A stretch of DNA of 64,000 nucleotides, from assembly GCA_030704615.1 (NCBI GenBank), contig CM060732.1:11470001-11534000 (forward strand), given 5' to 3'. Positions 1 to 64,000 of the stretch are shown here, piece after piece. Numbering within the stretch: the first letter of the stretch is position 1; every line of letters begins with the position of its first letter. Below the pieces are notes generated by a model that was not told the DNA's origin, did not search any database, and saw only the letters and a program-made list of their open reading frames with translations. Position numbers and translations under genes: made by a program. The stretch comes from Takakia lepidozioides (lineage: Eukaryota; Plantae; Bryophyta).

Positions 1-231
1 ACCTGCTCTTGGAGGAACAGGAAATATCCTGAATACACTGACTGAAAGCGGAGACCTGTTATCGGGAGTGAATATTTTGTCCCCTCTTATTTGTGTTCTT
101 TTTAATCTGGTTTTGTCTCCACATTAATTTTTGCAGTGTGTCTGGATGTATACATCATCCTTGCCCTGGAGGTCAAACAGTCACTTTTATGTCCATGCAA
201 ATAAAGTTTCTAATGATCCTTCCTTGTGCAG

Positions 232-1195
232 GTGAACCCAGAAAATGCGCCTCTGGTAGTTGGGCAATTGCTGGATGATGGCCACCCCAAGGATTTCATC
301 AAGGACCTTATCTTGTCTGTCTGCTCTTTACTGCCAGTGGAGGCACTGGTTGATGAGTGTGAGAAGAGGTAATAAATTGTTCCAGGGTGGCTTTATGTCA
401 TTTTTAATCTGTTTGTTTGCTCCTAGCATGATATCTATGTCACAGTCAACTCTCGGGTTATGTGAAAGATGAAAATGTATGGAAAGAGGGCACATTACCG
501 ACTTTTTATTCCATGTGGAAGCTGTCTGTTGTCTCAGGTATGAATCAAACTAACAGTTTGATGGGTTGGACAGGAACCAGTTGGGATTGCTGACTCAGTT
601 CTTAGAGCATCTTGTGAGTGAAGGGACCGAAGAAGTGCATGCACATAATGCATTGCGGAAGATCATCGTAGATACAAACGAAGATCCAGAGCTCTTTCTG
701 ACCAGAAACCGCTACTATGACTCTAAGGTCATTGGTAAATATTGTGAGACAAAGGAGGATCACACACTTGAAGTAATTGCATATAGACGTGGTCAATGTG
801 ATGCTGAGCTCGTTGATGTCACAAACAAGCACAAGCTCTTCAAGATTCAGGCCAGGTACATCCCAACTCTATCTCCCGTCATTTGTGATTTTGTCTTGTG
901 TTTTGCGTGATGTCTTAGAAAAGATAAAGAAATTACCTGACTACATCTTGTTGGTGCTTCTTAGGTATGTGGTGGAGCGCATGGATCCGGACCTGTGGAA
1001 AAAGGTTATGCACTCAGAGTATCCAGAATACAGGAAGCAGCTTACTCTTGAGGTGTTGTCTATTGTTCTACCAGAGAGCAAGAACCGAGAGCAGGTGTTA
1101 GCCCTGTTAGCCACTTTGAAGGCACACTTGCCCCATGAGTTAGTTGAGCTTTTATAGTCAAGAATGTTTTTCAAAACTCTGCCTTGAGTGGTAAT
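232..1195 (+). pseudogene. Clathrin heavy chain internal fragment (copy A; 3' part of the hydrolase-CHC fusion gene, 5' part outside the window)
   Basis: GT-AG exons 232-368 ([16 protein letters not shown]...DECEKR), 574-855 ([17 protein letters not shown]...FKIQAR) and 965-~1195 ([11 protein letters not shown]...LPHELVELL) match the plant CHC repeat region. In-frame stop/frameshift at ~1155. Near-identical to copies B and C. Confidence 0.9.
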
Positions 1196-1219
1196 CACCT
1201 CTAAAATATACTCACCATC

Positions 1220-1292
1220 TTTCCGCACAAACTGGGCGCGGGGTCAATGGCCACAAGGCTACGGCAAATAACATCTTATGAGTACATTCTTT
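1220..1292 (+). mobile_element. 73-bp 5'-truncated LINE 3' end with 9-bp TSD
   Basis: AAACTGGGCGCGGGGTCAATGGCCACAAGGCTACGGCAAA matches the 3' end of the LINE at ~41945-42000 (-). Flanked by CTCACCATC at 1211-1219 and 1293-1301. Absent from the paralogous site at ~52030. Confidence 0.8.
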
Positions 1293-1304
1293 CTCACCAT
1301 CAAT

Positions 1305-1700
1305 TACAGTGGTGGCATTGAACGACCATGGGGAGGGAGGTGGGGATCTCAAATGGAAACGGGGGAAGGAAGAGAGGCCCTGTGTCCCTTTCTACACTGT
1401 CCCTCCCTTCTGAAGTCAAAAGGACCATTTTTTGCTATGTGATTAGGCCTGCTTGGAGTACGCATCAGCCGTTCGAGTTGACAACTCCAACCATGCCAAG
1501 TCTAGGAATGCATCCAGATTGGGGCGCTCTAAGAGTATATGTTAGCATGCTCCAGAACAGCTATGTGGCTGTTCCGGTGTAGTTTGGCATACCTCCTTTG
1601 AGCTCTCCACGGGATGGTTTCAAGGTCAGATGGTGGGGTTGGTGGAACAGAATGTCTAACACCAGACACCTAAGATAATCAACTCTCTTTCTCGGATACC
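1305..1700 (+). mobile_element. Degenerate LINE ORF2 C-terminal fragment (same family as 42140-44953)
   Basis: Frameshifted similarity to GEGGSDLKW / SEVKKTMLCRVIRPALEY / FKVRWWG segments of the LINE ORF2. Repeated at ~52045-52253. Confidence 0.7.
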
Positions 1701-4019
1701 AGACTACTATTGAACAGGTAGAAGCGGTTTTTAAGGGTCTGGATATCAGCTAAAGCTACACCACCGTCACAAAGGTAGTTTCTGTTCCCTTTTGTTGCGC
1801 CAACCAGGGCTTTCGTAAATTTGACCTGATCCCAGAGTTCTTCATTCTCCGAAAATCGAGGATAGAAGTAATCTGGAAGTCCGGGGCCCAAGGGTGCCCT
1901 CGCAATGGAGGCTAATGGGCTCTCAAGTCACCTTCATAGAGTCTTGCTGGGAGTAAAAATAACTGGCCTTGCAGAGCACATATGTACATGTGGTGTTGAC
2001 TGTTGACACTATCTATTTCCTCGTGACTGTTCGGGAGATATGAAAGGATTGCATAAGAGCAGGTCATGCTGCAGTTTCCAGCCCCCTTTTGTTGTAGTGG
2101 GAGCCATTCATTGTACAGCTCATAAGGTCCATTCGCACCGGCTGTTATTTGAGAAACTAAAGCCAAAGATATTTGACCGGGGAATAGATTTATTCGACAT
2201 GGCAGTAGCGGGCAGGGGTGATTGAAGCTGGTAATCTTACAAAATATTAGATTTGCATGGGGTACAGTTGGTACAGTCGTGGGTTTCAGACCCCCTGCGT
2301 TTGCAAGGGTATAACTTCACCCTTTCTGTTCCCATGCATATGTTCCCACGCACTGTGTTCCCAATAATGTGGTCCTGACTATGCGCTGGTTTAAATGTCT
2401 GCAGATGAAGAGTATGACTCTCTGACCGGATTAGAGGGGCAGCCTTGTCATGCACAACTTGTTTAGCATCTATATAAGTTTGGAGGTGTTCCTCGTTGTG
2501 TAGAGTCCAATGGAGGAACACGTCCAAACTTCTGATGATGGAGGCCTCCATCAGTGATCTGCAGGAATGTTGTTGAAAAAACTACACTAATGGACCCGGT
2601 CAGAATGTTGATACTGTCAGAGTCACAACGGTCTACCTACTCCGGAGCATGGAGCAGCGCTGGAAGAAGTTTGTCTGTTCTGCAAAAGTGGACCTCCCTG
2701 TCAGTATCATAAGTTTTTCTATTTTGTGGTGATTACAAGGTACTGGGAAGGGTCAGCTTGCCTCTACAGCAGAATCATAGCCCCTCTTTAATATATGTCC
2801 ACCATCACCAGATTATTCTGGAGATCTTGTGGCATTGTACATAATTAGTTTTTCTTTCACTTTCCATGTGTATTGAACCAACCGCCCATCAACAAGCCGT
2901 CTTGTGTAAGCTGTTTGTCTGTCTCCTGGACAGACAAACAGCTGTTAGTAGCTTTCTGTTTACAGAATTTTACACCAACTGCCTCAATTCTCCGCACACA
3001 ATGATCATCTCCCACGGGGCCCGGCCTGCTCCTGTCTCTTGCCGTTCTATCGCTCTCTCCTAATTACATTTTTCTTGTCCCGACGGGCCGCAACCCCTTT
3101 GTTGCTAATTTAGCTAAGGGAGCGGCCTCCCCACTGCCCAATACGTAGCCTGTGGATCCCACGCAGCAGTCTTGTCTGGAAGTAAGTATGTATCGGCCGC
3201 TCTGGTTGTGAGGGTGGGCCTCACCCGGTCTGTCGCGGCATGCAACGCTATCCTCGTCGGTCACATGCATTACTTTGCCGTTTATGCAAGGCTCTTTCCC
3301 GAATCTTCTTTACACATAAAAACCGGGACTGAGAGATTTGCGAGAGGACACTGCAATGGCAGTACTGAAGTGCCGGATGCTCCATGTGTTCTACGAATCG
3401 TCCATCGATTTATTATCTAGTGCTGAGCGAGGAAGAATTAACCTTGCAAGCGCCGTGAAGCTACTCACTGGAAATTGCGAAAGTGAGAACCACCCAACGA
3501 GCGTAGTAACTACATAATCTGCTCACACCCCAGTGGTAGTAGCTACACTGCACTAGTTTTTGCGGCGTTATTTGCTTGGTAGGTTCCTTCCTCGGGCATC
3601 GTCAACTCGAAGCAGTGTAGAACACAGCTTTTCCGCTGCATAATTTTTACTTATGAATGTCTAATTGTATATGAGATACATAAATTACCACACACCCAGT
3701 TCCAAGAAGGGCTAGACCACTACAGCAGCCCTGGCCGGGTCACCTGCAGCGAACCCCACACCTCAGGCCCCATTCTCCAAGAGCTTGGTCAGTAAGTGAG
3801 CTTGCCTCCGCTCCCACATTCACGGCCCACCGGCAATTCAGGTCTTACCAGTTGAAAGATTTCTTGGATGATCTGAAGAGCTCCCTGAGGCATTATCCAA
3901 CCTACAATCACAATCCATCCACATGGCATAAAAGTGAATTCCATGCATCATAATATCAGCTCTACTTGCACACCTATCTCCATAGGTGCTAGAAGAATTG
4001 GAGAATAGAGTAACTCACT

Positions 4020-4767
4020 GTTTAGAGTTCCTCCGAGGCACTTTCACTTTCGAGTACACGCATTGATGGTGATTTTTTCATAATCCGACATCTCATCACC
4101 AGTAACTTGTACGATAGGATCCGCATTCGAATATAAAAAATACTGCATGAAGGTGTCATGTTTGTTTCTGGTGATAGTATATTGCTCGCCAGAACCTACC
4201 GTTTTCTCTATCACGCCAGAGAGGCCTCGTTTCACAGTAAAGGGATGGCCAGTCTTGTTGATAATGTCTGTAGACTCCACACTCGCGAACACTCGACCGA
4301 GGTTGTAATTGAAGCCCGTCCATATAAACATGTTAGCTCATAAAGAAAATCACTTAGATGTCTTCAAATATCGGCACAAGAACCAGTCAATCAGTAAAAC
4401 AACCTCGAAGTGCGAGTGCCAGCAACAGTGGTGAATAGACCAGCTTACCACTTCTGAGGGAAGGCCGCGGGTCATATGATTTTGAGTAACCTTTTATGGT
4501 GACACTTTCATTCCCGGCTATGTCATCACCATCAACTTCAAGAACAAGATGTAAATTGTCGTATAGACCATACTTGTAGTCCTTGTTGTAGCAGATGTCA
4601 TAGGTATCACCATCTTTCAGTGTGGTCAAGCATGAAGTTGCTGCCTCCCCTTTTGCCTTGTCTAAACCATCTGAGGATTCTTCCAAAACTGGAGGAAGTA
4701 CGCCGTCAGAGGATTCTATCAACGCCATAGGACGGCCAGTCTTGTTGATAATTTTGGTCCCTTCCAT
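4020..4767 (-). CDS. Small two-exon protein with two tandem copies of a ~90-aa beta-rich domain (resembles a bryophyte-expanded DUF family, tentatively DUF7748-like); copy A
   Basis: Both ORFs (4387-4767, 4044-4331) start with IINKTG(R/H)P and end with V(D/T)GD(D/E)...(V/I)TI. GTAAGC donor at ~4448. The putative acceptor AGs of copy C read AA here, so this copy may be a pseudogene. Confidence 0.55.
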
Positions 4768-6149
4768 ACCTCAATATCCCCTCTTTCTCTTCACCACAGG
4801 AAAGATACTCCGGAGGTAGTAAATAGGAACTCGACACTCAATATTCTGGACCAAACAAATGTAGTTATGGTGTGCATCTTGTGGAAATGTTATAGAAAAG
4901 CACCTTGGCAGACATTTTCTCAATATGTGAAGAGCAAGATTATCAATGTAATGAAGCACGTGGAGAGATAAATACAGTAGTTGAATACTTGTGCTCTCTT
5001 CTGCATGAGTTGGGAAAACATGTCATTACGCTCGCTTGGGTTTATCGAAAGAGAGAGAGAGATGACGCCAACCGAAGTTAGAGCCCTCCTTCCCTTGCGG
5101 ATACGCCTTCCTTTCGGGGGTGGGCTCTAGGGAGCCATTGGAGACAGTATGACCACTTCACAATCCACTTTCTCAGTCATGAAAGCGACGGGCGTGGACA
5201 TTGCACATGTGAGTTCTACAGTCGGTTCTCATACTCGAGTGTCCAAGGATGGTCAGAAAACTGGCTTTCTACGTTTCTCCCCGACAACCGATGACCATTT
5301 ACATAGCTTAACAAGGAGTCCAGCGAATTAACGTTCGAAACCGAAATAAACTTGAATCTTTTTTACCTCGAAACAGGAGAGTGCACCTTCGAAGCTTGTC
5401 GGTCACTCTTAACGCCGTTCTTCCATCTGATGCAATCCAAGATGTTTAGAACGATGCCATCGATGGTCACAATGAAGGCCAAGTGAGAAAGTATGAAGGA
5501 CCCACCAAAAGAGTGCTTGCTTGCGCGAGAGCGATGAACACAACTCCTTGAAACACACATAGAACCCCTCTCACCTGATAAATTTCATACTCACGTTGTC
5601 ACTGAGACCTATTTCTCTTTGTCCTGGTGCGAAACCGCTGGAACCTGATTCCAACATCAATTAGAGCTCTACCTTAGGACGTTAGCTTCTACTGCACTCC
5701 TATAAGATTCTTCTTTCTAGTTGTAGAGAGCATTACGCACCGTGGCAGCTTCAGTAGCTCGGATTTCTCAACTCGAACGTCCAGCCTTACTGTACCTGTA
5801 GTACGGCAGGCAGGGTAGCTTGTCAAATACTCAAAACGCTAAACTCTCCTGGAGGCTGGGAGCTCCACCTAGTCTAGTACTGTAACAGCCATTGAGGTAG
5901 GGTCCCCTAAAGCTCGCCCCCGCCCCCGACTAGGTCCTGACGGCCCAAAATGTATGATTGGAATTATGTGGCAAATGGAACTCAGTATAGGTACATAAAT
6001 TCATTTTACTATTGGCTCCTCCTTCAAGAGAGAGCAGGCAACCATTGTTTTTTCCTGATGTACCTTCCCCACTTAATACTTAACTATCAAGTTCCATCCC
6101 ACATGATGAAACCTGTAAGACTTTATTTACAACATGTACAATTCCATTA

Positions 6150-9100
6150 GGCCCAAATTGAGAGAGGGTCTTGCGGAGGAGTAAAGGGGGACCGTTATGC
6201 CCCGGTGAGCAACCGGAACTCCGAGTTGGTCCGGCGGCCAGTTTGGGAGTTAGGCGCGCGCATCAAAGCGAGTAACTACGACTTGAAGGGGAGCTTACCA
6301 AAGTGAGGTGCGCGACACCTAGTATCAGAGCTTAAAGTTCAGTACGCGATCGTCCTTGAGGTCGGCCTCATCATGGGGTGGCAAGCCAAAGCCAAATCCA
6401 AAGCGGAACGGCCCGAAAGAGGATAATCCTGGTGAGCCCAAAGGGGGCGACGTGTCACCGAAGCTGCAATATGAGGAGGCGATTCATGCCTTTGAAAGCG
6501 AGGCCACTCAAGAACGGGAGGAATCTGGGGAGTCGGAGCCCGAGGATTTTCCGGACGCTCCGCCAGATCAACGGATGCCTCCCATGCCAGCAACCTTTTG
6601 GGAAGGGTTGTTGGCGCAGTTTGGCGGGACGTTGAAAGACGTGTTGAAGGCGGCTAATGCCACTTCCACTAAGGCAAAGTTTAAGGTGAAGCTTAAGGAA
6701 CCCGACACCTTCGAGGGCGGCCGAAATCGGAAGACACTCAACACCTGGCTCTTGGAGCTATAGCAGTACTTCCGGGCGGCCAGGTTGAGTGACGAGAATC
6801 AGGTGGAAGTGGCTCCCACCTATTTGAAGGACTATGCCCAACAATGGTGGCAGAAACGCCTTCACGACCAAGGTCCAAACCCGGAAACCTTGAGCTGGAA
6901 TGGGTTCAAGGAATTTATGAAGAGACAGTTTGTGCCCCTCAACGCGACATGGCTCGCCCGGGACAAGATGAGGAATTTGAAGCAAAAGGCCGTGGAGTGG
7001 AGCTCTGAGGTCTCTCCAGCGCTGAGGGGGGAGAGCGTTCCAAATACAGTGGATAATTTCCGGAAGGCACAACTCACAAGAGTAGTTGCCTACCTTGCAA
7101 GTCTTGGCAACCACCGCTTCCACCAAGCGGCTGATGGTATCTTCAAATAGCTCCGTGGTTGCCCGAGTCATGTTCAATTGACGGGGCTTCGTGCACTTCT
7201 TAGCCATGTGCCCGAGCTCCCCGCAATTAAAACACACTCCATCGAAGGTTGTCGTCTGTCCACCATAGGCCATTGTACATGTTTTTCCTTTTAGAGCACC
7301 TGGTGCCGCCTTAACGTGCGAAGGCCATTCCTTCGATTTCCATGTGCCATTGTCGCCGCGTGGCCTATCCCACTTCTTTTCCAAAGTGATGTGGGGGCCT
7401 CTATTAAGGTGCGTTCTGTCAAAGGAGAACCACAATTGGCGACAAAGTTGGCGTTCGATGTTCATCTTCAGCTGGAGCGTTAGGAGAACTTCACCATTTG
7501 CGAGATCGATGGAGTGGATCTCATTTTGGGGATGACATTTTTGAGCAAATCCGGACCGATCATAGATGACCGCAAAAAAGTAGTCACGCTACCGTGTGGG
7601 AATGGTGGCGAAATTTTACGAGTGACGGAAACGCCCAAACCCGTAGGAGGGCGAATAAACCTGCTGTTAGCAAGGGAGTGGGTCGTGGAGGAGCCACACG
7701 AGCCCCAGTTTTTGCTTTACGTAAGACAAGTGAAGGGAGAAGGTGATAGGGAGCCGAGCCCAGATTGGATCAAGGGGATCTTGGAGAAATACCAAGATGT
7801 GATGTCGGAGGATTTACCAAACGGCTTGTCACCGCGAAGAGGAGTTGACCACAAGATTGAGGTGATACCGGGATCGGAGCCGCCTACCAAGGCGCCCTAC
7901 CGGTTGAGCCACAGAGAGTTGATCGAACTGAAGACTCAACTCAAGGATCTAATGTCAAAGGGGTACATCCAGCCAAGTAAGTCACCTTACGGAGCCCCGG
8001 TGCTATTCGTAGACAAGAAGGATAGGTCGCTGCGGATGTGTGTCGATTACAGGGCTCTGAATCAGGTGACTATCAAAACCGGTACGTTTTGCCAAGGATC
8101 GACAACCTTTTTGATCGGTTGGCTGGAGCAAAGTATTTCAGCCAGATCGATTTGCGCTCCGGCTACCATCAAATTCGAGTGGCGGAAAGAGATGAGGAGA
8201 AGACCGTGTGCAGGACAAGATATGGTTCATACGAGTTCTTGGTGATGCCTTTTGGGCTGACCAACGCTCCCGCAACCTTTAGCATGCTAATGAATAGCCT
8301 TTTCCAGGAGTGGTTGGATGACTTTGTGATCGTGTACATCGACAACATCTTGGTGTACTCAAAAACAAATGAAGAGCACTTGGAGCACTTCAAAATGGTG
8401 TTCCAAAAATTGCGGGAAGAAAGCTGTATGCCAAAGCTTCAAAGTGCGAATTCAAGGTCACAAAAGTGGAGTTCCTACGGCATGTGATTACACAGGATGG
8501 GATCAAAATGGATGACAGAAATGTGAGGGCGATCTTGGACTGGGAGCCTCCGACTTCGGTCCCGGGAGTGCAATCATTCCTAGGTTTCGCCTCCTATTAC
8601 CAAAAGTATGTGAGAAATTTCGCCAAGATCACGGGGCCGCTGTCAGACATTCTGTGTAAATCCAAGGTATGGGTATGAAAACATTTTGTGGCCAAGCTTT
8701 TGCCGAGTTGAAGCAGCGGATGGCGGAAGCTCCAGTCTTGAAAATCCCGGAGTTCAACCGTCCGTTTGAGATTCATACAGATGCGTCGGACTTCACGATT
8801 GGGGGTGTATTCATGCAAGATGGACGTCCAGTGGCTTACGAAAGTAAGAACCTGAATGAAGTGGAGCAACGATGGCCAACGCACGAGAAAGAGATGAAGG
8901 CGGTAGTGCATTGCCTTGAGCTTTGGTGCCACTATGTTGGTTTCAACCCGGTGAAGGTATTCACGGACAATGTCACAGTGAAGTATTTTGCCACGCAGTC
9001 TAAGTTGTCCCCAAAACAACTTAGGTGGCAAGACACTTTAGCGGTGTTCAACATGGATATCCAGTACAAACCAGAACGGGACAATGTGGTGGCCGATGCC

Positions 9101-10900
9101 TTAAGTAGAAAGCAACAGCTTATGCTAATATACAGAGGCGAGACAGCGCTCCAAAGAAAGATCCGGAAGGCTTACCGGAAGGATGAGATGGCGAAGTCTG
9201 TGATGCGAGACTTGAGGATGGGGGTGAAATCGCAGTTCCACTTGCAAAATGGACTACTCCGGTACAAGCAAAAGCGTCTCTATGTGCCGAAGAGAGGGAT
9301 CAGAGATAGTCTCTTGAGAGAATGCCATGATGGCCCGCTTGCGGGCCACGGTGAAGCCAAACGCACCACGGCACTCCTGAAGAAAGAGTATTTCTGGCCC
9401 AAACTGAGGGAGGAAGCCGAGGAGTATGTCAAGACATACACCACGTGCCAATAAAACCGGAGCGAGTACAAAAAGCAAGCGGGGCTGTTACAACCCTTGC
9501 CGATTCCAGAAGGGTCTTGGGAAAGTGTCTCGATGGATTTCATGACTGTTATGCCGTTGTCAAAAGGATTCAGTAAAATGGGTCATTCCCACCAATGAGA
9601 CGACAACGGCACAGGAGACGGGACGACTTTACTTTGCCCACGTCTTCAAGCATCATGGACTCCCGAAGGATATTGTCTCGGACTGCAATCCAAAGTTCAC
9701 AAGTAAATTTTGGAGGGCACTCTGGAGGAAAATGGGGACAAGGCTCAAAATGAGCACCGCCATCCGACCTACGACGGATGGCCAAACGGAAAGGGTGAAT
9801 TTCGTGGTGAAGCAGATCTTGCGGAATTACGTGTCGGCAGACCAATCGGACTGGGTGGAGCTCTTGGACGCGACAGAGTTCTGTTATAATAACACAAAAC
9901 ACTCCGCAACGGGAGTTTCCCCTTTCGTATTGGTCTATGGAAAAGCACCTCTGGTGTCGACAAGTTGGGCTGCCCAAGACATTGAAGAACCGGCAGCAGC
10001 AGCAGTGTTGGAAGCACGCGAGCGTTTGTTGAAGCTCGCAAAGTACAACATTGCCAAAGCTAGGAAACGGTATGAATGGCAAGCGAATCGGAAGCACAGG
10101 GAAGTTAAGTTTGAGGCAGGCACGGAGGTCTGGTTGAACATCAAGAATCCGACTACCTCCGGAAGTGAGTCCGAAGTTCGTACCTCCGTATGCGGGACCC
10201 TTTTGCATCCGAAAGGTTATGAATGAGGATATGTATGAATTGGAGGTGCCGGCAAACAACAAGGTGTATCCGGTATTCCACGTCTCTTTTTTGAAGCCTT
10301 AATTCAAAGTTGAAGCGCGTCCGAATCGGCATCAAATGTTGCGTCCGCCACCTGTGCTGTTGGATCATGAAAATGAACCTGAGTACGAGGTGGAGGCAGT
10401 AAGTCGAGGAGGTTCAAGAATCGAGAAATGGAGTATCTCGTGAAATGGAAGGGCTATCATCATGTGGAGATATCTTGGATGCGTGCCTCAAAAATTGGAA
10501 ACGCATCTAAGGCGGTTGCAGCTTTCGAATGACAACCTCAAAAGCGGAAGAAGCGTTGATGGGGACATCAACCTTGGATCGTAGGGGAGGAAATGCATGC
10601 TTAGCCCGGCTTAGCTAGCTCAGTAATCCATTTGCAAAAACTTGTATTGTACAAATTTTGTTGTAAATAAAATGGTTTCCAAATGTTGTGTTTTCTATCT
10701 TGTTTGGAATGGTGATGCATGGTATGGTTGGCTAGTGTGTAGAATGCATACTAGCTTACAAAATGAGAGAGGTAAATTGGATTAATCGTGTGTTTGTGTA
10801 GTGTCGAAATCGGGTGACTCCATCCAAGGGGCAAGAAAACTTGCACCTTCATTGGGAGTTCACGTGCTAGTGCGCATCTGGCGTGTGCGCATACTATAAC
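6150..10900 (+). mobile_element. Ty3/gypsy chromovirus LTR retrotransposon, degenerate (element 1)
   Basis: PBS-like TAGTATCAGAGC (tRNA-iMet type) at ~6321. Gag, RT (YIDNIL, mutated YIDD), RNase H (TDASD), integrase zinc finger and core, GPF motif and chromodomain remnants. Polypurine tract GGGGAGGAAA at ~10584 followed by a TG... LTR start. Many stops and frameshifts. The 3' boundary is uncertain. Confidence 0.92.
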
Positions 10901-11419
10901 TGCGCTACCGAGGGGGTTGCCTCGTAGTGCGGGCTAACGCGGAAGCTACGTGCTTCCGTTCACGTACTATAATTGTGTAACCTCGGGATGAAGTCGTAGT
11001 GCGGCTTCGGCGTGTTCCCGTACCTCAGGCCAGCAAACCAAGGCAGACCCAATTGTAGTGATTGGGGCGCATGGTTAGTTCAAGGTTATCTTCCTAGTAA
11101 AAAAAAGGTTCAAGACGAACCCTTGCTCAAGGTGATGCCAAAAGCGGCATCATGAGCGGGTACAAGCAAATGTTGTTGCAGTAAGGCGATTCGATCCTCG
11201 GGGAGGATCGTTCCTTGGCCCTGAAGTGGGCCAAGAAGAGTGCACTGGGAAGGCCTGCACCGTTTGTCAGCACCACCTCGCGAAAGTTTAGGATCGTCTA
11301 GCTTTAGTGAGCAAATTGCCAGTGAGATTTAACTTGAGAAACATGTAGATGTTATTGCACCATCTGTGGGTATCTATATTGCAGAGGTGTTTTACAAGTC
11401 CAACTAAATAGTTTTCATG

Positions 11420-13980
11420 CCTAATCACGTTTCAGGAAACCTTATACGCGCTCTTCCCCTTGTTGGTCATTCTTCACAGTCAATGATGGCGGAGTTATTG
11501 ACGTTGACAAACTGCAAGTGATGAGGTGTATAATCTGTCATGGTGCATATGTCAGATCTTTTAGCTCTTCGCACTCATAGCAGAAAAGGCTTGATTACTT
11601 ACTTCAAGTCAAATGGTATTAGTGCCATGAGAAAACATGTTGAGACTGAGCGCTCACACTTAGGTAGTAGATACGATGAAGATGTGAGCAGCAGGGCAAA
11701 TGATCTTTTGGAATGGCAACCTGCAAAGAAACGCCCAAATGTTACACCTGGTACAATTTCCAAGTTCTTTTCTTCAATAGACCTTTCCAAAAATTATGCA
11801 TCCACATAGAAGTCTTTCCTTCATAATCTTCTTCTGTTTGTAATTAAACAATATTTGCCGTTGAGGACAGTATAATCAGTGTGGCTGCAAAGGTTGGCAT
11901 TGGGCTTGTGTCCAAGCGTTGTGTTTCCAAGATGATCAGTGTTGTTGACAAATCTAGAGATAAGTATGTCATTCCAGTATTGCCATCGTGTATCACAACA
12001 ACGGCCACCTTCGACTTATGGATGTCCAAAGGTACACATGATATTTTCACTGTTGTCGTTAATTTTCTATCCTCCGAATGGGAACCTAGGCATGTGACAA
12101 TTGGTTTATTTGAAGTAAATCACACTGCTGGACAAGCCATGGCAATGTAGCTGCAAAATCTGCACATTAAGAAATTGCTTCGCACATGCCATGTCTAAGG
12201 TTTGTCAGTATGCAAGCACCGAAAGTCTGTCGACGGTCTTATATGTCCATCAAAGCTGCTCAAAGTGACATACAAAAATGTATCACCTGGCCTAAGAAAT
12301 CTGGAAAAGACCTACAAGCATGGGATGTTGCTTGTATTACTAAGGGACTCCATCCAAGAAAAATCAACACTCCTGCGAAAATTAGGTAATCAGTTGTTTC
12401 ATAGAATTTCGAAAATTTCTAGATTGCATCATTTTTGTGTTGATGGGGCTAAATAATTCAAATGTGGCTTTTGTGTTGTCTTATGTATGTAAATGTGATT
12501 GTGCATCTGAGTTGTATTAATTTCTAATTGATGTCAACATTCTTGTGGGATGCTTAGATTTGTAAGCCGTATTTTATTTCAATATGCTCTTCGGTTTTGA
12601 GCAACCATCAATCACTGCTATAGCCATGTAGACAATTATAATCACATATTGTGTCCTCAACCAAAGTAAATGACATTGGTTATTATCAGATGCTTTGAAT
12701 TCAGCCATAGCCTTGGTTGTTTAATATCATAGTGATGCAAGAATTGTAGATGACAACTTGGGTATGTGGAAGGAAGCTACACCACGAGCCTACTCACGTG
12801 AGCCTATGAGCCCGGGCACTTAGTCGGAGCTTGGGCGTCACGCTTAGTGCTCGTGAGTGCGGAATGGTGCGGTATTAGAAAGAGGGTATATACCCAAGGA
12901 TAAAGGCAGACCTATTCCCGCGAGAATACCAGCAGTGTCATTTGAAAAATTGGAATCGTATTGATGCATTCATTATGTGCTTGTAATCAAGTGTGATGAC
13001 TTATGTGGATGTTAACGACCACATAATTTGTAACCTCACTTTATGTTATGATTTATTTTTATTTTTTTTCGAAATAATTTGAAATTTTTGTTTTTTTATT
13101 AGAGAACTTGCGGGAGGTCCACGAATAATGTGGGCGTCATTACCCACATAACTCCTCACATTTTCTATCAAAAATTTATTTTTTGAAAATTTTGGTTTTT
13201 TTTTTTTTTTTTTTTTTTTGGTCATTGGAGGACTTGCGGTAGGTCCACGAATTACGTGGGCGTCAACATGCACATAAATTCTCAAATTTATTATTTTTAT
13301 TTTTATTAGTTTTATGTCATCGAAGGACTTGCAGGAGGGAGGTCCATGAATTATGTAGGCCTCAACACCCACAGAAGAGGCAATGAAAGCAAAACAATCT
13401 GAGGACATCTGAAATAAATAGGACACCATGTGCAGCATCTCGTTGTTCGACAGTGTAAACTCATCGTAGCTAAGAGTGTCCAAAGTTGAACTTACGATGG
13501 CACAAACTTGGGTTTTGTCAGCAAAATTGGTTTTTTTTTTTTTTTTTTTGGTTTCTCCCTTTCAAGCTCTTGTCCAAAATTGAACTCACATAAGCACAAA
13601 CTTGGGTTTTGTCAGCAAAATTAGTTTTTGTTATTACATTTTTTTTCGCTTGACAAGATGTTGTGGCCGATGCTGTCATTCAATCATGGGATAAATATTG
13701 GCAAGAGGCGAATGCACAGAAATAGGTGAAATATCTGCAGTTATGGACCTCCCTCCCCGGCTCACGGGAGCCTAGGAGCTTCAGCCTGGCCAAGTTTATA
13801 GGCCAAGTTCATAAGCTCATGTAAGCTCGTGAACAGGCTCACGAATTAGCATTCCTCGGGTATGTCGCAGCTAAAAGAGTTTGACAAGGAGCTCGAAGAC
13901 TTCAAGATCAACATGCAGTAAGAAGTGATTGGTGTCTTCACTCATTTTTTGTCATTCATGTACAAATTTGACAAAGGAAA
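11420..13980 (+). mobile_element. hAT-family transposase pseudogene (copy 1), interrupted by a nested TIR element
   Basis: BED-type zinc finger (MRCIICH...RKGLITYFKSNGISAMRKHV), TFDLWMSKG..DIF.VVVNF catalytic region and QKCITWPKKSGK. The reading frame resumes after 13865 (SQLKEFDKELEDF). Confidence 0.8.
12768..13857. mobile_element. Non-autonomous TIR element (MULE- or hAT-like) with 8-bp TSD and internal ~115-bp repeats
   Basis: GGGTATGT duplicated at 12760-12767 and 13858-13865. Imperfect TIRs: GAAGGAAGCTA..GAGCCTACTCACG on the left versus rc GAGGAATGCTA..GAGCCTGTTCACG on the right. Repeated GGTCCACGAAT..TGGGCGTCA motif at 13105-13370. Confidence 0.75.
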
Positions 13981-14039
13981 CGTAGTGGACAAGACCCGAT
14001 TTTCAACCAAAGAGCTTAGTTGTTTGTGTGGTCAATAGT

Positions 14040-17000
14040 CTGGAACAGTCATTGTACCTACTTAATTTTGTGAGATGGATGCACCTGAATTTTTTATGGT
14101 GTCTGGACTTCAGCCTTCTCACATGCACATGGCCTATATCGACCACTTTTACTGCTCTCCCATCCTGTTGATCTGGGCTAAACCTGAGGTACAGGGGCCC
14201 ATACTTCCTGATTTTGATCATGTGTATATACATATATGCATTACTTTCTCCCTTTCTGGCTCCTTTGCAAAGGACATGGTTACTTTAAGCTGAACCCTTC
14301 AATTCCATATTCCATTCCCTCTGAAGCTGAAAATTAAGGAGGCTTGGACAAACTCAGATAATGAGTTGATCTCCTCTACTCTCAAATTCCTTAGCAAGCT
14401 AGAGGTGGTCAGAAAGCCTGCCCAGACACATTACAGATCATTTGTCTTATGAAGGAATTGAAAACTATTAAAAAAAAAAAAAAAAACTTTTCAAATGCTT
14501 TGCATAGTGCCAAAAGGTTATTCTTAGGTTATTGGAGCTAATTGAATGGACCCGCAAACTTTGGAATCCTATTAACTGGCGAACGCAACCTAGCTGAGTT
14601 GCTTAAAGCAAAGGAAGATAACCTTTGTCGTAAAGCAGGTGTCAACTGGTCCCTACATGGGAAAGATGAACCTTTGTTTTTTTCTCAAGGCCAAGCGGCC
14701 ACCACGATAAGCTCGCTTAAGATGTTCAAGACGTTTCTCTTATGAAGCGAGATGGCGGCACTTGCAACCTCTCATTTCTCTTATCTTTTATACAAGAGGC
14801 CTTCTGCTCGACATCTTACATCTACACAAGACGGTTGGGCTTGTTTCCCTGTCATCTCTTCTGTAGAGCTTGCGAATCTCTCAGCATATTTTTCGTCGAT
14901 GGAATTGGAAGATGCTATGTCCAAACTTAGTTCATTTAAATCCTCCGGACTAGATGGACTACCCCTTAAATTTTTCAATGGAATCTGGTTAGAAATCAGT
15001 GATGACTTTGTTCATTGACAGAAAACATCCTCACGAAAGGAATTATGCCTTCTCAGCTTTCTAAAAGTGTCATCGCGCTCATTCACAAAAAAGGTGATAA
15101 TGATGCCTTATCAAATTACAGACCTATTTACTCTTCTTAATTCTAGTACAAAATCATTGCCAAGGCCTTGGCATCCAGACTCCAGCCCCTGCTCAGAAAA
15201 ATTGATCAGACCTGAGCAAACTAGCTTTGAGTGGGGGGTCTCCCTCTTCTCTCCTTCCAACCCCAAGATAAGAGCGACTTGACGTCTGAAAAGAAACCCG
15301 ACTCTTGTGCGAATTTCGGATGTCTAGGCCAACGCAAAGCAGGGGGTGAGGGCAAAGACAACAAGAAATGGACAAGCATCCAAGAATGAGTTGCAATTGA
15401 CCCTCGGTACAATGCTGCTCAACAAAGGCACCGATGTGTAAGTATGGCTACGGCCTCTTTATGCTCAGCGGCAGGGGGTGGTGGCACACAAGGTGCTTTG
15501 CGCTTTGGAGCCATAGAAGTTGCGATCTCTCCCCTTGCTTGCAATCCCACATGCACAAGTTAGAGTGGCATGCAATTAGAACCCAAACATAAACACAGAG
15601 CGGCTAACTAACACCATGAGAACGACATACTAACATCTCGCGCACCTCGCACACACAGCAAACCGACAAGTTAATAGCCTCACACCATTGAAGCAGCGCA
15701 ATGCCCAAGCAGAAGATGAATGCGCTTCATGAACTCGACATGAAGCCTGAGCGGCGGCTCTGCCAGCAAATGGAAGGAGATACATTCACAAGCCGAGAGA
15801 ACAGCGGGTGTTGCAATGCAGTCGATGAAGGTTAAAGGGAGCGGAAGCACCGAACCTAGGCAAGGAGTCATAGTGCAGTAATGCTCAAGGGTCCAACACA
15901 ACCGGGAGGACAAAGGTAAAACACTGCTCCACGAGGAGCTTAGACCGCACAAACGAGATGGCGGGAAGGGATGCCCCGGGTGGCTTTGGACGTCCTGGCG
16001 GGCGGACATGGCGGGCCCCTGACCACCCCACACACCCCCACCCCTGCTGGCAGCCCTGCATGGTACTCGCATTTCCAGCCAATTCTGAGGACGCCACGTT
16101 GTTGTCAACCGGCGTGGCGTCCTTCTGGCCATGCGATTTCTGAACCCCTGCATGCCAAAAAAAGATTCTGGGCGGCGCATTTACTCAATCCGCATGGTGT
16201 AAAACGCGTTGGGAAGCTCTCTTGAAGCGCCACATTTCATCTTCAGGGTGCTTCTTCATCCCAGTTCATCTGCAGTAGTTGGTGGGCCCCGAAAAATCTC
16301 AAGCCGCCCGATTCCAGTCGCTTGAGCATTTAGGGGTTAAAGATCGCATGATTCTTGTTAACATTTTGTTGGCCAATGAGGCTTTACATTTTGCCTACGA
16401 ATCCATCCAGGCTTTGGCTCTTCTTATGTTGGACTTCAAGAAAGCCTTTGATAATATAAATTGGGAGCACTTGCTATGTGCGATTCAAAAAAGTGGGGTA
16501 ACTTCCTCTCTTGGATTCGAATCCTTCTACACTCTGGTTCCTGCAAGGTCATAGTTAAAGATGCCCCTCTTCCTTCCCTCTCTTCCGTTCCGTCAGGCAG
16601 GGTTGCCCACTGTCCCTTTTTTTGTTCTTTATTGCTGCCGATGGCTTAGGCCACCTCCTACAAAGGCACCCAGACATCATAAGTTATGTCTCAAGATCCC
16701 TCATTCTATTACCCCTAACTACAGTATTAAATCTTCACTTTATGCAGATGATACTGTCCTGCTTATGGACAACAACTCTTTCACAAATGTAACGGATCTT
16801 ACAAGCTCTATCCTCTTTTTGTGATGCCATTGGGTTAAATATAAACTGGAGAAAATTTACACTCTCATTTAGAAGACCCCATGTGTGGCAGCCCACTGCC
16901 TTCAATGGGGGAATGATCTTGGTCTTCGGTGGCTGCAAGACGGGCACTCCCATGTGCTATTTGGCCATCATGTTGGTCACGACCTCGATGATCAACATAG

Positions 17001-17150
17001 AAGTGAAGCTGTTTTGATTAAGCTCACAAGGAAACTATCTTACTAGAGCTCAGTTCATCTTTCTATTGGAGGCAAATTAGCTTTGGTGGTCAATTAGATT
17101 TTGTTGACTTCTTGTTGGTTCATCTCCTGGGTCTGGTCATGCTTCTGCCA
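14040..17150 (+). mobile_element. Highly degenerate L1/Tx1-like LINE ORF2, split by a ~1.1-kb insertion (15229-16336)
   Basis: KSSGLDGLPLKFF, EQTSF|VKDRMILVNILLANE, LDFKKAFDNINW, RQGCPL and LYADD RT motifs in broken frames. Confidence 0.75.
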
Positions 17151-17225
17151 GTCAAGGATCTACCATCCCAGGTTTCTAGTTTCTGGTATGAGTCAGTCCG
17201 CGGTACCATGCTGCTTCCCTTCTGA

Positions 17226-17604
17226 AGGCAGGTTCACATGGCAAAAATCTGTCCGTCCCATCTAGCCATAGTGGTGGGCCCTCCACACGTGTGGAGGGGG
17301 ACCGACGGTGCAACATGTTCACACGCAATAGTACACACTTGACGCAACATATAAGTTTAGCAAGAGAAGCTCTCATAAAGAGCCCTCCGGCTAAACCCTA
17401 CACACATGTTTTAGCCATGATAGCCAGGAGAAGGAATGAGGGATGGGACGGACAGCGACGGACAGCAGGAAGTACCTACAGTGGCCAGGCCGTCCGTCCC
17501 TTCCTCCCCATCGCGTTCCTCAAGGGTGGACCCCGGCCCTCCACACCTGCTGCAGCCGCCACGTCCGGATGGGACGGACGGATTTTTGCCGTGTGAACCT
17601 GCCT
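17226..17604. mobile_element. PIF/Harbinger (Tourist-like) MITE
   Basis: ~37-bp TIRs AGGCAGGTTCACA(T/C)GGCAAAAATC(T/C)GTCCGTCCCATC. 3-bp TSD TGA at 17223-17225 and 17605-17607. Confidence 0.85.
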
Positions 17605-17944
17605 TGAGCAAAATCTGGTCATCTGGAATTCACACTCCGTTGTATGTCATTTAACTCTCCCTGAATGGATCCTGCCTCTAGACATAAGTGGCTAACAAAG
17701 ACAACCCATAACTTAAGGAGCTACTGGTATACACTGGATCCTATGCTGAATTGGTTGCAAGATTGAGGAAAGAAGTCGCTGTGGGAGAAGGACAGGGACG
17801 ACACATTTCTGTAGAAGAATATGACAATCTAGTTACAGGGCATTGAGTGTTGCAACATTTGCATCATCCTCATAGCTTGTATAATCCTCTAGTTTGAAAA
17901 AAAAGTGATAATTTCCCATTTGAAACAACTGCATGCTGCTTATG

Positions 17945-20000
17945 TCACCAGTAATCCTCACAAGAACAAACCCCATCTTGGAAGTGGTGGAAGCAGTTGG
18001 CATCCCGTACAACAACTACTCGCCCAACAATCTTCGAGATGAACTTGATAGCTGAGTGACAGTCTCCACACACCCGGAGGTTCTTGATGATGCGGATGAG
18101 CATCCCTGGGGGTGTGCTGATGAGCCCAAAAGCTATGGCCAGTTTCTCACTATGGTGGGAGAGAGAAATTTTCTTATGGTCCTCCTCCACATCATGCAAC
18201 ACAAAATGCGTGTCAGGGACATAGCCAGCCTCCTTCAGTTGGCCAGACAATATCTCCAGTTCAGCATGGATTTCCTCAATTTGTGGATGTAATTTATCTT
18301 CAGCAATGAATGTATAAACCTGGTTGTCCAGCTCAATGCTGCTGCACCCTGGCTCCTTTCTGACACCTCTGTCCTCCATCATTCTTCTCACCTTTGCTGT
18401 ATCCTCCCACCTGCCTCCTGCAGCATAGATGTTCGATAGCAGCACATATGTTGCAGTATCCTGTGGATCCAACTCGAGAAGGCACTGTGCTGCATGTTCT
18501 GCCACCTCCACATCAGTATGAATGTTGCAGGCACCAAGCAAAGCCCCCCACACCGTAGCACCTACTTCGATTGGCATTTTGTTTATAAAATCCTGCGCCT
18601 CTTCCAGTCGTCCTGCACGGCCAAGAAGGTTCACCATGCAGCTATAGTGCTTCACTGTGGGAGTAAGGCCATAATCTCGGTTGATTGAATAAAATAAGTG
18701 ACAGCCTTCATCCACCAGGCCCACATTGTTACAGGCAGAGAGAAGACATGTAAAGGTGACGCTGTTTGGCTTGAAGCCTTCCAGTTGCATTTGTTCAAAT
18801 AGGTGTAGGGCCTCCATACCACGCCCATGTTGAGCATAACCTGCAATCAACACATTCCACGAGACCACATCACGTTTCGCCATTTTGTCAAACACGTTCC
18901 GTGCATCCTTCATGCTCCCGCATTTGGCATACATATTAACAAGGGTATTCTCCAGAATAATATCTGGTACAATTCTGCTTTTGTCGATGTCAGCGTGTAC
19001 CTGTTTGCCTTTCCCCAGGGCAGCCAGGATGGCACATGCGTTGAGAACACAAGTCAATGTCACCCTGTCAGGCATCACCCCTTCCAGTTGCAATTGTTCT
19101 AACATCTGCAAAGCCTCCCTACCACAGCCATGCTGAGTATATCCTGCCATCATCGCACTCCATGAGATCACATTTTGTTTTTCCATATTTCCAAACACAT
19201 ACATGTTGACAAGGGCAGTCTCTAAAATGATATCTGGCGCAATTCCAGCTTTTATGATGTCAGCATGTACCTCTTTTCCCTTTTCCACATCCGCTAGAAT
19301 TGCACAAGCATTGAGAATACAAACAAACGTGACCCTGGTGGGCATCAGCCCATCCTGTATCATTTGCTCATAGGTTATGAAAGCCTCCCTACCACACCCA
19401 TGCTGGGCATATCCTGCAATCAACGCACTCCATGCAACCACATCTCTTTTAGCCATATTATCAAATAATTGCCGTGCATCCTTCATGCTCCCACATTTGG
19501 CATACATGTCGACAGTTGCAGTCTCCAAAATGATGTCTGGAGCAATTCCGGCTAGCATGGACCTCTTTGCCTTTTTCCAGAGTTCCTAGGCTGGCACACG
19601 CCTTGAGAACGCAGATGAATGTGACCCTGTTGGGTGTCACCCATTCCTGTACCATCTGCTCATAGAGCTTGAAAGCCTCGCTACCACACCCCTGCTTCAC
19701 ATATCCTGCCAACATTGTAGTCCATGTAAACACATCACGTGCAGGCATATTGTCAAACACTTGGCGTGCATCAACTATGCTCCCGCACTTGGCATACATG
19801 TTGACAAGAGTGTTGAGTAGAATGATTTTCGGCTTGAATCCATTTTGGATCATGTGAGCGTGCACCTGCTTCCCCTCTGTTAAGCCTTTCATTGATGCAC
19901 TCCTGTAAGAGAAAGCAAAAAGTATTGGAATCTGCCACAACGCCTTGTTGGTTTAAAATGTGCAGAGTCTTTCGTTTGTCCTGCCTTCCATAGTGTCCTC
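17945..20000 (-). pseudogene. PLS-class PPR protein with E/E+ and DYW deaminase domain (organellar C-to-U editing factor), frameshifted
   Basis: P-L-S repeats (MYAKCGS..DAR..FD.M..RDVV.W), PG box (PGCSSIE), [16 protein letters not shown] and terminal CSCEDYW. Frameshift at ~19557 joins ORFs 19461-19940 and 17945-19558. Further frameshifts upstream of ~19890. In-frame deletion at VNMY|VFGNM. Confidence 0.93.
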
Positions 20001-21135
20001 ACATCCCCACATGTGACAGAAGAGTTCTTGGTGACTCCCTCTCTTGATCGCCACTCAATGGCAGTACTCCTGGTGGAGATGCCTGATCCAACCCTGCCAT
20101 CCTGCGTGACTCTTTGGTTACAAACCTTTTTTCACACACAGATTTCTCTCTTCATTTGTATTTCTTTTTCTCCAATCAAACTCCCGTAACATGCGTTGAC
20201 CCTCCTACATAATTTATATATATCTTCATGAGGACATGCTCCTTGCACACATAGCAGGGTTGCAGAGCTACATCTACATTCTTTCAGTTGGGACCCTTCA
20301 ATCATCACCCTCTTATATTATGGGATACAAATTCTGCTTGACCTTGCATCATGGCAGATAGCTCTGCTTTCACCCAACCAGGGTTCAATCCAAGGGGCCT
20401 CAATTGCACGCTAAGATTTGGAGTCTTGTGATCTTAGATTTCTCTCTGAAAGTGACCACTAGGCAGCTGAGTAAATACGCTTCAGCAACCGCGTCCCCCT
20501 GACCAAGTAAAGCTTCACACATATGCCAAATGACAGAACAGCCTTGAACCACCTACTTTCTGAACAGCCGACAAATAGCAACAGTAGAACTGCTTTTGCT
20601 GTATTTGTGCACTAAACAGAAAGCTGTCACTAATTTCAGAAAACAGTCCATAAAATGTTGTCATGCTAACATCAGTCACAAGCGCTAGTTGATAGACACT
20701 TTAAAGTCCTAATTAAAGACAGGTTGTCCCCTCACAGCAAAGGATCTGAGAAGAACTCCTGCCAGAGCAATTCTTTGCTGAATCCTTGGCCAGTGTGCAA
20801 GAACTTCGCGGAAGTGAGCACTTAGACCGGTTTCCTATTGCCTCGTCTCTTTGCACCATGCGAGTTATCTACAGACTATGCCCTCAAGAGTTTCCCACAG
20901 CCAACGTTAGCAGGGGAATGTTCAGTAGCAGATCTCCCCCTGCCTTTAATATCCAGTAGGTGACTGCCGATTGTCGCTCTGCAGCAATATGTGTCAAATC
21001 TGTGCTACTTAGCCCTCTACATTAAAGGGGGAGCTCAACATGCTTGCAAGTTCCCTTTGAACTTGCGGCGGAATTTCGATGGGCTAGGCGACCCTGAGGA
21101 CAAACTCCTCAGTGACGGGCAGGCCTAATCGAGAA

Positions 21136-21158
21136 CTCTCTCTCTCTCTCTCTCTCTC
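21136..21158. repeat. (CT)n microsatellite
   Basis: Direct reading of the sequence. Confidence 0.9.
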
Positions 21159-22471
21159 ACCGTATGCAAAAGAAAATCAAAGTGTCACTTGAGCAGATAT
21201 TGAAGAAGCTGATGGAACGAGAAGAATGTCGAATGCACTTCCTGTCTCACCATAATGCGGGCAAGTTTCTGCCGGGATGGCTCAAGGAGCCAACGCACAA
21301 CTAGCCGACCAAGAAAACGACACCAAAGATGAACACGCTATACCTTTCTTGGGTCTCCCTGGAGGCTGGGGAGGGGTCACAGCCATGACTCGCAAGGGTC
21401 CGACGCCCGGCATTGCCGAGCTGCATATATAATTCTCCTCCAGGCGCGATAATCTGCAGCATGATGCAAGGCTTCCCAGCCGTTCAGTAAAAGGAGAGGC
21501 CATACCCAAGGTTGTGTGCATGGCCTCTCCCTACGTGCTCACCACACCTCCGCCCCCTCCGCCATCATCCTGCAGCTCTAAACCTTGAGTCTAGATCCGT
21601 GCTGAAACAACACACACTGCAGGGTGGATGGTGCCATCGCTGGGCTCAGCGAGCATGCAGCCCTTGAAGCTTCCAAGGTTGCTCACTGATGGATGGGCAG
21701 ACTCTGATGACGATTTTGGGTACCTACCTAGCTACAGTAAACTGCTCGCACCAACCTACCAAGATTCACCCAAGTGAAGATAAAACAAGTAGCAATGCTA
21801 ATAGCTACCCCTTTTTCTTCCGTGAGGCTCAACAGAGAGATGGGCTTTTGATTTCTCTTTCCTAAAATACCACAGTGTCTCTAAAGATAGAAGGATGCCA
21901 GACCACTTCTAGACTTAAGTGGAAGAACCAGTTGCATATACCAATAAAAGATTTAATAGTTTATCTTTATATTTTAATCATTTTTTAGGTATTTTTAGTA
22001 TTCATCGTTTTAATCATAACCTAAATTTATTAGAATAATTAAAAGTTATATTATTATACGAATCAAATCAACACATATTTACTATTAAAAATATAAAACA
22101 ATTATTCAAAATTTAACTTTTATACAACCAGTCACTTGTAACTACACAATGCTCTTAAGCATGTAACAATCAAGTATGTTATATATATATATATATATAT
22201 ATTCAAAGATCTATCACACAACATTCAGTCTTACTTTCATTTTCTAAACATCTTAAGATCGGACATGTAACAATCTGATTCTAAGTATTTCAATCTATTT
22301 TTTTCTTTCTGCTGTAATTAATTAAGAGAGTCGGACTATAGGCAACATTGTCAAAAACTGCGGAAGATGTACAGATATGTTGGAAGAGGCTAAGCGAAAT
22401 CATGAGAGACTTGAAAACCCTAAGAGAAAAAGAATATTTCCTAAGGGAAATAGAAAAAATATAAATTATTA

Positions 22472-22665
22472 TAATAAATGTATCAAATTTGGTCATTATA
22501 TTTATGAATCACATGTACTATTTATTGGTATGTACCGACAAAATTGGTAGGTTGTCATCATTTATTATAATTAAAACAAAACCTTATTTTTTATAAACGC
22601 TCATACATCCATTTGTAATGTACTGGCATCCTTTTTTGAAATAAAACTTTACGTATTAGTACCTA
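22472..22665 (+). repeat. ~190-bp direct repeat, left flank of the satellite
   Basis: GAATCACATGTACTATTTATTGGTATGTACCGACAAAATT and its surroundings recur at 24001-24190. Confidence 0.85.
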
Positions 22666-22689
22666 TGTTAAAAATAGAAAAATAGAAAA

Positions 22690-23985
22690 ATATTATTTAT
22701 AATTGCCCTTAGGACTCCTTAGGATTGCCATAGAGAGTCCTAAGGGGGGGGATGGAAATATATAAATTAGTATTTATAATTGCCCTTAGGACTGCTTAGG
22801 GTGGCCCTAAAGAGTCCTAAGAGGGGGGAAATGAAAACATATATATTATTATTATTATTACCCTTAGAACTTCTTAGGGCAATCCTAAGGAGTCCTAAGA
22901 GGAAAAAAATGGAAAGACATAAATATTTGCCCTTAAGACCCGTTTAGGCAGCCTAAGGGGTTATAAGAGGGGGAGAATGGAAACATATAAATTATTATCT
23001 ATAATTGCCCTGAGGACTCCTTAAGGTGGCCCTAAAGAGTCCTATGAGGGGGAAAATAGAAATATATAAATTATAGGAAAATAAAAACATATACGTTATT
23101 ATTTATATTTACCCTTATGACTTCTTAGGTTAGTCCTAGGAGTCCTAAGAGGAGAAAAATGGAAAGATATAAATATTTGCCCTTAAGACCCGTTTAGGCA
23201 ATCTAAGGAATTATAAGAGGGGGAAAATCAAACATATAATTATTATCTAAAGTTGCCTTTAGAACTCCGTAGGACTGCCTAAGGAGTCCTAAGAGGGGAA
23301 AATGGAAATATATAAATTATTATTATAATTGCCGTTATGATTGCTTAGGACGGCACTAAGGAGCCTAAGAGAGGAAAAAATAAAAACATATAAATTATTA
23401 TTTATAATTATCCTTAGGGCTTCTTAGGATAGGACAGTCTTAAGGAGTCCTAAGAGGAGAAAAATGGAAAGACATAAATAATTGCTGTTAAAACCCGTTT
23501 AGGCATCCTAAGGGGTTATAAGAGGGGGACAATGGAAACGTATAAATTATTATTTATAATTGCCCTTAGGACTTCTCATGACGGCCCTAAGGAGTCCAAA
23601 GAGAGGGGGAAAATAAAAAAGTATAAAGTATTATTTATAATTACCCTTAGGGCTTCATAGGACAGTCCTAAGGAGTCCTAAGATGAGAGAAATGGAAAAA
23701 CATAAATAATTGTCCTTAAGACCCGTTTAGGCAACCTAAGAGGGGGAATGGAAATATGTAAATTAGTATTTATAATTGCTCTTAGGACTGCTTAGAGTGG
23801 CCCTAAAAAGTCCTAAGATGGGGAAAATATAAACATATAAATTATTATTTATAACTGCCCTTAGGACTCCTTAGGGCCATCCTAAGAAGTCCTAAGCAGG
23901 GGAAAATTGAAAGATGTAAAATATTATTTTTGATTGCTCTTAGGACTCCTTAGGGCAGCCCTAAGGAGTCATAAGGGGGAAATAT
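22690..23985. repeat. Tandem satellite, ~77-bp monomer (~17 copies), each with an internal palindrome; 3-4-mer higher-order repeat
   Basis: Consensus TTATTTATAATTGCCCTTAGGACTCCTTAGGGCAGCCCTAAGGAGTCCTAAGAGGGGGAAATGGAAATATATAAA. A variant monomer (ACCCGTTTAGGCA) recurs at ~22930, 23180, 23490 and 23715. Confidence 0.93.
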
Positions 23986-24000
23986 ATATATATATATTAT

Positions 24001-24190
24001 AATAAATATATCAACTTTGATCATTACATTTAAGAATCACATGTACTATTTATTGGTATGTACCGACAAAATTTGTAGGTGACACCATTTATTACAATTA
24101 AAACAAGATTTTGTCTCGAACGTTCATACAGCTATTTGTAATGCACCGACATCCATTTTTAAATAAACCTTCATGAGTTAGTACCTATTC
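24001..24190 (+). repeat. ~190-bp direct repeat, right flank of the satellite
   Basis: Diverged copy of 22472-22665. Confidence 0.85.
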
Positions 24191-24299
24191 AAAAAGTGTA
24201 TGGGATAAGGTTAATACATATCAACTTTTCATTCTGTTTTCATCCAATTATTTCATTTTTCATTCATTCTTTTTAGACTATAACTCATTTTTTTCCCTA

Positions 24300-25140
24300 T
24301 AAGTATAAAAAACGAGGATATTTTTCTTCTCTTTCTTCTGCAAGTTGTTTGTAGACAATAGAACTGTCTCTTAGTTTTGCTCTTTTACCTTCGTTTCTGT
24401 GTTTCTTCTTTGTTTCTGTTGATTGTTTATGTTTCTCTGTCCTTCGGGTTTTTTGACAATGTGTTATAGTTCTTTTCAGTAGTTTCATTTGTCTTTGTTC
24501 TTCACTTTTGGTTCTCTGTTTATGTTTCTTTCTAATCTCTATTCTTTGTCTTTCTGTGTGAGTTTTTCGATAGCATAGAACTTTCTCTTCTTTTTTCTCT
24601 TTCATTCTGTTGTTTTTTTTTTCTTTGAAAACTCTATAAGTATGCAGAACGAGGATCATTTCCTTCACTTTCTTCTGCAAGCAAGCTTTTTTGATATAAC
24701 AGAATTGTCTCTCAGTTCTGCTCATTTACCATCATTTGTGTTTCTTCTTTGCTTCTATTGTTTGTTTATGTTTCTTTGTTCTTTCGATTCTGTGGCAAAA
24801 TAGAACTGTCTCTTTTCAGTAGCCTTAATTTTATTTTTCCTTTCACTTTCCATTCTTTGTTTATGTTTCTTTCTGATCTCTGTTTTTTGTATTTTTGTGT
24901 GAGTTGTTGAGGCGGAATAGAACTTTCTATTTGTTCTTTCTCTTTCGTTTTGTTTTCTTTCCTCTTTGTGTGTGTCCTTCTTTGCTTCTGTTGTTTGTTT
25001 ATGTTGCTTTGTTCTTTCGGTTCTGTAGCAAAATGAACCGTCTCCTAGTTCTAGTTCTGAGTAGCCTTCATTTGTTTTTTCCTTCGTTTTCTTCTTTCTT
25101 CTTCGTTTGTCTTTCTGCTTTGCTTCTGTTTGTCATGGTT
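24300..25140. repeat. Degenerate T/C-rich tandem repeat (~300-340-bp unit, 2-3 copies)
   Basis: AGAA(C/T)TGTCTCT...TTCTTTG(T/C)TTCT(G/A)TTG.TTGTTTATGTT recurs at ~24360, ~24700 and ~24980. Confidence 0.65.
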
Positions 25141-25899
25141 TTATTTGTGATTAGTTAGAAATAGTTATTTCTAGCTAATTATGACATTATACATTTATAT
25201 TTGTATTTTGTTGGCATTGGGACTTCATTTGGTTCCATGTACCAAGTGAGGTGGCGAACCTCACTTGGGACGTGGAGAGGTTATCTCCACATGAGACGTA
25301 GGTAGGCTCGTCTTCTTCTAAGTTATAGTCGAGCCTCCCGAGGCCTCTCTCGCCGCCATAGCTCTAGTACTTGAGATGGAGAGTGGGTGAGGTCTGTATG
25401 GTGGAGTCCTTTAACAAATGTGCCATTGGCTTGACTTATATAACATGATAGAGTGGTTTCTCCTCTTTTCACCATTTCCGTATCACTAGAAGAAGACCTG
25501 CTTACATCGATGAGTGCAAGGTGTTAGCATAGTTAGCACTTGTGTGGAGCAGAACTTGATAGATATCTCTTAAGTTACAAGGTGTTGTAGGGTTTGCAAG
25601 AAGAAAGCCTTGTGGTGTTTATTTATCATGTGGTGGGGACAGTGGCAGCGATAGGTATGGGGGGCTGAAGCACCCTTGAGTGCCCAAGGCACTCGAGGAG
25701 GCGGAGGCACTCACTAGGTGGAGCCCTGCACACCGGGTTGCGGTGGGGGTGGCTCCACAAGGGGTGGTGGTAGCTTAGCGGGACTTAGTGGGGGTGGTAT
25801 AGGACTCACCATGGGGCGGAGACCTTGAGGTGGGAATCGTGGGGAGTCTTGGGACTCATCACGGTCCAATGGGGCCGTGGTGGGTGGGCCAAGACTCTC

Positions 25900-28800
25900 C
25901 GCGGCTCATCACCGGGAGTCGAGGGTCTTCGTGGTGGTTAGCCATAAAAAGGCATGGTTGTTTGTGAAACCCCCGCGGACAGTCACAGAAGTATATATAG
26001 GGAGTAGTAACCCCGAGAACGGTGCAAGCCCGTTGGTGTCCAAAAACTAGTGAGTAAGCGAGCGAGCCGGAAAGCAACCAATGAGTGGGGAGCTATTCCG
26101 GACTGCCATCTACCAAAGGGAATTCCCACTGGGCCTAAATTGGTGGAGGGTCTTGTGGGAGAGCAAAGGGGGACCGTTATGTCTCGGCGAGCAGCTGAAG
26201 CTCCAAGTTGGTCCGGCGGCCAGGTTGGGAGTTAGGCGCGCGCATCAAAGCTAGTAACTATGAGTTGAAGGGGAGCTTACTGAAGCGGGGTGCGCGACAC
26301 TTGGTATTAGAGCCTAGAGTTCAGTACGCGATCGTCCTTGGGATTGGCCTCATCATGGGGTCGGACAAGCCAAAGCGAAAGCGGAACGGCCCAAAAGATG
26401 ATGATCCTGGTGAGCCCGATGGGGACGACGTGTCACCGAGGCGGCCGTTTGAGGAAGCGATGCAAATTCTGAAAACAAGGCCACTCAAGAGCAAGAGGAA
26501 TCTGAGGAGTCGGAGCCCGAGGAATCCCTGAGAGCTCCAACAAACCAACAGATGTCTCCCATGCCGGCAGCCTTTTGGGAAAGGTTGTTGGCGCAGTTTG
26601 GCGGGACGATGAAAGACGTGTTGAAGGCGGCTAATGCCACTTCCGCTAAGGCAAAGTTTAAGGTAAAGCCTAAAGAACCCGGCACCTTCGAGGGCGTCCG
26701 AAATCGGAAGGCACTCAACATCTGGCTGTTGGAGCTAGAGCAGTACTTCCGGGCGGCCAAGTTGAGTGACGAGGATCGGGTGGAAGTGGCTGCCACCTAT
26801 TTGAGGGGCTATGCTCAACAATGGTGGCAGAAACGCCTTCACGACCGAGGTCCAAGCCCGGAAACCTTGAACTGGAGTGGGTTCAAGGAATTGATGAAGA
26901 GACAGTTTGTGCCCCTCAACGCGTCTTGGCTCGCCCGAGACAAGATGAGGAATTTGAAGCAAACGAATGACATTCGGGGATATGTTCAGGCTTTCAATGT
27001 GCTATTGCTTGAAGTTGCGGACATGACAGAACCAGAAGTGGTCTTCAACTTTGTGGCGGGACTGGCCCTATGGGCAAGGCGGAAGTTGGAGGAGAAGCCA
27101 CCTAAGACTTTGAACGAGGCAATTGAGAGGGCTGAATGTTTCTCGGATGTCCCTAGGGGTGAAAAACAAAGTCGTACGGAGCTGAACCACAAGAAGACCC
27201 GGCGGGAAGGTGACTCCTTCCGACCGGAAAAAAAGTGGGATAGGCCACGCGGCGACAATGGCACGTGGAAATCGAAGGGAGGGCCTTCACACATCAAAGC
27301 GGCACCTGGTGCTCCAAAAGGAAAAGCAGGTGGAGCGCCTTATGGCGGACAGAAGGTGACATTCGATGGAGTGTGTTTCAATTGCGGGGAGCCCGGGCAC
27401 ATGGCCAAGAAGTGCACGAAGCCCCGACAATTGAACATGACTCGGGCAACCACAGAGCTGTCGGAAGATACCATCAGTCGCTTGGTGGAAGCGGTGGTCG
27501 CCAGGACTTGCAAGGTAGGCAAATATTCTTGTGAGTTGTATCAGGAAACTGGCGCCCTGCGTAAAGGCAGTCAGTTATTGTTCGTGGATGGGATAATATC
27601 CGGAACTAACGTGTCGTTGTTGGTGGACATAGGAGCGTCGCACTCATTCATGACACCGGCAATGGCACAAAAGCTGGGACTCCCGACAAGTGACGTGGGG
27701 GCCTCTATTGAGGTGCGTTTTGCCAAATGAGAACCGCAATTGGCGACGAGGTTGGCGTTCGATGTTCCTCTTCAACTGGGGAGTTGGGAGGGACATGAAA
27801 ACTTCACCATTTGTGAGATTGATGGAGTGGATCTCATATTGGGGATGACCTTTTTGAGCAAATCTGGAGCGGTCATAGATAGCCGCAAGAGAGTAGTCAC
27901 GCTGTCATGTGGGAATGGTGGCGAGGCCTTACGAGTGTCGGAAACGCCCAAACCCGTGGGAGGGCGAATAAACCTTCTGTCAGCAATGGAGTGGGTCGTG
28001 AAAGAGTCACACGAGCCCCAGTTTTTGCTTTACGTCAGACAAGTGAAGGGAGAAGGCAATGGGGAGCCGAGCCCTTATGAGGGATTTGTTGCTCCACACT
28101 ATTGTTATGGAGGTATAGGGGGCTGATACCCCATGGCATTCCTAGACCTCTGCACATACCGAATTGGGGCAGGTGGGTGGCCAGACAACGCTTTGGAGTC
28201 TAAAGTTGCTGAAAGTTATGGAGCCTTAGAAGGGATAAGAAGTATTGCACTGTTTAACAGGGTCCTTGATTCTAGAAGCACCAGAACAAACTAGTACTAG
28301 AACAATTTAGCCCATGTGTGGGCTTGCTTATTTTTTGCTTACTAGGCCTTTTCAGGCATGGATTTTTGGACCTTCTGGCCTTTGAGATGTCCATTGGGAC
28401 ATTGGTCTCAATTGGACAAGGGGATTTAGGAGAAATACCAGGACGTGATGCCGGAGGATTTACCAAGCGGCTTGCCACCGCGAAGGGGAGTTGACCACAA
28501 GATTGAGGTGATACCGAGATCGGAGCCGCCTGCCAAGGCGCCCTACCGGTTGAGCCACAAAGAGTTGGTCGAGCTGAAGACTCGGCTCAAGGATCTAATG
28601 TCAAAGGGGTACATCCGGCCGAATAAGTCACCTTACGGAGCCCCGGTGCTATTCGCAGACAAGAAGGATGGGACGCTGCGGATGTGTGTCGATTACAGGG
28701 CTCTGAATAAGGTAACAATAAAAAACCGGTACACTTTGCCAAGGATCGACGACCTTTTCGATCGATTGGCAGGAGCGAAGTATTTCAGCCGGATCGATTT

Positions 28801-31800
28801 GCATTCCGGCTATCATCAAATTCGAGTGGCGGAAGGAGATGAAGAGAAGACCACGTGCAGGACAAGGTATGGTTCATATGAGTTCTTGGTGATGCCTTTT
28901 GGGCTCACCAACGCTCCCGCGACCTTTAGTACGCTAATGAACAGCCTTTTCCAGGAGTGGTCGGATGACTTTGTGATCGTGTACATCGACGACATCTTGG
29001 TGTACTCGAAAACAAAGGAGGAGCACCTGGAGTACCTCAAAATGATGTTCCAAAAATTGCGGGAAGGGAAGTTGTATGCCAAAGCTTCAAAGTGCGAATT
29101 CGGGGTCACAAAAGTGGAGTTCCTAGGGCATGTGCTTACACAGGATGGGATCAAAATGGATGACAGAAAGGTGAGGGCGATCTTGGATTGGGAGCCTCCG
29201 ACTTCGGTCCCGGGAGTGCGATCCTTCCTAGGACTCGCCTCCTATTACCGGAAGTATGTGAGAAATTTCGCCAAGATCGCGGGGCCGCTGTCGGACCTTC
29301 TGTGTAAATCCAAAATCTGGGTATGGAACACCTTTTGGGCCAAGCTTTTGCTGAATTGAAGCAACGGATCGTGGAAGCTCCTGTCTTGAAAATCCCGGAG
29401 TTCGACCGTCCGTTCGAGATACATACAGATGCGTCGGACTTCGCGATTGGAGGTGTACTTATGCAAGATGGACGTCTAGTGGCTTACGAAAGTAAAAAAC
29501 TGAATGAAGTGGAGCGACGGTGGCCGACGCACGAGAAAGAGATGAAGGCGGTGGTGCATTGCCTTGAGCTTTAGCGCCACTATGTTGGTTCCAACCCAGT
29601 GAAGGTGTTCACGGACAATGTCACGGTGAAGTATTTTGCCACGCAGCCTAAGTTGTCCCCAAAACAATTTAGGTAGCAAGATACTTTGGCGGTGTTCGAC
29701 GTGGATATCCAGTACAAACCGGGTCGGGACAATGTGGTGGCCGATGCTTTAAGTAGAAAACAACAGCTCATGTTGGTGTACAGGGGCGAGACGGCGCTCC
29801 AAAGGAAGATCCGGAAAGCTTGCCGAAAGGATGAGATGGCAAAGTCCGTGATGCGCGACTTGGGGATGGGGATTAAATTGCAGTTCCACTTGCAAATTGG
29901 ACTGCTCCGGTATAAGCAAAAGTGTCTCTATGTGCCGAAGGGAGGGATCAGAGATAGTCTCTTGAGAGAATGCCATGATGACCCGCTTGCGGGCCACGGC
30001 GGAGCCAAGCGCACCGCGGCACTCTTGAAGAAAGAGTATTTCTGGCCCAAACTAAGGGAGGAGGCAGAGGAGTATGTCAAGACATGCACCACATGCCAAT
30101 AAAATCGGAGCGAGTACAAAAAGCAAGCGGGGCTGTTACAACCCTTGCCGATTCCAGAGGGGTCGTGGGAAAGCATCTCGATGGATTTCGTGACTGCTAT
30201 GCCGCTGTCAAAAAGATTTGGTGCGATCATGGTGGTGGTGGATAGGTTCAGTAAAATGGGTCATTTCATCCCCACCAAGGAAACGGCAACGGCCCAACTT
30301 GTCAGCAAGGGAGTGGGCCGTGGAGGAGCCACACGAGCCCCAATTTTTGTTGTACGTAAGACAAGTGAAGGGAGAAGGCGATAGGGAGCCGAGCCCAGAT
30401 TGGATCAAGGGGATCTTGGAGAAATACCAAGATGTGATGCCGGAGGATTTACCAAGCGGCTTATCACCGCGAAGAGGAGTTGACCACAAAATTGAGGTGA
30501 TACCGGGATCGGAGCCGCTGCCAAGGCACCCTACCGGTTGAGCCACAGAGAGTTGGTCGAGCTGAAGACTCAACTCAAGGATCTAATGTCAAAGGGGTAC
30601 ATCCGGCCGAATAAGTCACCTTACAGAGCCCCGGTGCTATTCGCAGACAAGAAAGATGGGACGTTGTGGATGTGTGTCGATTACGGGGCTCTGAATAAGG
30701 TGACTATAAAAAACCGGTACCCTTTGCCAAGGATTGACGACCTTTTCGATTGGTTGGCTGGAGCGAAGTATTTCAGCCAGATCGATTTGCGCTCCGGCTA
30801 CCATCAAATTCGAGTGGCGAAAGGAGATGAGGAGAAGACCGCGTGCAGGACAAAGTATTGTTCATATGAATTCTTGGTGATGCCTTTTGGGCTCACCAAT
30901 GCTCACGCAACCTTTAGCACGCTAATGAACAACCTTTTCCAAGAGTGGTTGGATGACTTTGTGATCGTGTACATCGACGACATCTTGGTGTATTTGAAAA
31001 CAAATGAAGAGCACTTGGAGCACTTCAAAAGAGGAAGCTGTATGCCAAAGCTTCAAAGTGCGAATTCAGGCTCACAAAAGTGGAGTTCATGGGGTACGTG
31101 ATTACACAGGGATGGGATCAAAATGGATGACAGAAAGTTGAGGTGGATCTTGGACTGGGAGCCTCCGACTTCGGTCCCAGGAGTGCGATCCTTCCTAGGA
31201 CTCGCCTCATATTATCAAAAATATGTGAGAAATTTTGCCAAGATCGCGGGGCCGCTGTCAAACCTTCTGTATAAATCCATGGTATGGGTATGGAAAACCT
31301 TTTGTGGCCAAGCTTTTACCAAGTTGAAGCAGCGGATGGCGGAAGCTCCAGTCTTGAAAATCCCGGAGTTCGACCGTCCGTTTGAGATTTATACAGATGC
31401 GTCGGACTTCGCGATTGGGGGTGTACTCATGCAAGATGGACGTCCAGTGGCTTACGAAAGTAAGAAACTGAATGAAGTGGAGCAACGATGGCCAATGCAT
31501 GAGAAAGAGATGAAGGCGGTGGTGCATTGCCTTGAGCTTTGGCGCCACTATGTTGGTTCCAACCCGGTGAAGGTATTCACGAACAATGTCAAAGTGAAGT
31601 ATTTTGCCACGCAGCCTAAGTTGTCCCCAAAACAACTTAGGTGGCAAGACACTTTAGCGGTGTTTGACGTAGATATCCAGTACAAACTGGGACGGGACAA
31701 TGTGGTGGCCGATGTCTTAAGTAGAAAGCAACAGCTCATGCTGTTATACAGGGGCGAGAAGGAGCTCCAAAGGAAGATCCGGAAGGCTTACCGGAAGGAT

Positions 31801-33500
31801 GAGATGATGAAGTCTGTGATGCGGGACTTGAGGATGGGGGTGAAATCGCAGTTCCACTTGCAAAATGGACTGCTCCGGTACAAGCAAAAGCGTCTCTATG
31901 TGCCGAAGGCAGGGATCAAAGATAGTCTCTTGAGAGAATGCCATGATGGCCCGCTTGCGGGCCATGGTGGAGCCAAGTGCACCGCGGCACTCTTGAAGAA
32001 AGAGTATTTCTGGCCCAAACTGAGGGAAGAAGCCGAGGAGTATGTCAAGACATGCACCATATGCCAACAAAACCAGAGCGAGTACAAAAAACAAGCGGGG
32101 CTGTTACAACCCTTGCCGATTCCAGAGGGATCTTGGGAAAGTGTCTCAATGGATTTCATGACTGCTATGCCGTTGTCAAAAGGATTCAGTAAAATGAGCC
32201 ATTTCATTCCACCAAGGAGACGGCAACGGCACAGGAGACGAGACGACTTTACTTAGCCCACATCTTCAAGCATCATGGACTCCCGAAGGATATTCTCTCG
32301 GACCGCGATCCAAAGTTCACAAGTAAATTTTGGAGGGCACTCTGGAAAAAAATGGGGATGAGGCTCAAGATGAGCACCACTTTCTGACGTACGACGGACG
32401 GCCAAACGAAAAGGGTGAATTTCGTGGTGAAGCAGATCTTGCGGAATTACGTGTCGGCAGACCAATCGGACTAGGTGGAGCACTTGGACGCGGTAGAGTT
32501 CTGTTATAATAACATAAAACACTCCGCAACGGGAGTTTCCTCTTTCGTATTGGTCTATGGAAAAGCACCTCTGGTGCCGACAAGTTGGGCCGCCCAAGAC
32601 ATTGAAGAACCGGCAGCAGCAGCGGTGTTGGAAGAACGCGAGCGTTTGTTGAAGCTCGCAAAGTACAACATTGCCAAAACTAGGAAATGGTATGAATGGC
32701 AGGCAAATCGGAAGCAGAGGGAAGTTAAGTTTGAGGCAGGCACGGAGGTCTGGTTGAACATCAAGAATTTCCGACTACCTCCGGAAGTGAGTCCGAAGTT
32801 CGTACCTCCGTATGCGGGACCCTTTCGCATCCGAAAGGTTATGAATGAGGATATGTATGAATTGGAGGTGCCGGCAAACAACAAGGTGTATCCGGTATTC
32901 CACGTCTCCCTTTTGAAGCCTTACTTCAAAGATGAAGCGCGTCCGAATCGGCATCAAGTGTTGCGTCCGCCACCTGTGCTGTTGGATCATGAAAATGAAC
33001 TTGAGTATGAGGTGGAGGTAGTGCTTAAGTCGATGAAGTTCAAGAATCGAGAAACGGAGTATCTCGTGAAATTGAAGGGCTATCATCATGTGGAGGCATC
33101 TTGGGTGCGTCCCTCAGAAATGGGAAACGCATCCGAGGCGGTTGCAGCTTTCGAAGGACGATCTCAAAAGCGGAAGAAGCGTTGATGGAGACATCAACCT
33201 TGGATCGTGGGGGAGGAAATGCATGCTTAGCCCGGCTTAGCTAGCTCAGGAATCCGTTTGCAAAAACTTGTATTGTACAAATTTTGTTGTAAATGAAATG
33301 GTTTCCAAATATTGTGTTTCATATCTTATTGGAATGGTGATGCATAGTATAGTTGGCTAGTGTGTAGAATGCATGCTAGCTTACAAAGTGAGAGAGGTAA
33401 ATTGGATTAGTCGTGTGTTTGTGTAGTGCCGAAATCGGGTGACTCCCATCCAAGGGGCAAGGAAACTTGCACCTTCGTTGGGAGTTCACGTGCTCGTGCG
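25900..33500 (+). mobile_element. Ty3/gypsy chromovirus LTR retrotransposon (element 2), with pol present twice in tandem
   Basis: PBS TGGTATTAGAGC at 26302. Gag 26552-27730 with CX2CX4HX4C (CFNCGEPGHMAKKC) and protease (LVDIGASHSF). RT YIDD at 28445-29359, then RNase H and integrase. Pol restarts at ~30297. Chromodomain EYEVEVVL...EYLVKLKGY...SW at ~33000-33185. PPT at ~33208. Confidence 0.95.
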
Positions 33501-34039
33501 CACCTGGTGCGTGTGCGTACTATAACTGCGCTACCGAGGGGGTTGTCTTGTAGTGCGGGCTAACGCGGAAGCTACGTGCTTCTGTTCACGTACTATAATC
33601 GTGTAGCCTCGGGATGAAGTCGTAGTGCGGCTTCGGCGTGTTCCCGTACCTCAGGCCAGCATTCCAAGGCGGACCCAATTGTAGTGATTGGGGCGCACAG
33701 TTGGTTCAAGGTTATCTTTCTAGTCAAAAAACGGTTCAAGACGAACCCTTGCTCAAGGTGATGCCAAAAACGACATCACGAGCGGTTACAAGCAAATGTT
33801 GTTGCAGTAAGGCGATTTGATCCTCGGGGAGGATCGTTCCTTGGCCCTAAAGTGGGCCAAGAAGAGTGCACTGCAAGGGCCTGCACCGTTTGTTTGCACC
33901 ACCTCGCGAAAGTTTAGGATCCGTCTAGCTTTAGTGAGCAAATTGTCAGTGAGATTGAACTTGAGAGACATGTAGATGTTGTTGCACCATCTGAGGGTAT
34001 CAATGTTGCAAAGGTGTTTTACAAGTCCAACTAAATAGT

Positions 34040-35870
34040 TTTCATGCCCAATCACGTTTCTGGAAACCTTATGCGCGCTCTTCCCTTTGCTGGACATTCT
34101 TCACAGTCAATGATGGCGGAGTTATTGACGTTGACAAACCGCAAGTGATGAGGTGTATAATCTGTCATGGTGCATATGTGAGTTCAGATCTTTTAGCTCT
34201 TCGCACTCGTAGCAGAAAAGGCTTGATTACTTACTTTAAGTCAAATGGTATTAGTGCCATGAGAAAACATGTTGAGACTGAGCACTCACACTTAGGTAGT
34301 AGATACGATGAAGATGTGAGCAGCAGGGCAAATGATCTTTTCAAACGGCAACCTGCAAAGAAACGCCCAAAAGTCACACTTGGTACAATCTCCAAGTTCT
34401 TTTCTTCAATAGACCTTTTCAAAAATGATGCACCCACACACAAGTCTTTCCTTCAGAATCTTCTTCTGTTTGTGATTAAACAATACTTGCCGTTGTAGAC
34501 AGTATAATCAGTGTGGCTGCAAAAGTTGGCATTGGGCTTGTGTCCAAGCGTTGTGTTTCCAAGATGATCAGTGTTGTTGACAAAACTAGAGAGAAGTATG
34601 TCATTCCAGTATTGCCGTCGTGTATCACAACAACAGTCACCTTCGACTTATGGATGTCCAAAGGTGTACATGATATTTTCACTGTTGTCGTTAATTTTCT
34701 ATCCTCCGAATGGGAACCTAGACATGTGACAATTGGTTTATTTGAAGTAAATCACACTGCTGGACAGGCCATGGCGATGCAGCTGCAAAATGTGCACATT
34801 AAGAAATTGCTTCGCACATGCCATGTCTAAGGTTTATCAGTATGCAAGCACCGATGAGAAAGTCTGTCGACGGTTCTCTTATGTGTCCATCAAAGCTGCT
34901 CAAAGTGACATACAAAAATGTATCACCTGGCCTAAGAAATCTGGAAAAGACCTACAAGCATGGGATGTTGCTTGTATTACTAAGGGACTCCGTCTAAGAA
35001 AGCTCAACACTCCTGCAAAAAATCGGGTAATCAGTTGATTCATAGAATTTCAAAAATTTCTAGATTGCATCATTTTTGTGTTGATGGGGCTAAATAATTC
35101 AAATGTGGCTTTGTGTTGCCTTATGTATGTAAATGTGATTGTGCATCTGAGTTGTATTAATTTCTAATCGGTGTCAACATTCTTGTGGGATGCTTAGATT
35201 TGTAAGCCGTATTTTATTTAACCTCCGCGACAGCTGCAAGCTCGGGTAGGGGCGACGGTGGCTCAGGCACAGGAGCGTCCTTCCTCTTTGGTGCCATACG
35301 AATCCGTGAGACCGACAGAGATCACAGGAAATGAATGCAAACCCTCACGATGAATCAATGCAGATGACCCATCTTCCCCAAGCACAGGAAGGAATGATGT
35401 ACCTCGGCGAATTTTGCAAACTCTCCAAAACCAGCTGCAAAATGAAACCCCAACACACCATGCTCCCTTGCAACCATCCCCTACCACACAAAACACAGAG
35501 CCCAAATGCATAAAAGCATTTCACAAAACGACATGCAAGAAAAAATGACAACTTGCATTACAATAAAAATTCGGCAGGGCACAAGAATCTAAACGCCAAA
35601 CACTCAGCCCTAACATCTGCGTAAATGCAATCACACCCCGAGCTCTAATGTCTAGAACACACAGCAGGAAACGGAACAGCTCTTCGGTTTCGAGCAGCCA
35701 TCAATCACTGCTACAGCCATGCAGACAATTATAATCACAAATTGTGTCCTCAACCAAAGTAAAGGACACTGGTTATTATCATATGCTTTGAATTCAGCCA
35801 TAGCCTTGGTTGTTAAATATCAGAGCGACATTGATGCAAGAATTGTAGATGACAACTTGGGTATGTGGAA
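34040..35870 (+). mobile_element. hAT-family transposase pseudogene (copy 2) with a 460-bp insertion at 35220-35679
   Basis: FWKPYARSSLCWTFF..MRCIICH BED finger and FDLWMSKG. Colinear with copy 1, including the left end of the nested TIR element (35868-36125). Confidence 0.8.
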
Positions 35871-36125
35871 GGAAGCTACGCCACGAGCCTGCTCACGTGA
35901 GCCTATGAGCCCAGGCACTTAGTCGGAGCTTGGGCGTCACGCTTAGTGGTCGTGAGCGCAGAGTGGTGCGGTATTAGAAAGAGGGTATATACCCAAGGAT
36001 AAAGGCAAACCTATTCCCGCGAGAATACCAGCAGCGTCATTTGAAAAATTGGAATCATATTGAGGCATACATTATGTGTGATGACTTATGTGGGCGTTAA
36101 CGACCACATAATTCGTAACCTCACA

Positions 36126-37416
36126 AAGCTACGTGAGGAGCTGGAGGAGTTGCTTTTAGCGATCTCATCTCGCCATCCACGTCGTGTCACCATTGAGGTG
36201 AAATATGTTAAGCTAAATTTCGCCCACGATTGTCATGCATCGTGGTACAGATTTCCTTCGCAGAAAGATGAGAGCCGCGATCACGACATTTGATTGGCAG
36301 TTCTCCGTGCAATTACTTCCTCCGTCGTGGATATGGTATCCTTGGAGCTGCAACGGGCCGACACGAAGGCACATTACGAAGCGGAGTTGCAGGAGTTCTG
36401 CAGAGGCTTGTACTCCAACCAGACTTTACGACACCTAGTCATCGGGTACTATGTTGTCGACGCAGACGGACAATTGAGTATGGTACATCACGTCGCAGAG
36501 ATACTTCGCGTGAACAACTTTCTAAAACGTCTTGAGATTGATGGGATAGCCATCAACACAGATTCAGCCAAGCTCTTGGCTATCGCTTTGCGTGAAAATC
36601 GTGCCCTGCAAAATTTGCATTTGTCTCAGTCCTCCTTTCTGCCTGTGTCTACATCCCATGGGTCGGCAGAGGGAGTGCAAATGTTGGTGGCTCTTTTGGT
36701 TGCCATAGATCCCTTAGGCTCCAACTTTGTGTTGCAGACGTTACGGATGGGGTGTTGTCTCGGATACGATAGCGTCATTAATGACGAGGCAGCCAAGCAC
36801 GTGGCAGCGATGTTGTGTGGCAATTCTTCCTTGTTGGAGCTTGAGCTATCGTATTGGACGATGAAGTCGGAGGGCGGTGCTGCTATCGGCAGGGCTTTGG
36901 CCACCAACACCACCCTTACAACTCTAAGCGTGCAAGGCTGCACGATTGGGGCGGATGGTGTGGAGGCGATAGCACAACATCTCGCACACCACAATTCTTC
37001 TCTCACAGGCCTTAGTGTTGGCAACACTTGGAGGACAGAGATAGAGGGAAGCAAGGCAGTCAACGCATTGGCCAACATGTTTTGATCCAACTCCACGTTG
37101 ACCTATGTGGACCTGTCACATAGTCGGTTTAACGAAGAAGGTATTGTGGAACTCTTCAAATCACTAGCCACCAACACGTCTTTGACAGACCTTGATCTTA
37201 CGGGTTGCGAGGTTGTCGCCGGGGACAGGGTGTTGGCAGCAATCGGGGATTCACAGCGAGCCAATCTGTGTCTACAAAGACTCTGTACAGGGAATTCTTC
37301 CTTGTGCCATGTAGATTGGAGGTGTGTAGAGAGAAGGGAGCAGCAATCGGTGTTACGAGGAATGATGAGCTCCGTGAGTCCGGAGGCAGCGAGCGTGTTG
37401 ACTTACGGCGCCGCTG
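36126..37416 (+). pseudogene. RNI-like leucine-rich-repeat protein, TORNADO1/Roco-like N-terminal region
   Basis: One continuous frame (36060-37577) with stops at 36291 and 37083. ~28-aa LRRs (AL.xN.TLxxLxL). Ends in VLRGM..V.P.AASVLTYGAAG, which resembles the entry into a Roc P-loop, followed by a probable GT donor. Confidence 0.7.
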
Positions 37417-37610
37417 GTACTCAACCGTACTTCCACTTTCTCATATTACATTCTTCCTGTTTTGCTTTGCACCTCTTGAGGACGCCGAATGTAACAAGTA
37501 ACTCCGCAATACCGTGTAAGAATTCTGAATTCAGAACTAATCATTGGATGGTGTGGATCGTAAGTCGATCAATGTAATAATTTGATCATGTGGCTGAAGT
37601 GGATTATGCA

Positions 37611-37697
37611 GTGGAACCCCTCGGCCAGTGGGGATTGCAGCCTGTCGGACTCCCCATCAAAGTTCACCTCATCCTCCCAGTGGCAGAGGGGTTCCAC
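37611..37697. repeat. 87-bp hairpin (23-bp imperfect inverted arms)
   Basis: GTGGAACCCCTCGGCCAGTGGGG ... TCCCAGTGGCAGAGGGGTTCCAC. Confidence 0.7.
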
Positions 37698-37898
37698 ATC
37701 ACCTAACCTGCCGTTAAGAGACGCTGTAGAACCGGCAAACATTCTCAGTGTATACAATTTATCCCAATCTTAACATGAGATAAATGAATGAATACCAAAG
37801 TTCAAACTGAGGCTGTATCAATTTACTATGATTCATTTACTTTTACTCTCCCCTTGAAGAGATGGGCTCAAACCTTCCAAAATAAAAGTAGAATGTAC

Positions 37899-40800
37899 CT
37901 GGCCTGAATCTTGAAGAGCTTGTGCTTGTTTGTGACATCAACAAGCTCAGCATCACATTGACCACGTCTGTATGCAATTACTTCAAGTGTGTAATCCTCC
38001 TTTGTCTCACAATATTTACCAATGACCTTAAGAGTCATAGTAGCGGTTTCTGGTCAGAAAGAGCTCTGGATCTTTGTTTGTATCAACGATGATCTTCCCC
38101 AATGCATTATGTGCATGCACTTCTTTGCTCCCTTCACTCACAAGATGCTCTAAGAACTGAGTCAGCAATCCCAACTGGTTCCTGTCCAACCCATCAAACT
38201 GTTAGTTTGATTCATCCTGAGACAACAGACAGCTTCCACATGGAATTAAAAAGTCAGTAATGTGCCCTCTTTCAATACATTTTCATTTTGCGCATAACCT
38301 GAGAATTGACTGTGACATAGACATCATGCTAGGAGCAAACAAACAGATTAAAAATGACATAAAGCCACCCTGGAACAATTTATTACCTCTTCTCCCACTC
38401 ATCAACCACTGCCTCCACTGGCAGTAAAGAGCAGACAGACAAGATAGGGTCCTCGATGAAATCCTTGGGGTGGCCATCATCCAGCAATTGCCGAACCACC
38501 AGAGGCGCATTTTCTGGGTTCACCTGCACAAGGAAGGATCATTAGAAACTTTATTTGCATGGACATAAAAGTGACTGTTTGACCTCCAGGGCAAGAATGA
38601 TGTATACATCCAGACACACTGCAAAAATTAATGTAGAGACAAAACTAGATTAAAAAGAACACAAATAAGAGGGGACAAAATTATCACTCCCGATAACAGG
38701 TCTCTGCTTTCAGTCAGTGTATTCAGGATATTTCCTGTTCCTCCAAGAGCAGGTGCACTCAGGCCTAATGGAAAGTATATTCCGGCCCTGAGTCAAGACG
38801 CACCAGTGTAGATCAACAAAATTAACAGATTGAAGTATGATGAGCAGAGAACAAAGTGCAAGAGTGCAAAAGCAGAAATAGGACCTGAAGGGCATGCATG
38901 TAAAGACCAGCTTTCCAACAGAGCTCAGCAATTTGAGGACGGTCATAATGGCTGAACATGCCCTTTGCCAAAATTGAATCAGCTATGCTGGGGGACGCGA
39001 CCAGACTGATCTTCAAGACCTGCATAACCAACAACATTCATTTACACATGTCAGCCGCATTATCCAGTGGATTGACATGACCTTGTCGATCATATCTACA
39101 GGTAAGTACTAAGTACGTGCAAGGTAGCTATGTAAAGTGACAAGGTCATAGAAGGATAATCAAGATGCACACCATAGCAAGGGGAAAGAACAGGAAACCA
39201 ACAGACAAGTTACAGGAGGGCACAGACCATGCAAGTCCATCTGCACTGCACATTGTAAGAGTCAGAGCTAACTCTACCTTAGTTTGAAGCATGGCATGCT
39301 CTGGAAGGTTAGGCTTCAAAACATCCAGAAGAAAAGCAATTGCCTCCCTGATCATGTTGCGCTGCAAAACACAAACTCCGGATCAATAGGTTCCGCTTTT
39401 AAGCCTCAAGTTCCGGTGAAGATTAGTGAATAGAATACACTTATGGTCATCATCCATTGATTCATACCTCAAGGAACAACTCAGTTATGGTGTTGTAGTC
39501 GTCTGGGCACCCTCCTTCAAGTTGAGAGATCATTAGAGCAAAGTTCACATCACCTTGCACTCCAGTGACCAGATAAAACTTGGAACATATGCACAATATG
39601 CTAAGAACACAATCTACAAAAAACCATGGGCACTAAAGCTGAGAAGAGACGTTGTAGGACACATTTCACAGGGTCAGATTGCAAGATTGATTGCAGCAGG
39701 ATAGCCTGTAGCATAAGGAAGATATTGCTCACCTAGAGCTCAGTGGAAGGTGTTGCGCATTAGTCATCACTATGCTGCAAAATCCAGATTACATCGGCGG
39801 AATACAGGGACACATTAATGATAACACAAGTGAGGGACAATTATGGCGAGGAGATAAAATGTCCACTACTGACATGAGGACGTACCGGTGGTTTTTGGCA
39901 AATCTTCAGCAGCATCAACAATTTGTCATATATGATATGTTCTCTGGAAGGAGGTCGCGTGATATCCAGATGATCCGACTCCTCCACTTTGTAGTTGTTA
40001 CAGCCAGATAATCTTATGGCAGACTCATACGGCACAATCCAACCCTACGAGATAGAAAATTCATCTTTTCAACCACTGGAGTAGTAACACTTTCTTGAAC
40101 CTCAAAGAGTTGTTATATAAAAGGCAGCCTTCAAGATATCTAAACCACTTAGACCATAGATGACACAATTCAGCTTCTGATTCATCTGCACGGCATTGTT
40201 GCACTGTGCATCGTTGCTTGTGCAGGGAGGTTTACCATAGGTCTGTGTTCTCCACATGTGATGGAAAGTAAGCAATTCAACCTCTCAGAGGGGAAAAATT
40301 CTCCAGTCTTAGTTAATGTTGAAGCAGCACGTACACCTAGCTAACCCTAAAATACTGCACTACTTGACACTATCATAAAATGCCTTGCATCATGTTCCTA
40401 TCCAATTAGTAAATTTTATTAGTACCAATACTCCGCAGCATTTCTTGGTTTGTCATTATGAGAAACTCCAGAGAACGTACCCAATTTTGTGTTGGTTTGC
40501 CCTCTCCGAAAGCAAAGATGTGGATTTGAAGTCTACAAATAACTCCCTCAAATTCTGTTGATAAACGCTCAATCAGGTCGTGTTGTATATTTCCTGAGGG
40601 CTCCAATTTACCAAAACTTCCCAAGTTCATTGCGGAATGGGGAACAGCATAGTGTGCAATGCCTCGGAGATTTGATAAGAACGCTTTTGCATTCTCAGCA
40701 GCCTCCTTGTCCAATTCGTTCGCACATGGCATGGTTTCAGTCCTTGCAGTATGTACCACTAAGCTCTTCACAGCCAAACCTCCGTAGCCATGGCCAACAA

Positions 40801-41385
40801 GCACAATTGGTGTTTGCCATCCGAAACTGGAACGAGATGAACTGCACATGAACAGGATCAAGCAATATCAGATTTTGATCTTGGACGCCAAAATGTGCAT
40901 AGACATTTCCAGATCCTGTTCTGAACAGCTAACCCTCACCATTTCCTTTCAACATCTAGGTGGATAAGATCGAGGACTAGGAGCTAGGCTCCGGATCTGC
41001 CTTCACATTCCAGCGAAAGTGAGAATCTCTTTTGACTGCCTAAACTTCTTGTTCAATGAACAGGCTAGCAAACCATAGTATTCAAGTGAGAAGCAATGTA
41101 CCTGACTAAGCTTTGCTGCAACCTCCTGCCAAAGTCGTCAACAGCTTGGATGTTGGAATATCTAACATCTGCACTATGAGATACGAGTAGAACACGCACT
41201 GTTCCTTCCAGGTCTTCTGGCAGCCACTTCACTGGCCAGGAGAGTTCATGATTGTCATGATGCACCCATGTGTGCTGTGAAACACTGCTTTCCTTTCCAA
41301 ACTAGAATCCATGGAAAAAGATGACATCCAGGGTGGTTTCCCGATCATCGTTAGGGGGTGGCCACACTTGTTGAACAAGGTAAAC
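37899..41385 (-). pseudogene. alpha/beta-hydrolase - clathrin heavy chain fusion gene (copy B, most complete hydrolase)
   Basis: Exons encode LDVIFFHGF...TW...WPVKWLPEDL...RVLLVSH; PIVLVGHGYGGLAVKSL...FGEGKPT; GWIVPYESA...DHLDITRP; then CHC peptides [75 protein letters not shown] and [16 protein letters not shown] junctions throughout, with scattered stops. Confidence 0.85.
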
Positions 41386-41942
41386 CTGGGCAAAGTTAAA
41401 GAGATCTTGAGTCAGAAGTGTTGTATAGTTTCCAGAACATTGATTCAAAGCTTCAAGAGTTCTCTTGAAGTGCCAAACGCTTCTCGAGTGAGCTTGCAAT
41501 GCTTCTTTGACAACTTGTGTCCACAATATTGTTTGAAGCAATGCATACATATGTTACCATATCCAGAGTCTAAAACCATGTTGCAAAAAACAAATGAGTT
41601 GTTCCAGAACAAAACTAGAGATGTGGTAAGCACAGTTGCAGAGATCTGATGAGCTTGCTTGTGAGTCTAGAGTGAAAAGAATTAACTTCTCATAAAAGCT
41701 ACTTATGTCGTATGATGTACTTTAGTACTTCTGGAACAGGAGTCACTTCGTGATCTTTCACAAGGTTTGCAGCTTTAGAATGAACGCGTTTTGCACTAGG
41801 CGCATTCATAAGCTGTGACAGGATCCTGAGTGTTCTCATGATTCAGTAAAAGGTGCTCATAACATATTTGAGAACTGAATACCTCTGACCCATCAGTTAG
41901 AGATGCCTGTGGACAAGGTAGGGGTACCTCATGACAAAAGAT

Positions 41943-44900
41943 TGTACTCATAAGACGTTGTTTGCCGTAGCCTTGTGGCCATTGACCCCGCGCCCAGTTT
42001 GAGCGGGAATAAAAGGGACAGAACCTACCTCTGTCAGGGGCTGATGTTGGTACAAAGTTGGTAAACAGGGGTACAGGCACAATTCCCTTGATAGATTTGA
42101 AGAGAGCGTCTCTTTGGTGAGAGAACCCCGGACAGTGTATCAGAAAATGAATATTGTCTTCAGTCTAGTGCCGAGAGTGGGTAGACCCTTGAGGTCATCC
42201 AAGATGTCCTCCCCCATGTCACTGACTGGAAACAAGTTCAGGGAAGTTTTCTGCCTAACTTCATTTTCATCAGACAATCTCATGGCAACAGACATGGCTT
42301 TGGACACTACAGCCTCTAAGTCAGATTTATCCAGCAGGGTCAAGACTTGCGGATCCAGGTCCAGGTCCTTGAGAATCTCTTCTACTCTCTTCTGCCAGGA
42401 CTTAGCCTGTTTGACAGGGCGGTCCTGTTTCCAAGATATAGAGTCGACTAACTTAGGATATCTGGTGTTGGGCATATGTTGCAGCTGACCCCACCATCTG
42501 ACCTTGAATTCATCTCGTCGGGAGCTTAAGGACGGAATGCCAAACTCACCTGGAACAGCCACATTGGCTGTTTTGGAGCATGCTGACATACACTCCTTAA
42601 CCACCCCCACTTGAATGGATTCTAGAGACTTAGCCTGGTTGGAGTTATCAACCCATATTGCAGATCCGTACTCCAAGGCAGGTCTAATAACACGACAAAG
42701 CATGGTTTTCTTAACCTCAGAGTTGACCCCTCTGCAGTGGAAAAATTTAGTGAGCCCCAGAGCTTTGCCCTTGCCAGTTTGAACAACTTTCCAGATATGT
42801 GCATCCCAATTACAATTGGAGGAAAACTCAACACCCAGGTAAGTGTAGGAAGGGAGGACCGGGATCTCTTGGCTACCCCACTGCCACTTAAGATCACTTC
42901 CTCCCTCTCCTCTGTCGTTGAATGCTACCACTGCACATTTGCTGACATTAGCCTCTAGCCCCCAAAGATCAAAGTATCTCTTCGCGCAATCAATCAACTC
43001 CTGGAGATTGGTTGGAGTCTCCCCTATGCCTGCGAAGTCATCCGCAAACATAAGGGCTGGTATGGTGGTATCACCCACCCTTAACCCAAATCCCTCACTT
43101 TCCACATCCTTGAGGAGTTGATTGATGAAAACATTGAAGAGCAGAGGGGAGAGAGTACATCCTTGAGCTACACCTTGGTCTATGTCAAAGAAGTTGGACT
43201 TCTGTCCGTTAACAGTGACACAGCTTTTGGTGTGAGCATACAAGTTGTGGACAACTCTCCACATCTTTCCCTTGATCCCACAAGACCAGAGGCGGAACCA
43301 TAGGCCATCTCTCCACACTGTGTCATAAGCCTTTTTGACATCCAGGAAAAAAACATAAGTGGGTTTCCTTTCTTTTTTCCTTCCCTGGATAATCTGGCTT
43401 AGAGTGAAGATATGATCCACACAGCCCCTGTTTTGCCGAAAGCCAGCTTGGCCTTCGTGGAAACAACCTCTAGACTCCAGATCAACCTTGAGACGAGTAC
43501 TTATAACTCTGCAGAATGTCTTGCCAACAGCATTGAGGAGCGTGATGCCACGGTAGTTCCCCGGTTCTTCTCTGTCACCCTTCTTGTATAGATTGACAAT
43601 GACCCCCTGTTGCCAGCGAAAGGGGATCATTTCAGTCTTCCAGATAAGGTTAAAGAGGAGAACTAGGGCCTCTATCATGGGATCGCCACCGTGCTTGATA
43701 AGCTCGTTGACAATACCATCAGGTCCACCAGCTTTATATCCATTTAAATGTTCAATTGCTTCCACAATCTCAGAAGAACTAATGGGAGCGTTATAAGCCA
43801 TTAAAATATACTCCAGTTCATCAGGGCTGTTTTGAATCATAGGAACAGTTTTTCCAACTGTGTCCCTCCATTCAGCAAAAGACCCCTCACTGTTAGACCT
43901 AGAAGTTCTGCCAAGGATACTGTAGTGAGTTTCAAAGGTTTTGACAATGTCAACCGATGAAGTCACCACTGCACCTTTAGTAGTCTTCAGCGCTGGTACT
44001 TGCTGACCGTTTTTCAGCTTGTACAAACATTGAAGGGCCAACCAGAATTTCTTGTCATTACCACCATGGTGGTTTGAGTTTATTTCACTGTATAACTTGT
44101 CCCAGTATAATTTCTTCTGAGACCTAACAAGCTGATTGATATCTTTACGGAGCTGGTAGTACCTCGCCCACAATTCTCTGTTGGTTTTCAAATTGCAGCA
44201 CTCTTTATAGAGGGCTCGTCTCTCAGCTATCTTGAATTTAATCTCATTGGTCCACCAATTAACAGCTCTACCGCAGACAATTTGTTTCCTCCCGATGATC
44301 TTGTCAGCCACGGAGGAAACGAAACTCTCCCAAGAGTCCACTGCTCTTTCGACTTCATTTCTTGCGTTGTCAGAGCGAGACTGAAGTTCTTGGAGCGATT
44401 GGACAAAATGAGGGAGAGCCTCTTGCAAGGCCTGGACGTACTCAGCCTTGACCTCCTCATTATGGAATTCTTCTATGCGCCACTTCCGAATCGAACGTTT
44501 CACAGATCTCTTGGTGTTGGGAAAACACCTTTTGATCTCAGTCCAAACCAGGAAGTGGTCAGAGGTACCAATATCAGTTCTGTCGATCAACACATTGGCA
44601 CACTGGGGGAACAAATTTTTGTCCATTATGATATAGTCCACAACGGAACGTTCCCCAGTTTGGGATTTCTCACGAGTCCACTGCACTTGGTCACCTCTTG
44701 TCCTGTTATTCAAGGTGAAAAGCTGAAGCTCTTCCAGGCAGTTAATTAACCGTCTGCCATTAGAATTCAGCTCGTCCTTACCAAAAGGCCCAATGATATC
44801 GTCCTGATGGAGCCCTTTGCCCACCCGTGCATTGAAGTCACCCAATAGCACCACCTGACCTTTGGCAAGGAATGAAGCACAGTCCAGCTTTACATCTTCG

Positions 44901-46300
44901 AAGGCTTTGTCTGCGTCAGCACTGAGGGTCCCTCTGTGGGCATGTAAACACAACCCACAAAGAGGTCCTTCGTACTCATGCCTTCAGATTCAGTTTTAGC
45001 CAGATACTATGCTCGTACCTCAAACCCTTGTTGATAATTTCACAATTGTCAAACAAGAAATCATGGACAAAGAATCCAACCCCTTTTTGACCGCGTTTGG
45101 CAGAGGCTGCCTTGAGAGTACACATCTTACCTGCCCATTTATAACCATTGACATCTCCAACCAGTTTATCCGACGTTTCCCATGTTTCTTGCCCAGCACA
45201 GATATGAATATCATTAGTCCGAAGAACTTGTCCCACTTCAAGTTGTTTCCTTTGGTTGGTCAACCCTGAGAAGTTGAAAGTGGCCAGCCGCAAGCCAGCC
45301 CTTTGCATGTGAATTGTTTGTCGTCTAGGTAGCTTGTGATTGCTCCTGGACGGCCAACCATTCTGCAAAGGGAGGACAGTTACCCCATGTGTAGATTTTG
45401 CTCGTCTTGTGTAAACTTTGAGAATTGGTAAACCATTCAGGGTACCAAATCCTTCAGTTACACGACTCACAAGCTCCGCACACATAGGGACAGATTGTCC
45501 GTCAGACTGCTTGGGGACAATTACCCCGTGTATAGATTTTGCTAGTCTTGAGGATTGGTAAACCATTTAGAGTACCAAATCCTTCAGTTACACAACCTTC
45601 AGGCTCTGCACACTTAGGGACAGATTGTCCATCTGACGGCTTGGGGACAATTACCCCGTGTATAGAATTTGTTCGTCTTGTGTAAACCTTGAGGATTGGT
45701 AAACCATTCAGAGTACCAAATCCTTCAGATTCAGGACGTTCAGGTTCCGTACACATAGGGGGATCTTGTCCTTCTGGCTGTTTGGATTCAACCTCATCCA
45801 GGGCATCAAACCGATTAGAAACTATCCTTGCCCTTGGTTGTCTTCCTAGAGCACCCCATTGAATCACCAATGTTTAAGACCGCTCTCCAGCCAATCAAGG
45901 GACGAACTTCTTTGAGATTGAATTGATGTGGGACTCTATTAGAAGCACTTTTGGTCATTGCAACCTTCAACGTACCCCTGTTATCAAGTCTCGAGATGGA
46001 ACTATTAGCCATGAAATCCAAGCCTAAGCTAGAGCATGTAGTTTTAAAGGACACATCGTCCATCCTGGGATTCACCCCAAAAACTACACATGAAGCCCTA
46101 GATTTGGCATAAGTAACCAATTCCCAGGAATCACCCTGAGGATGTTCATAGGAGCTAAAATTTTGATTGTAGTCGCAGGCTATAAGTTTAAGCACAGGAA
46201 CCAACCCGAGCCCAAGTGCTGAGTATGCTAGACAGAGCATACTACTGCCCAATTTGGGGGGAGGGCTGCCCCCAAGCGGTAAGGGTCCGCTTGTTACCAT
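41943..46300 (-). mobile_element. RTE-like non-LTR retrotransposon (LINE), near full length
   Basis: APE endonuclease (LATFNFSG...QETW at 44976-45310; GDFNA and SDH in ORF 42140-44953, frameshift at ~44960). RT (KAYD, GVAQGCTLSPLLF, FADD, YLG) and RTE-type RWWGQLQHM..TRYPK. Upstream ORF1-like region. Confidence 0.92.
45380..45730 (-). repeat. Three ~115-130-bp tandem repeats within the LINE 5' region
   Basis: Each encodes EGFGTLNGLPILK(VYTRR). Confidence 0.85.
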
Positions 46301-47189
46301 GACAAAAGGAAGGAACTTTGAGACGATGACCTCTTCCAGACACACTCACTTGCACCTATGACCTAGCCTAACATACACCGATCGTAGACAATACCATTTG
46401 GTACCCCCAAGGAGTGACGAGGAGACCTCATACCACATGGTTTTGGTTCCTATTGCTGCTTTTGACCTTTTCTCCACCATAGTCATTAACCCTTGCACGG
46501 ATACACACCACTTGTTACTCTCAACCGGAGCAGCTGTTCCTGGAATACGAGCCTTGAGACCGCACACCACCCATCACCACAATCGCATGTGAAATCATCA
46601 GATCTTGACTTTTCACCAACTCTTGATGATTCTCCGTGATCTCTCGCTCTACAGTACTCGTGGTTGATTATGGTTGACTGCTAAATGCAAAAAACAGAAG
46701 TGGGGGCTGATGATACAAGAACAAACCTAAGAATGCAATTGCGCAATGGCATGGAATCCTATGGAAACATTTGGTGAGCACATCCTGACGCAGCATGTGG
46801 AGGACCCGACAGCGTGTCAGATAGAGGTGGGTCTTCCATGCAGCTTGTGACTGGCTTGACTAAGTTGGTGGAGGGATTGAGTAAGCTTTCGCGAGACGGG
46901 ACCAGTACATCAGAACTAGATGCACCGCAACAATATATGGATACCGTATGTGTATTTTGTTCCAAGAAATGCGTCTTTTATTCTACTTTTATTTTGGAAG
47001 GTTTGAGCCCATCTCTTCAAGGGGAGAGTAAAAGTAAATGAATCATAGTAAATTGATACAGCCTCAGTTTGAATTTTGGTATTTTTTCATTTATCTCATG
47101 TTAAGATTGGGATAAATTGTATACATTGAGAATGTTTGCCAGTTCTACTGCGCCTCTTAACGGTAGGTTAGGTGATGTGGAACCCCGAC

Positions 47190-47829
47190 TATATGGCTAT
47201 GTACATATACCAAACATGATACCAATGTAAGAGTATCAACGTGTGAGAGTTTGATATATTAAACTTATATGGAACACATATCCCAACTTCAACATGATAC
47301 CTTACATAAGGGTATCCAAACAATATTATTTTTGATAATTCTCAAGATGATGCAACGGAAGCCTTTCATCAATTGTCAAGTTTGATTTTGTCTGTTTCTT
47401 TCGGAGCCAGCCATGTTTCTTTTTGCCAATGAATCACAGGAAGCTGCTGATCTCTCTCCGTCTCTGGCTCTCCCTTTCTCGCTGAGGCTGATGAGGGTGG
47501 CTTCACAACTCCACAATTTCCTCAAGGGCACAAGAAAGAGGGCCAGCAAGAATAGACGGGCAACATATATTTTTAGCTTATACTCTTAGATGTGTATAAG
47601 TATAATTTGAATATATATATATGCATATATATTATATATTATATACAGAAATAAATTAAAAATTACATATTACAATTCAATTGAATCGTGTGCCGACAAT
47701 TCAATTGAATTGCAAATTAGGGTTGTTTTCAAGCTAGTTTTAGTAGTTCAAGTGAATTGCGCACTTTTAGGGGGGTGATCAAGTGAATTGCGATGCATTT
47801 CACATCAAGGCCTTTTTGGAATTCCCTAC
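47190..47829. mobile_element. Internally deleted derivative of the element at 52254-61492
   Basis: 47195-47440 resembles 55237-55545, and 47540-47829 resembles 61247-61492. Both end at the same sequence CATTTCACATCAAGGCCTTTTTGGAATTCCCTAC. Confidence 0.8.
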
Positions 47830-48804
47830 ACGTTCACTTATTAACACTCCGCACCCATTCGGACGAGTGTTGGACTGGTATATAGGGTCTGGTCGGGTAT
47901 CAACCAAGGTATTGAATAACCGACACAGCTGGTATTGGCTGTTGTAATACTATGGTTAATAATCGTAGCATTCGTGAGCTGCTTGCTCGCCGCATAGCCA
48001 CCATCTGATTGGCCCTGAGGAGGACGGCTATGACATGGTAGCGTGGCTCCGTATGCATATGGAGCCCTACTACAGGCCTCCACCAACCTGGCCACCTCCA
48101 ATAGACCCCGCAGCGACCACCGGTTATTTCACAAAATGTTCTTCTTTCGCTCCAATCCATTTGTCTTTTGAGTACAACCTCAGCGTAATACATTTGCAAT
48201 GTCGACTACAGGCAATCGATATAGGACCAATCCGATTATGATTTACGACCTACCTACTATTACTTATACCAACCTTCTAGGTGGTATTAAAACGAGATAC
48301 CTTGCATGAATCCATCGCATATGTGTACAGCCACAAATAGACAAGCGAAACACAAAACTAGTGCAAATGAATGGTAAGAAACCCTAAAAGTTTATCAGGT
48401 AGTTGAAAAAGGGTAGGTCGGAAGCGGCTTGCAAGCTGCCCTGTACTGCTACGTTAGATAGTGCCTGCATGTCACCCTACCACCGTTAATAGTAGGGGCT
48501 CTGGATATACCTCGCTGCTGCCGTAGCTCGGTATATACGGAGCCCCTACTATTAACAATAGCAGGCTCCTCGCAGCCACTATCTAGTCCGAATCGGCTGG
48601 TATTGGCAATTCCAATACTATGGTTGATAACCGGACCGGCTGGTATTACAATACCCCTGCAATACCGCAATACCCATAACCGACCACCTCGATGTTGAAA
48701 GGAAATGGTGAGGGTTAACTGTTCACAACAGAATCTGGAAATGTCATGCACATTTTGGCGTCCAAGCTCAAAATCTGATATTACTTGATCCTGTTCATGT
48801 GCAG

Positions 48805-51800
48805 TTCATCTTGTTCCAGTTTTGGATGGCAAAAACCAATTGTGCTTGTTGGCCATGGCTACGGAGGTTTGGCTGTGAAGAGCTTAGTGGTACATACTGC
48901 AAGGACTGAAACCATGCCATGTGCGAACGAACTGGACAAGGAGGCTGCTGAGAATGCAAAAGCGTTCTTATCAAATCTCCGAGGCATTGCATACTATGCT
49001 GTTCCCCATTCCGCAATGAACTTGGGAAGTTTTGGTAAATTGGAGCCCTCAAGAAATATACAACACGACCTGATTGAGCGTTTATCAACAGAATTTGAGG
49101 GAGTTATTTGTAGACTTCAAATCCACGTCTTGGCTTTTGGAGAGGGCAAACCAACACAAAATTGGGTACGTTCTCTGGAGTTTTTCATAATTACAAACCA
49201 AGAAATGCTGCCGAGTATTGGTATTAATAAAATTTACTAATTGGATAGGAACATGATGCGAGGCATTTTATGCTAGGTGTCAAGTAGTGCAGTATTTTAG
49301 GGTTAGCTAGGTGTACGTGCTGCTTCAACTTTAACTAAGACTGGAGAATTTTTCCCCTCTGCGAGGTTGAATTGCTTACTTTCCATCACATGTGGAGAAC
49401 ACAGACCTATGGTAAACCTCCCCGCACAAGCAACGATGCACAGTGCAACGATGCTGTGCAGATGAATCAGAAGCTGAATTGTGTCATCTATGGTCCAAGT
49501 GGTTTAGATATCTTGAGGGCTTCCTTTTATATAACAACTATTTGAGATTCAAGAAAGTGTTACTACTCCAGTGGTTGAAAAGATGAATTTTCTATCTCGT
49601 AGGGTTGGATTGTGCCGTATGAGTCTGCCATAAGATTATCTGGCTGTAACAACTACAAAGTGGAGGAGTCGGATCATCTGGATATCACGCGACCTCCTTC
49701 CAGAGAACATATCATATATGACAAATTGTTGATGCTGCTGAAGATTTGCCAAACGCCACCGGTACGTCCTCATGTCAGTAGTGGATATTTTACCTCCTCG
49801 CCATATTTGTCCCTCACTTGTCTTATCATTAATGTGTCCCCGTATCCCACTGATGTAATCTGGATTTTGCAGCATAGTGATGACTAATGCGCAACACCTT
49901 CCACTGAGCTCTAGGTGAGCAATATCTTCCTTATGCTACAGGCTATCCTGCTGCAGTCAATCTTGCAATCCGACCCTGTGATATGTGTCCTACAACGTCT
50001 CTTCTCAGCTTTAGTGCCCATGGTTTCTTGTAGATTGCGTTCTTAGCATATTTGCCTAGTGTGCATATGTTCTAATTTTTATCTGGTCACTGGAATGTAG
50101 GGTGATGTGAACTTTCCTCTAATGATCTCTCAACTTGAAGGAGGGTGCCCACAACACCATAATTGAGTTGTTCCTCGAGGTATGAATCAATGGATGACTA
50201 CCATAAGTGTATCCTATTCACTAATCTTCACTTGAACTTGAGGCTTAAAAGTGGAACCTATTAATCATGAGTTTGTGTCTTGCAGCGCAACATGATCAGG
50301 GAGGCAATTGCTTTTCTTTTGGATGTTTTGAAGCCTAACCTTCCAGAGCATGCCATGCTTCAAACTAAGGTAGAAGCAGCTCTGACTCTTACAATGTGCA
50401 GTGCAGATGGACTTGCATGGTCTGTGCCCTCCTGTAACTTGTTTGTTGGTTTCCTGTTCTTTCCCCTTGCTATGGTGTGCATCTTGATTATCCTTCTATG
50501 ACCTTGTTACTAGTCCCCCCCCCCTTTACATAGCTACCTTGCACGTACTTAGTACTTACCTGTAGATATGATCGACAAGGTCATGTTAATCCACTGGATA
50601 ATGGGGGTGACATGTGTAAATGAATGTTGTTGGTCATGCAGGTCTTGAAGATCAGTCTGGTCGCGTCCCCCAGCATAGCGGACTCAATTTTGGCAACTGG
50701 CATGTTCAGCCATTATGACCGTCCTCAAATTGCTGAGCTCTGTCGGAAAGCTGGTCTTTACATGCATGCCCTTCAGGTCTATTTCTGCTTTTGCACTCTT
50801 GCAGTTCTCTGCTCATCATACTTCAATCTTTTAATTTTGTCGATCTACACTGGTGTGTCTTGACTTCAGGGCTGGAATATACTTTCCATTAGGCCTGAGT
50901 GAATATTTCGTCCCCTCTTATTTGTGTTCTTTTTAATCTAGTTTTGTCTCCAGATTAATTTTTGCAATATGTCTGGATGTATACTTTATCCTTGCCCTGG
51001 AGGTCAAACAGTCACTTTTATGTCCATGCAAATAAAGTTTCTAATGATCCTTTCTTGTGCAGTTGAACCCAGAAAATGCGCCTTTGGTGGTTGGGCAATT
51101 GCTGGATGATGGCCGCCCCGAGGATTTCATCAAGGACTTTATCTTGTCTGTCCACTCTCTACTGCCAGTGGAGGCACTGGTTGACGAGTGCGAGAAGAGG
51201 TAATAAATTGTCCCGATCTTTATGTCATTATTAATCTGTTTGTTTTCTCCCCGCATGATGTCTATGTCACAGTCAATTCTCAGGTTATGCACAAGATGAA
51301 AATGTAAGGAAAGAGGGCACATTACTGACTTTTTAATTCCATGTGGAAGCTGTCTGTTGTCTCAGGATGAATCAAACTAACGGTTTGATGGGTTGGACAG
51401 GAACCAGTTGGGATTGCTGACTCAGTTCTTAGAGCATCTTGTGAGTGAAGGGAGCGAAGAAGTGCATGCACATAATGCACTGGGGAAGATCATCGTTGAT
51501 ACAAACAAAGATCCAGAGCTCTTTCTGACCAGAAACCGCTACTATGACTCTAAGGTCATTGGTAAATATTGTGAGACAGAAGATTACACACTTGAAGTAA
51601 TTGCATATAGACTTGGTCAATGTGATGCGGAGCTTGTTGATGTCACAAACAAGCACAAGCTCTTCAAGGTTCAGGCCAGGTACATCCCAACTCTATTTTC
51701 CGTCATTTGTGATTCTGTCTTGTGTTTTGCATGATGTCGTAGAAATGATAAAGAAATTACTTGACTACATCTTGTTGGCGCTTCTTAGGTATGTGGTGGA

Positions 51801-52020
51801 GCGCATGGATCCTGACCCGTGGAAAAAGGTTATGCACCCAGAGTATCCAGAATACAGGAAGCAGCTTACTCTTGAGGTGTTGTCTATTGTTCTACCAGAG
51901 AGCAAGAACCAAGAGCAGGTGTTAGCCCTGTTAGCCACTTTGAAGGCACACTTGCCCCATGAGTTAGTTGAGCTTTTACAGTCAAGAATGTTTTTCAAAA
52001 CTCTGCCTTGAGTGGGTAAT
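48805..52020 (+). pseudogene. alpha/beta-hydrolase - clathrin heavy chain fusion gene (copy C; first hydrolase exon missing)
   Basis: Exons ~48805-49165, 49603-49761, 49873-49977, 50101-50179, 50286-50369, 50642-50777, ~51063-51199, 51401-51679 and 51790-52020. Inverted copy of B and direct copy of A. Confidence 0.85.
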
Positions 52021-52510
52021 CACCTCTAAAATGATCTCTTTGCACTCTGGTGGCATTCAACGACCATGGGGAGGGAGGTGGGGATCTCAAATGGAAACAG
52101 GGGCGGGCCAGTGCTCCCTTCCTACACTCTCCCTCCCTTCTTACGTCAAAAGGACCATGCTTCACAATGTGATAAGGCCTGCTTTGGAGTATGCATCAGT
52201 CGTGCGAGTTGACAACTCCAACCATGCCAAGTCCCTTGAATGCATCCAGGTTGTACCAAACGCTCCTCAACACACACACTGAAAGAAAGAGCTTGATCAC
52301 ATGGTTTGTCTTCAACCTGCCCACACTGTGTACTGTGGTTTGCTAATACATTTTAGGATAGAGTAGTTGTTGTTTCAAAGTACATTTGGTTCATCTACTT
52401 GATAGCCTATGTGAACTTTAGTGACGTAAGTCTTATGGGGAGTGTGTGAGTGGATACAGTGACTACAGAATTAACAGCAAACAATTACAACAAGGGCAAG
52501 GTCGAAAGCA

Positions 52511-54248
52511 TTGGCACTGGGGCTATTAAGCAGAGATAAGACAGATCATGTGAACATGGACAACAACCATTTGGATGGTGACAAAGTAGTGGATGATTTA
52601 GTACTTTATGTGGAAGCAATGTTGAATGAGGGTGCCACAATGAAATCAATCGCCACTGCCCTTGCTTTTGATGATGTACGACCATTGAGAAGATTGCTAT
52701 CAGAAGTCCAAGGGTCTCCTTTCAAAGTTCATCATGAATTGAGTGTCCAATGCTTGTGTGAAAAGATTCAAGAGTTACTTCCTATTGAAGAGAATGGGTC
52801 AAATTGGGGAATGAGAACAGTGCAATCTGCCTTAAGGAGGTCAAATTGGCGGATTCCTCGAAGGAAGGTGGGGGAAGCTTTGAAAATCATCTCACCCTAC
52901 CATTATGAGCGTAGGAGAAGGGCACAGGCAATTCGGAGGACTCAGTATAATGTGACAATGCCTATGGCTCTATGGCACATTGACTGTAAGTATTTTATCT
53001 CATGCATCTTAATGTTCTTTGAAGATGCACATGCAAGACGTTTTCTTTGTATTACATATCGCACAAAATTGTAGGCAAACTAAAACATGTCTGCAATTCG
53101 TGGTGCAGCTTATGACAAATTGATTATGTTTGGTCTTCGAGTACATGCTGGCATTGATGGGGCCTCTCATTTTGTTTTATGGGCGAACGTTGCAAGAAAC
53201 AAGAAAGAAAAAACCATTTTCAAAGGATATCACGATGCAGTTTCCAAGTTTGGAGCACCTTTACGAATTCGATCTGATTTTGCAGTAGAGCACTCTCTTA
53301 TAAAACAACACATTGAAGCCACACGTTCTGAAACACCCAATCCGTACTTGACTGGGTCTTCTACACACAATCAGGTTAGTGTTCTATACAATTCTATCTT
53401 GCATATCAACTTTACGTTTCTGTCATATTTCTTGGTTCATCTTTATTAATCTTTGAGTGTGTAATGTTGTGCATATTCCTAATACTTTGTGTGGTGTAAT
53501 CACCACGTTAGAGGATTGAACACTTTTGGCGGCATCTATGGGAGAAGGTAATGTTCTACTACAAAAATTGCTTCCAAGCAATGGTCAATGATGGATTATT
53601 GGATATGGACGATCCGTGGCAACGAGAATCTTTTATTGACGTATATATGCCCATACTACAAGAAGCTGTTGATGAATACGTGAAGATTTGGAATGGACAT
53701 CGAGTTCGCACGATAATGAAAACGGTCGATATCGTCGATCACATGTTCCTGCTCGTTTCTTTCGCGAGTATGAACGTTTGCATGGGTAAGCTCATGGTTT
53801 TCTCTTGTTTGTACTTTCATTGTTAAGCTACAATTTACATTGGAATGTTATTCTAATGTGGTGATGTGTTTGATCATGTAGATGGACCAGCCACCTTATT
53901 GATGACCCACGATTCAGGAAGACCCCCGACACATTGGTAACCAAGACTTGGGGCCTCGTGGGAATCAAAGGTGGCGATGTGCAGGTGGTTTGCATGACCT
54001 TCCTACCAAAAGAGCTGAACTCATTCCTGACATGGTTCGTGTCCGTGCACAAGCTTATGAAATTGGAAAGGTTGGGAAGGATTCGATCTCTTGTTTTCAT
54101 CTCCACTACTACATGTCTCGGTATTGTGGTTTGGCAACGCATGAACATAGATATTTTGATCAATTGGACCTCATTAGTAATACCGTGTTAAGTAGGGAAG
54201 CTCTCCAACTTTTAATTACACAAGCTCTTGTATGTAATTGTGATTAAC
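52511..54248 (+). CDS. Intron-containing DDE transposase / integrase-core protein of the IS3-related eukaryotic (IS3EU-like) type; frameshift near 53715
   Basis: Splicing ...52985/53109-53374/53512... yields WGMRTVQSALR, PMALWHID-SYDKLIMFGLRVHAGIDGASH, GAPLRIRSD, GSSTHNQ-RIEHFWR and WNGHRVR. The D, D and E residues are intact. Confidence 0.8.
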
Positions 54249-54329
54249 TGAATAAGTGGGACAATCACATTCAAAGATAATTATTTTATGTCACGTACTT
54301 TGAGGATTTCTGTTAAATAAATGTCATCT

Positions 54330-56460
54330 TTTCCCTTCATCATATCCATTGTCCATATTGAACCATACACCCTAAACCATTATCATCTCCCAACCATACT
54401 ACTTGGGGGCAGGGCCTGGGTTGTACGATCTCTGGAGGGTTGTGAAATTGTTGGGTTTCATTGGGAAGTGCACAGCGTGAGGCTCATGAGGCCGCCTTTT
54501 ATCTCCAACAATCTTTGTCTGCCCCACATATGAGACAATGATGACCAACTTGCCTCATTTTCAAGAACCCTCTATTCATAATCTAAGAATTTTGCATACA
54601 GTAATAAAAATCTGAATATACACTCATGGAGACACGAATATTCAACCAGGACTTATAGCTGCACCCTTGTCTCTTATATGCCATGTACCTTGAGTTTAAA
54701 ATCTGATAACTTGTGTTCTGTTGATTGGAGTCATGGTTTCTCCAACTGCTGTATACCTTCCATAGCCACCGAGAGGTCTATCTCTCCAGGTTTTAGAACA
54801 CTCCTGTAGCCTGTACAACCACAAAGTAGAATTTTTTTGCTTCCATGTAACATTTATTTTTCTCACATAAGTGGTCAACAACCTTACACTTGGCATGATA
54901 GGTTAGGAGTCTACTTTGAGATGCCCAAGTCAAGTTTCAACCTCTACTGAATGGACGCCCTTTGCGCAGGTGTAGTGGTATAGCGCTTGATTACAACAGA
55001 ACTTAGTTAATTTTGGTAAATTAGTCTATATGCAGGTAGAGGTATCGTCATTGGGTACTAGCCCTGTTTGGTATACTCACAGAGGTACAGCGCTTGATTC
55101 CAAAGAAACTTAGTCAAAACTACACCATCTGTAGGTAAGGGTATCGTTATGAGGTAGTTTCCCTGTTAGCATGTTTCATCTGCACCTTGAGACACTAACC
55201 AATTTCATACTGCCAAGCCCTTATAGTGCCAATATACGGGTATGTACATATACCAAACATGATACCACTGTAAGAGTATCAACGTCTAAGAGTTGATATA
55301 TTAAACTCTCTATCGAACACACAGCCCAATTGCAACATGATACCTTTGTAAGGGTATCGAAACAAGATTATTGGAGATAATTCTCGAAATGAACATGTCT
55401 TTTGTTTTCTCTGGGGTTGTGTCATGGGGGCCAGATACTAGTGCCAGGGGAGTACATGATGATGCAGGGGAAGCCATTCATCAATTGTGAGGTTTGAAAT
55501 TGTCTGTTTCTTTCAGAGATAGCCATATTTCTTTTGCCAATAACGTGCCTTGAACCACCTTGTGCCATTTCCCACAGTCGCTCCGCTTTCAATTTGAACC
55601 TGTAACGCGCCTTGTTCTCATACACCCTCTTTCTCTTATCTGCATCCCCATAGATCTTCATGTTCGTTCTATGGTAATTTTGTTTTCTCTTCTTCCTATC
55701 CGTAGGGCGACCAGGCTTACCTGGAAGGAGGCGAGGACCTCCACACTTTACCACAAGGTGGTTTTGGAAGTTATGTTTGTCCTTCCAACCCATGGAAGGT
55801 CCTTCGCCGCAGATCAAACAAAACCAATGTCCATTCTCCCGTTTGTAGTGCACCCCCTCTTGTGCAAACGAACCACCTAAATAACATAGATAGTGGATGT
55901 GTGAAATTAGGCATACCAGGGTTTTAGAAATGGAGATTCACCTACATGATGATACCTTTGTAAAGATATTTGTCTCTAGGCATCTATTATACTTCTGTGT
56001 TTAGCACTACACCTATCCTGCACATAATGCACATACCTCTGTACAGAAAAGACACCTTTTAATACCTCTGTGGAAGTAAAGACGTTGCATACAATCCAAG
56101 CAATAAAAGAATGAAAATGTACTTGAAACTAGGAATCCCCTAGGAGTCCCAAGAGTTGTAAATAAGCATGAACTTACTTCCTTGCCCTCCTAGCACTCCT
56201 TGCCCTCCCCTGTACGCGCCGGCTCTGTCGAGGTAACAGGAGTTGGTACGACGTCACTGTTTGCTACAACAGACACAACGCAAGATGAAGGGGCTTCATG
56301 ACGTCTTGACTTCACTTTGATACGCTTCCCTGTTATGTTGGATCTTCCCATGTTTAGATACCTTCCTGTCTCCTGGAAAAAACAATGTTGTTTGAAAAGC
56401 ACGGTGCTCCGAGCTCGTAGCACTGGACCCCTATTCCTATCTTCACAAAAAGACAATGTT
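54330..56460 (-). pseudogene. Multi-exon accessory gene with C2HC-type zinc finger(s), convergent with the transposase
   Basis: ORF 55422-55853 has WFCLICG-x13-H-x4-C followed by a K/R-rich tract. A second HHCLICG motif lies at ~54525-54545. Donor GTAAGT at ~56177. A possible upstream exon at 60558-60818 lies beyond the LINE insertion. Confidence 0.5.
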
Positions 56461-57018
56461 GTTATAGGGCAGAGAACACACCCTGAAGTTGTCTACTGTT
56501 GCCTGCAAGCTCTTGAGATGTGGCTCTTTTTTTAGCAGATTGGCCAGCAACCTAATATTGCGGAGACAATAAACACCCAACAGTCACACTGACCATCAAC
56601 CTAAACTTAATTCCAAGCATTACAGACGAGCCATGACACAAACACTAACCCCTTCACTCCAATTGTTCTTCATGTGTTTTGCTCACAGACTAGTTTACCA
56701 GTTAGGGCCTTCTTGCTCACATCTTCAAAGAATACAAGCACTGCAAACACATGTTGCTGGCTAGCAAGGTTCAAGTCACACCCTTCCAATGGAAATGACA
56801 GCAGAAACAAAATGAAGCCAACCAACTCCCTAAACTCATTTCCTAACATTGTTAACCATGCTGAGCACCACATCTGAAATAAGCATGTCTCAGATTGATT
56901 TAGATATGTACCTTGTCACGAGTGGTGCATGTAGCTTCCCTGTACCCACAGTAAACCCTGACTATTGTTACAATTTGCACAAAAGCTTGTCAAGTAACTT
57001 TCACACCTACTCTTATCC

Positions 57019-60000
57019 TTGAGGTCATCCAACATGTCCTCCCCCATGTCACTGACTGGAAACAAGTTCAGGGAAGTTTTCTGCCTAACTTCATTTTCAT
57101 CAGACAATCTCATGGCAACAGACATGGCTGAGGACACTAGAGCCTCTAAGTCAGACTTATCCAGCAGGGTCAAGCCTTGCGGATACAGGTCCAGGTCCTT
57201 GAGGATCTCTTGTACTCTCTTCTGCCAGGACTTAGCCTGTTTGACAGGGCGGTCCTGTTTCCAAGATATAGAGTCGATTAATTTAGGATATCTGGTGTTG
57301 GGCATATGTTGCAGCTGACCCCACCATCTGACCTTGAATTCATGTCGTCGGGAGCTGAAGGACGGAATGCCAAACTCACCCCGAACAGCCACATTGGCTG
57401 TTTTGGAGCATGCTGACATACACTCCTTAACCACCCCCACTTGAATGGATTCTACAGACTTAGCCTGGTTGGAGTTATCAACCCATATAGCAGATCCGTA
57501 CTCCAAGGCGGGTCTAATAACGCGACAAAGCATGGTTTTCTTAACCTCAGAGTTGACCCCTCTGCAGTGCAAAAATTTAGTGAGCCCCAGTGCTTTGCCC
57601 TTGCCAGTTTGAACAACTTTCCGGATATGTGCATCCCAATTACAATTGGAGGAGAACTCAACACCCAGGTAAGTGTAGGAAGGGAGGACCGGGATCTCTT
57701 GGCTACCCCACTGCCACTTAAGATCACTTCCTCCCTCTCCTCTGTCGTTGAATGCTACCACTGCACATTTGCTGACATTAGCCTCTAGCCCCCAAAGATC
57801 AAAGTATGTCTTCGCGCAATCAATCAACTCCTGGAGATTGGTTGGAGTCTCCCCTATGCCTGCGAAGTCATCCGCAAACATAAGGGCTGGTATGGTGGTA
57901 TCACCCACCCTTAACCCAAATCCCTCACTTTCCACATCCTCGAGGAGTTGATTGATGAAAACATTGAAGAGCAGAGGGGAGAGAGTACATCCTTGAGCTA
58001 CACCTTGGTCTAAGTCAAAGAAGTTGGACTTCTGTCCGTTAACAGTGACACAACTTTTGGTGTGAGCATACAAGTTGTGGACAACTCTCCACATCTTTCC
58101 CTTGATCCCACAAGACCAGAGGCGGAACCATAGGCCATCTCTCCACACTGTGTCATAAGCCTTTTTGACATCCAGGAAAAAGACATAAGTGGGTTTCCCT
58201 TCTTTTTCCTTCCCTGGATAATCTGGCTTAGAGTGAAGATATGATCCACACAGCCCCTGTTTTGCCGAAAGCCAGCTTGGCCTTCGTGGAAACAACCTCT
58301 AGACTCCAGATCAACCTCGAGACGAGTACTTATAAATAAGCAGAATGTCTTGCCAACAACATTGAGGAGCGTGATGCCACGGTAGTTCCCCGGTTCTTCT
58401 CTGTCACCCTTCTTGTATAGATTGACAATGACCCCCTGTCGCCAGCGAAAGGGGATCATTTCAGTCTTCCAGAGAAGGTTAAAGAGGAGAAGTAGGGCCT
58501 CTATCATGGGATCGCCACCGTGCTTGATAAGCTCGTTGACAATACCATCTGGTCCAGGAGCTTTACCTCCATTTATATGTTCAATTGCTTCGACAATCTC
58601 AAAAGAACTAATGGGAGCATTATAAGCCATTGAAATATACTCCAGTTCATCAGGGCTGTTTTGAATCATAGGAACAGTTTTTCCAACTGTGTCCCTCCAT
58701 TCAGCAGAAGACCCCTCACTGTTATACCTAGAAGTTCTGCCAAGGATACTGTAGTGAGTTTCAAAGGTTTTGACAATGTCAACCGATGAAGTCACCACTG
58801 CACCTTTAGTAGTCTTCAGCGCTTGTACTTGCTGACCGTTTTTCGGTTTGTACAAACGTTGAAGGGCCAAGCAGAATTTCTTGTCATTACCACCATGGTG
58901 GTTTGAGTTTATTTCACTGTATAACTTGTCCCAGTATAATTTTTTCTGAGACCTAACAAGCTGATTGATATCTTTACGGAGCTGGTAGTCCCTCGCCCAC
59001 AATTCTCTGTTGGTTTCCAAATTGCAGCACTGTTTATAGAGGGCTCGTCTCTCAGCTATCTTGAGTTTAATCTCATTAGTCCACCAATTAACAGCTCTAC
59101 CGCAGACAATTAGTTTCCTCCCAATGATCTTGTCAGCCACGGAGAAACGAAACTCTCCCAAGAGTCCACTGCTCGTACTCAGCCTTGACCTCCTCATTGT
59201 GGAATTTTTCTATGCGCCACTTCCGAATCGAACGTTTCACAGATCTCTTGGTGGTGGGAAAACACCTTTTGATGTCAGTCCAAACCAGGAAGTGGTCAGA
59301 GGTACCAATATCAGTTCTGTCGATCAACACATCGGCACACTGGGGGAACAAAATTTTGTCCATTATGATATAGTCCACAATGGAACGTTCCCCAGTTTGG
59401 GGTTTCTCACGAGTCCACTGCACTTGGTCACCTCTTGTCCTGTTATTCAAGGTCAAAAGCTGAAGCTCTTCTAGACAGTTAATTAACCGTCTGCCATTAG
59501 AATTCAGCTCGTCCTCACCAAAAGGTCCAATGATATCGTCCTGATGGATCCCTTTGCCCACCCAGGCATTGAAGTCCCCCAATAGTACCACCTGACCTTT
59601 GGCAAGGAACGAAGCACAGTCCAGCTTCAAAACTTGTGAGGCCTTGTCTGCGTCAGCACACAGGGTCCCCTCTGTGGGCATGTAAACACAACGGACAAAG
59701 AGGTCCAGCAGAGTACTCATGCCGCCCTTCAAATTCAGTTTTAGCCAGATACTATGCTCGTACCTCAAACCCTTGTTGATAATTTCACAATTGTCAAACA
59801 AGAAATCACGGACGAACTTATTTGAGATTGAATTGATGCGGGACTCTATTAGAAGCACTTTTGGTCATTACAACCTTCAACGTATCCCTGTTATCAAGTC
59901 TCGAGATGGTACCATTAACCATGAAATCCAAGCCTAAGGTAGAGCATGTAGTTTTAAAGGACACATCGTCCATCCTGGGATTCACCCCAAAAACTACACA

Positions 60001-60218
60001 TGAAGCCCTAGAGTTGGCATAAGTAACCAATTCCCAGGGATCACCCTGAGGAGTGTTGATGTTGATAGGAGCTAAATTTTTGATTGTTTTCGCAGGCCAT
60101 AAGTTTAAGCACATGAACCAACCCGAGCCCAAGTGCCGAGTATGCTAGACAGAGCATACGACTGCCCAATTTGGGCGGAGGGGCTGCCCCCAAGCGGTAG
60201 GAGTCCGCTTGTTACCAT
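57019..60218 (-). mobile_element. Second copy of the RTE-like LINE, deleted and frameshifted, nested in the IS3EU-like element
   Basis: ORFs 59133-59858, 58010-59197 and 56916-58295 are near-identical to 42140-44953. Internal deletions at ~59170 and ~59815. The 3' end is missing. Confidence 0.92.
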
Positions 60219-60458
60219 TCAGAGATCACACTCCAGGGAGTTGCAGGGAATGGCCCGTGTAGGCATATTCTAAAGAGGGAAAGGCCCCAAGCTTTCCAAC
60301 TAAATCCAATGCACTACCTTACCTGAAGCAAAACGCTTAAGGTCGAAACAAACAAGGACACGAGGTCAGAAGGCCGGCATTTAGTGACAGAGACATTAAT
60401 GTACTCCCGTTTCAAGTCCACCCAATGTCAATAGGCTTCCTAGAGGACAGGGAGAAAC

Positions 60459-60460
<2 letters not shown>

Positions 60461-60502
<42 letters not shown>
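60461..60502. repeat. (GA)n microsatellite
   Basis: Direct reading of the sequence. Confidence 0.95.
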
Positions 60503-60505
<3 letters not shown>

Positions 60506-60914
60506 GAAATGAAATAGGGTCTGGTTGTTTGTTTCTCCCTTGGCACCTAAGGTGATATTAGTTGTCCTCCGCATACATATCCAGCACACCAGAAAGAGAA
60601 GAAAGCTCTTTGAACTTACTTGAAGCATCTTGTATTTTCGAGGGTGCAGCATCCTTCATACTCAGGATGGACACGGTTGCCTTACCAAATGTGTCAGCTC
60701 TGCTGCTGCCTCTTCCTTGGCCTCTTCCTGTCCACCCAACCATGACACGTACCATGAAAAACTCACTTGACATTTCTATCCCACTCTTCTTATTGAGTAA
60801 ACCAGAAACAATAGACAATCATGTAGCCAAGTGCTACGCGATGAACAGCTGTAGAATCTAACAAGCGAGGACTGGGATAAAAACAGAGATAAGAATGCGT
60901 ACGTTGCCAATCCC

Positions 60915-61160
60915 TCTGTAGGTATACTAAACAGGGCAACTACCTCATAACGATACCTCAACCTGCATATAGGCTGATTTGACCAGGTTTTTTTGTAAGT
61001 CAGGCGCTATACCTCTGGTGGTATACTAAACAGGGCTACTGTCTCATGACGATACCTCCGCATAAATATAGATTAATTTGGCCAACTTTTCTTGTAAAAT
61101 GAAATACTATACCTCTGTAGATATATCAAACAGGGCTACAACCTAATGACGATACCTCTA
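60915..61160. repeat. ~100-bp tandem repeats, inverted relative to similar repeats at 54970-55170
   Basis: AAACAGGGC(A/T)AC....ATGACGATACCTC occurs three times here. The reverse complement GGTATCGT(C/T)AT...CCCTGTT occurs twice at 55040-55167. Confidence 0.75.
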
Positions 61161-61364
61161 CTAGTATATATGTGTAGTATATATCTCTCCTTTAGGGTAC
61201 GCGACTCATGTCGTGACTTAGGCCTTACCACAAGCAAAGAATGGACGGGCAGCAGGAATAGACGGGCCAGCATGTATATTCATCTTATACTCTCGTATGT
61301 ATATGTGTATACAATACATATACATGATCATATATTATATACAAAACTGTGTTAAAAATTATAG

Positions 61365-61492
61365 ATTACAATTCAATTGAATTGCAAATTAGGGTTAGTT
61401 CAATTGAATTGGCATCGCAATTCAATTGAATTGGCATCTGATCAAGTGAATTGCACTGCATTTCACATCAAGGCCTTTTTGGAATTCCCTAC
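61365..61492. mobile_element. Putative transposon terminus with repeated TTCAATTGAA / CAAGTGAATTG subterminal motifs
   Basis: The same terminus occurs at 47670-47829. Homology to the empty paralog (3826 onward) resumes right after 61492. Confidence 0.7.
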
Positions 61493-61683
61493 CCATCGGC
61501 AATTCGGGTCTTAGCAGTTGGAAGATTTCTTGGATGATCTGAAGAGCTCCCTGAGGCATTATCCAACCTACAATCACAATCCATCCACATGGCATAAAAG
61601 TGAATTCCATGCGTCATAATATCAGCTCGACTCGCACACCTATCTCCATAGGTGCCAGAAGAATTGGAGAATAGAGTAACTCA

Positions 61684-62432
61684 CTATTTAGAGTTCCTCC
61701 GAGGCACTTTCACTTTCGAGTACGCATTGATGGTGATTTTTTCATAATCCGACATCTCATCACTAGTAACTTGTACGATAGGATCTGCATTCGAATATAA
61801 AAAATACTTCATGAAGGTGTCATGTTTGTTTCTGGTGATAGTATATTGCTCGCCAGAACCTACCGTTTTCACTATCACGCCAGAGAGGCCTCGTTTCACA
61901 GTAAAGGGATGGCCAGTCTTGTTGATAATGTCTATTGACTCCACACTCGCGAATACTCGACCGAGGCTGTAACTGAAGCCCATCCATATAAACATGTTAG
62001 CTCATAAAGAAAATCACTTAGATGTCTTCAAATATCGGCACAAGAACCAGTCAATCAGTAAAACAACCTCGAAGTGCGAGTGCCAGCAACAGTGGTGAAT
62101 AGACCAGCTTACCGACTTCTGCGGGAAGGCCGCGGGTCATATGATTTTGAGTAACCTTTTATGGTGACACTTTCATTCCCGGCTATGTCATCACCATCAA
62201 CTTCAAGAACAAGATGTAAATTGTAGTATAGACCATACTTGTAGTCCTTGTTGCAGCAGATGTCATAGGTATCACCATCTTTCAGTGTGGTCAAGCATGA
62301 AGTTGCTGCCTCCCCTTTTGCCTTGTCTAAACCATCTGAGGATTCTTCCAAAACTGGAGGAAGTACGCCGTCAGAGGATTCTATCAACGCCATAGGACGG
62401 CCAGTCTTGTTGATAATTTTGGTCCCTTCCAT
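61684..62432 (-). CDS. Two-domain small protein (tentatively DUF7748-like), copy C
   Basis: Near-identical to 4020-4767. Donor GTAAGC at ~62112 and intact acceptor candidates CAG/TTACAG at ~61968-61976. Confidence 0.55.
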
Positions 62433-64000
62433 ACCTCAATATCCCCTCTTTCTTCTCTTCACCACAGGAAAGATACTCCGGAGGTCGTAAATAGGAACTC
62501 GACACTCAGTATTCTGGACCAAACAAATGTAGTTATGGTGTGCATCTTGTGGAAATGTTATAGAAAAGCACCTTGGCAGACATTTTCTCAATATGTGAAG
62601 AGCAAGATTATCAATGTAATGAAGCACGTGGAGAGATAAATACAGTAGTTGAATACTTGTGCTCTCTTCTGCATGAGTTGGGAAAACATGTCATTACGCT
62701 CGCTTGGGTTTATCGAAAGAGAGAGAGAGATGACGCCAACCATATTATTCTAACATACCTATCCATGTATGTGTCCATCTCTGTACTGCTACACTTGTCC
62801 TAAATTCTTGCACATAGGTAACAGTGTGTCCGGGCGGTGGACATCTATCCAATCCTTGATATATATGGGTTAGTGATTTGAATGACACTTGTGGTTAGTG
62901 TTCTTCTAATGTTCTTTAGAAGACCATTTGAACATTCCATTGCACAGAAAGAACCAACGAGACATCTGTCCTCTACAAAAATTCCAATGATCCAAAGAGT
63001 TCAACCTGGACGTCCAATCCTATGCCGCCTGTGCGTGATGCACATTTTTGTCCCGTCCCTCCATTTTTCTGGGTCGCCCCCTACCGAGTCTCTTGCTACA
63101 CGCTTCAATTCCACCACTCGCTCTTCTTGCCACCTCCTCTCTTACTTGATGCATACTCAGGTACGTGCTACAAACACTACTAGTATCTACACACGGGCGT
63201 CCCTCCACCTTGCTTAGCCCTCTAGGCTCTGGGGCGATAGCCACGCTCTTTTTCTATGAAGCATCTAGAAAGTTCACCTGTTAGCCCCGACTATAGCCAC
63301 GTCATTCCAATGCAGGCATCGCGCATGTCTACCCGGCACTTTGAGGCAGTCCAACGCATGTCCATTGGCCATTGCACGATTCTTTTTCGTTGACGTTGCG
63401 GTACACCTATATTATTTTCCAAGCTTAAATGTTTTTAAAACAAGGGAAACTGGGAGTCGCTGCCCACAATTCAGGCCCGTGCAAGAGGGGGAAAAGTAAG
63501 CCCCTTTCATTTATGAGCCGCACAGCCCTACCGCACGCACGAGGCCCACACACGCATCCCGAATCTGACCCGCGCTGTGCACGTAGCAGCCCATGTGGCC
63601 TCCTTTCAACCCCTAGTAACGTGCTAATAACTAGCGTAGTCAAGGAAGCCACACACTTGTCATCATTTCGTATTTACTGTGTCGGCAGCACAGTGGGCAC
63701 AGCACTGGGCCCTAATGCAATCATGCCTCGACGTGACCTCATGACCTCGGCGCGCGTCGTTGACTGAGCATTAACTACTTAGCCTATGTCACAGTGCGCA
63801 CCAGTTCCTCAAGTGGGCACATGGGGCGACACGGGCCAAGTGAGTGAATTGTAAGTGCTGAGTCGGGACATTGTACTGAGCTCTGCCCACGATCATGTCT
63901 CCTACTACTAGCTAGGGTTCACCCCTACTCCTAGGTTCGGGCAGCTTCAGCTGGGCAACGGGCGGGTTAGCAAATGAAATGAAAGAAGCCAACCGGAGTT

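Follow-up and report, generated by a model that had tools for sequence, protein, structure and literature searches.

Transcribed and spliced chimeras of a Hyd-NLR-like hydrolase and clathrin heavy chain exons in a bryophyte gene cluster

Overview

A 64-kb stretch of DNA from Takakia lepidozioides, referred to here as the window, carries three copies (A, B and C; mutual identity 93-97%) of a chimeric gene in which the exons of an alpha/beta-hydrolase (Hyd; H1-H3) are followed by exons of a clathrin heavy chain (CHC; C2-C7). The chimera family is transcribed and correctly spliced. It is probably a small, lineage-specific gene family with a coding history, formed by exon shuffling at the DNA level and using a CHC solenoid as a module. 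The retention of some protein function, of undefined kind, in at least one paralog has a little less than an even chance, and it is possible, though on balance doubtful, that the family is now wholly in decay.

The initial annotation of this DNA had proposed a multi-copy fusion, and the three copies, namely an inverted pair (B and C; 37879-40963 versus 48684-51699, 93-95% identical) and copy A cut by the window start, bear this out. A live status of B and C is not supported, several disabling lesions being present in each: B has a private TAG in H1 at 41302-41304, a shifted C2 acceptor and a +1 frameshift in C6, lacks C7 owing to its truncation at 37893 and has a LINE upstream; in C, H1 is missing and 8 bp have been lost from C2. 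Position 41304 is C (Gln) in the RNA and most of the DNA contigs, and the base inserted in C6 of B is likewise absent from the RNA and most of the DNA contigs. The frame of copy A is open as far as it is visible in the window, copies A and C have retained all their splice sites, and each disabling lesion is confined to one copy. B and C represent members of a TE-rich cluster that were disabled recently. An assembly artefact was rejected because the variants are reproduced by independent DNA contigs. Sequence searches were run exon by exon, and exons were concatenated only for frame checks.

Table 1. Features of the chimeric copies and of their surroundings (positions refer to the window; A, B and C denote the copies)
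Feature	Position	Strand	Remarks
Copy A	1-1207	+	cut by window start, upstream part outside window
A C5	232-368	+	
A C6	574-855	+	
A C7	965-1153	+	TAG 10 codons before the stop of C
Copy B	37893-41385	-	truncated at 37893
B H1	41102..41385	-	VWPPP...FFHGF...WPVKWLPEDL; aligns to residues 35-127 of Sphagnum Hyd-NB-ARC protein P0005
B H2	40481..40841	-	nucleophile elbow GHGYGG, AVPHS, AFGEGKP; phmmer matches to Hyd-NLR-type proteins
B H3	39886..40044	-	domain end ...KICQKPP, phase 0 donor; aligns to P0005 263-311
B putative 'linker exon'	39670..39774	-	HSDD(stop)...(stop)...LLQSILQSDP; intronic
B C2	39468..39553	-	acceptor AG shifted 1 nt, giving an 86-nt exon, out of frame
B C3	39278..39361	-	79% identical to canonical CHC
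B C4	38885..39019	-	bovine CHC 585-628
B C5	38387..38523	-	about bovine CHC 806-851
B C6	37899..38181	-	bovine CHC 852-945; private 1-bp insertion near 38030
Candidate upstream exon of B locus	46435..46570	-	close paralog spliced directly to H2 in X6
LINE (endonuclease and reverse transcriptase)	42140..46345	-	Pfam RVT_1 and Exo_endo_phos_2
Copy C	48684-52032	+	homology to B starts only at 48684
C H2	48805..49165	+	nucleophile elbow GHGYGG
C H3	49603..49761	+	
C putative 'linker exon'	49873-49977	+	carries TAA and TAG
C C2	50101..50179	+	private 8-bp deletion, frameshift
C C3	50286-50369	+	splice sites intact
C C4	50642-50776	+	splice sites intact
C C5	51063-51199	+	
C C6	51401-51679	+	in-frame 3-bp deletion, present in RNA too
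C C7	51789-52011	+	ends at TGA

Transcripts and splicing

Two RNA-type runs (X5 and X6) from different studies, for which the RNA label was guessed by the tool, contain eight GT-AG joints that coincide with the predicted borders, and all predicted introns are represented among them; no spliced joint was found in the DNA run X1. The joints connect H1 to H2 (41102/40841), H2 to H3 (40480/40043), C2 to C3 (39468/39361), C3 to C4 (39276/39017), C5 to C6 (38386/38180) and, in an in-frame jump over an internal CHC deletion, C4 to C5 (38885/38523). A further joint leads from H3 directly to C2 (39886/39553), in frame with one extra base, which turns C2 into an 87-nt in-frame exon in the RNA contigs; one contig joins H3 to C3 (39888/39362), likewise in frame. 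Transcripts with the hydrolase-CHC frame open across the joint, whose complete absence would have spoken against the initial annotation, are thus represented by spliced contigs in both RNA data sets. The joint between H2 and H3 is exactly the phase 0 joint (PTQNW/GWIVPY) that had been predicted from the DNA.

Unlike the truncated copy B, the RNA continues past C6 into C7 sequence, and a 3-bp gap at 37995 in the RNA contigs matches the in-frame deletion in C6 of copy C. The RNA contigs are short (240-470 nt), and among them none holds a complete start-to-stop open frame. Some of them are frameshifted, by a 22-nt gap in C4 (X6, highest depth), a 2-nt gap in H3 (X5) or a 1-nt gap in C5 (X6).

The N-terminal end of the transcripts appears to be variable. 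For the candidate upstream exon of the B locus, the RNA loose end at 40842 agrees exactly over 17 nt with the DNA at 46435, where a GT donor is also present; the exon matches no Pfam family. Two other RNA loose ends (27-30 bases) are absent from the window with up to 3 mismatches allowed.

The initial annotation had placed an additional 'linker exon' between H3 and the CHC part, running in frame into the latter, and had taken its two stop codons for C>T decay of an originally open fusion. The first of these claims does not agree with the RNA contigs, which splice H3 straight to C2 (in one contig to C3); no RNA joint uses the 'linker' borders, and the 'linker' is covered by an unspliced low-depth contig only. 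Both stops are common to B and C and lie inside the intron, so the decay story is unsupported. In tblastn searches, only LLQSILQSDP of the 'linker' sequence matches canonical CHC; these ~10 codons at its end are all that is left of CHC exon C1.

The hydrolase part

The hydrolase part has 92 phmmer matches, including hydrolase-NB-ARC proteins, and its best relatives include such proteins of Sphagnum jensenii and Riccia sorocarpa, with 35-49% identity over single exons. H1-H3 follow the Hyd domain of Hyd-NB-ARC proteins colinearly over its full length, and the homology ends exactly at the domain end. The hydrolase of the chimera is of the Hyd-NLR type, in agreement with the initial assignment to the HNL/Hyd-NLR class. 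The absence of NB-ARC, which had also been claimed, was corroborated by tblastn with P0005 and P0010, which in the window matches nothing but their hydrolase parts; no paired NLR is present in the 64 kb. A word-index protein search with H2 (120 aa) found nothing at E<=0.001 among proteins of 66-210 aa.

The motifs expected of this hydrolase are retained in part. FFHG, one of those listed initially, is found in B as FFHGF, followed by the private TAG; copy C is without H1 and so has no FFHG. The nucleophile elbow had been read as VGHSxGG; both B and C read VGHGYGG. The Ser nucleophile of an active serine alpha/beta-hydrolase (G-x-S-x-G elbow) is therefore absent from both copies, at a position where the relatives have GHS(F/I)GG, with N or C rarely found instead of Ser. 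A candidate for the catalytic His is found in the DH of ...EESDHLDI..., which lines up with NH/DH in the relatives. The hydrolase domain is complete yet, judging from the elbow GHGYGG, probably non-catalytic.

The clathrin heavy chain part

The downstream exons match the Pfam clathrin repeat family PF00637 (E=1e-18), as had been anticipated. Matches to bovine CHC extend over residues 585-628, 852-947 and 946-1010, and the CHC part as a whole covers nothing but bovine residues ~528-628 and ~806-1018. Between C4 and C5, the exons for the ~180-230 intervening residues have been deleted, and a single contiguous CHC fragment is ruled out by this deletion. The earlier description of leg repeats only also holds, since the beta-propeller and the trimerisation domain of CHC are absent and only two leg-repeat blocks are present. 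The 28-aa exon C2 gave no match in a PDB search and was placed on CHC via the plant gene, not via PDB.

The CHC part retains the native exon/intron structure of plant CHC, its GT-AG introns coinciding in position with those of two canonical plant CHC genes, and this upholds the proposal of capture at the DNA level. With C6, a word-index protein search returned canonical CHC pieces only (<=74% identical), and the diverged form had no close copy among them. The public protein sets yielded neither a protein with the architecture of the chimera nor a close copy of its hydrolase or its CHC part.

Coding history and alternative explanations

The CHC part shares 71% protein identity with canonical CHC over 302 residues (~29% diverged), whereas canonical land-plant CHCs are nearly identical to one another; this part evolves fast, as had been proposed initially for the family. 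Stops and frameshifts are nevertheless absent from its inferred ancestor. In a neutral simulation to 25% divergence, 3.3-3.6 stops are expected and the probability of finding none is 0.02-0.03; at ~0.1 indels per substitution, as observed in the introns, about ten frameshifts would be expected as well. Between B and C, divergence is 3.3% in the exons against 4.9% in the introns (Fisher p=0.03), with a Ka/Ks of 0.46, and the synonymous share of the differences is 38% versus 28% under neutrality (p=0.08-0.14), a weak signal of constraint. These values suggest that the family was coding for most of its history. Its copies appear to undergo a birth-and-death turnover like that of NLR clusters.

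The same data bear on the possibility of a transcribed pseudogene family, in which chance brought a Hyd-NLR remnant next to a CHC fragment and the fusion, dead at once or soon afterwards, was segmentally duplicated. Splicing would then persist via the captured native sites, and the in-frame joints would be a matter of luck (1 in 3 each, ~1 in 9 for both). Such a history would accommodate the disabling lesions in all window copies that could be judged, the frameshifted RNA contigs, the missing nucleophile Ser and the B-C constraint only weakly below neutrality. It does not readily explain how a CHC part ~29% diverged could have an ancestor free of stops and frameshifts (P ~0.02-0.03 for stops alone, and far lower when indels are considered), why exons change more slowly than introns, why the splice sites of C and A are all intact or why the lesions are private to single copies. 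Early death of the family is, on this evidence, rather unlikely.

The initial interpretation was that of an immune gene with an integrated decoy, of the design 'executor + clathrin bait', in which a linker exon, once open, had decayed by two C>T stops. The Hyd type is that of the Hyd-NLRs, the fusion is transcribed in frame and the CHC part evolves fast, all of which would suit an immune decoy. Two Marchantia Hyd domains cause HR-like cell death in N. benthamiana (PMC11218826), and clathrin-mediated endocytosis serves effector entry (PMC10291037, PMC10291035), which were likewise counted in its favour. The interpretation is weakened by a linker exon that is unused in RNA and whose stops are shared and intronic, by the lack of NB-ARC and of a paired NLR in the window and by the absent Ser nucleophile; moreover, CHC as an integrated domain is not reported in the literature searched. 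An integrated decoy of this design is quite improbable.

Capture and amplification by a transposon of the Pack-MULE, Helitron or CACTA style, with the copies as cargo, is highly improbable and was given low weight because no element termini (TIRs or Helitron ends) surround the unit and its copy number is low, even though pieces of two unrelated genes, introns included, share one orientation, the unit has an internal deletion and its neighbourhood is TE-rich; in addition, the end shared by A and C is a 5'-truncated LINE fragment, long retention of the frame is unexpected of cargo, and the summed DNA contig depth over the unit is ~1-3x that of the flanks, which indicates a small chimera family.

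Proposed origin and predicted product

In the favoured reading, a lineage-specific family born by exon shuffling, a genomic piece of CHC with its own introns landed in the phase-0 intron behind the last Hyd-head exon of a Hyd-NLR gene, where the NB-ARC exon would normally come. CHC exon C2 contributes its native phase-0 acceptor, to which the hydrolase donor is now spliced, and a second, intronic deletion took out the CHC exons between C4 and C5, again with the frame kept. The predicted product comprises a variable N-terminal exon, the hydrolase domain and an alpha-solenoid of ~315 residues from the ankle and distal leg of CHC, and would be without propeller, light-chain region, trimerisation region and NB-ARC.

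The CHC-derived solenoid most likely acts as a fast-evolving protein-binding module on the Hyd signalling head. It may be a bait for clathrin-binding factors or a generic repeat sensor; a true decoy or sensor role is, however, distinctly unlikely. It is conceivable, but very doubtful, that the family represents a new class of modular NB-ARC-less immune proteins, with a Hyd head, a fast CHC leg as bait or sensor, swappable N-terminal partners (RI-type LRR or BPA1-like RRM, the latter an effector target in flowering plants) and R-gene-like turnover.

Comparison with known systems

Hyd-NLRs (HNLs) are alpha/beta-hydrolase-NB-ARC-LRR immune receptors of bryophytes (PMC3352924; PMC11218826). The chimera shares with them the N-terminal alpha/beta-hydrolase with FFHG, WP..WLP.DL, AVPH and AFGEGKP, but is without NB-ARC and LRR, has CHC exons at the position of NB-ARC and carries Gly (GHGYGG) as the nucleophile residue, which is Ser in most relatives. 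With plant CHC1/2 and bovine CHC (PDB 1XI4), the chimera has homologous exons C2-C7 and introns at the same positions in common; the propeller, linker, proximal leg, light-chain site and trimerisation domain are missing, and its 71% identity differs from the near invariance of canonical plant CHCs.

Integrated decoys of NLRs are exemplified by RRS1-WRKY and RGA5-HMA. Like them, the chimera places a fragment of a host protein from a pathogen-exploited pathway on an NLR-derived signalling domain, and the inserted part is fast-evolving. Unlike them, it is without a nucleotide-binding switch and without a known paired helper or effector, and its architecture is closer to the truncated NLR-like genes of the TIR-X or CC-X types. 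The intronic phase 0-0 junction with reuse of native splice sites, the local inverted and direct duplicates and the birth-and-death turnover with private lesions resemble chimeras formed in R-gene clusters by exon shuffling or segmental duplication, although neither the literature searched nor the protein databases contained this pairing of a Hyd head with a CHC leg.

The fusion provides a clean, datable case of a bryophyte gene born by exon shuffling between introns of compatible phase, and the family shows all the stages that lie between an open copy and a wreck. Little is understood of the atypical NLR heads (hydrolases, kinases) found in non-flowering plants, and no signalling mode of Hyd has, to our knowledge, been described. 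A transcribed Hyd head cut from its NB-ARC switch and placed on a clathrin leg offers a handle on switch-free Hyd action and its trigger. If the CHC part is a bait, this would suggest that pathogens targeted clathrin early in land-plant evolution.

Genomic neighbourhood

The only LRR, of the RI type and with two in-frame stops, lies at 36060-37500, on the strand opposite to copy B and convergent with it; as a part of the chimera it was rejected in the window on account of its strand and stops, and a look-up in Atlas gave generic RI-type LRR clusters only. The surroundings of the chimeric copies are very TE-rich. The CHC homology of copy C stops at 52032 against a LINE fragment, and the shared end of A and C is a 5'-truncated LINE fragment and not an element terminus. 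The LINE listed in Table 1 is inserted between B and C, upstream of exon H1 of B, and a second copy of it, 96-97% identical, is located at 56916-59858.

Transcription and splicing of the chimeric units

The chimeric units combine alpha/beta-hydrolase exons (H1-H3) with clathrin heavy chain (CHC) exons (C1-C7), and their transcription was examined with run contigs placed on positions 37700-41700 at a likeness of at least 90%. The runs X5 (2017) and X6 (2021) come from separate studies, the RNA type of both being a guess; they contain 20-24% of the window's words, as against 67-68% for the DNA runs. Eight joints were found in the X5 and X6 contigs, with CT..AC ends corresponding to GT..AG on the gene strand and lying exactly at the predicted exon borders, and a loose contig end at 37896 runs on into exon C7. 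None of these joints occurs in the DNA run X1; they are thus due to splicing and not to processed DNA copies.

Exon H3 (phase 0) is spliced straight to C2, where the contigs contain an additional base that yields an in-frame C2 of 87 nt, as predicted for copy C; in one X6 contig H3 is joined to C3, likewise in frame. The initial annotation had proposed that the two parts are fused through an in-frame linker exon carrying two stops. The fusion is real and the anatomy drawn for it is wrong: no joint in the X5 and X6 contigs uses the linker borders, coverage of the stretch comes solely from a contig that is unspliced and of low depth, and the TAA and TAG within the stretch, common to B and C, are intronic. 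Since this stretch is an intron, RNA has an open frame across the fusion joint.

The 5' ends of the transcripts are variable. The RNA contigs place ahead of H1 an exon that lies outside the window (loose end at 41387), and its last ten codons encode a peptide resembling a conserved motif of BPA1-type RRMs; judged from this peptide, a putative RRM-like 5' exon is a lead only. BPA1 is an effector target in flowering plants (PMC11980575). Other RNA contigs have differing exons joined straight to H2, including, in X6, a near-identical paralog of a short exon-like frame located beyond the LINE. The RI-type LRR frame, which has in-frame stops near 36291 and 37083, was rejected as a part of the chimeric gene in the window, since it lies on the strand opposite to B and is convergent with it; it is a neighbour.

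Features of the window and splice joints of copy B
Feature	Position	Strand	Remarks
Copy A	1-1207	+	cut by window start
Copy B	37893-41385	-
Copy C	48684-52032	+
Proposed linker exon	B 39670-39774; C 49873-49977		intron in RNA
Joints, B coordinates	41102/40841; 40480/40043; 39886/39553; 39468/39361; 39276/39017; 38885/38523; 38386/38180	-	X5/X6 contigs
Short exon-like frame	46435-46570	-	GT donor; beyond LINE; no Pfam family
RI-type LRR frame	36060-37500	+	intronless, ~480 codons; Pfam LRR_6
PPR-DYW gene	17945-19940	-	intronless; E, E+, DYW deaminase
Ty3 chromovirus	about 26.4-34.5 kb (26470-34483)	+	gag, protease, RT, RNase H, integrase, chromodomain
Second Ty3 chromovirus copy	about 6.3-11.8 kb (6493-11851)		partial; 89-95% identical; 20.6 kb upstream of first
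Endonuclease-RT LINE	42140-46345; 56916-59858	both -	two copies, 96-97% identical
LINE fragments, 5'-truncated	1310-1521; 52048-52253		at CHC ends of A and C
Inverted repeat, 207 nt	37688-37894; 46980-47186		96% identity
Direct repeats	4058-5073; 61722-62741		97-99% identity; downstream of A and C

Origin of the hydrolase and clathrin modules

With exon H2 as query, a full phmmer scan yielded 92 matches with a top identity of 48%, the long ones being hydrolase and NB-ARC proteins and further long ones having kinase or caspase partners. In sequence, the hydrolase is closest to proteins of Sphagnum, of Riccia and of peat-bog metagenomes, which makes a bryophyte the most likely source of the DNA. 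Among the long matches, P0005 (Sphagnum jensenii) and P0010 combine hydrolase and NB-ARC, and P0044 (Riccia sorocarpa) additionally has LRRs. Aligned to these relatives, exons H1, H2 and H3 of B span the whole Hyd domain end to end, the alignment ending at the helix located ahead of the NB-ARC linker in the Hyd-NB-ARC proteins. Both B and C have Gly as the nucleophile residue (GHGYGG), where the relatives mostly have Ser, with Asn in one and Cys in another. NB-ARC is absent from the window, tblastn with NB-ARC-bearing relatives matching their hydrolase parts only.

Homology searches, for the clathrin part as for the hydrolase, were made exon by exon. Pfam detects PF00637 in exon C6 (E=1e-18), and a PDB search places C4, C6 and C7 on residues 585-628, 852-947 and 946-1010 of bovine CHC, respectively. 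Two canonical plant CHC genes, one on a metagenome contig (L001/L002) and one at a chromosome locus (L003), served for comparison. The borders of C2-C6 match the canonical exon borders exactly, and thus the CHC fragment was copied as genomic DNA. The canonical exons between C4 and C5 (~1 kb there) are missing from the chimera, where C and B have only ~290-360 nt of intron-like DNA. In the linker stretch, the final ten codons (LLQSILQSDP) alone match CHC exon C1.

By domain tests the chimeric gene differs from NLRs, having neither NB-ARC nor LRR, and from clathrin heavy chain, whose domain set it does not show; it is a derivative of both. Hyd-NLRs have been described in bryophytes (PMC3352924), and two Marchantia Hyd domains cause HR-like cell death in N. 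benthamiana (PMC11218826). Effector entry uses clathrin-mediated endocytosis in flowering plants (PMC10291037, PMC10291035). Together with the BPA1 finding, this background, which is limited to flowering plants, makes a bait role conceivable; a decoy function is speculative. Neither an integrated CHC domain nor a fusion of Hyd with CHC is reported in the literature searched.

Copies and their state

Self-comparison identified three copies of one unit in the window. B (-) 37879-40963 and C (+) 48684-51699 share 93-95% identity, and A is 94% identical to the 3' part of C (50897-52032) and 96% to that of B. Among the copies as seen in the window, H1 is kept in B only. A and C share their clathrin end point, each abutting the same LINE fragment, so that this junction is older than the A/C duplication; B is broken off earlier in the clathrin sequence, at 37893. 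DNA contig depth summed over the unit is ~1-3x that of the flanks, indicating a small family and not a high-copy element.

Copy B carries a TAG behind FFHGF (41302-41304), where RNA and most DNA contigs encode Gln, a C2 acceptor displaced by 1 nt and a +1 insertion in C6 that is absent from RNA; it is without C7 and has a LINE upstream. Copy C has every splice site, lacks H1 and has an 8-bp deletion in C2, and C5-C7 of A are open except for a TAG ten codons ahead of the stop of C. Some RNA contigs carry lesions as well (gaps of 22 nt in C4, 2 nt in H3 and 1 nt in C5), implying that several paralogs are transcribed, some of them broken. The family is transcribed and has a long history as coding sequence, B and C being pseudogenes within it.

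Selection and coding history

B and C differ at 3.3% of exon and 4.9% of intron sites (Fisher p=0.03), with a Ka/Ks of 0.46 and a synonymous share of 38%, where the intron mutation spectrum predicts 28% (p=0.08-0.14), a pattern that suggests a weak constraint signal. The deep divergence from canonical CHC gives a stronger one. Over 302 residues, the exons derived from CHC share 71% identity with the canonical protein (C7 just 55%), and canonical land-plant CHC sequences are almost identical among themselves. Evolved neutrally in simulation until the protein had diverged by 25%, the canonical coding sequence needed ~120 substitutions and acquired 3.3-3.6 stops, with only 2-3% of runs stop-free. 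At the intron indel rate (~9 per 83 substitutions, counted on the copy alignment) about ten frameshifts are expected. Inference from A, B and C gives an ancestor free of frameshifts, its indels being codon-sized only. The lack of frameshifts, together with the rarity of stop-free neutral runs, argues that the CHC module was translated for most of its history. Some of the CHC divergence may predate capture, having accumulated while the sequence still belonged to a full-length CHC paralog.

Surrounding elements

The window is land-plant DNA and very transposon-rich. Of the 207-nt inverted repeat, one arm adjoins B at its truncated 3' end and the second is located 1.5 kb upstream of C, a hint that the cluster once had a tandem or rearranged layout. 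The direct repeats are closer to each other than the gene copies (94%), pointing to a young element inserted twice or to gene conversion. The truncated fragments at A and C derive from the same LINE as the two longer copies. The first Ty3 element has a ~1.97 kb internal tandem duplication over its RT-RNase H-integrase region. Two overlapping reading frames share the PPR-DYW gene between them, suggestive of a frameshift or a base error.

Follow-up and report, generated by a model that had tools for sequence, protein, structure and literature searches.

The block at positions 52254-61492 of a 64,000-nucleotide window (the whole stretch of DNA analysed here) raises the question of whether an integrase-type transposase gene, a Cys/His open reading frame (ORF) on the opposite strand, and a transposon terminus downstream belong to a single mobile element, and of which kind. 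The host is taken to be a land plant because the window holds an intact PPR-DYW ORF at 17945-19558. Placed by motifs, ends, and published descriptions, the block is identified from its sequence as the probable remnant of an IS3EU-type (GingerRoot) DNA transposon with spliceosomal introns in this land plant. It is probable that the gene and the terminus at 61491 come from one copy of such a cut-and-paste element, now decayed. The features are listed in Table 1.

Table 1. Features of the block and of the second right-end copy (positions in the window).
Feature	Position	Strand	Remarks
Transposase exon 1	52460-52985	+	first ATG 52556; predicted helical N-terminal region; ends ...ALWHID; D1 codon 52982-52984
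Intron 1	52986-53108	+	123 nt, GT..AG; run X1 contig joint 52985->53109
Transposase exon 2	53109-53374	+	reads (S)YDKLIMFGLRVHAGIDGASH...LRIRSD...SSTHNQ; YDKL...HAGIDGAS; D2 codon 53276-53278; rva_4
Intron 2	53375-53511	+	137 nt, GT..AG; between HNQ and RIE; run X1 joint 53372->53510, cut +2
Transposase exon 3	53512-53785	+	RIEHFW (E codon 53518-53520)...WNGHRVR; rva_4
Intron 3	53786-53881	+	96 nt, GT..AG; run X1 joint 53784->53881, cut +1
Transposase exon 4	53882-54316	+	conserved C-terminal region ...HIGNQDLGP...IGKVGKD...CFHLHYY; family-frame stop 54245-54247; run X1 contig ends 54316
Remnant upstream of the gene	52254-52459		copy A homology ends at 52253; run contigs break at 52253/52254
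~100-bp repeat, two tandem units	54974-55167	+	inverted partner array at 60910-61170
~100-bp repeat, about 2.6 tandem units	60910-61170	-	inverted relative to 54974-55167
Segment X-left	55222-55541		~85% homologous to 47190-47430; separated from the terminal segment by 108 bp in the short copy
Cys/His ORF	55422-55853	-	143 codons, GTG start; tail 55422-55541 is read-through into X-left
90-nt piece	56464-56553		recurs within contigs of high coverage in two runs; piece of an expressed gene
Nested LINE (non-LTR retrotransposon)	56916-60218	-	RVT_1 and Exo_endo_phos_2; APE endonuclease, reverse transcriptase; frameshifted
Right terminal region of transposon	61244-61491	+	subterminal CAATTCAATTGAATTG repeats; ends ...GGCCTTTTTGGAATTCCCTA at 61491; flank CCCATC
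Second, short right-end copy	47190-47828	+	X-left, then 108 bp, then terminal segment; identical final 34 nt, different flank

Reading of the window sequence gave an integrase-type gene of four exons on the plus strand (52460-54316), in which all three catalytic residues are kept in D-57-D-35-E spacing, that is, with 57 and 35 residues between D, D, and E. The WHID, RSD, and HNQ-RIE signature with an intact DDE triad, described in the initial annotation, is confirmed by this motif reading and by matches to the Pfam integrase core rva_4 (PF24764) in exon 2 (7.6e-15) and exon 3 (2.8e-7). The IS3EU class named there also stands. Exons 1 and 4 are without a Pfam domain even at E<=5, and neither the HHCC zinc-binding N-terminal domain nor the GPY/YPYY motifs were found in these two exons by Pfam. 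The N-terminus appears helical and HTH-like in a predicted model and in weak PDB profile matches, and neither of the relatives L001 and L002 keeps the H and C residues of exon 1.

The family alignment retains WHID, RSD, and NQRIE. When an algal homologue was modelled by AlphaFold with this alignment, its fold resembled the cores of MuA, TnsB, IstA, and retroviral integrases (Foldseek E 5e-5 to 1e-3; TM by target <=0.68 for the ASV/RAV cores). Against PDB sequences, the profile of the alignment gave marginal matches only, to HTH repeats and, at E 0.6, to the core of the HTLV-2 integrase. The homologues recovered came from fish, amphioxus, a hemichordate, and a green alga, in keeping with the range already published. 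A profile search with alignment A3 produced many candidates, from which only fish, alga, and fragments came back. The exons were searched separately, and the word-indexed protein search was thus blind to full-length relatives of the window gene. The literature on PF24764/rva_4 yielded only unrelated papers. Gypsy elements in the same window bear their own, different integrase (Integrase_H2C2).

Two introns had been proposed to interrupt the catalytic motifs; the GT..AG sites lie exactly as placed, the contig joints of public run X1 agree with them, and a third intron is added here. Spliced contigs of this run, 97-98.5% identical to the window gene, skip all three introns; they stem from another copy, not demonstrably from the window copy, and the run is only guessed to be RNA. 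Intron 1 sits one base past the codon of the first catalytic D, and its position is also found in L001 and L002 (~50% protein identity between plants), while L001 has intron 2 and L002 lacks it. A by-product of the analysis is a transposase gene family that appears to have three spliceosomal introns, the first of which is kept between plants.

Relative to the transcribed copy, one base (T) is missing after 53713 in exon 3, ahead of the conserved NGRYRRSHVPARFFREYERLH, and one base (G) is missing after 53916 in exon 4. In L002, NGRYRRSHVPARFFREYERLH and the part upstream of it share one frame, and both L002 and L003 bear out the reading frame of the family in other species. Because of the two 1-nt deletions, the last third of the protein, which is conserved, is no longer read in frame. 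With both frameshifts, a missing left end, and a nested LINE, the window copy is dead and cannot move on its own. A near-identical copy elsewhere in the organism seems to have an open frame and to be both transcribed and spliced, and the family may still be active.

At 61491 the window sequence reads ...GGAATTCCCTA, closing with CCCTA. The motif TAGGGAATTCCAAAAAGGCC is found twice in the window on the minus strand (61472-61491 and 47809-47828; 0.02 expected by chance), and the flanks of the 61491 and 47828 termini diverge beyond ...CCCTA. The end at 61491, with its two copies in different flanks and its subterminal repeats, is a true transposon terminus. No inverted partner of this terminus occurs within the 64-kb window; the window copy keeps one end only and shows neither a target duplication nor a left inverted end. 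A terminus scan of JGI metagenome contigs gave no match.

A complete relative in another land-plant assembly, L003, carries the orthologous transposase gene in an element at 8415-15513. Its inverted ends are ~800 bp long and 89.5% alike, its termini read TAGGGTGGACCAAAAGGGCC...GGTCCACCCTA, i.e. TAGGG...CCCTA, and an identical 6-bp CCTGTG stands on both flanks as a perfect duplication. The window terminus follows the L003 end pattern; the terminal motif common to these two plants, TAGGGnnnnCCAAAAnGGCC, could help locate further copies. The L003 gene begins ~970 bp in from the left end and is ~4.5 kb from the right end; in the window the gene has the same orientation, and its distance to the right end is ~3.9 kb without the LINE (7.2 kb as it stands). 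In L001, arms of ~400 bp surround the transposase gene, and no convincing target duplications were found for L001 or for the L002/L005 unit. In tblastx of L001-L005 and the complete L003 element against the window, the transposase gene was the only match, and neither a HECT ligase nor another common gene came up.

The defined terminus of the initial annotation thus holds, with two copies in different flanks; its link to the transposase, drawn there from adjacency, is probable. What joins the two is orientation, spacing, and the type of terminus, which suggest a common copy.

Another possible, though rather less likely, reading is that two remnants adjoin: a transposase fragment without ends (52254 to ~54900), and a one-ended, non-autonomous GingerRoot-type fragment (~54974-61491) that owns the TAGGGAATTCC-type terminus and received the LINE and gene fragments as insertions. 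In that case the superfamily of the terminus would be the right one, but gene and terminus would stem from different copies. At 47190-47828, the short copy has X-left and the terminal segment as a compact unit without a transposase, which counts for this reading and against a single copy, as do the inverted ~100-bp arrays, which bracket the zinc-finger and LINE part and may mark a separate element; the neighbourhood is, moreover, a patchwork of duplications and rearrangements. However, the gene faces the terminus, the interval between the two is similar to that of the complete L003 element, and no second terminus or junction signature is seen between 54316 and 54974.

For the preferred single-copy reading, the following history can be proposed. 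By analogy with its family, the active element would have had a D,D35E transposase that bound the inverted ends (TAGGG... / ...CCCTA), with excision followed by insertion with a 6-bp target duplication. The left end, expected ~1 kb upstream of the gene, may have been lost in a rearrangement, while the right end at 61491 survives; from the ~970-bp spacing in L003, the missing end would fall inside the neighbouring duplicated gene fragment. The LINE, the expressed-gene fragments, and the truncated Cys/His ORF would be later additions between the gene and the right end.

The surroundings show how the block is set. Copy B, to which it belongs, aligns with copy A as far as 52253/1521 and again from 61484/3818. 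The absence of the block from the paralogous region (1520-3825), claimed initially, is upheld, since nothing of 52254-61483 is found at 1521-3818, where copy A has 2.3 kb of unrelated sequence. Compared with copy A, the block is a replacement, and no clean insertion. Position 52254 was considered as the left end of the transposon and rejected; it is a rearrangement junction where the contigs of other transcripts break too. The segment 52254-52304 recurs inside other, deeply covered contigs, with loose contig ends on both sides. A second copy of the LINE lies at 42140-46300 (93-97% identical, with a 937-codon ORF). Neither the LINE nor the two frameshifts appeared in the initial annotation.

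A convergent C2HC-finger gene had also been annotated in the block. A convergent Cys/His ORF is indeed present, but as an accessory gene it is not demonstrated, as it lacks a starting ATG and is cut at 55552. Its motif, C-x2-C-x11-H-x4-H(-x4-C), is C2H2-like as much as C2HC. It begins with GTG in place of the ATG of the transcribed paralogue, and its own first ATG comes after the CxxC. Only the core (55552-55825) is shared with a run X1 contig, at 96.7% identity and with 4 of the 7 listed differences at third codon positions; at 55552 the homology breaks off abruptly. No Pfam family was found for the ORF, no relative among 5.8 billion proteins (word search covering 79-250 aa), and no lead above 0.86 in the protein atlas; it does not occur in the related elements L001-L005, the whole L003 element, or the short copy at 47190-47828. 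In our own reading, the ORF is most simply a truncated gene fragment, and would not be a working partner of the transposase.

It is unlikely that the Cys/His module, as represented by the core, is a lineage-specific gene family spread as a passenger by the GingerRoot elements of this plant; if true, the transcribed paralogue would represent a working DNA-binding protein that is carried by transposons and has no known counterpart beyond the lineage. Very improbable, too, is a new plant IS3EU-like transposon whose convergent C2HC zinc-finger protein acts with the transposase. The placement of the ORF, on the opposite strand and flanked by the transposase gene and the right end, the third-position differences from a closely similar paralogue, and the second gene in opposite orientation in rust-fungus IS3EU elements (PMC12730594) are all consistent with such a protein; the GTG start, the tail that reads through into X-left, the absence from the related elements, and the want of any family, relative, or atlas lead argue against it, and the superfamily is already known in plants. 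Scarcely tenable is domestication, in which a GingerRoot transposase would have become a host gene that is expressed, spliced, retained for some cellular role, and not part of any mobile element: spliced contigs with an open frame exist and the intron 1 position is conserved between plants, yet two frameshifts break the window copy, the family has multiple members (at least five copies at >=90% protein identity on different contigs of a related plant), one family copy is enclosed by inverted ends and a target duplication, and a transposon terminus of matching type lies downstream.

The value of these results is mainly for annotation: rather than being annotated as two genes, the block is better masked as a GingerRoot/IS3EU element that has degraded and holds a nested LINE. 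The expectation that a plant representative of IS3EU would be unusual was wrong, since the description of GingerRoot is based on Selaginella, and 18 Bryopsida species also yielded such elements (Cerbin, Wai, VanBuren, and Jiang 2019; PMC6839031). The element is of a kind known in mosses and clubmosses since 2019, and the window copy is ordinary.

Among known systems, retroviral and Ty3/Gypsy integrases, MuA, TnsB, and IstA share the RNase-H-like D,D35E core, as seen in the model of a family member; they differ in that identity is 9-18%, and the window gene has no zinc-binding N-terminal domain and does not lie in a retroelement. Polinton/Maverick elements, marked by AG..TC ends and by genes for a capsid and a protein-primed DNA polymerase next to the integrase, were rejected; the only other coding matches are to LINE reverse transcriptase and endonuclease, and the ends are TA. 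Ginger2/TDD elements are similar in their integrase-related DDE transposase and, in Ginger2, 6-bp duplications. However, Ginger ends are TG..CA and Ginger1 carries H2C2, GPY, and YPYY, whereas both the window and L003 have TA ends, and no H2C2 domain was detected; Ginger2/TDD was rejected as well.

IS3EU, a Repbase superfamily (Kojima 2023), has TA..TA ends and 6-bp target duplications and forms one lineage with GingerRoot at 99% bootstrap (PMC10045372). It shares with the present family these ends and duplications, both seen in L003, a first catalytic D 100-300 residues from the N-terminus, and the lack of HHCC; some IS3EU families have an opposite-orientation second gene. The fungal ends, TAYGG..CCRTA (PMC12730594), resemble TAGGG..CCCTA, with G here as the third base of the terminus instead of Y; fungal inverted ends are >30 bp, compared with ~800 bp in L003 and ~400-bp arms in L001, and the window element has no alpha-kinase or TET/JBP gene. 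The GingerRoot paper is silent on transposase introns, which the window family has; the Selaginella inverted ends are 100-150 bp in contrast to ~800 bp in L003, and the window copy is one-ended with a broken gene. In other respects the agreement is close: GingerRoot has TA..TA ends, a 6-bp target duplication, and frequent gene fragments inside, and occurs in bryophytes and lycophytes (PMC6839031). The present family likewise combines an integrase-type DDE transposase without HHCC, GPY, or YPYY with TA ends, gene fragments inside and, in L003, the 6-bp duplication, and its relatives are found in bryophytes, lycophytes, and aquatic animals, with some mosses expressing their elements.

The block at 52254-61491 carries a transposase gene of four exons, which the initial annotation had assigned from its motifs to the IS3EU-type DNA transposons; both the motif observation and the class assignment are correct. 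Exon 1, whose first ATG lies at 52556, finishes with ...MALWHID, exon 2 reads (S)YDKLIMFGLRVHAGIDGASH...PLRIRSDFAVEH...SSTHNQ, and exon 3 opens with RIEHFWRHLW. The Pfam integrase-core family rva_4 (PF24764) matches exon 2 (7.6e-15) and exon 3 (2.8e-7), and the codons of the acidic residues (52982-52984, 53276-53278, and 53518-53520) give the spacing D-57-D-35-E. In an alignment with 17 homologues, the window pieces are in register with the signature of the family, LWHIDG.HKLIRW..VHGGIDGFSR...RVRSD.G.EN...SVHNQRIERLWRD. For the algal homologue P0033, an AlphaFold model based on this alignment reaches a mean pLDDT of 70 (>88 across most of the core) and matches structures of MuA, TnsB, IstA, and retroviral integrase.

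Features of the transposon block and of its relatives (window positions unless a contig is named)
Feature	Position	Strand	Remarks
Transposase gene, four exons	52460-54316	+	
Intron 1	52986-53108	+	GT..AG, skipped in X1 contigs
Intron 2	53375-53511	+	GT..AG, skipped in X1 contigs
Intron 3	53786-53881	+	GT..AG, skipped in X1 contigs
Cys/His ORF	55422-55853	-	C-x2-C-x11-H-x4-H-x4-C, then basic stretch
LINE, frameshifted	56916-60218	-	Reverse transcriptase and APE endonuclease
Second LINE copy	42140-46300	-	93-97% identical, 937-codon open frame, APE endonuclease and reverse transcriptase
Complete relative	L003:8415-15513		~800-bp inverted ends, 89.5% alike
Orthologous transposase gene	L003:9363-11044		Within the L003 element

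In an exhaustive protein search with exon 2, the best matches were short ORFs of 45-65% identity, and all of those traced lie on long contigs of one ENA assembly, which is that of a land plant since ORFs of TIR1-type F-box and DUF4216/DUF4218 proteins occur nearby. One cluster of these relatives has five members of at least 90% identity on five contigs, a transposon-like pattern. The exon-intron structure was compared with contigs of the public sequencing run X1, probably a transcriptome, which are 97-98.5% identical to the transposase gene; their skips bear out introns 1 and 2 as they had been placed from the sequence. Intron 1 starts one base past the codon for the first catalytic D; intron 2 falls between HNQ and RIE. 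At both loci examined in the related plant, intron 1 occupies the conserved position; contig L001 also has intron 2, which L002 lacks. One X1 contig joins 53374 to 53882 (exon 2 to exon 4), without exon 3 and the catalytic E, reflecting either alternative splicing or a deletion in the copy concerned.

Compared with the X1 contigs, the window is short of one base after 53713 and of one after 53916. A cross-species comparison shows both differences to be frameshifts in the window and not contig errors: L002 has the equivalents of RIEH...HRVR and NGRYRRSHVPARFFREYERLH in one frame, and the conserved exon-4 block (...IGNQDLGP...IGKVGKD...CFHL.YY) is reachable only with the added bases. The window copy would retain D, D, and E yet lose the conserved C-terminal third. 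With their 1.5-3% divergence from the window, the X1 contigs derive from another copy, and they give no sign that the window copy itself is transcribed.

The window contains the right terminus, TAGGGAATTCCAAAAAGGCC, at two places (chance expectation 0.02), 61472-61491 and 47809-47828, the latter closing a short copy of the right end (47190-47828). The last 34 nt of the two are identical, they are ~69% alike across 250-290 nt, and both contain CAATTCAATTGAATTG subterminal repeats. Their flanks part directly after ...CCCTA (CCCATC... vs CACGTT...), which is the behaviour of a transposon end. No inverted partner of the terminus is present in the 64 kb. In the complete relative on L003, a contig of the related plant, the termini are TAGGGTGGACCAAAAGGGCC...GGCCCTTTTGGTCCACCCTA and CCTGTG (6 bp) flanks both sides; L004 has the same left terminus with a different flank. 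The window terminus conforms to the pattern TAGGGnnnnCCAAAAnGGCC. Therefore, the link between transposase and terminus, which had been inferred from adjacency, is supported at the level of the family, as the L003 gene lies within ends matching that pattern. For the window, it seems somewhat probable that gene and terminus are parts of one copy; that they are remnants of two elements lying side by side is rather unlikely.

The 11-mer TAGGGAATTCC, the same as the start of the window terminus, is also found in the other plant at L004:1898-1908, ~6 kb from a GingerRoot copy, and may be due to chance or be the end of a related family. In that plant, HECT-domain ORFs lie beside or within the related transposons (L003:5401-5712, L003:14014-14307, and L001:8198-8479), the second of them inside the element bounded by inverted ends and the 6-bp duplication; comparison of L001-L005 and the L003 element with the window found none in the latter.

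The neighbouring region exists in two copies, whose homology ends at 52253 (=1521) and picks up again at 61484 (=3818). The copy without the block has 2.3 kb of unrelated sequence in its place; therefore, the block is a replacement rather than a clean insertion. The L003 gene starts ~970 bp inside the left end, and by analogy the left end of the window copy should fall near 51.6 kb. A duplicated clathrin-fragment region now fills this position; the left end has therefore been lost. In the short copy, the counterparts of 55222-55541 and 61244-61491 are adjacent with 108 bp between them, and thus the intervening sequence of the block is a later insertion or was deleted from the short copy. Tandem units of ~100 bp at 54974-55167 recur inverted at 60910-61170 (5.7 kb apart, 72-78% alike), and may represent the inner portion of long inverted ends, a repeat of independent origin, or another element.

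Homology of the two LINE copies begins at a common 3'-side point (42187/57017), which suggests duplication at the DNA level rather than two independent retrotranspositions. A large inverted duplication (37688-40963 vs 48684-51551, arms 92-97% alike in several blocks) encloses a LINE and the short transposon-end copy. Elsewhere in the window, Ty3/Gypsy LTR-retrotransposon coding segments at 6300-10300 and 26500-33200 form three partly tandem copies, 89-95% alike, encoding gag, protease, RT, RNase H, and Integrase_H2C2. An AT-rich satellite at 22650-24007 has units of ~77-79 bp, at least 14 of them with a common CCCTTAGGACT...CCTAAGGAGTCCTAAGAGG core.

A convergent zinc-finger gene had been proposed as an accessory gene of the element, a proposal that the Cys/His ORF does not sustain. 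An 848-nt X1 contig shares only 55552-55825 of it (96.7%), with unlike sequence on either side. On the 5' side, the contig has ATG CAT where the window has GTG CAC, and therefore the window ORF has no start codon; its 3' tail is read-through into the segment 55222-55541. No Pfam family matches the ORF, a search of 5.8 billion proteins gave no relative in the length range 79-250 aa, and the protein atlas gave no lead; all related elements (L001-L005, including the complete L003 element) lack it. It is read here as a truncated gene fragment. Two further pieces, 52254-52304 (51 nt) and 56464-56553 (90 nt), lie within deeply covered contigs of X1 and X2, a second run, which represent other transcripts and have unlike sequence on both sides; these pieces, too, are gene fragments, derived from expressed genes.

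An intact PPR-DYW ORF at 17945-19558 (-) of 537 codons identifies the window as land-plant DNA; its product has the E, E+, and DYW deaminase domains and is of the organellar RNA-editing factor type. The 2019 description of GingerRoot, based on Selaginella lepidophylla, gives 6-bp duplications, mostly TA..TA ends, 100-150-bp inverted repeats, frequent gene fragments within the elements, and no HHCC, GPY, or YPYY motifs; matches came from 18 species of Bryopsida, 3 of Lycopodiopsida, and many aquatic animals (PMC6839031). Repbase IS3EU falls into one lineage with GingerRoot (99% bootstrap) and likewise has TA..TA ends and 6-bp duplications (Kojima 2023, PMC10045372). Fungal IS3EU families end in TAYGG..CCRTA, and a second, oppositely oriented gene occurs in some of them (PMC12730594). 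A plant host had been thought unusual for an IS3EU-type element, a claim of novelty that the published GingerRoot elements of Selaginella lepidophylla and the 18 Bryopsida (PMC6839031) overturn; since GingerRoot is known from Bryopsida and Lycopodiopsida, belongs to one lineage with IS3EU, and the host is a land plant, such an element is to be expected here.
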